This document shows positions 1-64,000 of a stretch of 64,000 nt of DNA, one piece after another (position 1 is the first letter of the stretch; each line of letters starts with the position of its first letter). Where the stretch lies: NCBI RefSeq assembly GCF_963676685.1, contig NC_092344.1, positions 102,114,001 through 102,178,000 on the forward strand, written 5' to 3'. The stretch comes from Mytilus edulis (taxonomy: Eukaryota). Below the pieces are notes generated by a model, which was given only the letters and a program-made list of their open reading frames with translations, was not told where the DNA came from and ran no database searches. Both the position numbers and the translations under genes were made by a program.

Positions 1-208
1 TAAATTTTATCTATCTTTAATCAATTAAAATTCAGATCTCACACTCTGCTCTGTTTTTTTTAGGACAAACTGGTCCAATCAAAATAACAAAGCAGAGTGG
101 GCTTTATTTGAAAATAAATGAATTCCTTTGACCAATCACAAAATTTATTACAAACAATGACAAGGCAGTGTCTTTGTCATCTCTATCACTTCACACAAAA
201 AATGCTTA

Positions 209-492
209 GGGAGCTACCATTTGATTTTTATGGGGGGGCTAGGATGAAATTTGAAAAAAATAGGCAGGACAGGAGTTTTGAGTAAAAAAAAAAGGCAGGA
301 TGAGCAACTTGGTAAAAAAAAAAAGGCAGGATGACAATTTGTGTAAAAAAAGTAAGGATAAACTAGTAAAAAAAAAAGGCAGGACCGAATAGAGTAAAAA
401 ATAAAAAGGCAGGACAGGGATTACAACTAAAAAAAAATGCAGGACAAAATTTTTCATCCTAGCCCCCCCATAAAAATCAAATGGTAGCTCCC
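209..492. mobile_element. MITE, PIF/Harbinger (Tourist)-like
   Basis: ~40-bp TIRs GGGAGCTACCATTTGATTTTTATGGGGGGGCTAGGATGAAA / its reverse complement; TTA on both flanks (206-208, 493-495); internal A-rich GGCAGGA repeats. Confidence 0.85.
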
Positions 493-1665
493 TTAAATAA
501 AAAGGTCATGTAAACATGGTAAAAATGGAAGTTTTACGATAGATTATTTCTTAGTCTGTTTTTAAACTACATATATATATATTTTTAATTTATTTATTGT
601 AATAAATGTAGATGACAGGTTTGTTAATTATGGTTCACTAAGTTGAACACTTCTGATGTAACTTTATCAAGTACCTCCTAAGGATCTTTTCTGCCTAAAT
701 TACTTTAAAGAAAATATGTTTTAGTTAAATGATGTCGTAATTTCCCCTTATTCTGAAAAAGCATGTACATTTACATGAATTGATACATGTGTATATTTAT
801 ACACATAATAAAGTCTATACTGTTCACCTTTCATTTTTTTTTATAGTAACCATAAAAACAGTAAGAAAGCTCTATAAATTACAATGTTAACAGTACAGTG
901 CCACATGTGGAGCAGGACTTACATGTATACATCATGTACATTTTGTACCCTTCCAGAGCACTGGATATCACGTACCCCATGTTTTTGTTTAAGTTTGTGT
1001 TGCTTAGTCTTTAATATGTGTTTTGAGTATTGTTGTCGGTCTGTCTGTTTGTATTATCCTTTTTTAGCCATAATGTTGTCCCTTTGATATCTTTCGCCTC
1101 TCTTCTAGTATAAAGTGATTGATTGTTTAAGTTATACATCCAGTGGCAAGTATTAGAGGAAGAGCAATATTAATTATCAATACAATAGGAAGGTTCTGCA
1201 AGATGTGTTGACCAAGATGCGGGATAAAGGGCTGGAAACTTCGACTGTTACTGGAAAATTGAGAAATGTTTGAGCCTCAGGCTACAACAGGAACCCTGAA
1301 AGATTTAGGAGGCATAGAACTAGAAGGCGTTCACACCTTCCCTTTGATTGGCAAATTTATAAAGTTTTAAACATTAAATCATAAAAATATAGTTGAATCT
1401 CAGTTTCACTTGCCAGTATCATCTTCAGTTTTATGGATTTACGCCCCCATGAGAATAGCAAACAGATTCACCCTTTTATAACAATGTTTTCTTCCAGACT
1501 GCAGATAGTCCAGGGAAGAATGTATAACGATACATATTTCTATACCCCAGTCAACCATAGAGGTTTAATTTTGCAGTGTATACATCATGTACATGTACAC
1601 ATGGTACCACTGTTGTTCAATAGACGTATTTACACTAGTAGTAATTTTGAATATATCTTTCTTAC

Positions 1666-1711
1666 CAACTCCATATTTATGACAAGATTTATTCCATGTA
1701 TTTAATTCCAT
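1666..1711 (-). CDS. First coding exon of a DOCK-A/B family (DOCK3/DOCK4-like) Rac GEF; rest of gene lies left of the window
   Basis: Minus strand ATG GAA TTA AAT ACA TGG AAT AAA TCT TGT CAT AAA TAT GGA GTT G|GTAAGA = MELNTWNKSCHKYGV plus a phase-1 donor. Resembles the recalled W...KYGV N-terminus of DOCK1-5, whose first intron follows KYGV. Lies head-to-head with ZNF277. Confidence 0.72.
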
Positions 1712-2001
1712 CGTAATTTTAACACAACAGTACTGTTTACTTCCGCATTTTGTAAATCCCTCTCATTTGCAATGTCACTGATTCATCAGTTCATTATCAG
1801 TCCATTCTCATTTCACCAACTTTATTTTCGGTACTACACACGATTGCTAATTTTGAAATGGTTTTAATTATTTATATATCGTGAATCTGCCAAATAATTG
1901 TTCACAACAAAGCCGTGTCAGCCAGACAATAACCTGTTAGAAAAATGATGCATACAAATTTTCCAAATTTATTTATAAATTATTCACTGCGGAACTTCAA
2001 G
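1712..2001. promoter_or_regulatory. Putative bidirectional promoter and 5' UTRs between the DOCK-like gene and ZNF277
   Basis: 290 bp between divergent ATGs; ETS-like ACTTCCGC at 1739-1746; YY1-like CAAGATGTC overlapping the ZNF277 ATG. Confidence 0.55.
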
Positions 2002-2038
2002 ATGTCAGCGCCCACTGCAGCTGATTCGACGGTTGCAG
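2002..2038 (+). CDS. ZNF277: ZNF277 exon 1 (MSAPTAADSTVA+G)
   Basis: ATG in CAAGATG context; ends G|gtttca, phase 1, matching exon 2 (G+AA = Glu). Donor is weak and the peptide is not conserved. Confidence 0.7.
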
Positions 2039-2161
2039 GTTTCAACATTTTAACATGTCAAACGATTATATCAAACTTTCAGATTACGTTTATTTGCTCG
2101 ATGTATTATGTTTGCATTGATTCTGTTATTTTTCATGTCTATCTTTTTTTTCACTTTCTGA

Positions 2162-2747
2162 AAGGTTCATGTGGACCCTATGGCTGAAATGGCCGTATTT
2201 TCACCTCAAAATTTACTCTGAATACAGGCAAATCTGTGCATTTGGAAAAGTTTTAAGGCATAGCATGCCCTAGATAAATAGAATTCAAATGCATTGTATG
2301 ATTTAGAAAATTCATAACTTAACTGGATTTTACCGTACACTTTTTTTCGTCCCTGCAGAAGATGATAAAATTAACAAACAGTTGTGTTTACCTTGATATG
2401 GTCCACTCAGGTACACAGTTTAAATAACCAATTATTGTCAGGTATCTATTGTCCATCTCATGTCCATGTCAAACAAAACAGCTCACTTCAATAATTACCT
2501 GTGGGGGAGTTCTCAAACCTGTTTCCTAACTTAGTTTATTTTGGCACCTTCTGGAGGAATGAAAAAAAGTGCACAGAAAAATCCTGGTGAGTTTTTATTT
2601 TTCTAAAACATAAAACATATTTGAAATTTATTTATCTAGGGCATGCTATGCCTGAAAATGTTTACAGATGCACAGATTTGTCTGTACTCAGAGTAAATTT
2701 TGAGGTGAAAATACGGTCATTTTAGCCATAGGGTCCACATGAACCTT
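2162..2747. mobile_element. MITE with long (~200 bp) imperfect TIRs
   Basis: AAGGTTCATGTGGACCCTATGGCT...CACCTCAAAATTTACTCTGA mirrored at 2687-2747; TSD unclear. Confidence 0.85.
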
Positions 2748-2924
2748 AAAGGCTTAGACTGCATCGACAACTCTAGAAGGGGTGAATATATACCTATCTG
2801 AACACCATCTTAGCCCAGTAACATCATCTGTACAAACTTACTACTGGATAAAAGCTGTAAAAAAACATATTCAATTGACTCAACAAAAATTTAAAACTGT
2901 CCACGAGAGGAGTACACACAGATT

Positions 2925-3051
2925 CAGTGGCGGATCCAGAAATTTTCATAAGTGGGGGCCCACTGACTGACCTAAGAGGGGGCCCGCTCCAGTCACGCTT
3001 CAGTGATTCCCTATATAAGCAACCAAATTTTTCCCCCTAAATCCGCCTCTG
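2925..3051. mobile_element. Short CAGTGGCGGAT-type MITE inserted in the LINE 5' ORF
   Basis: TIR CAGTGGCGGAT / ATCCGCCTCTG; AGATT duplicated at 2920-2924 and 3052-3056; same family in reverse orientation at 7612-7745. Confidence 0.8.
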
Positions 3052-3261
3052 AGATTTCCTTGCACGATATGCCAAAAAGCATGTAAAATAGAATCCATAG
3101 CTTGTGACGACTGTGATAAGTGGACACATAGAAACTGCATTGGTATGTCAACATTAGAATACAGCAACCTAGGCAAAAGTGAAGACACATGGACTTGCCC
3201 ATCTTGCTGCAAACCAAACAATTCTTCAACAAAAATATATTTTATACCAAATGGAGATGAC

Positions 3262-4828
3262 AGATAAAGGAAAAAGTCCATACTACACCATGAAGGACAT
3301 AAAAATTAGTACCAACGGAGTCCACAAATTGTTAAAAAACCTGAAACCCCATAAAGCTACTGGTCCCGACTCAATACCAGCCTTTATACTGAAAGCAGCA
3401 GCAGAACAACTTGCTCCGATACTCACAGACCTATACCAAACATCATTGAACACTGGTGAAGTCCCGCAAGATTGGAGAGATGCCAATGTACATGTAGTTC
3501 CACTTTTTAAAAAAGACGAAAGGCACCTAGCATCTAACTACAGACCAGTATCTCTAACTTCCATCACAAGTAAGGTCTTAGAACATATTGTACATAGCTA
3601 CATCATGGACCACTTTGACAAAAATAAAATACTAACTGATGCACAACACGGATTCCGCAAAAGACGATCATGCGAATCTCAACTAATCGTAACCATCAAC
3701 GACATTGCATCAAAATTAAAAAGCAGCGGCCAAGTAGACATCATCCTGCTAGACTTTGCAAAAGCATTTGACAAGGTACCACATCACCGCCTCCTACACA
3801 AGCTGGAATACTATGGCGTCAACCCCAAAACCAATAAATGGATTCGCTCTTTCCTACATAACAGAAAGCAGAGCGTGATATTAGAGGGTGCTGTCTCCTC
3901 ACAAGTACCAGTACTCTCTGGTGTACCCCAAGGCACAGTCCTTGTTCCATTACTGTTCCTGGCCTACATTAACGACATGCCAGAAACAGCATCTACATCA
4001 GAGACCAAATTGTTCGCGGATGACAGCCTACTCTTTCGTACCATCACCAACCAAGCTGACAGTGAACTACTTCAAAAGGACTTAACAGCATTGGAAGACT
4101 GGGAAAACAAATGGCAGATGAGTTTAAATGCCAAAAAATGTCTTGTCATCAGAATATCCCCAAAAAATAGACCAGTGATACAAACATCGTACCAGCTACA
4201 CGGTCATACTCTAGACACAGAGGAAGCAAGTAAATATCTTGGAGTAACCATCAGCAACAACCTAACATGGGATAAACACATAGACAATACAGTAGGCAAA
4301 GGAAACAGAACGTTGGGATTTATACGTAGAAACCTCAAAGGCTGTACAAAACCTGTAAAGGCAGCTGCGTATGTATCCATGGTAAGACCTGCAGTGGAAT
4401 AGGCAAGCACAATATGGGACCCAACCGCCCAAAATAAAATCAAGGCAATTGAACAGGTACAGAAAAGAGCTGCACGATTTGTGAATAACAACTACACAGA
4501 CCGAACACCTGGCTGTGTCACAAATATGGTAAAAAATCTTAAAGGGGAAAGTCTCGAAGAACGGAGGAAAACTAATAGATTATGCATGCTATTTAAGATC
4601 CAGCATGATCTTATAGATATAGACCGTCACCAATTTTTGACCCCAAATGATAACCGGACCAGAGGTAAAAACCGCTTCTTCCAAGAAAGAACAAGTACAG
4701 ACACTTACGGCCAATCTTTCTTCCCAAGGACAATCGGGGACTGGAACAACCTACCAACAACAGTTACAGTGACCAACACCGTTAAGGGATTCAGAGCTGC
4801 CCTGAAGGCATGCTCTGAAAGGAAGTAG
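3262..4828 (+). pseudogene. LINE reverse transcriptase pseudogene
   Basis: Premature stop (VRPAVE*ASTIWDP, Tyr expected), 6-bp CATGTA duplication near 3488, GPLLF changed to VPLLF. Confidence 0.85.
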
Positions 4829-5127
4829 GAAAACCCAGTTGTAAATAATTTTAATTGTATATTTTTGCGAACGTTTAAATGTATTTGTAAATAGCCAAGA
4901 GAAAGCTTTCTGTGTTGCCCGACACTGCGTAAAGTTTTTCGCGCGGAACCATGAACATTCAGCATTGAATCCGGTTCCTTACCTGGAAGAAGAAAAAGAA
5001 GAGGCTGAGGAAAAGACGTTTCGGCCATGGGTCCGGTTCGGCCTTGGTCGTTTCGGCTATGCTTCACTTTGGCCAAAGTGATAAAAGAATTTGTTGTACC
5101 TTCCATAACCCATTTACGATATTTAAT

Positions 5128-5287
5128 CAGTGGCGGATGCAGGAATTTTCGAAAGGGGGGGTGCTAGCCCAGGGCAAAGGGGGGTGCAGGGGGGGGGTGC
5201 AAACATATGTCCCGATTCAAATGCATTGATCGGCCAAAATAAAGGGGGGTGCGGACCCCCGGAACCCCCCCTCTGGATCCGCCACTG
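5128..5287. mobile_element. CAGTGGCGGAT-type MITE
   Basis: TIR CAGTGGCGGATGCAG / CTGGATCCGCCACTG; TTTAAT on both flanks. Confidence 0.85.
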
Positions 5288-5493
5288 TTTAATTCAGATT
5301 CAGTCCAATGAGTTCTGAATGTATACTATAAAATTTAGTAAAAAGCTGAAAAATCAACAATGAAAATAATGTTCCTGTAAAATTTTAACACCACAATACA
5401 GTGGTGAATCCAGGAGTGTGGTTCCTGGAGTTGCAAGTTGAACAAATGTCCGGAATATATGACCGTTTTGGAAGCCTTGGTTGCAATCCCTTC

Positions 5494-7286
5494 TTTTTTA
5501 GCTCACCTAGCCCAAAGGGCCAAGTGAGCTTTTCTCGTCACTTTGCGTCCGGCGTCCGTCGTCCGGCGTTAGCTTTTACAAAAATCTTCTCCTCTGAAAC
5601 TACTGGGCCAAATCAAACCAAGCTTGGCCACAATCATCATTGGGGTATCTAGTTTAAAAAATGTGTGGCGTGACCCGGTCAACCAACCAAGATGGCCGCC
5701 ACGGCTAAATATAGAACATAGGGGTAAAATGCAGTTTTTGGCTTAAAACTCAAAAACCAAAGCATTTAGAGCAAATCTGACAGGGGGTAAAAATGTTTAT
5801 CAGGTCAAGATCTATCTGCCCTGAATTTTTCAGATGAATCGGTCAATCCGTTGTTGGGTTGCTGCCCCTGAATTGGTAATTTTGAGGAAATTTTGCTGTT
5901 TTTGGTTATTATCTTGAATATTATTATAGATAGAGATAAACTGTAAACAGCAATAATGTTCAGCAAAGTAAAATCTACAAATAAGTCAACATGACCAAAA
6001 TGGTCAGTTGACCCGTTTAGGAGTTATTGCCCTTTATAGTCAATTTTTAACCATTTTTCGTAAATTAAAGTAATCTTTTACAAAAATCTTCTCCTCTGAA
6101 ATTGCTGGGCCAAACTAATCCAAACTTGGCCACAATCATCTTTGGGGTATCTAGTTTAAAAAATGTGTGGCGTGACCTGGTCAACCAACCAAGATGGTCG
6201 CCACGGCTAAAAATAGAACATAGGGGTAAAATGCAGTTTTTGGCTTATAACTCAAAAACCAAAGCATTTTGAGGAAATATGACATGGGTAAAAATGTTTA
6301 TCAGGTCAAGATCTATCTGCCCTGAAATTTTCAGTTGAATCAGTCAACCCGTTGTTGGGTTGCTGCCCCTGAATTGGTAATTTTGAGGAAATTTTGCTGT
6401 TTTTGGTTATTATCTTGAATATTATTATAGATAGAGATAAACTGTAAACAGCAATAATGTTCAGCAAAGTAAGATCTACAAATAAGTCAACATGATGAAA
6501 ATGGTCAGTTGACCCGTTTAGGAGTTATTGCCCTTTATAGTAAATTTTTAACCATTTTTCGTAAATTAAAGTAATCTTTTACAAAAATCTTCTTCTCTGA
6601 AACTACTGGGCCAAACTAATCCAAACTTGGCCACAATCATCTTTGGGGTATCTAGTTTAAAAAATATGTGGCATGACTTGGTCAACCAACTAAGATGGCC
6701 GCCACGGCTAAAAATAGAACATAGGGGTAAAATGCAGTTTTTGGCTTATAACTATGAAACCAAAGCATTTAGAGCAAATCTGACAAGAAGTTAAATTGTT
6801 AATCAAGTCAATATCTATCTGCCCTGAATTTTTCAGATGAATTGGACAACTGGTTGTTGGGTTGCTGCCCTCCAAATGGTAATTTTTAAAGAAATTTTGC
6901 CGTTTTTGGTTATCTTGAATACTATTATAGATAGCGATAAACTGTAAACAGCAATAATGTTCAGCAAAGTAAGATCTACAAATAAGTCAACATGACCTAA
7001 ATGGTCAATTGACCCCTTAAGGAGTTATTGCCCTTTATAGTCAATTTTTAACAATTTTCATTAATTTGGTAAATTTATGTAAATTTTTACCAAATTAGTT
7101 CTCTGTTACTAATGGGCAAAGTTCATTATAGATAATATTGTAAGAAGCAAAATCGTTCAGTAAAGTAAGAACTTCAAACACATCACCATCACCAAAATAC
7201 AATTTTGTCATGAATCCATTTGTGTCCTTTGTTTAATATGCACATAGACCAAGGTGAGCGACACAGGCTCTTTAGAGCCTCTAGTT
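5494..7286 (+). mobile_element. Helentron/HINE (DINE-1-like) non-autonomous element with three ~501-bp tandem units
   Basis: 5' T-run + AGCTCACCT subterminal repeat with nearby GTGAGCT inverted copy; (CGTC)-type microsatellite; units start at 5573, 6075 and 6576; 3' AGGTGAGC + hairpin AGGCTC-TTTA-GAGCCT + CTAGTTT. Confidence 0.85.
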
Positions 7287-7356
7287 TTTATCATTTATGC
7301 TTCTGAGCAATACTTGAATACTCTATATCTTGTAGTTAGATCACTCAATTAAAATC

Positions 7357-7558
7357 GGTAAAAGGACAGAAAGCCACAGGACAAAAAGTCACAGAACATA
7401 ATATAAAGTCCTAAATTTGATAGGACAAAACGTCGCAAATAATTTGTTGGCAATTGCTTGTCTTGTTCAAAGAAAAATAATCTCAAAACTGAATTGTGAC
7501 TTTTTGTCGGTGACTTTTGTCTGTGAGTTTTGGTCCTGAGACTTTCTGTCCTACATTC
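7357..7558. mobile_element. MITE with sub-repeated TIRs
   Basis: AGGACAGAAAG..CACAG repeats mirrored at both ends; TTAAAATC duplicated at 7349-7356 and 7559-7566. Confidence 0.75.
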
Positions 7559-7611
7559 TTAAAATCATCCCTACAGAACCCTGTAGATTAATTTTTTGAT
7601 GTACAGTATAT

Positions 7612-7745
7612 CATAGGTGGATCCAGGGGGGGGGTGGGGGCCGGGCCCCCCTTTCGTGGGAAAAATTTGGTTGATGATATAGGGAATCATTGAAGCATGA
7701 CTGGAGCGGGCCCCCCCTTAGGAAAAGTTCTGGATCCGCGGCTGG
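7612..7745. mobile_element. MITE, same family as 2925-3051, inverted
   Basis: GGATCCAG / CTGGATCC TIRs; internal AAATTTGGTTG..AGGGAATCA..GACTGGAGCGGGCCCC is the reverse complement of 2980-3030. Confidence 0.75.
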
Positions 7746-8430
7746 TAATACATAATTTTAAGCCTTTACGAGCATGTTCTCTAAGCTAGGTCAATCAACT
7801 TAAAGCTTCATCTCAGCTTATATTTTATATTTATAATTCAACATGCAGAAATCTTGGTAATTGGTACATACACTGAAATGATTCAAATTACTAGGGACTA
7901 AGTGCCAAAAACTGTTGCTTTTTTACAACACCTATGTATTAAAGTTTATAGTTGTTCAAGAAAACATCAGTATCATGAAAACAAATATTTTTTTCCCAGT
8001 ATCTGGAGGTTAAATGTAATTTTGTTAGATAGAATAATCATGGCCGGATATGGAATGTCAGAATACTGCATAAAGTACAGGACTAACACATTTATAAAGG
8101 ATAAACTACACTTAACCTAATTATGTTCATTATATCTATGATAACAATTAGAAGACACTGAATATTATATGTTCAAAGGGGAATAACAAACAAATGAAAA
8201 GTGAAAAAATCGAAATGGGATGAAACAAAAATGAATGTGTAAGAAAAACTAACACTGATGGAGAGTTGCCTCATTGGCACTCATACCATATCTTCATATT
8301 TATACAGAACTGAAGCTTTATCTACAATGTAAATTTCAAAAATGGCTTTTTATCATATTAAATGTATTATCACAACATAAATCATCTGAATGTCTTTAAA
8401 CTATAAGGTAGAGATTGATTTTGTTCTTAA

Positions 8431-8601
8431 TACACCTTATCGCTATTTGTCCACCATTACTGGACATCACACAGGTTCCTGTAAAAAAATTATGTCATTA
8501 TACAAAATATCTGACGCCACAATGGAAAAGTGATTGTTGTATGACGTCAATAGTTCAAGCCGCCAGATTCTTGAGTCAGCCATGAATAGCGATAAGGTGT
8601 A
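8431..8601. mobile_element. Small MITE
   Basis: 17-bp perfect TIR TACACCTTATCGCTATT / AATAGCGATAAGGTGTA. Confidence 0.75.
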
Positions 8602-8695
8602 CATGTATATAGTCATAGTGGCTCATATAGCATCCAGGTATTTTCATTTATGATCAATCACAATGTTTAAGTTGTTGTTTTTTGTCTACTTTCAG

Positions 8696-8885
8696 AAAAA
8701 TTGGTTCTGGAATGCCTCAGTTTATCTCACATTGATGGTGACTCAACTGAATTAAATGACAGAGCTGTCTTCTCTTGTTTATTTTGCAACCAGACTTTTG
8801 ATGAAAAAGATAATGTTCAGAGACACTTGGTGAAAGAACATAAACTAGTGATAGCAGATGTTAATCTCATCAGTCATTTCCAAAG
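8696..8885 (+). CDS. ZNF277: ZNF277 exon 2
   Basis: tttcag|AA AAA TTG...CLFCNQTF..RHLVKEHKLVIADVNLISHFQ AG|gtatca. Confidence 0.93.
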
Positions 8886-9069
8886 GTATCAGGAAAATGC
8901 ATTGCTTTTTTACAATTTAAACAGGAGTTTAATTATACTTTAAAGGAATATTTTAGACACAGGCAACAAAATAAATTTTTAAATATATATAAGAGAAATG
9001 GATATTATGTAGCATAGACAACAACCCAACAATAAAGCATAAATACCTAACTAAATATCGACAACTATA

Positions 9070-9643
9070 CACCTGGAAAAAAGTATTGCAACACTTCCAT
9101 TGAAAGCAATGTAAAATGACATGGGTTTTACCAAATGCTTTTAATCCGTTTATGTTTTAAAATTGAATTCATGGTATCAGCTTACTTTTCATTCAATATT
9201 AATACTACATGGATAGGACATAATAGCTACACAGAACTAGTTTTTCGCATTTTTCACAAAAATGCAAATTTTGCAGGACTCATTTTTCCAAAACATTAGT
9301 TCTACAAATAATTCAGATTTTTTTATGCATAAAACTCATTCAGAACTGTTTGAAATGCCTAGTTTAACACACATTTTCTGTGTCAGATGTTTAGTTTGTT
9401 GTAAAAAATTCCTTTATTAAATGTCGGTATAGAAGATAATACAAAGCTTGAATAACTTTTGAAGTACAGCTCTAATGATGTGTCTCTCTAGTCCTGATTT
9501 TGCCTGAATTGTAAGTTTCATTTAATTTTAAAACCATAAACTGATTTAAAGTATTTAGGAAAATCCCAAATTATACACTTTCTATAATCATGTCATTTTA
9601 CAATGTTTTCAATGAAAGTGTTGCAATACTTTTTTTCCAGGTG
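9070..9643. mobile_element. Tc1/mariner-type MITE
   Basis: ~55-bp TIR CACCTGGAAAAAAGTATTGCAACACTT...; TA on both flanks. Confidence 0.85.
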
Positions 9644-10171
9644 TATAGATGTTGCACATACAATATATTTCTAGGTTACAAAAATAGAATAAATTTGGTG
9701 TAAAAAACATTAGATAGACGCCACTTTAAGTCAATTCAATAAGTAAAGCAATAAAAGTTTGATGATATCTTCTGTGTATAAAGGCATATAATACAGTGGC
9801 CAGGTCAGATAATGAATTTAAATTAATTGTTTTGTGTTTATGATGTCGTAAAATTAGATATTCAAAATTCATGGAAAATGCACTGATGTCATCAAACCTG
9901 GCTGGTGTGCGAATTTGAAAGATTTTCTAAAAGGAAAACAGATATGCTGTTTCTTAAATCAGCTAGAGGGAAGTGAACTCTAATTCTATCAATGATATAT
10001 TCCAATATATGACATTGAATTGGTATTATGTCAGGAAAACCTTCACAATAATGTTTCAAATCAACTGTAAAAAGATGAAATAATTTCAGTTGACATACTT
10101 TGAAGGTTGAAGATAAAGATAGGCGTGTTATTACTTATACACTGTTTTGTAGATAATTTAGGAAATATTTG

Positions 10172-11109
10172 TAGTCCAGTCAATCTAGCATTAATATGAC
10201 CCTTACCGTAAAGTAATTGAAACAGAAGATTTTTAAGTTTTAATCTTTAGCATTATACCCCAAATATACACAGAAAAAAGTCCAATAAAATATAACTTGA
10301 TGAAGCCTTAATATCAAGATTTTAAAATTCCTATGGAGATTTGCATTGAAATGGGAGATAACTCTGCAAAAAAGGCAAATATATCAATAAAATTTATACA
10401 AAATTACAACTTTACGGCTTATGTTCAGCAGAATGTATTGATTCTTGATATTTTAGCCATCTTTAGAGTATAACAATTAACTCTAAAGGTGTAATCATAT
10501 CTATTTTATTAAGCTTCTACCTAGATTTCGTATTTCATTAGTTGACCATTTATTAAATTTTTCAGCATGTCAAGGTAAAGAATCTCAAATTTAATAAAAA
10601 AAATTAATCATATATTCTTCTTTATGTGGTTTAAAGTTTCTTTTGAAAAGGTAGATGCTGAACAAATATAATTTACAGGTATACCCAAACAAAATTTTCA
10701 TTATTTTTTCAAAATGGTCACAAAGCCACAAATTGGCAATTTTTTTTTAATGAAAAATGCACAAAAAAAAATTAAATACCCATAACACTTGAGTTTTGTA
10801 CATTTCATGAGGGGAAGATGATATGATATAGTCATATACCAACTTGTAACCCAATCAAAGTATCATGCTTTACATGATTTTAAGAAAATCAACCAAAAAC
10901 TGACTAAAAAAAGACCAATTATTGCAGAGTTATCTTTCCTTTCCAATGTTAATTTCAATAGGAAATTAAAATGCTGATTTTGAGATTTCATCAAGTTAGA
11001 TTTTATGGGATTTTTTTCTGTGTATATTAGGGGCTTACTGCTATAGATTAGAACTTAAACCTTTTCTGTTGCAATTAGTTTGAGGTTAAACCTTAGTGTG
11101 ACTGGACTA
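10172..11109. mobile_element. Non-autonomous DNA transposon with TAG...CTA ends (Academ-like)
   Basis: TAGTCCAGTCA / TGACTGGACTA ends; long imperfect inverted arms (10265-10300 vs 10986-11028); TTG on both flanks. Confidence 0.65.
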
Positions 11110-11315
11110 TTGTGACATAACAAGTTTCAGTGGTATATACAACCTTTTAAACGAAATTTAACAGAAGTTCGCGACAAGGTTACATTTCTCAAACACGATA
11201 GTTTAGATAAAGATAAAAAAAAAAATTCTGATACAAGTGCCTATGGAAAGAAACAGGTTTAAAAGTCAAGTAATGGATGGATTTACAGATATTTAATTTT
11301 TATTTTTATCAACAG

Positions 11316-11407
11316 GTACCTCCTATATTGGAAAGCCAGGTTTAAGGAACAGCCAGTAGAAGATTTTTGCTCCATTATACTTACTAATTCTGGTGATAAA
11401 GATGAAG
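11316..11407 (+). CDS. ZNF277: ZNF277 exon 3
   Basis: caacag|G YLLYWKARFKEQPVEDFCSIILTNSGDKDE G|gtgagt. Confidence 0.93.
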
Positions 11408-11867
11408 GTGAGTACTTGTAGCAGAGTCCTACATACCAACTGCTGTAAATTCCCAAAAATTTTGCAATGTTTTTATTAATGGAAAAAATGTCACAGTATC
11501 AGGTTTGCAATGATAAAACTTGCATTAAAAGTGTTGTTCCATCATAAAATGTAAGCAATGATTGGCAAGGGCATTAATTAAATTTTGCAGTTTTGTGTGT
11601 TGTCAAGTATTTTCCATAATAAATACACCATACAGACGTTATACTTACACCATATTTTTCATACCTTATCATATGTTTAAAAAGTGATGTGGATTATATG
11701 TTAATGGGACAACAGCCAACTATCACAAACAGCCAAGAAACAACATATTTTATAATGAGTAACTGATGCCAAGAGAAAAGAGAGTTAAACATAAAGAGTC
11801 TCATATTATTTAAGTAAAAATCTGACTTGAGCTTATCTTGTACGATGCTTTTAATTTTTATTTTCAG

Positions 11868-11950
11868 GTCCTAAAGATCAGTATTATTTACTCAGTGATG
11901 TCTTGTCTGAAGATAAAAGTCTGAGAAATTTCTTACAGAAAAAAACATTG
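11868..11950 (+). CDS. ZNF277: ZNF277 exon 4
   Basis: tttcag|GT PKDQYYLLSDVLSEDKSLRNFLQKKTL|gtttgt. Confidence 0.92.
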
Positions 11951-12060
11951 GTTTGTTTGCTTTATAAATATAAATATAAAAACTTGCATTTTAAATGTTA
12001 ATAGGTAAAACTTGATAACAGATTATTCTTTGAAGAAGAAAAAAGAAAAGAAAAAAAAAA

Positions 12061-13973
12061 TTAAACTGTCAATTGTTCTTGAACAATTGAGAGGTCTTTC
12101 CTTTTATAATGTAAAATACATGTTCCAACAGACGTAGAATGTATTGAAAAGGTCAAGGTCAACCTTGAAAAGCTCGAAAACACACTAAAAATCCTTTATA
12201 TAAGGTTAAAACCACTAAATTTGCTATCTGGGACATGACCTTGACCTTTGACCTTTTGACCTTTGTCAAGGTCATTAGTCCCCAATGTCATTGCTGAAGA
12301 CCCCATGGGTCTAGGACCTTTGGTTTTATAATAAAAGCTGATTTTGTCTTTCCAGAAACCTAAAACAGGGGTTATGCCCCTTAAGAAAGGTCAAATCTCT
12401 TCGGTCAAAATGAAACAAAGTTGCGCTGTAATGACTCAAACATTTTCCACTATTTGAAACTTCTGTAAGTATAATAGTTTCTGAGATTATCCCATAACAA
12501 GGTGTTAGGTCAAAGGTCAAGGTCAACATACAAATTTGACCTTGAGGTATTTTTCAAAGATACATGAATTGATGATAAATGGTGAAGATCCTAGGTGTCT
12601 ACGACTTACGGTTTCTGAGTTTTGGTGGTCAACCGACACCGGTTAATTTTCATAGGGGCATAACCCTACCAATGAGTCGTTGAATCTTTTCGATCCAAAT
12701 GTAACGAAGAACCGGGGTCTGGTCCTGAACAAATTTCACCCTCTGTTTTTTTTCTACCTATTACGGTTACGGTGTTGGAATGATAACAAGGTTTTTGGGT
12801 TTCGGAGGGATTACTCCGAACCGACAAAATATTTCGACTAACAGGGTGAGTTCCGGATAGATATTCATGACACCGATACAAAGTGTGAACATGAAAGCGA
12901 CACGTCTTACGGTTACGGAGGCTAACTTCATCAAAGTTTAACGGAAGAATAATAATAATAATAATTAAACTGTCAATTGTTCTTGAACAATTGAGAGGTC
13001 TTTCCTTTTGTAATGTAAAATACATGTTCTAATAGACGTAGAATGTATTGAAAAGGTCAAGGTCAACCGTACAAAGCTTGAAAACCCACTAAAAATCCAT
13101 TATATGAGGTTAAAAACACTTAATTCGCTATCTGGGACATGACCTTGACCTTTGACCTTTTGACCTTTGTCAAGGTCATTAGTCCCCAATGTCATTGCTG
13201 AAGACCCCATGGGTCTAGGACCTTTGGTTACATAGTAAAAGCTGATTTTGTCTTTTCAGAAACCTAAAACAGGGGTTATGCCCCTTATTAAAAGGTCAAA
13301 TCTCTTTGGTCAAAATGTAACAAAGTTGCGCCGTAATAACCCAAACATTTTCCACTATTTAAAACTTCTGTAAGTATAATGGTTTCTGAGATTATCCCAT
13401 AACAAGGTGTTAGGTCAAAGGTCAAGGTCAACATACAAATTTGACCTTGAGGTATTTTTCAAAGATACATGAATTGATGATGAATGGTGAAGATCCTAGG
13501 TGTCTACGACTTACGGTTTCTGAGTTTTGGTGGCCAACCGACACCGGTTAATTTTCATAGGGGCATAACCCTACCAATGAGTCGTTGAATCTTTTCGATC
13601 CAAATGTAACGAAGAACCGGGGTCTGGTCCTGAACAAATTTCACCTTTTGTTTTTTGTCTACCTATTACGGTTACGGTGTTGGAACGATAACAAGGTTTT
13701 TGGGTTTCGGAGGGATTACTCCGAACCGACAAAATATTTCGACTCACAGGGTGAGTTCCAGATAGGTATTCATGACACCTATACAAAGTGTTAATATGAA
13801 AGCGACACGTCTTACGGTTAACGCGGCTAAATTTGTCAAAGTTTAACGGAAGAATAATAATAATAAACAAAAGAAATACAGTAAGGTCTTTCCCTTTTGT
13901 AAAAGGAAAGACCTTAATAATAAACAAAAGAAATACAGTAAGGTCTTTCCCTTTTGTAAAAGGAAAGACCTTA
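12061..13973. mobile_element. Helentron-like element present as a ~904-bp head-to-tail dimer with a duplicated 57-bp hairpin end
   Basis: Units begin TTAAACTGTCAATTGTTCTTGAACAATTGA at 12061 and 12965; (AAT)n; hairpin AGGTCTTTCC..GGAAAGACCT occurs twice at 13865-13973. Confidence 0.75.
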
Positions 13974-14030
13974 ACTATGCGTCTGTCAGTGTGAGATCTG
14001 AATTTGTAGTGAAAAACACCATAGTAATAT

Positions 14031-15713
14031 CACTGTGCTTAAACGGCCGTGGGTAACTTAAGTCACCCACAGCCCAAGATGGCGGACTCTAAACTCGTTG
14101 AGATGATAGTTGATACGAAATCTACTTTTTGCAACGTTTTCCATGATCTATGTAAATATTGATAGGATTTTAGAATAAAGAAATCACTTACCATCACTAC
14201 AAATTTGTTAATTTTGACTTCACTTTAGCGCAAGGCCAACTTTTAAAAAATGCATAAGATGTTCATAACTTATAAGTCAAAAATAATCAGACTGTCCGTA
14301 ACTTTATATTCGGATGTGGGTAACATTTTTTTCAAAATGGTAAGATTAGCAATTTCAACACTTAAAGGACAATAAACACTAGCAAACCAATTAATTATTA
14401 CATAGATTTATACAATAACGATAAGCTTCAAACTAAACAAGAGAAAAAAGCAAACCAGAGTGTCACGGATTTTCCGTTAAATTTTTTTTTTAAATTCCCA
14501 GGATAAAACGGGATCTGACGGTACGGCTAAATTTATCTAACATTCTTCTAGCTTTGTAGATTGTTCACTGATGAGTCCTTGGCCTGTGTAGTCGCGGTAA
14601 AAAATAATATCCTTTCCTGTAAATAATTTCTGAATTGTTAGCCAAAAAAGTATGGTCTCTTCACTATATCTAGTGTGATGTGTTGTTGATTGTGAGAAAA
14701 AAATGCCAATGTCTAAGAGTAGATGGAAGGCTATATTGTTGAACAGGTGTCAGTTAGGTAGATTTAAAATCATCTAAAAGTTTCATTGACCTCCGGGATT
14801 GAAAAAGATCAGGTATCAAATCATACATATCTTCTTTAGAGGTTTGGACTGATTCATCTATGTATTTCTGCTAAGGATTGACCTCTGAACTTGTTCTCCT
14901 AAGGTGATTTTCATATGTTCACTATTAATGTAATTTCTACAGTTGGAAATGGTGAGATTTATAACCTGCATGTGATGATTTATCATCTAAAACTTTTAAA
15001 GCAGTTAACAATCTATAAAGCCAGTAGAATGTAAGATACATTAATTTTGCCGTACAATTTTCTTCATAAGAAAATGCCTGTACCAAGTCAGAAAAATGGC
15101 AGTTGATATCCATTCGGTTGATCTTTGGACTTTTCCATTTGATAACGGACTTTCCTTTATGAATTTTCTTCAGAGTTCAGTATTTTTGTAATTTTACTTT
15201 TTAATGTCTGTACCAAGGCAGGAATATGACCGTTGTTTTCCATTCGTTTGGTGTGTTAAATTGAGCTTTTGGCTTTGCCATTCCATAAAGGACTTTCCGT
15301 TTGAATATTTCTAGGAGTTCGGTATTTTTGTTATTTATCATTTCTTTTTTTAAATAATTACATCCACGAATAAAGATTCTTTGAAAGTTACTGACATTAT
15401 GCTAAAGTTACGGACATCCCTATTGGTATAAGGAAAAAAGTTACGGACAAGTTGTTTTGAAGTTACGGACATCATAAGTGTTTTGGCAAATCGTGCTGTT
15501 ATCGTTTATTTTGCAGTAACAAACCATGTTTTACATTGCAGAGTTTCCCCAAAAGATTTATATAAATTTTTAATTACTGAACATTTCTTTTGTATACATG
15601 GTATTGTAATTATAAAGGAGCAAACTTCCTAACCGAAGCCAGGCGGCTCCATTTTGGGCTGTGGGTAACTTAAGTTGGTAACTTAAGTTACCCACGGCCA
15701 TTTAAGCACAGTG
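14031..15713. mobile_element. Non-autonomous Transib/RAG-like DNA transposon
   Basis: TIRs start CACTGTGCTTAAA(C/T)GGCCGTGGGTAACTTAAGT; exact 5-bp TSD AATAT (14026-14030, 15714-15718); no transposase ORF. Confidence 0.7.
15070..15340 (+). repeat. Two tandem fragments of an abundant CCTGTACCAAGTCAG interspersed repeat, nested in the Transib-like element
   Basis: Related copies at ~26440-26570 and, inverted, 54430-54570. Confidence 0.6.
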
Positions 15714-16056
15714 AATATGTTATTATTTTCATTTATGTTATATAAAACAATTTAACTAAAGTAACTCATTTGTAGGGCTGCCGTCTCATTACAATCCATG
15801 TAGTAGTTTATTTTCTGAGGCTATAAACTCTTTTCTGCAAATCTTGATTTTTTTTTAAAATATCTAATAATTTTTATATTAAATTTTGATGAAGGCTATA
15901 GTTGTATATTTTGCTGTCTTAGTCCATTTGAAAACTTTTAGTCTAGGTGCGACTATATTCAAAATGGCCTGTAAATAGACACAGTAAAAAATGTGCCTGT
16001 TATTATAAAGTCAATTACAATATTGGTATGTTATATATGGTTTTGTTCCGCTGTAG

Positions 16057-16148
16057 GAGGATGTTTTGAGTATCCAACAGAAAGAAAGGGATGACTCACT
16101 GCCAGCCAGAGATTGTCTATTCTGTAGAGAGAAATTGGAAGGAAATAG
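16057..16148 (+). CDS. ZNF277: ZNF277 exon 5
   Basis: ctgtag|EDVLSIQQKERDDSLPARDCLFCREKLEGN AG|gtatgg. Confidence 0.93.
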
Positions 16149-16717
16149 GTATGGTTTTCTATGTTATGATGGTGTAATATTTTATACAGACATGTGTTGC
16201 ATTGCACATTTTAAAGATCAGATTTTTTTGGGGTAATTAATAAGATACCAGAGAAATTGATTAATTATTGACATGTTCAATAACAATTACTGTACTTGTT
16301 TTAAACTTTATCATTCTTACCACAAAAGATATGCATTTTGACATATACCCAGTAATCTCTTTTCAGTGATGCTAATGGCCAAAATAATTGGAACTGAATA
16401 TAAATGTTGAAGGGCTAAATAAATATAACCAAAAAGGACATAAAGTATAGCCAAACCAAGACATGATATCAGAGTAATACATGTGGAAGATACATTTCTG
16501 TATTTTAAATGATGTGCTAGGTTTATCACAGCAAATTGTTTAAAATTTATAATTGTATGATCATGTGATTGCCCTTAGTACTTGTTTCTGGGTTGGTGAT
16601 ACACTCAAGGAATTAAATTCCACTAGCAGAGGTATAGACTCAGTGGTAATGGTGACATTAAATACATTTTACTTAACCTGATGTGCATTTCAACATATAA
16701 TGTTCACATTTTTATTC

Positions 16718-17756
16718 CAGGGCTTCCAAAAAATATTTGAGCCAGCCGGACATTTCATATGATCCCGATTTTAATCCCTTAAGACTAAGTCACAAAAGGC
16801 AATTATGGTAATCAGATGGCCATTCCAATGATTGACATTACATTAAAAAAGACGATTTTAAACTTTACTTTGATATGATATGAATTTGATGTACGGATGT
16901 AACTGTTAAATTGACAGTGCATCATTCAAAGTGTGCACATAGGCGTGCTCATATCTGCCTTAGACTTTTTATTTGTGCAAAATGACATTGTCAAAAACTT
17001 TACTTTCGTTTCACATTGTTCTAACCGGAGAGGTCAACCGGATGTTGACTTGACAATGGTAAAACACGGACCATAAACGGATACGTAAAATCCGTGTACG
17101 TTTACAAAGCACGACTGAGTGAAGAAGCTCCTATGTTATTTCTTAACCAAAATACTTGAAATGAACGTTAGATACATGTATCAATGATAATTTTAGCATT
17201 TTTTAAGAAATTTAGGATGCATAATTAAATTTCACACCTGTGCACATGCGCATACCTGTTCTAGTTCATATGACGTAGTTCTGACGATTTTTCATTTAAA
17301 ACCTTTTTAAATTTTTCATCAAATCATGTTTATAAACTAAGTTCTAATAATTTTAATCTTTTGGACTAAACCAATTAGAAACAAACCGCTGAAAAGTAAG
17401 AAAAAAATTGTGAATAAACCGATCAATTTATACGATGTCCGGTACTGAACATAGTTCACCTGTCACCTGAACAGGTAGATTTCAGCTGTCCAACTACTAA
17501 TTAGCCTTGATTAAACTTAGAAGGTATTGAAGTAGGTGTTGTTTTGATAGTAATTAATCATCATGTCACATTTATGACCGGAAATGTGATGATGTTAAAG
17601 GCAAAAGGTTGGGTCAAAAAGATCGTGAAATATGTAAAAATGACCGAAAAATCCTTGAAAACTAAAAAGTATATGACCGTTTCATGCTTTGACAAGCCGG
17701 ACTTGTACCGGACATTATACAAATGACCGGAATATATGACCGTTTTGGAAGCCCTG
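16718..17756. mobile_element. Non-autonomous hAT element
   Basis: TIR CAGGGCTTCCAAAA / TTTTGGAAGCCCTG; perfect 8-bp TSD TTTTATTC; orphan right end of the same family at ~5443-5478. Confidence 0.88.
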
Positions 17757-17940
17757 TTTTATTCATGTTATTTTCATTTACAAAACTGCAATAAAGCCCT
17801 ACAAAAATTCAAGACCCTGACATATTTATTGATATGAAATAATCATCACAGCAGAAATATATAATTATTTATCAGATTTGACAAATGAAAACTATAAAAA
17901 TTGAATGGTTTAAAGATATGTTGTTTCCATTGTTTTGCAG

Positions 17941-18005
17941 GGGATTGTTGTTTGATCATATGGCTCATGATCATGGATTTAATGTTGGACTGCCAGACAA
18001 TATAG
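17941..18005 (+). CDS. ZNF277: ZNF277 exon 6
   Basis: ttgcag|G GLLFDHMAHDHGFNVGLPDNI G|gtactt. Confidence 0.93.
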
Positions 18006-20017
18006 GTACTTTAATTTCCCTTACTTTTTTCAGCTCATATAACTAAGAGATTTACACATCTTTACTAGCCATATGAGCTTTGTGGTAATAAGCATTGTTT
18101 AAAAGTTTCATAACATTTAGTTGAGGCAAACTTAAGAGAAATAAATATTTCAGCATTTTTTCTATTTGTAAAGAGACATAACTCTAAAACTTAATGATAC
18201 TGATTACAACAGAAGCAGAACATATTTACAGACCTGTTGAAAATCTTAAAAACCTTCACTTTTTTAACGCCACATACATTTGTATTCTTTGGATGCAGTA
18301 TTTTCCTATAACTGTAAAGTTATTTTGATTCGTGCTTAGTGACTGCTATCATGATCTTTGTAATGATCATTTAAACCAGTAATTTAGATAATAAACAAAT
18401 AAAAATGATGTTTTAATACAGTTTTCAATGTGGAAGTTTTTAAACTTTGCAGTAGTATAACTACGGATCTTAATAAATAGAAAATTTGTATGATATAACT
18501 CCAATTCATGTTTAATGGCACTTCAGGACAAGGTTATCTGTGTGTGATTTATAAAAAATGTAATTGATTGCATGTAACTATTTGAATAAATAGTTTTATT
18601 GCATTTAACTGTTTGAATAAATAGTTTTATCCTTATCAGGTTTATGTGCAAACACATTTGTAGTAATTTAGATTTGGTAAGATTGTGTTTTATGATAAAG
18701 CGTTGCTTTAATACAGTAATACATGTATCAACCTCAAACAGAGTTTTCTTAAAATCAATTTGACTTCTTTCTGCCTAAGTACAGTTATTACTGCATATTT
18801 TTTTTCTTGACTATAGAACATTCAAGGAGGTGAGACATAGAGATTCTACATATTGTCAGCATTGACAGTTTTTATGTTTAGATGTGGTTAAAAAAATATT
18901 GAAATTGACACCACCAAACACAGATCAAGTTTGAACTTAGTTAGCATCACTTTCAAACTTCATGAGTTATGTCCCTTTATAAACAGAAAAATTGCTGAAT
19001 TAGCAGTTTCCACACTTTAACTTTACTTTGCCTTAACCAACTGTTATAAAACTTATACACAATGTTTATAACCACCTACATCATGTACATGTAGCACAGA
19101 TCAGGTTTGAATTTGGGTTGCTTCACTTTCACCGTTCTTGAGACATGTCCCTTCATAAATGAACAAATTGCTGAATATGCTATATATTTACAAGAGGGGA
19201 CAACTATGTCCCTTGGACACAAACTTCTTATATTTTTCCTTTTTCCCCAAGTCAACATTCAAGAACAGTCTGTGGTGAAAGAGTTTAAAAACCCAAATAC
19301 CTGTCAAACCTTTATGGAATTTAGGTAACATGGTCAGAAGCTTCTTTATTTATAAGATATATATCAATCACCCTGTGCAAATTTTTGAATATCTGTATGT
19401 TACTAATAAATAGGATTATACATTTTACTTTTATACTGACATCTGCAGTTGTGGATGAGACATAGGGTTCAATTGAATCATTTATGCATTTTTGTTCTCT
19501 GTGCAACACAGAGGAAATTGTCATATTCTCTTTCCACCCACCTGTCCGCCTCAGACACATCAATTCTCAGAGACCATTTGACATAAAGCTTTAACATTTG
19601 GGAGGAATTTTTTTTTTAGTACGGTAATGTAACAATGATACCTGTTGACACAGCTCCTGAATCAACTTGCTTATAGCTCTTATGCTTGGTAGAATTGTTT
19701 GCTATCATGTGTAGTCCAATAAATAACCCCCATTTTAATGACTGTTGGACACAATGACACACTGTGACACACTATTTCATTCCTAATTTGCAGTTTTGGG
19801 GATATTTTGCTATTTCACAGTAATTTTGTTAGTCTTTAAGCAAGTTTAAGCATTTCTTTGGATTTTTGACTTCCAATAAATGAATAAAAATTTCCTACAT
19901 AACATTTTTTTCTTTCACAAAGATATGTATCCATGAGATAAAAGAAATATTACATTAAAACCGAAATCGACTGTATTATAAAGAAAATTATGTGTTTTCA
20001 TATGTTTTATATTTCAG

Positions 20018-20063
20018 TATATAAAGATGAGTTTTTAGATTTATTACAAGAGCAGTTAAGCAA
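20018..20063 (+). CDS. ZNF277: ZNF277 exon 7
   Basis: tttcag|TA YKDEFLDLLQEQLS AA|gtaagt; phases fit both neighbours. Confidence 0.9.
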
Positions 20064-20715
20064 GTAAGTTAATATTTCAATGTAGGAAAATTTAACTGAA
20101 TATCCACTAATGATATTAAAGTCAAATTCACAAATCAATGGTCTATTATAAACTATTATAGCCTGTGTCATCAAAAGTTATAACCAAGCTAGTTTCTTCC
20201 TAATAGAATACATATAAACTGGTATATATAATCTAAAGTTATTTACATTTAAATTAACTAAAAAAAAACAACTCATGTACCCACTGAATGACTGACTGTC
20301 AGTATATTATTGATTGCAATAAATTTAGAACAATCCTATAGGTTGAACTTCTGTAAATATAAACAACACAATTTCCCATGGTAACTCCTTTTACTGCTAG
20401 AACTGTGCAACTTTTAGGATGACGTTAAAAAAATTTACAGTTTGTATGCCCTTTTATTTTTTGCAAATGTTGTGCGGCATATTTTGAACATTTATATGCT
20501 TCTCTTAGAGTTTAAACTTGTACCAATATTCTGTACTATCAATTCCTTTTACTTTGAGTCTTCCTAAAGATTCAATTTGTCGGCTATCCAACACAACAGA
20601 ATTTATCGTGGTAGAATTCCAAAGTTGTATCTCTATGAGATGAAACATGGAGATCATAGATCGGTAGGTTAATAAATTACATTTATAAATATTAAATATC
20701 TCTCCAAAAGAAGTG

Positions 20716-20971
20716 AGGGGCCTTGATGGCTGAGTGGTCTAAGTGGTTGCTACTGTGATCACTAGCAAGTCAACACTGACGTTGTGAGTTCGAACCCCGC
20801 TTGTGCTGGCGCACACAACTCTAATCTTAATTGACTAGGACCATCAGTTTTCCTATCGAAGGTTGGTGGTTTTCTCTGGACACTCTGGCTTCCTCCACCA
20901 ATAGAAACTAGCTGCCACGAAAACGCTATATGCGGTGCTTAAAAGTGGCATTAAAACACCAAAAATCCAAA
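20716..20971 (+). mobile_element. tRNA-derived SINE with V-SINE-like central domain
   Basis: A-box TGGCTGAGTGG, B-box GTTCGAACCC, core GGTTTTTCTCTGGACACTCTGGCTTCCTCCACCA, (AAATCC) tail, 13-bp TSD TCCAAAAGAAGTG. Confidence 0.88.
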
Positions 20972-21389
20972 TCCAAAAGAAGTGTGGTTTGTGAATCAGC
21001 TGTTTTACAAAGTAAAACCTTTAAAATATTTAGTTATGATAACACAATGCTTTTGTTTTCAGTTCCAAAGATTTGATTTGGAAATACTGAAATGATATAA
21101 CTGAAACACTGGACCAGAATTAGTTTATATAAAGCATGTATTGTTTCTGTTATATTGATGAAGAAAAACCAGACTTACATTATTAATTATGATTTAACAG
21201 TCCTGAAAGTCTAAGTTATAAGAAGTGAGGAAGTAAATATATATAATACCGGTAGGTTCTAAAGATTAAATTTCAACCAGCCCAAGCCCCTTGCTCAAGG
21301 GAAAGTTAAGCAAAGCATTTCTATATCAGTTCTAAAATTGTACATATACTGTGTCTAAGAAATAATTTGTCATTTTTATATCTTTTCAG

Positions 21390-21522
21390 TCTGAACTGTT
21401 TATATTGTGAAAAGACATTTAGAGACAGAATTGTTTTAAAAGAGCATATGAGAAAGAAACAACACAGAAAAATTAATCCTAACAATAAAGTTTACGATAG
21501 ATTTTATATGATAAATTATTTG
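21390..21522 (+). CDS. ZNF277: ZNF277 exon 8
   Basis: tttcag|T LNCLYCEKTFRDRIVLKEHMRKKQHRKINPNNKVYDRFYMINYL|gtgagt. Confidence 0.96.
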
Positions 21523-22323
21523 GTGAGTAAAAAATGTAATACCATTACGTTCTAGTAATTTTTGGAAAATATCATGTGTATCAAGATTTGTCCCAGGTAA
21601 GAGGGCGGGTTGAACGCTCACAAACATGTTGAACCATGCCAAACTCTTTATGGCCCTGTTTCAAATCAGGAGTGTAGTTTAGTGGTTGTCATTGGTTCAT
21701 GTCTGTCATGATTTTTGTTCATTAATTGTTTTGTTACAAATTAGGCTGTTGGTGTACTCAATTAATTTTTTCCAACTTCATTCCAAATCTGGTGTATAGT
21801 TGTCTCATTGGCAATCATACCACATCATCTTATTTTTCTATCCAGTGGAAATCTCAAAGGAAAAAATTCCATCTTCTATGAATAAAAAAATTCTTAAAAC
21901 TTCCAAGAAATATTTTAGACAAATAGATATTGTGTTTTTAGTTTTAAAGACTAGTAGGTGCTTTATTAGGAAGCTGTACATTAAAATTAGACTTGTCAAG
22001 TTATACTAGTGAATAGCAGGGGAAAAGTCCTGAATATGCATTTATTCACTTTATGACATTAAGTAGCAATGTTTTAACATGGTTCGAAAAAACAATAGGT
22101 AGCAATAATCTCTGAAGTCAGCACTAGGATTGTCTTAATGTTGCTGTTAGTGCTGAACTTATGGGGTATTTTTTTATGACAACTGGCAAGGTAAAAATTT
22201 AAAGCATTTCATTACCACAATATCTTTAATACATCCAAATGTAATTTGTCAATACATGTAGATATTTATAACACATGTCAAATAGTAAAACATCTAGAAA
22301 CTAGTTTTATAATATTTTCACAG

Positions 22324-22400
22324 GAACTGGGTAAGAATTGGGAGGCTATACAATCAGAAGATGATACTGCCATAGATAATGATGCTGAGTCAGAAAAGGA
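22324..22400 (+). CDS. ZNF277: ZNF277 exon 9
   Basis: tcacag|ELGKNWEAIQSEDDTAIDNDAESEK GA|gtaagt. Confidence 0.93.
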
Positions 22401-23576
22401 GTAAGTTATTAAAGTGAACTTTGTATTGAAAACATTCTTTGTGGCCCATTGGTGGCCTTCAGCTGTTGTCTGCTCTTTGGTCAGATTGTTCAAATGTCCC
22501 TTTAACACATTCCGCATTTCCATTCTCAATTTTATTCTCCATAAGTGTAAGACATATGAATTAAAGACATTCTTCATGCCTGTTAAAAAAAATATAGCTT
22601 AACTTAAGTTATGTACCGGTATGCGATTCCAGTGACAGTCATCAGTGTGATTTTGACTCCCTGCTGCAGCCAATGGGGTATAAAAGTGTTACTATCGTCC
22701 ATTAGTCTGTCCGTCTGTCCATACATATGTCTCTGTTTCTGTTCTATAGTTAACCAAATGTTATGAAATTTATACACAATGCTTATTACCACAAAACACA
22801 GATAAAGTTGGAATTTTGGTTGTTTAAAGTCATGAAACGAGTGACCGGTGAAAAATAATGTTATTTTAATTCTTGTACCAATGCATACAAACATCGTAAC
22901 TTAGTCTTATGTGCACCATTTTATCATTTTTTGTGTGTTTTGAAGCCGAAGTTTAAAGATTGTCACCTGTGTGTCAACAATCAACAAAAAACATGGATAT
23001 TGAGCACATGTTTAACATGAACAATCAGATAATTATAGTTTATTTTAAGGACATCCATGCGTATTGCGATCACATGATTTTTACGAGATGGGTCACGCTG
23101 AGGTCACTCTGCATATGGAAAATATGTCAGGGAATTGCTTCCTGGAAGGTAGCAATTAACATAAAGTAAACTTCTTCTAAATATGAACAAATTAAAGAAT
23201 TTTCTTCAGAAAAAAGAATATGTACATAAAGTTTTATGATGAAAACCATCCATTGAGTTATAAAAAAACATATGCATTATTTTTATTATTTTGAGTTTTC
23301 TTATGATTTTAACGTTTAATGTTCTTGAGTTATGTTCCTATTAAACATTATATGCTAGTTATACCTTAAGCTATATTATATTAAAATATCTTCTTCTTTT
23401 TTAAAGTGACCAAATATTTGTAGTAAGGGGGTTAAATACTATAAAACTACATTACTAAACTGCTACATTGAGATACACATCTAAGGAACTAAGTTCACAA
23501 AGTAATCATGTTATGCAAGTGTTCATAATTATCTATGTATGTTATAATGTGAACACTTTTTTTTTTAAATGTATAG

Positions 23577-23676
23577 AGAAGATTACAGTGACTGGGAAGA
23601 AGTAGGGGCCCAGGCTGTTTGTCTGTATTGTGAATTCTCCTCCAGCATACCTGATAAACTTCATGCTCACATGCAG
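23577..23676 (+). CDS. ZNF277: ZNF277 exon 10
   Basis: gtatag|A EDYSDWEEVGAQAVCLYCEFSSSIPDKLHAHMQ|gtaaag. Confidence 0.93.
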
Positions 23677-23693
23677 GTAAAGTACACCCCAGG

Positions 23694-24405
23694 CAGGGGT
23701 CATGGGCCGTAGGCACATTATAGCTGAAAATGGCCAATTCTAATCTGACATGCTTCTTTCGCTTTGTGAATATACCCATGCTCTAAATCCAATAAAATTT
23801 GTTTGCACATGCATATATTGACTACTGCAGACTAATGCATTTTATCAAACGCATGCATTTAATATATTTCATTGATTAAAAACACTTCCAAAGTCTTAAA
23901 TGATGCAAATGTTGTTACTAATACATTTGTTATGACTGTAATGTGTTGCATTTGGAAATTGACATATTTCACCGAGATACGACAACCGTTCATACTAGCT
24001 GTTCAAACTCCTCCTTCTTAAAAATCACATTGCCAGTCGTTTGCTGGTTTACAAACATAAAGGGAGGTTCATGGAAGAGCCTACACAAACACGCTACACT
24101 TATTACAATCGGATATAGAAATTACCCTAATTGTCCTAATCAGAATCGAAATAATTAATGCAAGCTTCAACTTTATTGTAGTTTTAACATGGGTAGGCAT
24201 TATATTCATGTTATTTTAGCCCTCACTATCGCTCGGGCAAAAATAATCACGAATATAATGCCTACACACCCTAAAGTCTAGCTTGCATCAATTATTTCTT
24301 AATTAAAATAATATGATTTTACAAAGAATCTACCAAATATGACTTTAAAATTTATGTAAAAAATGCTGGACTTGGCCCATTGTGATAATTTCTTCCCAAC
24401 CACTG
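23694..24405. mobile_element. Degenerate CAG...CTG DNA element containing a palindromic insert (~24150-24300)
   Basis: Ends CAGGGGT / ACCACTG; flanks CCCAGG / CTCAGG; inner inverted arms GTAGGCATTATATTC / GAATATAATGCCTAC. Confidence 0.45.
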
Positions 24406-24770
24406 CTCAGGGTGGTTGTTTTGATTTGAATGCTCCTCCAGGACACCTGATAAATAAAATTTCATGCTTATATGCAGATAAGTATACCCCTGGGTCTTTG
24501 TCTTTATTGTGAGTTCTGCTCCAGTATATCTGATAAACTTTATGCTCATGTACAGGTATAATACACTCAAGGGTTTGTGTAATGCTGAGTTTTATGCTAA
24601 CATGCAGGCACAGAATGGAGGTATTATGAATTCTCATCCTGTAAAAAGTAATGAGTTTTATGTTCAAATCAAGTTTAAGAAAACCCATCTTTTATTTCGA
24701 AGTTTATCTCAGTATATCTGATAATTATCATGCACCCATCCAGATACATTGCAACCCAGCTGTATATCTG
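24406..24770 (+). repeat. Decayed tandem copies of the 3' part of ZNF277 exon 10 plus its splice donor
   Basis: 3-4 copies of TGTCT.TATTGTGA.TTCT.CTCCAG.ATA.CTGATAAACTT.ATGCTCA...CAG matching 23610-23690. Confidence 0.75.
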
Positions 24771-25068
24771 TAAAACATCATTCTGACAGTCATTTCATTC
24801 AGATATGTTGTTAAGTACCGGGTAACTATAAATCATAGGTAACATAGTTGTATGAATTTATACAATTGATGCACAGTGTAACTATTTTTAATTGATTTAT
24901 CCCTCATACTTCTCATCTTTGAAGCAAAAGGGTATATCTTCCATATTTAAATTCCTAAAAATAAGAAATTTATACACGTTTACATATATTAACTTTTAGA
25001 TATCATTATAGACATTTTATGTCTACAGTATTCCAAGAGCTATTATATGTCTAAATATTTCTTTTTAG

Positions 25069-25161
25069 GAGCTGCATGACCTTGACCTGAAGGAAATAAA
25101 ACTTAGACTGAATCTCAACTTCTATCAACAAGTAAAGTTAATAAATTATATTCGAAGACAG
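25069..25161 (+). CDS. ZNF277: ZNF277 exon 11
   Basis: ttttag|ELHDLDLKEIKLRLNLNFYQQVKLINYIRRQ|gtaatg. Confidence 0.95.
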
Positions 25162-25517
25162 GTAATGCTTCTCATGTTTTAACCTTAATTATTAAACTTC
25201 ATTCTCTCTGATTTCTATATTGTTGACAAACATGACAAAAAAAAAGGATTTTCTTTTGAAAACATAATCTAATTATGAAATCTTTGTTAACCGTTAGTTA
25301 ATTTGTATGGTGCATTTTTTACCCTATTTACATGTGTTCTGCAAGAAACTGTAGTGTTTTTTTGAGATTTTTATTTATGCCCCCTGCCATAGTAAAGGGG
25401 ACTCTCAGTGTTATCCTTGTCTTTTCGTCTGTCCTGTATGTCTATCCAGAAAATCCCCCAAATTGGTTTCTGTTCTCTAATTTTAGTTTACCTCAACTAA
25501 ATGTTAGAAAACCTATA

Positions 25518-25606
25518 CCGTATTCGGCCGTGTATAGTACGCATTTATGTATAGTCCGCACCCCCTTTCCATCCCCTTAAAATCGAGAAAAAAAGTTTTT
25601 TTTACA

Positions 25607-25640
<34 letters not shown>

Positions 25641-26355
25641 GCCTAGTTCAGTGTAAAAGTCCATTGAATGGGACCTATTCTCAATGTATTTTATAAAAAA
25701 AAAAATTGTTTTATTTATTTCATGAAAAATAATGAAATGGTAGAGCTTTTCATCAGGTAATTAATATTAAATAATTTTATAAAAGTAGTTATTAATCAAA
25801 AGATCCCTGTTAAAATCAACATTTGTCTAAGTATCTCCAAGCTGATATAATATAACAAAAATAATTTGAATATTTTGGAACAAAAGAAAAAAGAGATCAA
25901 ACATTTCTCTAAATTAATTAGCTGTAATCAAAATGTTAAAACTATTTAATCTTATATAATCTTTTCATTGATCATGTTGTTTTTTTGCCTGGGATTATAA
26001 TATGTAACACCTTTCAAAACTTGACATCATTATTTAATTGCTACACACCCATACTTAATCCTTAATTACCCCACTTGATTACCTTTGCAGGATGTAACAC
26101 CTTTACTTTGAATAATCAATTTTGAAGAGAAAAGTTAAAAAAGAATAAAAGAATAAGAATTAAATGAAATAAATATAATAAACGTCTCCAATATACATTA
26201 TTAATGCAAAAAAAACGAGATTAAAAAAAAAAAAAAAAAAAAATTTTTTTTTTATAAAATTTCAATAACCGTCTATAGTTGTGTATAATCCGCACCCCTT
26301 GTACAAACTACATATTTAAGGAAAAAAAGTGCGGACTATACATGCCCAAATACGG
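25518..26355. mobile_element. Tc1/mariner-pogo-type MITE nested in an older HINE-like repeat
   Basis: TA|CCGTATT..GTATAGT..CGCA / TGCGGACTATAC..AATACGG|TA; interrupts the host motif CTATA|CACAATGC..ATTACCACAAAAC also seen at ~19050, 22770, 29660 and 29860. Confidence 0.8.
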
Positions 26356-27774
26356 TACACAATGCCGATTACCACAAAACATAGATCGAGTATGAAATTG
26401 TGTGGCTTCACTTATACTGTTCGTGAGTAATGCCCCTATTTGTACCAAGTCAAGAATATGACAGTTGTTCATTCTTTTGATGTGTTTGAGCTTTTGATTT
26501 TGCCATTTGATTAGGGACTTTCCATTTTGAATTTTCCTCAGAGTTAAGTGTTTTTGTGATTTTCCTTTTTTTTAAACATAAAAATTTTGGATTATTTTGT
26601 TTTTCGTTATCTTACTTTAGTTTGACTCAACCGAATGTTATATAACTTATACACATTGCTTATTACCTCTAAACACATATCAAGTTCGTATGGGGTGGTG
26701 TAACTTTTACCATTCTAGAGTTATGCTGATTTTTTGGAAAATGACGCAGTCATTGTTCCATAACTGCCGACCTGAACTTCATTACATTTCTCTGCCTACC
26801 GCGCTTGGTTTCGTATTTCCTATTTTCCATACAAACTGGAATCTGCTTGTGTTATCATTATGCATCATTGTGTAGTATTAAATCAGCCAGGACCCAGTTT
26901 ACACTGGTTTTTGCTTGTATTCCACTACACCCGAACAAAGTGTTGTAGTTTGACGGGAACCAGTTTTAGAATTTGTAAACTACAAAACGTAATCGGTTAT
27001 TGTTCATTCCGTTTTGGTGTTTCATACCGACTTATATGGTTTGAATAAGCTAAAGACCCTTCAAACATTAATGTGATAGGTATATTAAAGATTGTTTTAC
27101 AAAAGGATTGAACTGTTTTACTTTCAAAGTCGTACTATAGGGATATCTGTCATATACGGATTTCCACTCTCACCGGATAATTTCTTCTTTTACACGTGCT
27201 TTGGAAACTTCCTGTTTAATCGCAAGTTTTAAAATTGTTTTTGAGTGAATTAAACTTATTTTAACAATCATGAAGCGTTCCAGAATCATTTTAAAGCAGT
27301 TTCTTCTTCTCTTTGATGATGGAAAATAGGTTTTCTCAAGAAAATACCGCAAACGATCGCAGAGGAATTGAAACGTACAAGTCAAGTCGGCACCTGGTTA
27401 AATTGGCATCTAGTCAAATCGGCACCTATTTGACGTCAATTCGGCATCCAATAATATTTGTTATAATATTTTCTATTCAATTAATTAATTACTGTTACCA
27501 AGTACATAGTGAATATGTTGTTGTGTATTTTGGTAAACCACGAAACGAAAGTGAATATGTAGTGTATAAAGGTAAACAACGAAGCCCTTACCAAAGCTGT
27601 TGTTTTAACAATTAGACAATTTGTGTAATTGTAAAAACAAGTCAATTATTAAAATAAAATGGAAAACTATGAGTCCCTTTCAATAAATCAAACTTTCATG
27701 CCAAATAATTAGCAAATTTAAGGTGTTTGTTTTTCAGTAAAGTTTAAACAGCATTAAACCAACAATCCTGTAAA

Positions 27775-27973
27775 TAGCTGCGGTATCGTAGCTCTTTAGG
27801 TCCTTTTGTTATTTTTTTACTATTTGCGGACCATAGATCTATGGTCCGCAAATAGTAAAAAAATAACAAAAGGACCTAAAGAGCTTTTTTTACTATTTGC
27901 GGACCATAGATCTATGGTCCGCAAATAGTAAAAAAATAACAAAAGGACCTAAAGAGCTACGATACCGCAGCTA
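27775..27973. mobile_element. Fully palindromic foldback MITE with duplicated centre
   Basis: TAGCTGCGGTATCGTAGCTCTTTAGGTCC... mirrored; AGATCT centre present twice; 9-bp TSD TCCTGTAAA. Confidence 0.85.
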
Positions 27974-28032
27974 TCCTGTAAAATGCTCAACTGGTTAAAA
28001 TAATGCAGAAAAATACACAATATCTCATGTAT

Positions 28033-28209
28033 TAGTCCAAATAATTATGACGTCTGGCAAGGCTATTTTATTATTTTTCTGGGACGCCTTCCTACGACGT
28101 TCGTAGGAAGGCGTCCCAGAAAAAAAATTAACATAGCCTTGCGGTCATAGGAAGGTGTTCCAGAATTAAATTAAAAAAGCCTTGCCAGACGTAATAATTA
28201 TTTGGACTA
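28033..28209. mobile_element. Palindromic MITE
   Basis: TAGTCCAAATAATTAT.ACGTCTGGCAAGGCT TIR; internal hairpin TCTGGGACGCCTTCCTACG / CGTAGGAAGGCGTCCCAGA; flanks CTCATGTAT / CTCATATAT (8/9). Confidence 0.8.
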
Positions 28210-28611
28210 CTCATATATATATATATCATTAAAAATACACCAAAAAAGTCATTAGTTGAGAAAAATAAATATATACAAAATGTACATGAACACCCAAAAA
28301 TGTGAAAGTTAGTATTTAACTCTTTTTGCTTAAATACTGAAAAAAATTCTGGCAACCCCTTTCTTATTTTTACCCTATTGCTTAAAATACTGTTAAAAAT
28401 ATATATTTAACATGGGTGACTAATTGACTATATCAGGTGTCGATTTTAACCAGGTGCTGATTTGTCCAGGTGCCAATTTAACTAGGTGCCAGTTTGACTA
28501 GAATTCTTTGACAAATGTTTGAAACTATCTGAGTTTCATTAGACCTTTGATAGCAGTAACAAAAAGATTATTTACTAAATATTTTGTGGGAGAAGGGGGT
28601 TCAGACTGTGT

Positions 28612-29333
28612 GGTATCAGGTCTGTTTGTGCCCAATTCATTTTCGCACCCTACACGTTCGCACATTCACACTCCACTCATTCGCGCCCAATTTTAATTCA
28701 AATTCAAGTTGAATAATTGGAAAATCATGGTTGTTGTTTTAAATTGCTTTGGTGTAAATACTGAATGTATTTATAGCTTGGTATGAGTAAAACATTGAAG
28801 ATTTTAAAGGAAAAAACACAAAAGATAATTGTTTTTAACAGCTTGGTCCCATTGATCTGAAACAACGAAACAATAAAACATAGAAACCAAAATATAGCAA
28901 TCCACTATAAATATAACCAAAACATGATAAAATTTATTCAACACGCAGAAACAAACATAGTCAGAATCTCACTTCATTTTGAAACAAGTCAATGAAACAA
29001 GTTATAGCAATACACTAACCAAAACATGATTAAGAGTTATTCAACACAAAATAAAACGTTGACAAAATACCACTTTATTTAGAAAGGATTATTATTATTT
29101 TTAGCAATACCTTATCCAAAACATGATTAAGATTTATTCAACACAAAAAAAAAATTGCTGTCTCACTTTATTTTGAGACAATGACAACAATTATACTTAT
29201 AAGAAAACACTTGCTTACAGAGTTATTAAACACAAAACCAATTAAGATTAGTTGCGAACATGTAGGGTGTGAAAGTGAAAGGGGTGAAAATGAGTGGGCG
29301 CAAACGTGAATGGAAGCGAACGGACCCAGATTC
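28612..29333. mobile_element. Mutator-like MITE
   Basis: Sub-repeated TIRs (TTCGCACCC / GGGCGCAAA); flanks AGACTGTGT / AGACTATGT (8/9); internal CCAAAACATGAT..TTATTCAACAC repeats. Confidence 0.7.
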
Positions 29334-30089
29334 AGACTATGTACCAGTGAGAAATATACAAGCCTTTCTACGGTATTTATTTGTACAATTCAGCTAGTCT
29401 TGACCTATTCATTTGTCTTAAAAAACCAGCCAGTTGTCACATTCACTTCACACACACACACATATACGAATATCAATTATATGCTCACGATACATGTTGC
29501 ATTGTTAAACTAATTACGGTATGTGAAAATCAAGACTTGCATAAAAACTATCCCAATATTAGAGACAGTGGCGTCATTTTTCTTCAGAGCTTTCAGCTCT
29601 TTGATTTTTCATTTCCATTCTATAACTTAAGTTGGTCTCCAACAAATGCTATGAAACTTACACACAATGCTTTATTACCACAAAACACAGATCAAGGTGG
29701 AATTATGGTGGTATCACTTAAATCGTTTCAGAGTAATGCTCATTTGCTAAGGGAAAAACTGCTGATTTATTTTTTTTCAATTTTATACAGAAAAGCCTAT
29801 CAGATCATTTACCTTTAGATATACTGTTCCCAGCCTAAACCAAATGTAATGAAACTTATACACAATGCTTATTACCACAAAACTCAGATCAAATTTGGGT
29901 AGAGTCATTATACCATTCTTTAGTTATGTCCCTTTATAACTATATGCTATGCTAGTGATGGCATCATCTGTGTCCTATGAACACATTCCTGACTTATAAA
30001 AAATCACAAATTTTGAGAAATTTCTGAATGCAAGGATTTCAACAAAAATTGATACAGTGATGTAATTACATGTTTTTCCCTTTTACAAG

Positions 30090-30214
30090 GTGCATCTTGG
30101 TATATGTATTGGATGCCAGGAGAAGTTTGAAGACAGAAAAGCTTTAACAGACCACATGCATGAGAAGGGCCACACACATGTGATACCTGATCTGTTGGCA
30201 TGGGATCAGCCGCA
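30090..30214 (+). CDS. ZNF277: ZNF277 exon 12
   Basis: tttacaag|VHLGICIGCQEKFEDRKALTDHMHEKGHTHVIPDLLAWDQP CA|gtaagt. Confidence 0.93.
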
Positions 30215-30613
30215 GTAAGTACATATCTTTGAGTAAAAATCAGGACCATAAAAATGTCAATATTACCATTTTGATGGCTTTGGACAAATCCTCTAATTAT
30301 TTATTCAATTCAGGTTTCAGTATTCATCGCATTTTTCCTTTCTTTTGAAACTACCAGGCATAATAGATCAAGAAAACATATGTGAAAATTTGATGTTTCT
30401 TAAAAAAAAAAGACAATTTTTAATTCTGATCAGTAAGTTTTCGATTTCCATTTTATATGAAACTATAAGGACAGCACAAATTTTCATAAGAATGATGACA
30501 CTACAAATATTCCCCAGTGCATGCTTATTGGAAGACAATTAGTTGAGATTTTAGCTGAGAAAAACACTCATTGTTAATCTATAAATATGTTCATTGAACC
30601 ACATGAAAAATTG

Positions 30614-31324
30614 ACTAGTGTCTTCTGTAAAACCAGTTATCCAATTTGAATAAAACTTGACAAAAATTATTATATGAAACACCATGTATAAAATTTCCTC
30701 CAGCATCATAAACATTGTTACAGATATCATTAATGCTTCTTAAAGGTTTTTGAAATTCCTTTTTCTGAGACTGTACAGTTGTAAACCATATATTTTCAAA
30801 CCTAACATAAATGACTATCAGAGGGCAATCTTCAAAGATTATTGCATACAGAATAGATGGCATACTTAGGAGCAGTTGGTGATACATATATTCCAATTGA
30901 TCTTTATGTAAACTCACATTATCTTCTCCTAAAATACTTGAATCTCAGTAATTGCCCTTAGGATTCCATTTTTGCTTATTATCTTGAAATTATGAAAGAT
31001 AGAGAGAAACTTTATTATGTTTCAAAAATGATCAGCAAGACTAGTTTTACAAATAAGTCTGCTGGTCAAAATTGTCAGTTTACTCTTTATTAGAGCTATA
31101 GCTCTGTGAAGCAATTTTTACCATTTTTGCGTTTTTGCCTTGTGTTTTGAGCAAAACCTTAACAAAAGTAGAGAAAAACTAAACAGATGTCAATAATACA
31201 AGATCATTAAAACAAATTTTTGTCATGAATACTATTCTGGTCTACAATATTGGTGAGCATCCTTTGTTAAATATGCACATAGACCAAGTGCTACTCAACA
31301 CATGCTCTTTAGAGCCTCTAGTTT
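30614..31324 (+). mobile_element. Old degenerate copy of the 5494-7286 HINE family
   Basis: ATATGCACATAGACCAAG...GCTCTTTAGAGCCTCTAGTTT 3' end and ATTATCTTGAA..AGATAGAGA.AAACT core shared with it. Confidence 0.6.
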
Positions 31325-31329
31325 TAGTT

Positions 31330-32910
31330 ATTTAAGGAATGACTGTAATATTTTTTCTGTCTATGAAGAAATAACATAAAAAATTTGGTGCACACTGAAT
31401 AACGCGCGTAGCGGGTTATTCAACAGTGTGCACCACATTTTTAACCGGATTTTTGTGACAAAAATGTCGGTTATTGATTTGGGGATGTACGGCGGGCGGC
31501 CGGGCGGCCGGGCGGCCGGGCGGTCGGGCGGGCGGGCGGGCGGGCGGCAATCAAATGTTGTCCGTGCATTAACTCATGAACCGTTCAACCAAAGCTTTTA
31601 AAATTTTAATATGTTATTACTGACAACTATACGAAGGTCAAGTTCAATAATGGCGATTTTGACTTTTACCGTTCAGGAGTTATGGTTCTTGAAAGGCGGC
31701 AATCAAATGTTGTCCGTGCATTAACTCATGAACCGTTCAACCAAAGCTTTTAAAATTTTAATATGTTATTACTGACAACTATACGAAGGTCAAGTTCAAT
31801 AATGGCGATTTTGACTTTTACCGTTCAGGAGTTATGGTTCTTGAAAGGCGGCAATCAAATGTTGTCCGTGCATTAACTCATGAACAGTTCAAATAAAGCT
31901 TTTAAAATTTTAATATGTTATTACTGACAACTATACGGAGGTCAAGTTCAATAATGGCGATTTTGACTTTTACCGTTCAGGAGTTATGGTTCTTGAAAGA
32001 TTGAAAAATGGAGTTTTCAGTCATGTCCGTGCATTTACTCATGAACTGTTCTACCAAAGCTTCCCAAATTTTAATATGTTGTTACTGATGACAGAATGGA
32101 GGTCAAGTTCAATAATGACGATTTTGACTTTTACCGTTCAGGAGTTATGGTTCTTGAAAGATTGAAAAATGGAGTTTCCAGTCGTGTCCGTGCATTTATG
32201 CATGAACTGTTCTACCAAAGCTTTCCGAAATTTTAATATGCTGTTACTGATGACAAAATGGAGGTCAAGTTCAATAATGACGATTTTGACTTTTACCGTT
32301 CAGGAGTTATGGTTCTTGAAAGATTGAAAAATGGTGTTTCCCGTCGTGTCCGTGCATTTTCTCATGAACCATTCAACCAAAGCTTTTGAAATTTTAATAT
32401 GTTGTTACTGATGACAAAATAGAGGTCAAGTTCCATAATGTCGATTTTGATTTTTACTGATCAGGAGTTATGGTTCTTGAAAGATCGTAAAATGGCGTTT
32501 CCATTTACGTTGTTGCATTTACTCATGAACCATTCAATCTAAGTTTTTCAAATATTTTTATTTCAAAATGTTGATACTGATGACAAAATAGAGGTCAAAT
32601 TTGATATTGATGATTTTCACTTTCACCATTCATCAGTAATGGTTCTTGTGATATTGCCAGGACACAAATAAATGTAAATAAATCCGGTTTGCTGTCGTTG
32701 TGACAGCCTCTTGTTTATGTTATTTCGAATAGACAGAAAAAATATTACAGTCATTTCTTATAATTTAATTCTAAATTCCATTTTAAACCGTAAAAAACCA
32801 TGAAAAAACGTTGATGACATCACGGTCACATGACTAAATTATGTCTATGGGTTGATAACAAAATAACATCAGCCAATCAAAAGATGCGTTACATCCAAAA
32901 TTAAATTATT
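31330..32910. mobile_element. Palindromic element split by a HINE insertion
   Basis: AATGACTGTAATATTTTTTCTGTCTAT..GAAATAACATAAA (31339-31382) pairs with TTTATGTTATTTC..ATAGACAGAAAAAATATTACAGTCATT (32714-32755). Confidence 0.7.
31439..32715 (+). mobile_element. HINE-type element with (GGCG)n microsatellite and 152/160-bp tandem array, copy 1
   Basis: TTTTAACCGGATTT start, AAATCCGGTT subterminal inverted copy, GCTGTC..GACAGC 3' hairpin, inserted in a T-run. Confidence 0.85.
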
Positions 32911-34323
32911 TTCATATGAATAGAAGAATTTGTGAGGTATTCATTAATGATGGATCAATTACTCTGCTAATTGCTGCATTGACCTGAATTTAGACTTATT
33001 CAACTTTCTGAATTAAAAGCACCTATTAATGACTCATTTTCACACTTACTTCTCAGTTACTCATGTAACTTACTTTTGTACTCATGTGCATCACTGGCTA
33101 ATTCATAGTTGTTGTTTATCCAATCATGTACACAATTGATTATTTTAATTACTGATGTTCACCACTTTTGACCATATGGTTTTTTGCAAGCACTACTTTC
33201 TGACTTTTCGAGTCATATACATTATTAGCTCATTTATTTCACTTGCCCATTATTCATAAAAAGTTGAGTTAGAAATGTACACTATGGAAAGCCATTATAC
33301 TATTTATTCTAATAATATATACAAGTTTTTATAAGATATCTCATATATTATAAGAGATATCTTATACACTAATATAAAGTTCTTTAATTTTAAAAATGCA
33401 ATGGGTGCTAATGTCCAGAGTTTAAATATTCAACAATCATCTGCTTATGAGGGCATCTGTATGTGAATAAACCATTTTAAATTACCTACTTTTGACTCTT
33501 GGAGTATGTAATATTTTTGCATGTTACTTACTTTGTGGTAGCACATTCTGGTCCTCAGTCAATAAGATCAACTAAAAAAAGTAAAATTAAATTTATAATC
33601 GTTAAAATTTGTGGGAAAAACGTAGTGTTTTCTTATGTTTTTGTCATTTAAGAAAACATGAAACAGCAAATTTTTATTTGAATGCCTGTTTAGTTTCAAC
33701 TTTTTTTATTATTCAAAATGAAAAATGGATCAGACACAAGTTTCAAACTTAGAAACATCTTCTCCAAAATCTGCTTGCCTGTGATAACACCACCCAGAAA
33801 GCATATTGAAGGACAAGGTAATGCAAGTTTTAGATGACCTTTAAAACTGAATATAAAACTACTGGCATATCACGATTACTGCAGTTCTTGATGAATTCAA
33901 AACAAATTGTCATTCTGCCCTCAATGTACATCTGTCTTTCTCATCCAAATTATTATGCAATTTACCCTCTCTAAAATCTGATTATCTGGCAATTTTAAGG
34001 TAGGGTTTTAAAAGGTATTTTTAAGGATTTTGACGGAAATAAATACATATTTAACGTCCACTTAGATTGATAAATGACTGGTTTAAATCAAGAGTTAATC
34101 CCCTTTTGTTGGTAAAATCAATGCAAGCATTTTAAATGTTCATATAATGGAAAGCTTGAAAGTAATATGTAAATCCAGAATGAAGTCTTGAATAATGATA
34201 GATTGTTTTTTGTTGTTGATTTAGAATTAAAATCACATTTCCCCTTCTTTTGGTTTCTAATAAAAAGTAGTGTGAACACATTTGTTACATGGATGAAGCA
34301 CAGAAAATGATTTATTTTGTACT

Positions 34324-34690
34324 TTAATACTTTTACTTTTACTTTTACTTTTACTTTTCTACATTGGCTAGAGGTATAGGGGGAGGGTTGAGATCTCATA
34401 AACATGTTTAACCCCGCCGCAATTTTGCGCCTGTCCCAAGTCAGGAGCCTCTGGCCTTTGTTAGTCTTGTATGATTTTAAATTTTAGTTTCTTGTGTATA
34501 ATTCGGAGTTTAGTATGACGTCCATTATCACTGTACTATTATGCATATTTTAGGGGCCAGCTGAAGGACACCTACGGGTGCGGGAATTCTCGCTACATTG
34601 AAGACCCATTGGTTCCCTTGGCTGTTGTTTGCTCTATGGTCGGGTGGTTGTCGCTTTGACATATTCACCATTTCCTTTCTCAATTTTATT
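34324..34690 (+). repeat. Abundant interspersed repeat (CCTGTCCCAAGTCAGGAGCC family)
   Basis: Related fragments at ~21590-21840, 22445-22535, 38625-38670, 56060-56340 and 60110-60450. Confidence 0.65.
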
Positions 34691-36221
34691 ACTTCCTGCT
34701 GAGTGCAAACTGTTAAAGTTTGTTGAGAAAACATGAAATTATGTCTATTTTTATATGTTTTATTGTCTATAAATACATTGTAGTATTATCCTTCTGTTGT
34801 GAGCAATTTAAGATATTTTTTTACCTTTTACAACAATATCACTTTTGAAAGTGGAGAACTAAAGTCTATTGTAAATCATCAGCAAAACCAGTCTTCACGA
34901 TAAATTTCTATCAGTCACAGACCTGATGCAGATCTTTTTTAATTCATGTACAGTTTCTATTTATCTGTTGAAAAGATTCTTTCAGGCTGGAAAGAAATAC
35001 AGGCCTTGGCTGCTGAGTTGATGGTTAAGTCGGAAGAGTGCTAATGACAAAAATTCATGGTTTCAAGTGAAGCTGTCAAAAATGTGAAGGCATAACAAAT
35101 TAGATATCTGGAAAAAAAAATTGCCATTAATGCAGTAGACTTTTTACCAAGAAATTTACTCTACAGGAACATTTCAATGCATTGTCCCCTCCAAAGGCCA
35201 TGAAACAAGAATAAATAACACAGCATGTGTCATTTGGTCTCCTGTGGAGAGTTGTCTCATTGGCAATCATACCACATCTTCTTTTTTATACAACAGGTCA
35301 GATATCTTACTAACTTATCTAAGGCCTAAACTGTAAATAAATATAGGGTTTACATCATAACATGAATATATCATTCATAAAAGTTAATTGGTAGTGCTGT
35401 GGCTCCAGTCAGATGTCATGTTGATGGTTCAGAAACATCATGGTCATGGTGATGTTCCAATGAGATTGCACTTTTCTCAGTTTTAATTATTACACATACA
35501 TGTCCTCTGTTACTCATCAAAATTCTGTAGTAACTTTATATCACAAAATTTTTATTTAACAGGACATAAAAATTCTTTACTTCAAAACCATAGACATTTT
35601 GACACTAAATTATAAATTTTATGAAAAAAGATTACAAAATGTTGATATCTTTTCTATCAATGTTTACATTAGAACACAATTTCTTTATAATTCTTTATAG
35701 AAAAAACATTGTCAGCAAAAACAAAGAACCCATTGAGATTTAAACCACCAGCATGATACAATAATGATCAAAAGGCAGATTTTTGTGGTATTTTTTATTC
35801 AAAAGTACACAGAGTTTTATTGATTTTAAATAAAAAGATCAGATATGTATTGGCACAGTGCATTCCCACATTGATAGCATTGGAGATAACGAGACTGTTA
35901 CTATTCTCCACAAGGCCTCATGTTATTAAGTACTTAAAATTCTAAACATGTAGCCTTCTCAAATTTATGTATACCTGGTTGTAAAGGTTACATATAAACC
36001 AGGGTTAAGTAGCTGTATGGGCACAGAAAGGATATATTTTATTTGTTAAAAACAAGTATTTTGTCCTTACAGATAACTTTATTTGGTAGTTTGTGAAGCA
36101 TCAAATTTCAATTTTGCAACTTGACGTTAGATAAAAATTTACTTTTTATATCAGCTTAAGCTGAGGATTCAAATTGGTAAAATTGGGGGTGTAAATAGAA
36201 AGTTTTGATTATTGCCTCACA

Positions 36222-36610
36222 CTCTAACCTATATTCTACCTACTTTTAACAGCTATCTCACATTTTGACCTACATAACTCTTACTTTTGACAGCTGTCTC
36301 ACAGTGTAACCTCTATTGGCCTCAATTTTGATGACTGTCTTACAATTTAACCTACATTACCCTTACTTTTGACAGCTGTCTCACAGTGTAACATATGTTG
36401 CCCCTACTTTTGACATCTATATTACAGATAACCTATATTATCCCTTCTTTTGACAGATACTTCACAGTTTAACCTATATTTCCCCTACTTTTGACAAATA
36501 TCTCACAGTTTAACCTATGTTGCCCCTATTTTGATGGCTGTCTCAGTTTTACATATTTTGCCCTATTTTTTACAGCTGTCCTACTTTTTAACCTATTTTG
36601 CTCTGATTTT
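36222..36610. repeat. Degenerate ~41-bp minisatellite, about 9 copies
   Basis: Unit TTTTGACAGCTGTCTCACAGT.TAACCTAT.TTGCCCCTAC. Confidence 0.8.
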
Positions 36611-37681
36611 TGTATAAAATAACATATACAAGTCATAGGTTTTTGGCAAAAAATAATTTTTGGGGATAATTAAGATTGTGTTTACACATTTAGACAACTG
36701 CTTTTGTATTTCCCCTTTTTATGTTGCTGTACCATTGACTTCTCATCATCTTCTAAAACTATGAATAAAAAGATCTTTAATTCCATTTAATTGGAAGTAC
36801 TGTACATTGTAATAGATAATGGTTAGCCATGTTGATACCACCAATAGTTCTAAATACACTGGGTATTAAAGGAAATAAAAATGTGCTTGTAGTTGTTTTG
36901 CAATTTACCATTCTACCTTAAAACTGACTTTTATAAAACAATTGCCTTTATTTTGTGATACTCCAAATTATCATAAAAGTGCATTTATTTTCAAAGTCAA
37001 CAGTTAATATGTACTTGTAGTATAAAAGGGTCATATGTTATATATGCTCCAATTAAAATGCTAGTCTGAGAGATCAAGAAACGATAAAGTTTTCCTAAGG
37101 TTTTGAATTTTATTCATATGTGTAAAAATTAACATTAATAATGGATGTTTTAAAAATACCATATTTTTATGGATTGTCTCCCTTTCATACTATAGTCTGG
37201 TCTCTAATGGAAAGAGTCATAGAGCTTTTCTGTGCAAAGTTAAAACATTAAATCTGCAATGCTTTACTTACTTAGCAGACATATTTTTCTCTATTTAGCC
37301 CTTGTGTAGCCCCTTTACATGGTATTTTAACAAAAAGTAACAGCTTTATATACATGTCATTAGTCAAAGGACAGTTAATTATATTTAATTACCAGTATCC
37401 TTTAAAAACTTAATGGCCCATATGGTCTACAAGAAGACATCTATTTTGTTTATAATTTGCATTTACAAAAGCAGCCATCTTTTAAAGTGAAGTAATAAAA
37501 AAGGTATTATGTTGATGTGCCGTGACAGGGCGTTTAATAGAACCAAGAGTGTCGCTAATGTTACGTTTACCACAATATACTTTGTTGCGATGTTTTAGGC
37601 TGTATTTATACATCAGATATAATTATTTATTTAGTAAAAGTCTGCTTCAATAGGTTGCACCTGCACATAATGATACACAAC

Positions 37682-37749
37682 ATATAATTTTATATGAGCC
37701 TCCTGCTAAGTAGAAATATAATTTTATATGAGCCTCCTGCTAAGTAGAA
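37682..37749. repeat. Perfect 34-bp tandem duplication
   Basis: ATATAATTTTATATGAGCCTCCTGCTAAGTAGAA x2. Confidence 0.85.
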
Positions 37750-40295
37750 TGATCATTTTGTTTGAGGAACAAGGACGAGTCTTTAGATATTGAGCACATT
37801 ACAAAAACTGTTAAAAATTCATTTCCTTGCAATTTCCTATTTTTAATCTGTTAAATCTACATTATCTACCTGTTATTTCTAAAAGTGTGGTTTTATATTT
37901 GATTTTGTATACTATTTTGGCAAGAATAAGCAAAATATAATTGCCTATAATTGCTTATATCCACTTCATTTGAACTTTGGTGGATGGTAACTGAAAGTCT
38001 CATTGGCTATTATACCACATCTCAACTCATCTCCTTAGTTTTTTAAAAATTTGAAATTTAAACAGATTTGAATTCAGGCATTTGTTTGGATGTATCTTGA
38101 TACAATTTAAGCTCTATAGCATTCTGTTGGTGTCAATAACCTTTCCACATTATTTTTTTCTGAAACTGCTGTGAACAAATGTTGGCAGAAATATTCTGTA
38201 TGCAAGAGCAATCTTTTCTTTAAGGCAAAAAGTATGACCACCAGATGGAATTCTTGACTCCTAGTGGTCATTATAAAAATTTCGTCTGATAAAACATATT
38301 GCCAAGCCATTTCAAACTTTCTATAGAGTAATGAACAATTTGGAGACGCCTTTAGTTTCAAATTAATTTTGTTTCATTAGGATGAAAAATATGGTTGACT
38401 AGGACAGTTTTATTTTCCAATTGTTTTTTCGTATGTAGGAAAACATTATTGGGTTGCAAACATGACATTTAGATAGCCGTTGAACTCTATGGGAAACCAC
38501 ATTTTCTTCTTTGCCTTTGCAACGGCTTGGCCAATCTGAACCAAACTTGGCAGAATAATGCGTAGAAGTGTATTTTAAAAATGTAAATATTCTGGTAAGA
38601 TATAAACAGATGTCTGATCTGAGGTCTGGTTGTTGTCTCTTTGACATGTTCCCAATTTTCATTCTCAATTTTAGAGCAAAACATAATATGCTATTCATAA
38701 ATTTAGAAGTTATTCATTTAAGTAGATTGTCCTGCATAAATTTTGCTCTATAAATTACAATGTTTCCAGACATTACCTTGACCAAACCCTACATATACTT
38801 AACCCCGGAATTTTAGTGCACATTATCACTAACATAAGAATTATAAAATTTGTTTCACATCCTAAGATGATTGTGTTTTCATACTTTATAGTCTGTTAAA
38901 AGAGATTTTAATGGTTTCATTTATAAACATTCTACCTGTATTGTTATAAATATTTAAAATAGTTGAGGTTTTACATCCACTTTGACAATAATTTAACTAT
39001 TTTATCGGGTAACATATGTAAATTATTTAATTTTCTGCATAATTATGTTAAAGGTGAACACTTAATTCCATTTTCAGTATATCTAAAACACTTTTTTGCA
39101 TGCTATTTAAAGAAGATTTCTTAAAGTATGCCTGGTGAATATTATAATCTACTCAATTAAATTCTAAAAAAGAAAGTAGCCTATTTTTTTCTCTCCAAAA
39201 ATTGCTAAAAGACATTGAATATAATAACTTCTTACAAGAGCAAAAACTATGTAACCTTCAGTTTAATTCTATATTAATAAAGCGTCGCGTGTATCAGCCA
39301 TACAATAAAACTAACAATTACTGCTAGTTATTGGTCTCTTTGTAAAAATTATACCTTAAAAACTATAAAAGGAATTTTATGACTTTCCATTTTATGTGCC
39401 TACAAAATCTAAACTTTAATGTGAAATAAAGGGTTAAATGAGTTTGAATGGCAGTTCATTTATGTATTGAAATGGACACTTTGACGAGACTTTGTCAGTT
39501 TCATAGAGTTTTATGACCAAATCCATACATGTATTAACCAATTTTACTTGAAAAAGTTTTAATTCTATTTAAATTCTTACCAAACTTTTTTTTAAAGAAA
39601 TATGTATAATTTTTCTCATGGATCTCAATAAAATGATGTCACTATAAAACACCTGCTTCACATTTATAAGTAAGATTGATTTCAATATCTTACAGTTGTT
39701 AAAATACCTCTTGATTATAATTCCAGTTTAATACAAGAAAATTGGCTTACAAATACTTTTTTCAGTTATAACATTTTCTCATTATGAAGTGCATCAACTT
39801 TTATACACATGTACAACAGAATTTGAAATATCGTTTAGCTTTGTACTATTGTAGTAATTAAAACATTTTACAGATGCTTCATACACTGGACTTCTTCGAT
39901 TTTACTCTTATCCTTCTAACCTATAAGGTAGACAAGTCACATGTTACAATGCATTTAGATGTTATACAAACTTTCAATAGAGTAATGAATGATTTAGGAA
40001 CGCTTTGAAAATTTGAAAAAAATATAACAACTTCTATTAATAATTAAATTTACTTTTAACACCCCCCTCTGGATCCACCACTGAATTGCCACACACATTT
40101 ACCGTTGCTAAGCTTGTGGTGTTTACAACTGTGAAATATATTTTAAATAACTGATATTTTGAGTAGAAGGGCTTTCTTTCATTAAATATGGATTAAAGAA
40201 CTTTTTGCTTACTTCCAGTAACAGCAAGTTTTCTGTGATACAGTATTGTATAGTTTTGTCATCAGTGGTAACAGTTATCCCCCAAATTTCATCAA

Positions 40296-43200
40296 CTGTA
40301 GTATTATCTAGTATTGTTGTCAATGGTAACTGCAAACTACCAGCTTTCAGTTACTGTAGTATTATCTAGTATTGTTGTCAATGGTAACTGCAAACTACCA
40401 GCTTTCAGTTACTGTAGTATTATCTAGTATTGTTGTCAATGGTAACTGCAATCTACCAGCTTTCAGTTACTGTAGTATTATATAGTATTGTTGTCAATGG
40501 TAACTGTTAACTACAAGCTTTCAGTAACTGTAGTACTATCTAGTATTGTTGTCAATGGTGTTATCTACCAGCTTTCAGTTACTGTAGTATTATCTAGTAT
40601 TGTTGTCAATGGTAACTGTAATCTACCAGCTTTCAGTTACTGTAGTATTATCTAGTATTGTTGTCAATGGTAACTGTAATCTACCAGCTTTCAGTAACTG
40701 TAGTATTATCTAGTATTGTTGTCAATGGTAACTGTAATCTACCAGCTTTCAGTTACTGTAGTATTATCTAGTATTGTTGTCAATGGTAACTGTAATCTAC
40801 CAGCTTTCAGTAACTGTAGTATTATCTAGTATTGTTGTCAATGGTAACTGTAATCTACCAGCTTTCAGTTACTGTAGTATTATCTAGTATTGTTGTCAAT
40901 GGTAACTGTAATCTACCAGCTTTCAGTTACTGTAGTATTATCTAGTATTGTTGTCAATGGTAACTGTAATCTACCAGCTTTCAGTAACTGTAGTATTGTC
41001 TAGTATTGTTGTCAATGGTAACTGCAATCTACCAGCTTTCAGTTACTGCAGTATTATCTAGTTAAGTTAAGTGTTGTCAATGGTAACTGCAATCTACCAG
41101 CTTTCAGTTACTGTAGTATTATCTAGTATTGTTGTCAATAGTACTGTAATCTACCAGCTTTCAGTAACTGTAGTATTATCTAGTATTGTTGTCAATGGTA
41201 ACTGTAATCTACCAGCTTTCAGTTACTGTAGTATTATCTAGTATTGTTGTCAATGGTAACTGTAATCTACCAGCTTTCAGTAACTGTAGTATTATCTAGT
41301 ATTGTTGTCAATGGTAACTGTAATCTACCAGCTTTCAGTTACTGTAGTATTATCTAGTATTGTTGTCAATGGTAACTGTAATCTACCAGCTTTCAGTAAC
41401 TGTAGTATTATCTAGTATTGTTGTCAATGGTAACTGTAATCTACCAGCTTTCAGTTACTGTAGTATTATCTAGTATTGTTGTCAATGGTAACTGTAATCT
41501 ACCAGCTTTCAGTTACTGTAGTATTATCTAGTATTGTTGTCAATGGTAACTGTAATCTACCAGCTTTCAGTAACTGTAGTATTGTCTAGTATTGTTGTCA
41601 ATGGTAACTGCAATCTACCAGCTTTCAGTTACTGCAGTATTATCTAGTTAAGTTAAGTGTTGTCAATGGTAACTGCAATCTACCAGCTTTCAGTTACTGT
41701 AGTATTATCTAGTATTGTTGTCAATGGTAACTGTAATCTACCAGCTTTCAGTAACTGTAGTATTATCTAGTATTGTTGTCAATGGTAACTGTAATCTACC
41801 AGCTTTCAGTTACTGTAGTATTATCTAGTATTGTTGTCAATGGTAACTGTAATCTACCAGCTTTCAGTAACTGTAGTATTATCTAGTATTGTTGTCAATG
41901 GTAACTGTAATCTACCAGCTTTCAGTTACTGTAGTATTATCTAGTATTGTTGTCAATGGTAACTGTAATCTACCAGCTTTCAGTTACTGTAGTATTATCT
42001 AGTATTGTTGTCAATGGTAACTGTAATCTACCAGCTTTCAGTTACTGTAGTATTATCTAGTATTGTTGTCAATGGTAACTGTAATCTACCAGCTTTCAGT
42101 TACTGTAGTATTATCTAGTATTGTTGTCAATGGCGTTATTTACCAGCTTTCAGTTACTGTAGTATTATCTAGTATTGTTGTCAATGGTAACTGTAATCTA
42201 CCAGCTTTCAGTTACTGTAGTATTATCTAGTATTGTTGTCAATGGTAACTGTAATCTACCAGCTTTCAGTTACTGTAGTATTATCTAGTATTGTTGTCAA
42301 TGGTAACTGTAATCTACCAGCTTTCAGTAACTGTAGTATTGTCTAGTATTGTTGTCAATGGTAACTGCAATCTACCAGCTTTCAGTTACTGCAGTATTAT
42401 CTAGTTAAGTTAAGTGTTGTCAATGGTAACTGCAATCTACCAGCTTTCAGTTACTGTAGTATTATCTAGTATTGTTGTCAATGGTAACTGTAATCTACCA
42501 GCTTTCAGTAACTGTAGTATTATCTAGTATTGTTGTCAATGGTAACTGTAATCTACCAGCTTTCAGTTACTGTAGTATTATCTAGTATTGTTGTCAATGG
42601 TAACTGTAATCTACCAGCTTTCAGTAACTGTAGTATTATCTAGTATTGTTGTCAATGGTAACTGTAATCTACCAGCTTTCAGTTACTGTAGTATTATCTA
42701 GTATTGTTGTCAATGGTAACTGTAATCTACCAGCTTTCAGTTACTGTAGTATTATCTAGTATTGTTGTCAATGGTAACTGTAATCTACCAGCTTTCAGTT
42801 ACTGTAGTATTATCTAGTATTGTTGTCAATGGTAACTGTAATCTACCAGCTTTCAGTTACTGTAGTATTATCTAGTATTGTTGTCAATGGCGTTATTTAC
42901 CAGCTTTCAGTTACTGTAGTATTATCTAGTATTGTTGACAATGGTGTTATCTACCAGCTTTCAGTAACTGTAGTATTGTCTAGTATTGTTGTCAATGGTA
43001 ACTGCAATCTACCAGCTTTCAGTTACTGCAGTATTATCTAGTTAAGTTAAGTGTTGTCAATGGTAACTGCAATCTACCAGCTTTCAGTTACTGCAGTATT
43101 ATCTAGTTAAGTAGTGTTGTCAATAGTAACTACAGTTGTCAATAGTAACTACAATCTACCAGCTATCAGATACTGCAGTATTAAGTTTTGTCATTTGTGG

Positions 43201-43410
43201 TAATTTTAATCTTCCAGCTTTCATTAACTGCAGTATTATCTAGTTATGTTAAGTGTTGTCAATAGTAACTGCAATCTACCAGCTTTCAGTTACTGCAGTA
43301 TTAAGTTTTGTCATTAGTGGTAATTTTAATCTACCAGCTTTCAGTTACTGAAGTCATATCCATTTTTTGTCATCAGTGGTATATACTAGCTTTCAGTAAC
43401 TGCAGTATTG
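40296..43410. repeat. 58-bp satellite array (about 48 clean units plus degenerate edges)
   Basis: Unit GTATTATCTAGTATTGTTGTCAATGGTAACTGTAATCTACCAGCTTTCAGTTACTGTA. Confidence 0.95.
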
Positions 43411-44956
43411 TCTACTCATGATTTCTGTTATCAGTTAGTGCTTTTGTCATTAGTTAATTTCGTGTTGATTTAGTTCTACAAGTTGTCTCTGTTGAGTTTA
43501 TTCATTATTTGAACAGAATTCAGGTGACCTAATGGTATGAATGATAGTTCATCCAACCATAAGTTGAACTCTAGATTACTTTATTTATTCACCTTCATTG
43601 TAGCATTGACAATGAAAATTGATGAATAAGAAGAATAAAAGAATTGTATATTGAATTGTATTATTTGGGAAACTTCCACTATTTATTCTTTAAGTTGAAA
43701 AAATATATTGTAAAGTTTAGTTAAATGTTGTTTTCATTATTTTGTTTCCATAGTTAAAAGGTTTAATAGATGTTTTGCTTTTTCAAGCAGCATTTTCCTA
43801 TCTTTTATTTTCTTAGAGTAGTATTTAGCCTTCAATTCTATTTGAGAGTAGTAATTAGTCTACAAGTTGTGTTTGCTATTTATATTCTCCTTAGTATTAT
43901 GGATTATATATTGTGACTTTGTTTAATGTGATGAAATAAGAAAACATTTAAAATCTTGCTTTTTAATGACATATTAGAATGAATATGCATTTAAACACTG
44001 GTTGTGAAGACATTCTCGGAAGTACAAGTCAATTGAGTATTTGCCTGACATGAACAATTTACGTTTTTAAATGGTCAAAGTGTATACTGTTAGATGAGAA
44101 GCAATATTTAATCAAGTACTATCTTTGTGTACTGAAAAGTGATCGATCACCTCAAAGATTATTATTGAGAAAGCTTTTATGATCTAATTGAATTATTTTG
44201 TTGGTCTCAAGTGAGGTTTCATTACATATCTGTGTTACTTATTGAATTCTGTCAATATAAAAACTTAATTGTGACCGTAATTTTGAAATCTTTCACAACG
44301 CCTATCAGCCCTCAACTTCTACACCATATCTGTCGATCTTGCGTCTTTGTTACCTGTAATATTGCCACAATCATTTATATCTTATGCTTCGCTTAGTTTA
44401 AAATTAAATCAAAATTTTCTTTTCAAATTTGAAAGAAAACAATTAAAAGTGTGAAGTTAATATCATTTTAGATCTTTATAGTGGTGCTTTGTAGTATTTT
44501 ATCACTGACAGATATTTGATAAAGGCTCTTTACTTTACAACACACATAAACCTCTGTCTGATATACAAACTTTTACAATTTGTCTGCTCAAATTTAACTT
44601 CATCTTTCTTTTTGTAAAAAAAGTTAATTTAAAAATTGCAGAGAACTTGTGGTTAGGATGTGTCAGATAATCAAATTGCAATAAAATATGAATAAAGCAG
44701 ATAGATACTCACACTCTTAAACTTAGGTAAAATTAAATATAATTTAATATATACTGGTACATGCAAATAAAGGTGTTCTTTCTTTTATATATCATTAATG
44801 CAGTATCGGAAATTCGCCAAAAATATGAAAACTATAAACCATCAAACTAATCTCATGTGTACATCAAAATGTTTTTGTTGATAGATTTGTAATACATGTA
44901 CTTTATTTTAAAAAATGGGGCAGCTGAAAAATTAAAACAACCAGAAACTCACGAGT

Positions 44957-46012
44957 TAAAATTTCAAGATCTTAAGGAACCAACCATGCTTTCAACTTTG
45001 AGCGATAAACTATGAAGCCTTTTAATGTTTTTATACGTCTGCAAAAAAATTTTTGCGTTCTTATAATGGTATGATGTCGTCTGCGTCGTCGTCCGAAGAC
45101 ACATTGGTGTCCGGACTCCGGACAATAGTTTAACATAGGACCCTATAAAATTACAAGATCTTAAGGAACCAACCATACTTTCAACTTTGAGCGATAAACT
45201 ATGAAGCCTTTTAATGTTTTTATACGTCTGCAAAAAATTTTTTGCGTTCTTATAATGGTATGATGTCGTCTGCGTTGTCGTCCGAAGACACATTGGTGTC
45301 CGGAGTCGGGACAATAGTTTAACATAGGACCCTATGGGAAATGCATACAAATGACTTCTTCTAGAGAACCACTGATTGGAATGAAACCAAACATGACATG
45401 AATGTTCCTTTTGAGGTGTTGACCAAGTGTTGTTACTTTGTAGCCGATCCATCATCCAAGATGGCTGCCAGTGGGGGACTTAGTTTAACATAGGATCCTA
45501 TGGGAAATGCATACAAATGACATCTTCTAGAGAACCACTGAATGGAATGAAACCAAACATAGCATGAATGTTCCTTATGAGATGCTGACCAAGTGTTGTT
45601 ACTTTGTCTCCGATCCATCATCCAAGATGGCTGCCAGCAGGGGGCTTAGTTTAACATAGGACCCTATGGGAAATGCATACAAAAGTCTTCTTCTAGAGAA
45701 CCACGGAATTGAATGAAATCAAACATAGCATGAATAGTTCTTTCTTTATGAGGTGCTGGCGAAGTGTTGTTACTTTGTAGCCAAATTTTATCTGTTTTTA
45801 TAAGATTTCAAAAACCCAAGTAGAGTCAGGTGAGCAATACAGGCTCTTGAGAGACTCTAGTTTTTTGGTGTCAGAAACTTATAGTATGTCAAAAATATGA
45901 TCACAATCCAAATTCAGAGCTGTATCAAGCTTGAATGTTGTGTCCATACTGTCCCAACTGTTCAGGGTTCCACCTTTGCGGTCGTATAAAGCTGCACCCT
46001 GCGGAGAACCTG
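44957..46012 (+). mobile_element. Chimeric or nested HINE-type elements with a 189-bp tandem duplication of the 5' junction
   Basis: Head and final tail resemble 54896-55770. Middle has ~165-bp CATAGGACCCTATGGGAAAT units ending AGGTGAGC..AGGCTC..CTAGTTT. Confidence 0.7.
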
Positions 46013-48573
46013 GTATAATATGCAGTGAAGTTTACTCTTGTACATATTTCTAATGTAACACTAGACAAAATGTTCTTACAATCAGCCAAGGCATTCATAT
46101 ATGCTGCTAAGTTCTAGTAAATCTGATAAATAGGATAGCTTTATACCCTTTAAAAAGTAGACCCTTATAAGGGAAAATACAAAATGAAATAGAGATTATT
46201 AAGTGCAGTTTTTCATAGATGAAGTGGGTCAAATATAATTTGTTGTATATGACTTGGTGATATCTGTTTTTCTATTTGTTTTATCTTACTGTCATCTTTT
46301 GTTCTTGTTGTTTGCTACAGGAAGCCTGAATTCTATAGAAGAGAGCAGTGAAGTGTTTGTAATGTCAAAAATTGGAGGTCTTTTCCTATTGTTACAGTAG
46401 AGAACCTTATCCATTTGTGCAATAGATACTCTACCTAAGTTATCTAAGCTTGATCTATTGATATTAAAATTGCCACCTATAAAACCTTAATTTACAACAA
46501 AACTTTAATATCAACCACATAAAATTAATGTTACAGATCAGATTTCTTACTGGGTGACTTTACGGGTTGACGTGATCCATTCAATATGAGGACAAGTCAA
46601 AAGACATCCACGTAAAAGTAACCAGAGATGGGGTTTAGTAAAAGAAATTCGAGGTTAAGACTTGTCGTCTTTATGTACAGAGCTTGTCATAGTATGATAT
46701 AGCCTGTGTTCATCAAGTTTTCTCCTATAGGACCCTCATTTACATATGAACAAATTCTCACTTTTGATCTTCTACTTATTTTTGTAATAGTGAGCCCTCT
46801 GTCTTCTTAAATCCAGACATTTAATTTCTGTTAAGACTTGGTAAGGTAAATAAAATGACCTAGTATTTTTTGTTGTTTGAAGTTTTATCTGTTGGGATGT
46901 GTATTTTGTTACACCTGTGACTTTAAAGGTTTAGTGCTCACCTGACAAATTAGATTCAAATTAGTCAATTGTTAGGAAGGGCTGAAGAAAAGTTAAGAAA
47001 AAGTGTATTTAATTTGAGTTTGAATATTAACTGTTTTGAAATGTAGTGTGAAGGTTTGGTTGTTATGAGCACACAAAGAGGTCTTGTTTCACTTTTTATC
47101 CATTTAAGCTGTAAGGAATTGATATTTGAAGTAGGTAATCTTGACTCAAATATCAAGAAAGTCATGTTTGTTTGTTTAGTGTAATGGTCATTTGTTTGTT
47201 AAAGTGATACATAAATAACATTCTTTTAGTGTTTCATCATATTATTTTATGGTTGGAAATAACTCTCATTCTAAGTTAATTTAGAGGAAAACATACAATG
47301 TTTTGATTAAAAGCAGGCTCTTTGTTTGGAGGCTGATATATTATTTAAAAGTGGAAAAGAATAATGAAATGCAAACATCAGTAATGACATAGTTCGGAGT
47401 AATAAGAACTGCAGGAATCATGGTTTTATGATATAAAAACAAGGAAAATTAAAACTCTATGAAAACATATGTGAAAAGATTTTTTTCATTTAACCCTTTA
47501 TATATTTTTGTCTTTGATTTACAAAAGAGAACTTTTTATTTTCCTAGAGTATTTGACATTTAAATTTGTTTAGGACTCGAGGTACAGGAAATTGTTTTTA
47601 GTTATATATCAATTTTTGGAGAATCATTTCATGAATATAATTATATACATGTATCTTTATAAATTTTATGAATAAAACTTATTAAAAGGAGATATTTGGT
47701 TTTAAAATGTCAATGAGAAAACCACACATTAAAAGCCAAAAAAAAAACCCAAATGCACTGTAGTACTCCTAGATAGTACTGGTTTGTAAGATATGATATA
47801 CATATTTCATAGTCCCAATGCCAAAAGTTCAAGTACTATCAAAGCATCAGTAGCCTTGGGGTATTAGCACCTAAAGACATCTTATCGTATCAATTATGAT
47901 GTGTGGTACACCATAGCAGTCGCTAACAAAAATATAGCAAACATATACCGTGCTTTAATAAATAGCTTCAGGTTTTATATAACAAAGAATCTCCCGAACT
48001 TGATGATGGGTGACACATATTTTGTCAGACCACAAAATCTGATAATTATTTAAATTGATGCATTATTCAAATCAATAACTTTTTGTACGTCTCAGTATTC
48101 GTCATAGTAACATTATGTTGATTGTATGGGGTAAATTCTTGTTTAATAAATTCTGTTAGATCAAGCAAAAAGAGGGAAATTAGTTTTTGATTTAATGTAA
48201 ACTTCCCATATCACCTGTATATCAATATAATTTTATGATCCGTGTTTGTCAAAATATGTTCGATTTCAAATTGATAACTGAGTAGATGAATGCAGTCTTT
48301 TTATTATTGTATTCATAAGATCATGTCTATGTGTTTTCTCAGGATTTAATTTTTATTTATTAGTCCATGGAGCTCATAAGGATTGAATGGATCTGTTATT
48401 AAAATTTGAAAATTAAATGTTGTAAAATGATTACATAGATAAATGTAATTAAAATATTTTTTCCAGATCTAGCCAAAACTGCTCTGTATTTTTTATAAGT
48501 GGGTATTAAACAGGATACACAAATTTCTGCTGGAGTTCATTTAAATATGGAACCTTTTTTAGATGACTTGAAA

Positions 48574-49511
48574 TTTTTAACCGGATTTTTGTGACAAAAA
48601 TGTCGGTTATTGATTTGGGGATGTACGGCGGGCGGGCGGTCGGGCGGGCGGGCGGCAATCAAATGTTGTCCGTGCATTAACTTATGAACCGTTCAACCAA
48701 AGCTTTTAAAATTTTAATATGTTGTTACTGACAACTAAATGAAGGTCAAGTTCAATAATGGCGATTTTGACTTTTACCGTTCAGGAGTTATGGTTCTTGA
48801 AAGATTGAAAAATGGAGTTTCCAGTCGTTTTCGTGCATTTACGCATGAACTGTTCTACCTAAGCTTCCCAAATTTTAATATGTTGTTACTGATGACAAAA
48901 TGGAGGTCAAGTTCAATAATGGCGATTTTGACTTTTACCGTTCAGGAGTTATGGTTCTTGAAAGATTGAAAAATGGAGTTTCCAGTCGTGTCCGTGCATT
49001 TACGCATGAACTGTTCTACCTAAGCTTCCCAAATTTTAATATGTTGTTACTGATGACAAAATAGAAGTCAAGTTCAATAATGACGATTTTGACTTTTACC
49101 GTTCAGGAGTTATGGTTCTTGAAAGATTGAAAAATGGTGTTACCAGTCGTGTCCGTGCAATTTCTCATGAACCATTCAACCAAAGCTTTTGAAATTTTTA
49201 TATGTTGTTACTGATGGCAAATTAGAGGTCAAGTTCAATAATGATGATTTTGACTTTTACCGTTCAGGAGTTGTGGTTCTTGAAAGATTGTGAAATGGCG
49301 TTTCCATTCACGTTGTTGCATTTACTCATGAACCATTCAATCTAAGCTTTTCAAATTTTAAGATGTTGATACTGATGACAAAATGGAGGTCAAATTTGAT
49401 ATTGACGATTTTCACTTTCACCATTCATCAGTAATGGTTCTTGTGATATTGCCAGGACACAAATAAATATTAATAAATCCGGTTTGCTGTCGTTGTGACA
49501 GCCTCTTGTTT
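48574..49511 (+). mobile_element. HINE-type element, copy 2 of the 31439-32715 family
   Basis: Same termini, (GGCG)n and ~160-bp units; fewer units. Confidence 0.85.
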
Positions 49512-49699
49512 ATTTGTGTTTTGACATTTTTTTAAATCAATGTTTTTGAAAAAGTTTGAATGGCAAGTCTGTTATATCATAAACTTTCAAAAACTAATCA
49601 AGAATAAAATGTACTACTGACCGTACTAGAGATGTATCTCTGAATGACTGTCATGAACATTTACCACCATAAATTACAATAACACCATTGTCCCACTGA

Positions 49700-50462
49700 C
49701 ATATTAGTATAAGTAACACTGTTTCTATCTCTCAACCCATAAACACTATGTAGCAGAGACATATCTGTGTCAAATTTCACTGATTCAATTCCAAAACACA
49801 CGAACACAATTTAACAGTGACAAATCTATAACAATTGCAGTGATACTATTTCTGAACACTTAAACACTATGTTGTAGTGATACTATTTCTAAACACATAA
49901 ACACTACCGGGATATGTTACAGTGACAAATCTGTAACAATTGCAGTGATACTATTTCTAAATACATAAACACTACCGGGATATGTTACAGGGACATGTCT
50001 ATTACAGTTGCAGTGATACTATTTCTAAATACATAAACACTATGGTACAGTGACATATCGGTATCAAAATGCATTGATACAATTTCTAAGCACAAATAAC
50101 AGTGGCATATCAGTATCAAATTGTAGTTATACTATTTCTGAACACTTAAACACTATGTTGCAGTGATTCTATTTCTAAGCACATAAACACTACCGGGATA
50201 TGTTACAGTGACATATCTATTACAATTACAGTGATTCTATTTCTAAACACATAAACACTACTGGGATATGTATTTATTACAATTGTAGTAATACTATTTC
50301 TAAACACATAAACACTATGTTACAGTGACATATCATATCAGTATCAAAATGCATTGATACAATTTCTAAACACACAAACACAATGTTATAGTGACATATC
50401 TTTTACAATTGCAGTGATACTATTTCTAAATACATAAACACTATGTTGCAATAACATATCTG
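49700..50462. repeat. Degenerate modular minisatellite (~50-60 bp)
   Basis: TGCAGTGATACTATTTCTAAACACATAAACACTA..GTTACAGTGACATATC repeated more than 10 times. Confidence 0.8.
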
Positions 50463-50784
50463 TATAGTTATTAATAATGAACGGTGTCCTTGTTTGTGAT
50501 TCATTTGACCTTGAAATCTCATTCACAGATCATTGATAATGTGAAGTATATGTGATATCTTTACTTAGACCTTCATCTCAAAGATTTTCATCATAAAACT
50601 TAAGTATAACCTGCAAAGTATGTGAAACATTCAGTGATTAACTAATTTTCAAGCAGTGTTTATAATTTATCTAAGAAGGCTTAGATAATGTCTTTACTTT
50701 ATTAAAATCAAGTGTCTTGGTTTTTCAGTAAAATTATCAACAACTGATATGCATTAATCATTACTGATATTTCCATTTTTGCAG

Positions 50785-50977
50785 GTATTTCTTCCCAACA
50801 TATGAAAATGACAACTTATTATGTCAGCTTGAAGATGATGACAACGATCAACAGATGAATAAAGATGGCAGCACTACTAGTTGCCATGGTAATGTGACTG
50901 TGATAGCAGAAGACAACCCTGTAGAAAACACAATCTTAACAGATGAGAAACTGAGACGTGAAATACTAATGTCATAG
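50785..50977 (+). CDS. ZNF277: ZNF277 exon 13 (terminal, to TAG)
   Basis: ttgcag|G YFFPTYENDNLLCQLEDDD...VTVIAED...ILTDEKLRREILMS*. Confidence 0.94.
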
Positions 50978-52932
50978 TTCAAAATGGAGATGTTCAGATA
51001 ATTCTTACTGTGATATTAATTACTGAAAAAATGTTACTATGCACATACATAGTTGAATACAAGTGTATATATATTGGTGTTATTTAATGCATTAAAATTG
51101 AAATTGACCCATATCTCTAATTTCTGAGAGTGAAAACTGTGCTCTCTGAGGCAAGATTTAAGAAGAGGGGTTGATTCACAAACAGCAATTTTCATTTATG
51201 TCAAAGAAGGGGATATATTTACACCCTGTCCCACTTGTATGCTGATCTGAATAACACACTTTGAGTCACCATTTGATTGACTTTTGACTACTATTTCTTA
51301 TTGATTCCAGAAGTTGCTTCATTTGCATTGTAAAAAATGATTTCTATTGACTGCTGAGACTAATGTTTATCATCATTGCAGAATTTCTGAAAAGGGCTAG
51401 GAAAATCAACAAAATGTAAACTTCATTGGAAAATAGTGTGTCAAAATAGTTTGTGTCTGTGGTATTTTTATGTTGAGTTTGTCTTTTATAATTAGGAAAC
51501 AAAAGAAATACTTTGTGTTATGTAATATTTTAGAAAATTCAAGCTCTAAATACTATCAATAACATCAATAACTCCTACAAGGAATTTGAATCCTAAACTA
51601 TTGTATATAACAGAGATTCTGAATGTGGGCATGTATTCTTAGCTGCCTATGAATGTAAGAATAAGAAGATTTGGTAAGATTGCTAATGATTAACTAACCA
51701 CAAGAGAACAGAGACAAATGTCAACAACGAGCAAAACCTATACCATATAGCAAGCCGACCTATTAACTGTCAAAGTGTTGTTCTCATTGAAAAACAAAAA
51801 TAACTTATGTTGGATCTATGTGCTGGTTCAATAAGTTTTGCCTCAATTGTGTAACTGTGTCTTGTAAATACAGTTTGCTCTGCATCTGCATTGTCAACAC
51901 AATTCTTCTAACAAGATTATTGTAAATAGAATCTAGGTCTTGCATTGTTTGATTTTTTATAAATATATATAGATGTTCATGGGAGTAAATTGTTGATTTG
52001 TCCCTTTACTTTTTAAAGATTTATGCTGTTTGAACTCCAAAATGTCTTATATGTCCAGCACCAGCATGTGACATGTTAAAGTATGACGTCTACATGAAAC
52101 CACTGGACTGGTATATCCTGATATACATATGTGCATGGGAGATGTTATTCTGGTCAATTGAGCTTTCCCTTTGTTATACCTTTAAGCTTGTAAGTTTGGA
52201 GCATGTCTAACACCCACCTTGCCATTGTGTTTGTTCTTGTATTGTAATGTTTTTTACAGGAAACGTGGTACATTGTCAGATTCTAATACACAGGTTAACA
52301 TGTGAGTAGCAAGTGCTGATTCATTTAGTTCCCAAGTGAGTTTTTATCCTGTTCGAAATTTATTTGCCATTAAAAATTGCATATCCTGTTAATCATATCT
52401 ACATGAGACTAATTAAATTAACTCTATGCATTTGGGTAGAATGCTCTATTGAAGTTATGAAAACCGGAGTCAAACCTTCATATCGAACATGTGCAGTTCT
52501 CTATACTATTGCAGCTTATACCCTTATAGGTTAAGTTATATGTGGAACCTCTCTCTATTTGATATGACTTCATTAATGAGAGGAGGATTTTCGTAGATGA
52601 AATGCTTCACTATTATTTAGGACAAAGTAAATCATTGTCGTTTCATTACAAGGAACTTGTTTGACATTTCTGTAAAATTATCTTCTAGATGTCTCAGATC
52701 TTCAATGCCAGTTTCAGACATCTAGATCTGTGATGTTGAAAATTACTATTGGTCCCATGTTTAATCATCTTCATCAAACGTATTGCAAATGTAAAGTAAT
52801 GCCAAAACATTGATAATTTTGTCAACATCGACGCAGAACAAATGTATAAAAGCTTTGGTTTGTATATGATCTGTTTACACGCGTTCTTAGGGTGATCTAT
52901 TGTTGTTTTTATAATGTAAATCTTTCATATTA

Positions 52933-52938
52933 AATAAA
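52933..52938 (+). terminator. Candidate polyadenylation signal for ZNF277
   Basis: AATAAA about 2 kb after the stop, ending a largely repeat-poor stretch; an ATTAAA at ~51091 is an alternative. Confidence 0.3.
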
Positions 52939-54895
52939 CCACATTACCAAACATTTTCAAATGATTTCTGTAAACATTCTTTAATCTTATTTAACCTATT
53001 AAGTCATGAAGTATTACAGATGGTTCGTTTTGATTACTTATTTAAATCGTTAATGAAGAAAACTAGTCTTGCCCTCGGTTAAGATATACTGTAAATGGTC
53101 TATTGTAAGGTATCTTGTTAACCTTTTTGAAAGAAGATTTGCATGGACGGGTTGGAGGTCATCTTTGTTTCCTCAAAATATTTATTAAAACAGGTTAGAT
53201 AAACATAAGTTTAAGATGGCAAAACCGATAGCTTTGTAACGATTTTTTAGAAATTTTAAATCCTTGCCTTATTCGTAACATCGCAACCATGACGGTGATA
53301 AAATTATCTCCATATCATTGGAAAATTTAATCCCTTTTCTGAACAATTGAGTTTAAAGTAGTTTTGTTGATCGGATGGATGCGTCTTCTATCCCAAATAA
53401 GTATGAGAAAAGGAATGTTTCTCTATGTAACAAGCGGGTTAAGTAGTTTGACAATTGCTGAAGAGAAACATGATACATGCATTCAGATTCTATAGAATAA
53501 TGCACCCAATGGGGCATGGGCAACTATGTAATGAGAAAATTATATATTGGATCAGCATTTGGTGGTCTTTTTAATTTCTTTGGCCATCTACAAAACGTTT
53601 GAAAATTTGTCAATGGTTGGACCACTTAAATATTGATATCTAGTGTTTATGCATATTGTTGAGGTATAATGTAACCTAAGTTATTTATTAGGTCATCAGA
53701 TGAATGGTGTCCTCTATACAACGTTCTGGGTTTTTTGTCCAAAGACATTTGCGCCTCTCTGAAATTGTAGAGTAGAAATATTGTAGGAATGTGTATCTAT
53801 AATGTAATAATGTCACTTAATCAAACAATACTATGTTTTCTTTAAACATTAGATTATAATTTACATGAAAATCGTTTCGAGCTTGAAAGAATCTTAAAGT
53901 ACTATGAATTACGACTAATCCAAAAATCAAATAAAAATTTGAAACAAATTTAGCTGACTAATTTTTCATATTAAATATATAACATATTGAACTAGATTTT
54001 AAGTTCTTAATCATGTAAACAGCAGAGTATATGATAATATACATATACCCGTAACAATAACGCCCACCTAACTTATTTTTATTTTTTGACTCAGTAGAGG
54101 ATAAGACATAATTATAAATTCAGTACAAAGTTGTAGATAATATGATGTAAGGTTACATCTTATTGTTCAATGTTAATTTTTACAGATAAACGTCTTTGTG
54201 TCCGTATTTGTTTAATACAATGGTTGTATGATACAACAGCCCATTCATAGTGAAGCCTGAATGTTATGAACATGTATGATTCATTTATTGTATAGACAAA
54301 TTACCATACTGAAAAGTATCCTCGTTTCATTTAGTGATTTTTTTTTCGAAAAATTAAAGAAAATATTTAGTGTCATGAGTGTTATATTTTTAGAATCATC
54401 GCTATCTTTAAGGGAAAGAAAGTAGAATCACTAAAATACTGAACTCCGAGGAAAATATAAAACGGAAAGTCCCTAATCAAAGGGCAAAATCAAAAGCTTA
54501 AAAGCACATCAAACGAATGAATAACAACTGTCATATTCCTGACTTGGTACAGGCATTTTCTTATGTAGAAAAAGGTGGATTGAACCTGGTTTTATAGCTA
54601 GCTTAACCTCTCACTTGTGTGACAGTCGCATCAAATTCCATTAAATTGACAACGATACGTGAACAAAACAAATAGACATAATAGATAAAAATGTCAATAA
54701 TACAGCAGTCAACATTGTGCTATAATCCTAATCACAAAAAAACTGGTGACATAAAAACATGCAACAAAGAAGCACAAAATGGCATACAGACCCACGGGCT
54801 TCGGTCACAATTTGTCCACAAGATATGCAAGTGGTTGTTCTGTGCAGCTTTCAATGGTTGCCTCATACTAATGATAATGTATGTAATCTGTTGGT

Positions 54896-55770
54896 TTTTA
54901 TACGACCGCAAAAAAAAATTATGGGACCGTATAATGGTATGATGTCGTCCGAAGACACATTTGGTTTCCGGACAATAACTTTAGTTTATGAAATTATGTG
55001 AATGGATCTCTATGAAATTTAATAAGATGGTTCAATACCACAAAGGGAAGGTTGAGATTGATTTTGGGGATGCTGGTTCCAATCGTTTAGGAATTAGGGG
55101 CCCAAAGGGGGACCAAAACAAACATTTTTCTACTTTCAGGATAATAACTTGTGTATAAGTATTTCAATTGCTCTGATATTATACCACAATATTTAATACA
55201 ACAAATAGAAGGTTTGGATTCATTTTGGGGGTTATGGTGCCAATAGTTTAGGAATTAAGGGCCAAAAAGGGGCCAAAAACAAGCAGGCCAATAACTTGTG
55301 TGGATTCATTTTGGGGGTTATGGTGCCAACAGTTTAGGAATTAAGGGCCAAAAAGGGGCCAAAAACAAGCAGGCCAATAACTTGTGTTTAAGAGTATGGA
55401 TCTCTATGAAGTTGTACTACAAGACACCATACTACAAAGGCTGGGATTGAGTGTAGGGGTAATTGCTCAAAGGGAGGATTCAAAAAGTTTGGGGGTTCCA
55501 ATTTTTTTAAGAGGTTCATTATTTTTTTTCTCAAAATTTTTCGAATTTCAAATTTTTGATTTCAAGAAGAATCTTTAATTGCACAGTATTGCAAAATAGA
55601 TTTGTAAGATCTTGTCATTTATTTTGTGTCAGAAACCTATACTATGTCAAAATTTGATCACAATCCAAATTCAGACAGTATCAAGATTAAATATTGTGTC
55701 CAAATTTGGCCCTGCTGTTCAGGGTTTAACCCCTGCGGTTGTATCAGGCTGCGCTCAGCGAAGCAATTTA
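54896..55770 (+). mobile_element. HINE-type element with internal GGAATTA.GGGCCAAAAAGGGG repeats
   Basis: TTTTATACGACCGC start; GCGGTTGTAT subterminal inverted copy and 3' GC hairpin; ~84-bp internal tandem duplication. Confidence 0.7.
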
Positions 55771-56432
55771 TTTTACTAGATATCAAGGATTTATGATTAA
55801 CATACAACACACGTCCTTATTGGTATACATATATTTCCGTCTTGGTAAATGTATTGCTTAAATGTGTCAAAACATCAATAATTCTAAAACCTACATCAGC
55901 ATATTTATCTTCTATAATTATGATGTTGCATTCACGACCAATCAGACAACATAACATACAATACAGATGCTGCCACGCGGTAATGCGGTCATGTAAGTTT
56001 GTAATGTTGCAAGATTGTTACAAGACAAGGAAGGGGTGGTGCCAGCAAGAATATTTAACCCCACCATTTTCTGTAGGTGCCTGTTCCAACTCAGGAGCCC
56101 GTAATTCACTGGTAATCGTTTGTTGCTGTATATCATGTTCGTTTTTCTCTTTGCTTTGTATATACATTAGGCAGTTGGTTTTCTGGTTTGGATTGTTTTA
56201 CGTTTGTCATATCGGGCCTTTTATAGCTTACTATGCAGTATTAGTTTTGGTCATTGTTGAAGGCCGTACGGTGACCCATAGTTGTTACATTCTATTTAAT
56301 GTAGCCTCTTCTTTGGCGATCATACCAAATGTTATTTTGATAATTAAGCAATATGCCAAGATTTAAATCGCCCAATAATGTGATACTTAAATTGGAATCC
56401 ATGTCATCTGCAACGAAAGTATGATTTAGGAG

Positions 56433-56549
56433 CACAGGCACTCGTCTCGGAATTTTTTTTTATATACGTTTATATAACACCTTTTTATATAACACAAGGT
56501 GTTATATAAAGGTATATAGGACATTTTTTTTCTGAGACGAGTGCCTGTG
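56433..56549. mobile_element. Small palindromic MITE
   Basis: CACAGGCACTCGTCTC / GAGACGAGTGCCTGTG; flanks TTTAGGAG / TTTAGGAT (7/8). Confidence 0.8.
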
Positions 56550-59500
56550 TTTAGGATGTAGGGATGTCTACTAAAAATATCCAGGACCATGGATTGACAG
56601 AGCCAGATAATATTAGTAATTTACTTTTATATTTGAATATTTCATACTCAACTAGTAACTTTTACTTAAATGTATATGTATCATTGCAATTCCGTTGCCA
56701 GCTATAAAGTTGTGCATTTTTGGGCCTGCTTTGCTTTTTCACACAAATGCCGATTCGTCGCTGATTTATTGAACTGTTTGCTGATGTAAAAACATTAAAA
56801 CAATATAATAGTACTGATGAAAGCCATGGTGTGTATTTTTAAAAGTAGCAGATGCATCATCCCACAACTGATAAAAAAACATCAGTCCTTGGTTAAACAA
56901 TTATTTGGGCTCCATAATGCTGAATAGGCCATATACCCTGTCAACTTACATATCCTTGTGGATAAATTGTGACAGAAGCCCGTATCACTTGTATTATAAG
57001 TTATTGGCAATGTAAATATATGATTTGACAAATAGATCAGGTACGAAGTACAAGTTATCCCCAAATTTTGAATTGGATTAAAGTAGGATTATATACTGAC
57101 GTATCGGCAGGAGGTTCCTAATCGGATTGGCGTCTCTAAAATCTATTCACAGTCACTATACTTCAACCACTCTGCAGATCATTCTACTTTGTAATGAAAG
57201 ATTATCAAGGATAATTAGTTAACACAGAAAGTTCTTACTGTTTTCTTTAATCCTTCAGTCAAAATTTTACCGTGGGAAAGTGTTGATAAAGGACCAATTT
57301 GGTCTCAAAATCTTAATCCTATATCACCGTATCATTTGCTTTTCTCTTGCAAGTTGTTTTTGGTCTGGCGTATGAAAGCTATATATGAGGAAAACTTCAA
57401 TACCAATAATATTTTTAAAAAGGTCAATAAGTCACATTTCACATGCGGGTATCTTGGGTAAATTCTGTCTCATATATTTTTCGTATTAGATTTCCTACAC
57501 CGTTAGTTTTGTATATTCTAATGTTAACTTATATGGCCGAATGATCTGTAATGTTTTTAATTTATATCTCAGAAATCTCTATGTTATATCGACGAAATTT
57601 TATACTGCTACTTTTGGTGTGTGAACGAGGCGGATACTGGTGTGTTCGAGGGTAGTTACATGTGTTTATCCACCTATTTCGATTTATTTATGGTTTAGCA
57701 TTAAACGACGTTTGAATTCTTGCATATTCACTCTCTACCATATACTGTAGATTTGTCGTTTAAAAGACTGTACTAGTTAAACAGGTGCCCCTCTTTGACA
57801 TAAGTTTGCTGCAGAATGAGAGAAGCCTAAGTGACCATATTCCATACCGTTGTCATTAAATTATAACTACTAGCTTAAAATAAACTCGGTCACCCTTTTA
57901 TATGTATAATATTTTTTTAGATTACACGATAAAAAATACACTTTGGCAAAGTACTATCAGTATCTGTTTAGTTTACGATATATTGTGTATATAGAAACGT
58001 TTGATGATATGCTTGTCTTCCCAGAAAACGTATTTCTATTCTCCATTTGGCCCATGGGACCATTGGCACCTATTGCTACCAGACATTGCTACTGGCATGC
58101 GTCTTAAAAGACCTTTTGATTTTTCGCACTTGCGAGATTAATGGAACAGTTTAAACAAACTTGATATTCTTCAATTCTGACAAAAAAAGTGACCGCCAGA
58201 AACACACGTTGGGCTTATTTATCAACTTTTCAATTTTATTTTCTCAAATACGACATAATCGCTTCCTTTCAAACTCATCAGTCTTGCAACGATTTAGTCA
58301 TGTATATGCAAACAAATGCCACGGATTTTTAATATATCATATTTTATATGGAATTTCATTTAATCTGAAACAAGGTGACCAATGTGCAACATACATTTAA
58401 GAATGGTATATTGCATGTCTTTTCAGGATAAATGTTTGTCTTTTTGAAGTCAAACTTGAAAGGAATCATGATTAGGAAAGATGTCTGCAATACAGCATGC
58501 CGGATAACGGAAAGTGCACATATATATATATGTATAATTACGTGAATAACAAAATTTCAAAAGTTTTCTCTTTTATTCCAAAATACCTGCTTTAAGCGAT
58601 TTCATGCAAGTACAAATATTATTAAAGAGGTCTTTTTCGTACATGTAAATAAGTCGCAAAAAGGTCATATTGAATTAAATATTTATTAAAATAGATCTTC
58701 TTTAAAAAGTTTGAAATTAAAAACTAATCTTTGTGACTTTTAACGGTTCCATAAATCCTAACCTGTGGGAAAATAAACGACTATCCAGCAATTAAAAACC
58801 AACGATTTATAAGAAGTGCCTGGGAGCTGCACTATTTACCCTTCCTATACTTAACAATTAATAAAAGGTTGCAAAAAGAGGTGTAAGAGGATTCATAAGG
58901 AAAAAAGGACATGTTTGTATGATCAAAATTGACCTAATAGTTCTAATTTATATAAGTCTTATCGTAGTCTTTTTGTATTGTGCATTTAATGTACGCATGC
59001 AGTTTAATTGTATTTGAATTTTCAGTAGATATATATAAAGGTGTTTTATTGTAAAGTAATGGTTAAAAAAGAAATGATGATGGTGCTGCAACAGTATTTT
59101 CTATATATCTGGAGTCTTTTGTATTGATCACGATCAACATTTATTGTTCAGATGTCATGTTTAAATAAACAAGAGCAAAAACATGCTCTTGTTTATTTAT
59201 TCTGCATGTGCGTGGAGTAAATGAATTTTACATCTGGTTTCTAGTTTTCTATATTCATTCAAGTTTTCTGTGCATGGTTTAGTCGGACTTTTTGGTTCGC
59301 AATATTACATGGGTGTCTTTTTTCATGACTGTTTAAACCATGCAGTACTAACAGAAGTAGCATACAATATCCATAGAATTAAGTCACAAACTAAACAAGT
59401 ACAAACAATACATAACATAAATCGTGAAATTGTCGGGTAATTCAGTATTTGTAAGCTTTATACTGTAGCTAGAACTCTTCATGTGATCTCTAACTTCCAA

Positions 59501-61037
59501 ATATAGTAACTGATAATTCGTGCAATTTCAATATCATGCCACGTCACTTGTCTTCTAAATTTTGTGTTACGAATTATTTGTATTAAAATGCATTACTTTA
59601 ATTGTAATCATTTAAGCTGCAGTACAAAAAACTACTTTTGGTAATTGTCAAAAAAATATAAATTTGCTGGAATTTAGCACGAAAAGGTGGAAGGGATCGG
59701 TTAACCTCACCCTTCCCTAGTTACTAAGCCACATACACAAACGTTGATACTTTTTTTCTGTTTTGTTGTGGTTCGTGTTGCTCAGTCATTGGTTTTCTAT
59801 GTTGCGTTTAGTATAATTTTGTTTGTTTAAATATCCCTTCAGCTTTGTTGGCTTTCGCCTCTCTTTTAAATGTAAAGACTGAAAACGTATTTCTGAAATG
59901 ACTCTGTAGGTGAAATAAATATGCTTGCTTTGCGAATAATTTTAAACCTGCATGTACTTTTTGCTTCTTGTATTGTTGTTCGCCGCTTGGATGGGTCAGG
60001 CCCTATCCAACTGACGGTGAACAGTTCGTTCTTGTGTTGTGCTTTTTAACCACTGTTTCAAGCTTAAGTTAAAACCACTGTTCCAGATTAGAAATTCTGC
60101 GTTAACATACATGTTTTACTCCGGCACTTTTTTTTTGTGTGTCTGTCCCAAGTCAGGAACCTGAAATCAATTGGTACTAGTATACCTATAGTTTTGGGTT
60201 GCCGTCTACATTATTGTTTTCTATTTTGAATTATTTAACATTTGGCATGTCGGGTTGATTTATTTGTTATTCTCTTGAAATAAAGAGTATCTAAAATTTA
60301 TATAGCTTACTGAAGTGTATACAGTATTGGTTTTGTTCATTATTGAAGTTTTTAAAGAGATCTGCATACTGGCATGTGTTATCATTATCATCCTTTTATC
60401 TCTGGTGGATAGATGTCTCATTTTAATAATACCACATCTCATTATTTCATTTTATAGAAAGTTAAAAAAAAACACACATATTTTAACCAACATCTTACTT
60501 TTGTGGAAATAGATGTAGAAGATACAAAGATATTGCAAAGATCCAGTTTCAAAGATTCAGACCCTATATATTGAACGTATATGAACCGTTCAGGCAACAA
60601 CTTTAGCTCAGAAACAAACTGAGAAAGACAACCAGACGCAGATTAAAGCAATTAGAATCTGGGTAAACCTGGGTTGCTATCTCATAAATGTTTACCAACT
60701 ATCTTCCACAACTGTTTCATGTAGTCCCTTTTCATTTTTGGAACACTATACATATGTGAATGACTGTAAAAAGTTCAAAATTTCAATTTTTAATGTTTGT
60801 ATATTTAAATACAATTATTAAATAATTAAACACAACTTTCACATTATCACAAATACATACAACAATAAGTATTAACAATCACAGTCATTTAGCACTTTCT
60901 ACACGACAACAGTATATGTAGACCATTTTTCACATTTGTTTGAGATCAAATCTTGCACCTTTAGCCGAATGCTATATAAAAATTCGGTCCATCATGCAAA
61001 AGCATTTAAAAGAATTCATGATTGCACATAATAAGGG

Positions 61038-63671
61038 TCAAACATAAGTTGATTGCATGTTGTGTAAACCCCCGGTACAAAAAGGCGGCGCTTCAGAAGG
61101 ATCATTATCCACTGTGGTATAACCGTCCTCATCCTGATGTGGACGTCTGCTCTCGTCCAAATTTATTCCCATGTCTTTTATTTTATTTTCTATCTCAAGA
61201 GACTCTGAAAAACATGCTCTTTTCTGTTTACTATCCAATAAGAAATAGAAATTTTCTCTTCTCTTCGGTGGAGGTTGTCGAATGCCATCGATATAGTTCA
61301 GCAAGTCAGCAGCCGACCACCTCGAAACGAATTCATTCGGAACAGTTTTCGAAGGATCTGATGGATCGTATGAGAACGATCTGGGTTTACTGAGTTGATG
61401 ATTTCGGTGATTGCTTGAGGTAGAAATAATGTTAATGTCATTCTGCAAATTTTGTTGGAAATTTGGATTAGATTGAATTCTTTGTTGTTGCAAACGAAAG
61501 TTTGCATTGAAGTCTGTTCGAATAGGCTCGGACATTTTTCTATCATTTATATTTCTTGCGGGTAAAGCTGGAGGGTGATATTTATGAGGAAGCAACCCAT
61601 TCAACCTCATTCTTAAAATTTCCTCATATTGCAGAAGATCATCTCCAGGAATAGTTTCATACACATGATCATCTTTCTCGTCCCTTCGTGGCGTTTGACA
61701 TCCAGGCAATCGAGTTGTTGCATACGGTGAACAACCTGGCAGTTTAGTGGTTGCATATGGCGCACAACCTTCGAACACAATATGATTTCGTTTATCCCTG
61801 GAATCAAACGAATGATTCATATGAAATTTTTCTGAGTGAATATCATGTGATCTTATCTCTGGCTCACTAAGTTGTCTTGAAAATTCAGGATAAGAAGTTT
61901 TATCAAACTCTGAACTATGAGGTAGATATTGTCTATTTTGAAATGAAGGATCACTCCCCAATGGCCGCCTCACACATCTAACGGACACTTTCCCTTGTGA
62001 CGACAAGAGGGCGGGTTGAAAGTTTTCACGAGATTGTTCACAATTTTCCTGTTGACTTACGCTTGTATTAACACCACTTTCATTTTCAATGTTTTTGACA
62101 GGTTTTCTTAAGACATCTGGCCTGTCTTTCCGCCATTGTACATGTCGCTTAAGTTTCCGAGATTTCATTTTGTTTTCCTGGTCCTTTTCAGCCTGTAAAT
62201 CGTGTATAATCTCAAACATTGAACGCGCGACTTTTGTTAGTTGATAATTGTTTATTTGTGCGGGGGAGAACCTGGTTGGAGTTTGATTGTCCGTTTGCTC
62301 TTGATGTGTCTGCACCGGTGGTCCTGTCTCCTCTGTAATTGATTTGTTTTGTTGAGATTGTTCATTCAATTCATTTTGCACAAACGTCTCTGGTTTACGT
62401 GTAACAATTGCACTCGTACAGATGGGTTGTCCGTGGGGTGATGGATGACTGTCCGACATTGAAAAATAGTCTATTGGTAATTCCATTGGCGGAACAGGTC
62501 GATTGTTTTGTTTTTTCTTTCCGTTCACAAATATATTGTCTATATCGGCTTCGTTTGTCGGCAGGGAATCACTCTCGTATCCACTAGATATCGTTACTGG
62601 AGAAGATTCACACGACAGTGTTTTGGACGGCATTTCTTTTTCTGGTGTAATTACATTATCAAATGACGCAGACCGTGTCAGGTCAGAATTTCCAGTTGCA
62701 CCACTAAGTTCTTCTCTAGAACATACCCTTCTTGGGCTTTTTGGTTTATTTTTTGTATTTAAGTCCAACTTCAGGCGAAATCTTGCACTTTTTGAGTCTC
62801 CTGGATTAAAAGCTGAAACATTTAGTATATTATTACGGCGATCCAAATCGTTTGTCAAATTAAGTGAGAGTGGAGTATTAGTAGCGCTACAACTTAGATT
62901 TAAATGGTTATTATGGATCTCCTCCTGAGGATAAGCATTAAGAGGACTAAATCCCACACAGCGATCAGCTGTTCGGTTTAAACACCCATTTGTTATTCTC
63001 AATGCCGGATTATCACGCTGACATACTCTATTGTCGGGTAGGTTTTTGTTCCTCGGATTTTGCTCACAGCCATTATGGTTCACTAATTGATCAGTTAAAT
63101 GACAATTTCTAATTATATCTCCCGATTGACGGGTCCTCCATGAATTGCCAAACCCATAGTCCTTTGTCAGAGTGACATTAGATCTCTGATCCTTTTTTCT
63201 ACGTTCATGCATCCTATCTCTATCACGATACGGCATATCAATGTTATCCAATCCGAGACTGTTTAAATCATTAACACCATGCACACAGTTTGAGGTATTG
63301 TCAGACGGTGTATTGTCCGAGACCGATCTACCGAGGCGACGTTTTCTGGCGATTTGATGCACACAGATAACCTCTCCAATTCGAAGTCCCAACTCGTTTT
63401 GATTCAGATGTTCATCACCAAGATTATGTTTCAGTCTATTTTCTTCACACGTTTCTTCGATTGCTTTATCTGGACTATCGCGGTGACGTTTATTAGATTT
63501 ACGTCGTTTTGCTGAGATTGGTCCTGTATTGATATAATTGTTTATATCCACGCGAGTTGATAATACTGCTGCTGATTTTGTTGGATAGGATAGACATATA
63601 AAATCCTCAAAAGTAACATATAACAACCACATCTGATTTGTCAACTCCTTACTCTGATCTCGTAGTTCATT
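61038..63671 (-). CDS. Large terminal coding exon (877 aa + stop) of a putative FAM89/LURAP-family adaptor with a long disordered tail; upstream exon(s) not found, probably right of the window
   Basis: 2.6-kb open frame in AT-rich DNA. Acceptor ttattttacag|AAT GAA CTA at 63671, phase 0. Starts NELRDQSKELTNQMWLLYVTFEDF and ends QSTYV*. Confidence 0.85.
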   Translation of the reverse strand, partial: NELRDQSKELTNQMWLLYVTFEDFICLSYPTKSAAVLSTRVDINNYINTGPISAKRRKSNKRHRDSPDKAIEETCEENRLKHNLGDEHLNQNELGLRIGEVICVHQIARKRRLGRSVSDNTPSDNTSNCVHGVNDLNSLGLDNIDMPYRDRDRMHERRKKDQRSNVTLTKDYGFGNSWRTRQSGDIIRNCHLTDQLVNHNGCEQNPRNKNLPDNRVCQRDNPALRITNGCLNRTADRCVGFSPLNAYPQEEIHNNHLNLSCSATNTPLSLNLTNDLDRRNNILNVSAFNPGDSKSARFRLKLDLNTKNKPKSPRRVCSREELSGATGNSDLTRSASFDNVITPEKEMPSKTLSCESSPVTISSGYESDSLPTNEADIDNIFVNGKKKQNNRPVPPMELPIDYFSMSDSHPSPHGQPICTSAIVTRKPETFVQNELNEQSQQNKSITEETGPPVQTHQEQTDNQTPTRFSPAQINNYQLTKVARSMFEIIHDLQAEKDQENKMKSRKLKRHVQWRKDRPDVLRKPVKNIENESGVNTSVSQQENCEQSRENFQPALLSSQGKVSVRCVRRPLGSDPSFQNRQYLPHSSEFDKTSYPEFSRQLSEPEIRSHDIHSEKFHMNHSFDSRDKRNHIVFEGCAPYATTKLPGCSPYATTRLPGCQTPRRDEKDDHVYETIPGDDLLQYEEILRMRLNGLLPHKYHPPALPARNINDRKMSEPIRTDFNANFRLQQQRIQSNPNFQQNLQNDINIISTSSNHRNHQLSKPRSFSYDPSDPSKTVPNEFVSRWSAADLLNYIDGIRQPPPKRRENFYFLLDSKQKRACFSESLEIENKIKDMGINLDESRRPHQDEDGYTTVDNDPSEAPPFCTGGLHNMQSTYV

Positions 63672-64000
63672 CTGTAAAATAAAAATAAATAGTTAGTTAT
63701 ACTCTCAAAAGTAGCATGACGGGAAATAAAGCATTTAAAAACTTAACCATTACATAAACAGTTTTTGGGGGTGTCACAGTTTGTTTAATTTTGTTTAGAT
63801 TGTGGTTATTGTTTTGTTTGTTGTTGTTGTTGTTGTGTTTTCCTTCTTGTTTTACTGTGGACGGTTTAAAGGGTCGGTTGTTATAATTTTATCTCGACAT
63901 ATACATGTAGCCAATGAACAATGTGTACAAAAATAAGTTGCTAGTACTGTACAATTCAGATTTCTTAAACTAACATTTTACATGTTTCAGGTTCTAAGTT

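What the first reader, a model, noticed from the sequence alone, without database searches (positions are those of the whole stretch)
1666..2038. DOCK-like gene and ZNF277 head-to-head: possible ancient bidirectional gene pair
Seen: a hidden 46-nt minus-strand exon MELNTWNKSCHKYGV|GTAAGA whose ATG is 290 bp from the ZNF277 ATG, with ETS-like and YY1-like motifs between. Known: human DOCK4 (MWIPTEHEKYGV, first intron after KYGV, recalled) is divergently paired with ZNF277 at 7q31.1. Inference: the pair and its shared promoter may predate the protostome-deuterostome split, implying long-conserved co-regulation of a Rac GEF and a zinc finger protein.
Basis: partly seen in the sequence, partly recalled or inferred. 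Interest (0 to 1): 0.8.

Follow-up and report, generated by a model that had tools for sequence, protein, structure and literature searches.

The report
Mussel DOCK4-like and ZNF277 head-to-head
In a mussel genome the first exons of a DOCK3/4-type Rac activator gene and of the zinc-finger gene ZNF277 lie back to back within about 300 bases, as the human DOCK4 and ZNF277 genes do, so this is probably one more ancient conserved divergent gene pair, though neither a shared promoter nor co-regulation is shown.

Summary
The minus-strand ATG at window 1711 opens a 46-nt coding stretch (MELNTWNKSCHKYGV + G) that ends at 1666. One long transcript contig in each of four runs splices exactly from 1666 to an SH3 exon 1.9 kb further left, in phase 1.

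The exon is not hidden. It is the first exon of the public RefSeq model "dedicator of cytokinesis protein 4-like" of Mytilus edulis. That protein maps at about 100% identity over more than 106 kb on the minus strand.

In a maximum-likelihood tree it sits in the protostome Sponge/"DOCK3" clade, apart from DOCK1/2/5. A second mussel gene on contig C4 is the DOCK1-type copy.

On the plus strand, eight exons between 2002 and 50977 form a ZNF277 orthologue.

Human DOCK4 and ZNF277 are a published head-to-head pair with a bidirectional promoter. Shared ancestry of the linkage is therefore the likeliest reading.

Not shown:
- The ZNF277 transcription start.
- A shared promoter or co-expression.

The "intergenic" 290 bp is DOCK 5'UTR. 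The human ZNF143 site is absent, and the ETS-like motif occurs at chance frequency. Verdict: a probable new member of a known kind, of modest interest.

The parts
1666..1711 (-). Coding part of exon 1 of the DOCK-B (DOCK3/4/Sponge-type) gene: MELNTWNKSCHKYGV plus the first base of the next codon
   Evidence: Translation. Identical to residues 1-15 of P0157, the RefSeq M. edulis DOCK4-like protein. A spliced joint at 1666 is seen in 4 runs.
1712..2000 (-). 5'UTR of the DOCK-B first exon, with seven upstream ATGs. Transcribed sequence continuous with exon 1 reaches window 2000 in run X1, 1955 in X3, 1920 in X7 and 1853 in X2
   Evidence: Table 8 (window coordinate = L017 coordinate minus 1200). 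Contig ends are not transcription starts.
1664..1665 (-). GT donor of DOCK-B intron 1. The intron is 1,926 nt and its acceptor lies outside the window at C1:102113740-41
   Evidence: Joint 939->2866 on L017 with ends CT..AC, which is GT..AG on the minus strand. Sequence.
1..1663 (-). Part of DOCK-B intron 1. Exon 2 (SH3 start, A-VVNYDPIRPEFLSLSVGDVVHIIEEYGSGNT) lies 261-355 nt left of the window start, at about C1:102113739-102113646
2002..2038 (+). Putative first coding exon of ZNF277 (MSAPTAADSTVA plus G). It is inferred, not confirmed by reads; in-frame ATGs at 1945 and 1948 are alternative starts
   Evidence: ATG, GT donor at 2039, and a phase-1 fit to exon 2 (G + AA = Glu).
8696..8885 (+). 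ZNF277 exon 2, carrying the first C2H2 finger
   Evidence: Splice sites read. zf-C2H2_2 is the best Pfam family (22 bits).
17941..18005 (+). ZNF277 exon (…DHMAHDHGFNVGLPDNI)
   Evidence: tblastn with P0305, P0308 and P0313. Splice sites.
21390..21522 (+). ZNF277 exon with the best-conserved finger (CLYCEKTFRD…RFYMINYL)
   Evidence: Pfam PF12756: 35-38 bits, over the cut-off. It is 72-85% identical to PF12756 fragments, including mammalian ones.
22324..22400 (+). ZNF277 exon (ELGKNWEAIQSEDD…)
   Evidence: Collinear tblastn match to P0305 and P0311. Splice sites.
23577..23676 (+). ZNF277 exon with a C2H2 finger (CLYCEFSS…HAHMQ)
30090..30214 (+). ZNF277 exon with a C2H2 finger (CIGCQEKFED…HEKGH)
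   Evidence: Pfam zf-C2H2_2 at 26.7 bits. Also.
50785..50977 (+). Last coding exon of ZNF277 (YFFPTYENDNLLC…), ending in TAG
   Evidence: tblastn with P0311. Acceptor and stop codon.

Best explanation
Window 1666-2038 holds the abutting 5' ends of two real, divergently transcribed genes of Mytilus edulis.

Leftwards on the minus strand runs the single mussel DOCK-B gene, the orthologue of fly Sponge and vertebrate DOCK3/DOCK4, which is a Rac exchange factor. Its first exon is at least 335 nt long: a 289-nt 5'UTR followed by 46 coding nt. It splices in phase 1 to an SH3 exon 1.9 kb away.

Rightwards on the plus strand runs the single-copy zinc-finger gene ZNF277. It occupies 2002-50977, and its first exon is inferred at 2002-2038.

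Human DOCK4 and ZNF277 have the same 5'-to-5' arrangement. The linkage is therefore most likely inherited from the last common ancestor of protostomes and deuterostomes. That would make it a conserved ancestral microsyntenic pair of the divergent type.

The likely mechanism is inferred, not shown. With the two 5' ends this close or overlapping, both genes would depend on one short promoter region, so any breakpoint that separates them would damage at least one of them.
For: Shown:
- The exon 1 to exon 2 splice is present in long contigs of 4 runs.
- P0157, the RefSeq DOCK4-like protein of M. edulis, comes from a contig of 126,317,657 nt, the length of the window's contig. It begins with this exon and maps collinearly at about 100% from window 1711 to C1:102009670.
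- Pfam DOCK_N and DOCK-C2 match exons to the left on the minus strand.
- Exon 2 finds the DOCK1 SH3 structure as its best hit.
- In the tree, the mussel protein sits inside the protostome 'DOCK3/spg' clade (support 100). DOCK1/2/5 form a separate clade (support 100).
- The other SH3-DOCK gene, on C4, matches chordate DOCK1/2/5 three to five times better than the C1 gene does.
- Sponge is the DOCK3/4 orthologue according to PMC3026809.
- The ZNF277 exons are collinear with mammalian fragments, whose Atlas neighbours are named ZNF277. zf-C2H2_2 is the best family on four exons.
- ZNF277 is single-copy across bilaterians according to PMC2889900.
- The human pair is head to head (PMC4169542) and has a functional bidirectional promoter (PMC3082894).

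Inferred: two unrelated single-copy genes being 5'-to-5' neighbours within 1 kb in both species by chance has odds of roughly 1 in 10,000 or less per pair. Hundreds of such conserved pairs, most of them 5'-5', are known (PMC3514665).
Against: - Only two lineages were compared, so independent juxtaposition is unlikely but not excluded.
- The tree holds no vertebrate DOCK3 or DOCK4. The class rests on the Sponge clade, the literature and the RefSeq names.
- The ZNF277 start site and exon 1 have no read support here.
- DOCK transcript sequence runs up to 1-2 nt from the ZNF277 ATG. The two 5' ends may therefore overlap rather than flank an untranscribed shared promoter.
- No Staf/ZNF143 site was found.
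- The ETS-like motif is at chance frequency.
- CpG observed/expected at 1700-2199 is 1.02, which is only the top 8% of the window.
- No expression comparison of the two genes was made.
Confidence: 0.8

Rival explanations
1. The linkage is ancestral, but it is not kept together by a shared promoter. It persists either passively, because a gap of about 0-300 nt offers almost no harmless breakpoint, or because regulatory elements of one gene lie in the long introns of the other (a regulatory-block or bystander arrangement).
For: - No conserved promoter motif was found.
- The 290 nt are DOCK 5'UTR.
- Both genes have long introns: DOCK-B spans more than 106 kb and ZNF277 about 49 kb.
- Regulatory blocks are the other known cause of conserved pairs (PMC3514665).
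- In human carriers, a deletion in one gene did not change expression of the other (PMC4169542).
Against: - In human cells, one Staf/ZNF143 site drives both directions of the DOCK4-ZNF277 promoter in reporter assays (PMC3082894).
- Neither gene is a classic developmental transcription-factor target of a regulatory block.
Confidence: 0.35
2. The same two genes became head-to-head neighbours independently in the mussel and vertebrate lineages, so the arrangement is convergent or coincidental.
For: - Only two lineages were compared.
- The scan looks at very many windows, so some coincidental shared adjacencies are expected genome-wide.
Against: - Both genes are single-copy in the mussel.
- The match covers orientation as well as sub-kilobase spacing.
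- Chance odds for a given pair are about 1 in 10,000 or less (inference).
- Hundreds of truly conserved pairs exist.
Confidence: 0.07
3. Exon 1 at 1666-2000 is only one of several alternative DOCK first exons, or ZNF277 really starts elsewhere. In that case the tight pairing of start sites is an artefact of choosing these two exons.
For: - The RefSeq cluster of P0157 holds 32 isoforms.
- ZNF277 exon 1 is unverified.
- Alternative in-frame ATGs lie at 1945 and 1948.
Against: - The same junction appears in all four runs laid, in contigs of 2.3-3.2 kb.
- Both Mytilus proteins whose sequences were read, M. californianus isoform X5 and M. edulis isoform X6, start with this exon.
- ZNF277 exon 2 has no ATG and begins in phase 1, so an upstream coding exon is required.
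Confidence: 0.12

Closest known systems
Human DOCK4-ZNF277 bidirectional gene pair at 7q31.1
   Same: The gene families are the same (DOCK-B exchange factor and ZNF277) and the 5'-to-5' orientation is the same. The spacing is under 1 kb in both: the human pair is listed among head-to-head pairs with starts less than 1 kb apart (PMC3082894; PMC4169542).
   Different: - The human promoter carries a Staf/ZNF143 site that acts in both directions. No such site is in the mussel window at up to 3 mismatches.
- The mussel region is AT-rich (32-34% G+C) and only mildly CpG-undepleted.
- The mussel has one DOCK-B gene, whereas vertebrates have DOCK3 and DOCK4 and only DOCK4 is paired. That last point is from my own knowledge and was not tested.
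Conserved ancestral microsyntenic pairs (CAMPs) of Irimia et al. 2012 (PMC3514665)
   Same: The two genes are unrelated, closely linked in distant animal lineages and in the 5'-5' orientation that dominates CAMPs. The proposed cause, shared cis-regulation, is the same.
   Different: CAMP status requires conservation in at least four major lineages, and only two are documented here. Whether this pair is already in their list could not be checked, because the supplement is not held.
Drosophila Sponge (CG31048), the fly DOCK3/4 orthologue
   Same: The domain plan is the same: SH3, DHR-1, DHR-2 and a proline-rich tail. The mussel protein falls in the same clade in the tree.
   Different: Whether fly spg lies next to the fly ZNF277 orthologue CG9890 was not determined here.

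Membership tests
DOCK-B subfamily (DOCK3 / DOCK4 / Sponge) | N-terminal SH3 domain directly after a short '…KYGV' leader | tested here: met
   - Exons 1-4 encode MELNTWNKSCHKYGV-A-VVNYDP…GWFRG…GIFPKMYIH.
- The best solved-structure hit of exon 2 is the DOCK1 SH3 domain, 2m0y.
- SH3 Pfam families are recorded for P0157.
- This feature is shared with DOCK-A, so it does not separate the two classes.
DOCK-B subfamily (DOCK3 / DOCK4 / Sponge) | DOCK_N, DHR-1 (C2) and DHR-2 domains in one gene | tested here: met
   - DOCK_N matches at C1:102095275-430 and DOCK-C2 at C1:102070194-322, both on the minus strand.
- The C2 exon is 63% identical to human DOCK1 DHR-1.
- Exon-level searches with two of the three DHR-2 lobe families (A and C) missed this gene. 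However, P0157, which carries all three lobes, maps at about 100% through residues 1221-1783.
DOCK-B subfamily (DOCK3 / DOCK4 / Sponge) | Groups with DOCK3/DOCK4/Sponge and not with DOCK1/2/5 in a tree | tested here: met
   - 28 proteins, 1,734 columns, LG+C20 model. The mussel protein sits within bivalves, molluscs and then the protostome 'DOCK3/spg' clade (support 100). A cnidarian DOCK3-like protein joins that clade at 87. Chordate DOCK1/2/5 plus a beetle protein form the other clade (support 100).
- Caveat: no vertebrate DOCK3 or DOCK4 sequence was available. Equating Sponge with DOCK3/4 comes from PMC3026809 and from RefSeq names.
- The C4 gene takes the DOCK-A slot.
DOCK-B subfamily (DOCK3 / DOCK4 / Sponge) | Long proline-rich C-terminal tail | tested here: met
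   The P0157 tail holds several PxxP stretches, such as PPLPPRR, PPPIPS and PPPPIPQRP, read. The tail's own exons lie left of the DNA that was fetched.
DOCK-B subfamily (DOCK3 / DOCK4 / Sponge) | Rac-directed exchange activity and ELMO binding | not testable with these tools
   This needs biochemistry.
ZNF277 (single-copy bilaterian C2H2 protein) | zf-C2H2_2 (PF12756) fingers; five C2H2 fingers in all | tested here: inconclusive
   - PF12756 is the best family on four exons, over its cut-off on one of them.
- Four complete CxxC…HxxxH fingers were read.
- A fifth is seen only as its His half, at 17941-18005. Its Cys half was not mapped.
ZNF277 (single-copy bilaterian C2H2 protein) | Collinear similarity to recognised ZNF277 proteins | tested here: met
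   - Five window exons match mammalian fragments P0305 and P0311 in order, at 44-79% identity.
- Atlas neighbours of P0305 are clusters named 'zinc finger protein 277', scoring 0.93-0.95.
- This is indirect evidence. No full-length named ZNF277 could be fetched, because exon-sized queries cannot reach 450-residue proteins.
ZNF277 (single-copy bilaterian C2H2 protein) | One copy per genome | tested here: met
   PF12756 finds only this locus and one other gene, at C2:92.74 Mb, which was not examined; it may be the ZNF622-type family that carries the same domain. The single-copy status in four bilaterians comes from PMC2889900.
Conserved divergent (bidirectional-promoter) gene pair / CAMP | Two unrelated genes, 5'-to-5', with starts less than 1 kb apart | tested here: inconclusive
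   Orientation and the 290-nt ATG-to-ATG distance are met. DOCK transcript sequence reaches window 2000. The ZNF277 transcription start is not mapped.
Conserved divergent (bidirectional-promoter) gene pair / CAMP | Linkage present in four or more major animal lineages | not tested
- Linkage is documented only for the mussel (this work) and human.
- The gene names were not found in the supplements of PMC2871058 or PMC11676430.
- The supplement of PMC3514665 is not held.
Conserved divergent (bidirectional-promoter) gene pair / CAMP | Shared regulatory element or co-expression | tested here: not met
   - The Staf/ZNF143 consensus has 0 matches at up to 3 mismatches.
- The ETS-like heptamer is at chance frequency.
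- The CpG signal is weak.
- Co-expression was not tested.

The most novel reading that the evidence does not exclude
The DOCK-B/ZNF277 divergent pair is an ancestral bilaterian unit, possibly older, held together for more than 550 million years because the two genes use one core promoter. Their 5' ends would abut or overlap: in the mussel the DOCK 5'UTR runs right up to the ZNF277 start codon. After the vertebrate genome duplications only the DOCK4 copy would have kept the partner. If so, the human autism- and language-linked DOCK4-ZNF277 interval would carry a regulatory coupling far older than vertebrates.
Probability: 0.3. Interest if true: 0.55.

Novelty: new member of a known kind. Interest (0 to 1): 0.35.

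Why it matters
Deeply conserved pairs of unrelated genes are rare evidence that gene order is under selection. This pair involves DOCK4 and ZNF277, which flank a human interval studied for autism and language impairment.

If the linkage holds across phyla, three things follow:
- Structural variants at the human locus should be read with both genes in mind.
- The mussel locus becomes a compact natural version of the promoter to dissect.
- It would show that only the DOCK4 copy kept the partner after duplication.

As it stands, the finding is a well-supported annotation plus a plausible, untested evolutionary inference. The mussel gene models themselves are already public.

Tried and rejected
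**Closed or limited tools**
No synteny survey was possible.
- The protein Atlas could not read a new exon sequence. A stored mammalian homologue was used instead.

**Searches with limited or no return**
- The word search with a ZNF277 exon returned only unnamed fragments of 72-142 residues. This was expected from the length filter.
- The second word search, with abalone DHR-2, listed only protostome proteins, and the solved structures hold no DOCK3 or DOCK4. The tree therefore has no vertebrate DOCK3/4.
- Exon-level Pfam searches with DHR-2 lobes A and C missed this gene.
- The direct ORF comparison of the C1 and C4 loci was swamped by shared repeats.
- The Staf/ZNF143 site search gave no match.
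- The sigma-70 and terminator scan does not apply to an animal genome and was ignored.
- The supplements searched did not name the pair.

**Reading rejected**
- That the KYGV leader marks DOCK4 specifically. It is common to DOCK-A and DOCK-B.

Searches were made exon by exon, and the public proteins returned by the tools stood in for the spliced product.
- No human contig was fetched.
- The window holds no N.

Full report
**Where the window lies.** The window is G000:C1:102114001-102178000, in a 1.37-Gb genome with 14 large contigs. A public protein named [quoted passage not shown] (P0157) is recorded on a contig of 126,317,657 nt, exactly the length of C1. The genome is therefore taken to be the blue mussel. 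The window contains no N.

**The observation.**
- On the minus strand an ATG at 1711 opens MELNTWNKSCHKYGV. After one more base (G, at 1666) comes GTAAGA.
- On the plus strand an ATG at 2002 opens MSAPTAADSTVA plus G, followed by GT at 2039.
- 290 nt separate the two ATGs, so the description is accurate.

**Is the minus-strand exon used?**
- Exon 2 was found 1.9 kb further left, just outside the window. It follows the acceptor tttcag|CT at C1:102113739. The G of exon 1 plus CT gives Ala, followed by VVNYDPIRPEFLSLSVGDVVHIIEEYGSGNT. Its best solved-structure match is the SH3 domain of DOCK1.
- Reads were laid on a 5,800-nt stretch covering both exons (L017; window coordinate = L017 coordinate minus 1200). 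One contig of 2.3-3.2 kb in each of four runs joins L017 939 to 2866. It skips 1,926 nt whose ends are GT..AG on the minus strand.
- One of the runs is recorded as RNA; the other three are guessed to be RNA. The splice itself argues for RNA.
- This is exactly the predicted junction from window 1666.
- The same contigs continue upstream of the ATG to window 2000, 1955, 1920 and 1853. The first exon is therefore at least 335 nt, and the whole "intergenic" 290 nt is DOCK 5'UTR. That UTR holds seven upstream ATGs.
- Contig ends are set by the assembly graph, so they are lower bounds for the transcript and not start sites.

**The gene to the left.**
- Pfam DOCK_N and DOCK-C2 match minus-strand exons 19 kb and 45 kb from the ATG.
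- A 42-residue C2 exon was searched against the 1.8-billion-protein library. Exon-sized queries cannot reach 2,000-residue proteins in the word search, which is why the large search was used. It returned a 2,079-residue M. californianus protein at 98% identity, named DOCK4-like.
- The word search with that protein returned P0157 of M. edulis. Its first residues are identical to exons 1-4 here.
- P0157 maps collinearly at about 100% from window 1711 to C1:102009670, covering residues 1-1783 over more than 106 kb.
- The exon is therefore not hidden. It is the first exon of the public gene model.
Searches were made exon by exon, and public proteins stood in for the product.

**DOCK3/4-type or DOCK1-type?**
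- The genome has two SH3-DOCK genes, this one and one at C4:54.19 Mb. Two further DOCK genes, at C3:62.04 Mb and C1:120.65 Mb, showed no DOCK_N match.
- The N-terminal 640 residues of chordate DOCK1, DOCK2-like and DOCK5 proteins give 370-460 bits in 8-10 exon matches on C4. On C1 they give only 90-128 bits. Mollusc "DOCK3-like" proteins show the reverse.
- A maximum-likelihood tree was built from 28 full-length or near-full-length proteins and 1,734 columns. It puts the mussel protein within bivalves, then molluscs, then a protostome clade that includes proteins named Sponge (support 100). A jellyfish DOCK3-like protein joins at 87. Chordate DOCK1/2/5 plus a beetle protein form a separate clade (support 100).
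- Sponge is the fly DOCK3/4 orthologue and Mbc is the DOCK-A member (PMC3026809).
- Vertebrate DOCK3 and DOCK4 sequences could not be obtained, so this last link rests on the literature and on RefSeq names.
- The KYGV leader is shared by DOCK-A and DOCK-B and proves nothing about the class.
- The Mytilus protein is fast-evolving: it is 46% identical to the oyster orthologue and sits on a long branch.

**The gene to the right.**
- PF12756 (zf-C2H2_2) matches window 21382-21513.
- That exon is 72-85% identical to PF12756 fragments from many animals, including two mammals.
- Those fragments match five window exons in order. All five have good splice sites, and the last ends in a stop at 50977.
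- Together with exon 2 at 8696, an exon at 30090 and the inferred first exon at 2002, this gives eight exons between 2002 and 50977.
- Atlas neighbours of the wolverine fragment are clusters named zinc finger protein 277.
- zf-C2H2_2 is the best Pfam family on four exons.
- ZNF277 is a single-copy, five-finger gene in human, fly, worm and Daphnia (PMC2889900).
- Exon 2 (8696-8885) has no ATG and begins in phase 1. The stretch 2002-2038 ends in phase 1, and the join gives Glu.
- That first exon remains an inference. No read evidence was obtained, and in-frame ATGs at 1945 and 1948 could be used if transcription starts further left.

**Comparison with human.**
- DOCK4-ZNF277 is one of the pairs whose bidirectional promoter was tested. 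Mutation of its single Staf/ZNF143 site lowered expression in both directions (PMC3082894).
- Two unrelated genes, each single-copy in the mussel, being 5'-to-5' neighbours within 1 kb in both a mollusc and a mammal is very unlikely by chance. My estimate is 1 in 10,000 or less for a given pair.
- Nearly 600 conserved pairs of this kind, most of them 5'-5', are already described (PMC3514665).
- Inheritance from the protostome-deuterostome ancestor is thus the best reading, but it rests on two lineages.
- The supplements searched either did not name the pair or are not held.

**Promoter.** Nothing supports a conserved shared element.
- The Staf/ZNF143 consensus has no match at up to three mismatches.
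- CGGAAGT at 1739-1745 occurs at chance frequency.
- CpG observed/expected is 1.02 at 1700-2199 against a window median of 0.41, but one window in twelve does as well.
- DOCK transcript sequence reaches the ZNF277 start codon. The two 5' ends therefore abut or overlap, rather than flanking an untranscribed spacer.

**Verdict.**
- The gene identities and the head-to-head arrangement are supported.
- The antiquity of the pair is probable but under-sampled.
- A shared promoter and co-regulation are untested.
- This is a probable new member of a known kind, built on gene models that are already public.

Noticed in passing
window 2160-2750: A foldback (MITE-like) element starts 124 nt after the putative ZNF277 exon 1. 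Its arms are near-perfect inverted copies. At least 40 copies at 96-98% identity are spread over all large contigs.
   Followed up: partly
window 200-480 (L017 1400-1680): A palindromic element in DOCK intron 1. Inverted ends (GGGGGGCTAGGATGAAA … TTTCATCCTAGCCCCCCC) enclose tandem A-rich 'GGCAGGA' units. Summed depth in the transcript-contig runs is very high, up to about 170,000, so it belongs to an abundant, transcribed repeat family.
   Followed up: no
window 2875-3068 and L017 971-1164: Two more short repeat pieces have very high summed depth in the RNA-type runs (about 45,000-57,000 in X1) and many loose ends at their borders.
   Followed up: no
window about 3060-5000, + strand: A LINE-type reverse-transcriptase reading frame lies in ZNF277 intron 1. 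It shows …YRPVSLTS…, FADD and a Cys/His-rich head.
   Followed up: no
window 1712-2000, - strand: The DOCK 5'UTR carries seven upstream ATGs with open frames of 2-11 codons. This suggests translational control.
   Followed up: partly
window 1945-1950, + strand: Two in-frame ATGs lie 57 and 54 nt before the ZNF277 ATG at 2002, just after a stop codon. The true start codon depends on where transcription begins.
   Followed up: partly
G000:C4:54192375-54271000 (+); C3:62.04 Mb (-); C1:120.65 Mb (-): The genome holds four DOCK genes. C4 is DOCK1/Mbc-type. The genes on C3 and at C1:120.65 Mb matched DOCK-C2 and DHR-2 but not DOCK_N, so they may be the other two classes; this was not tested.
   Followed up: partly
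L013-L016 (C1:102052000-102064800) and C4:54182500-54190000, 54205400-54206400, 54218700-54220000: Introns of both SH3-DOCK genes share long blocks of the same tandemly structured repeat at 75-100% identity. These swamped a direct comparison of the two loci.
   Followed up: no
P0157 / P0001 versus P0159: The Mytilus DOCK-B protein is unusually diverged. It is 46% identical to the oyster orthologue and has a stem branch of 0.51 in the tree.
   Followed up: no
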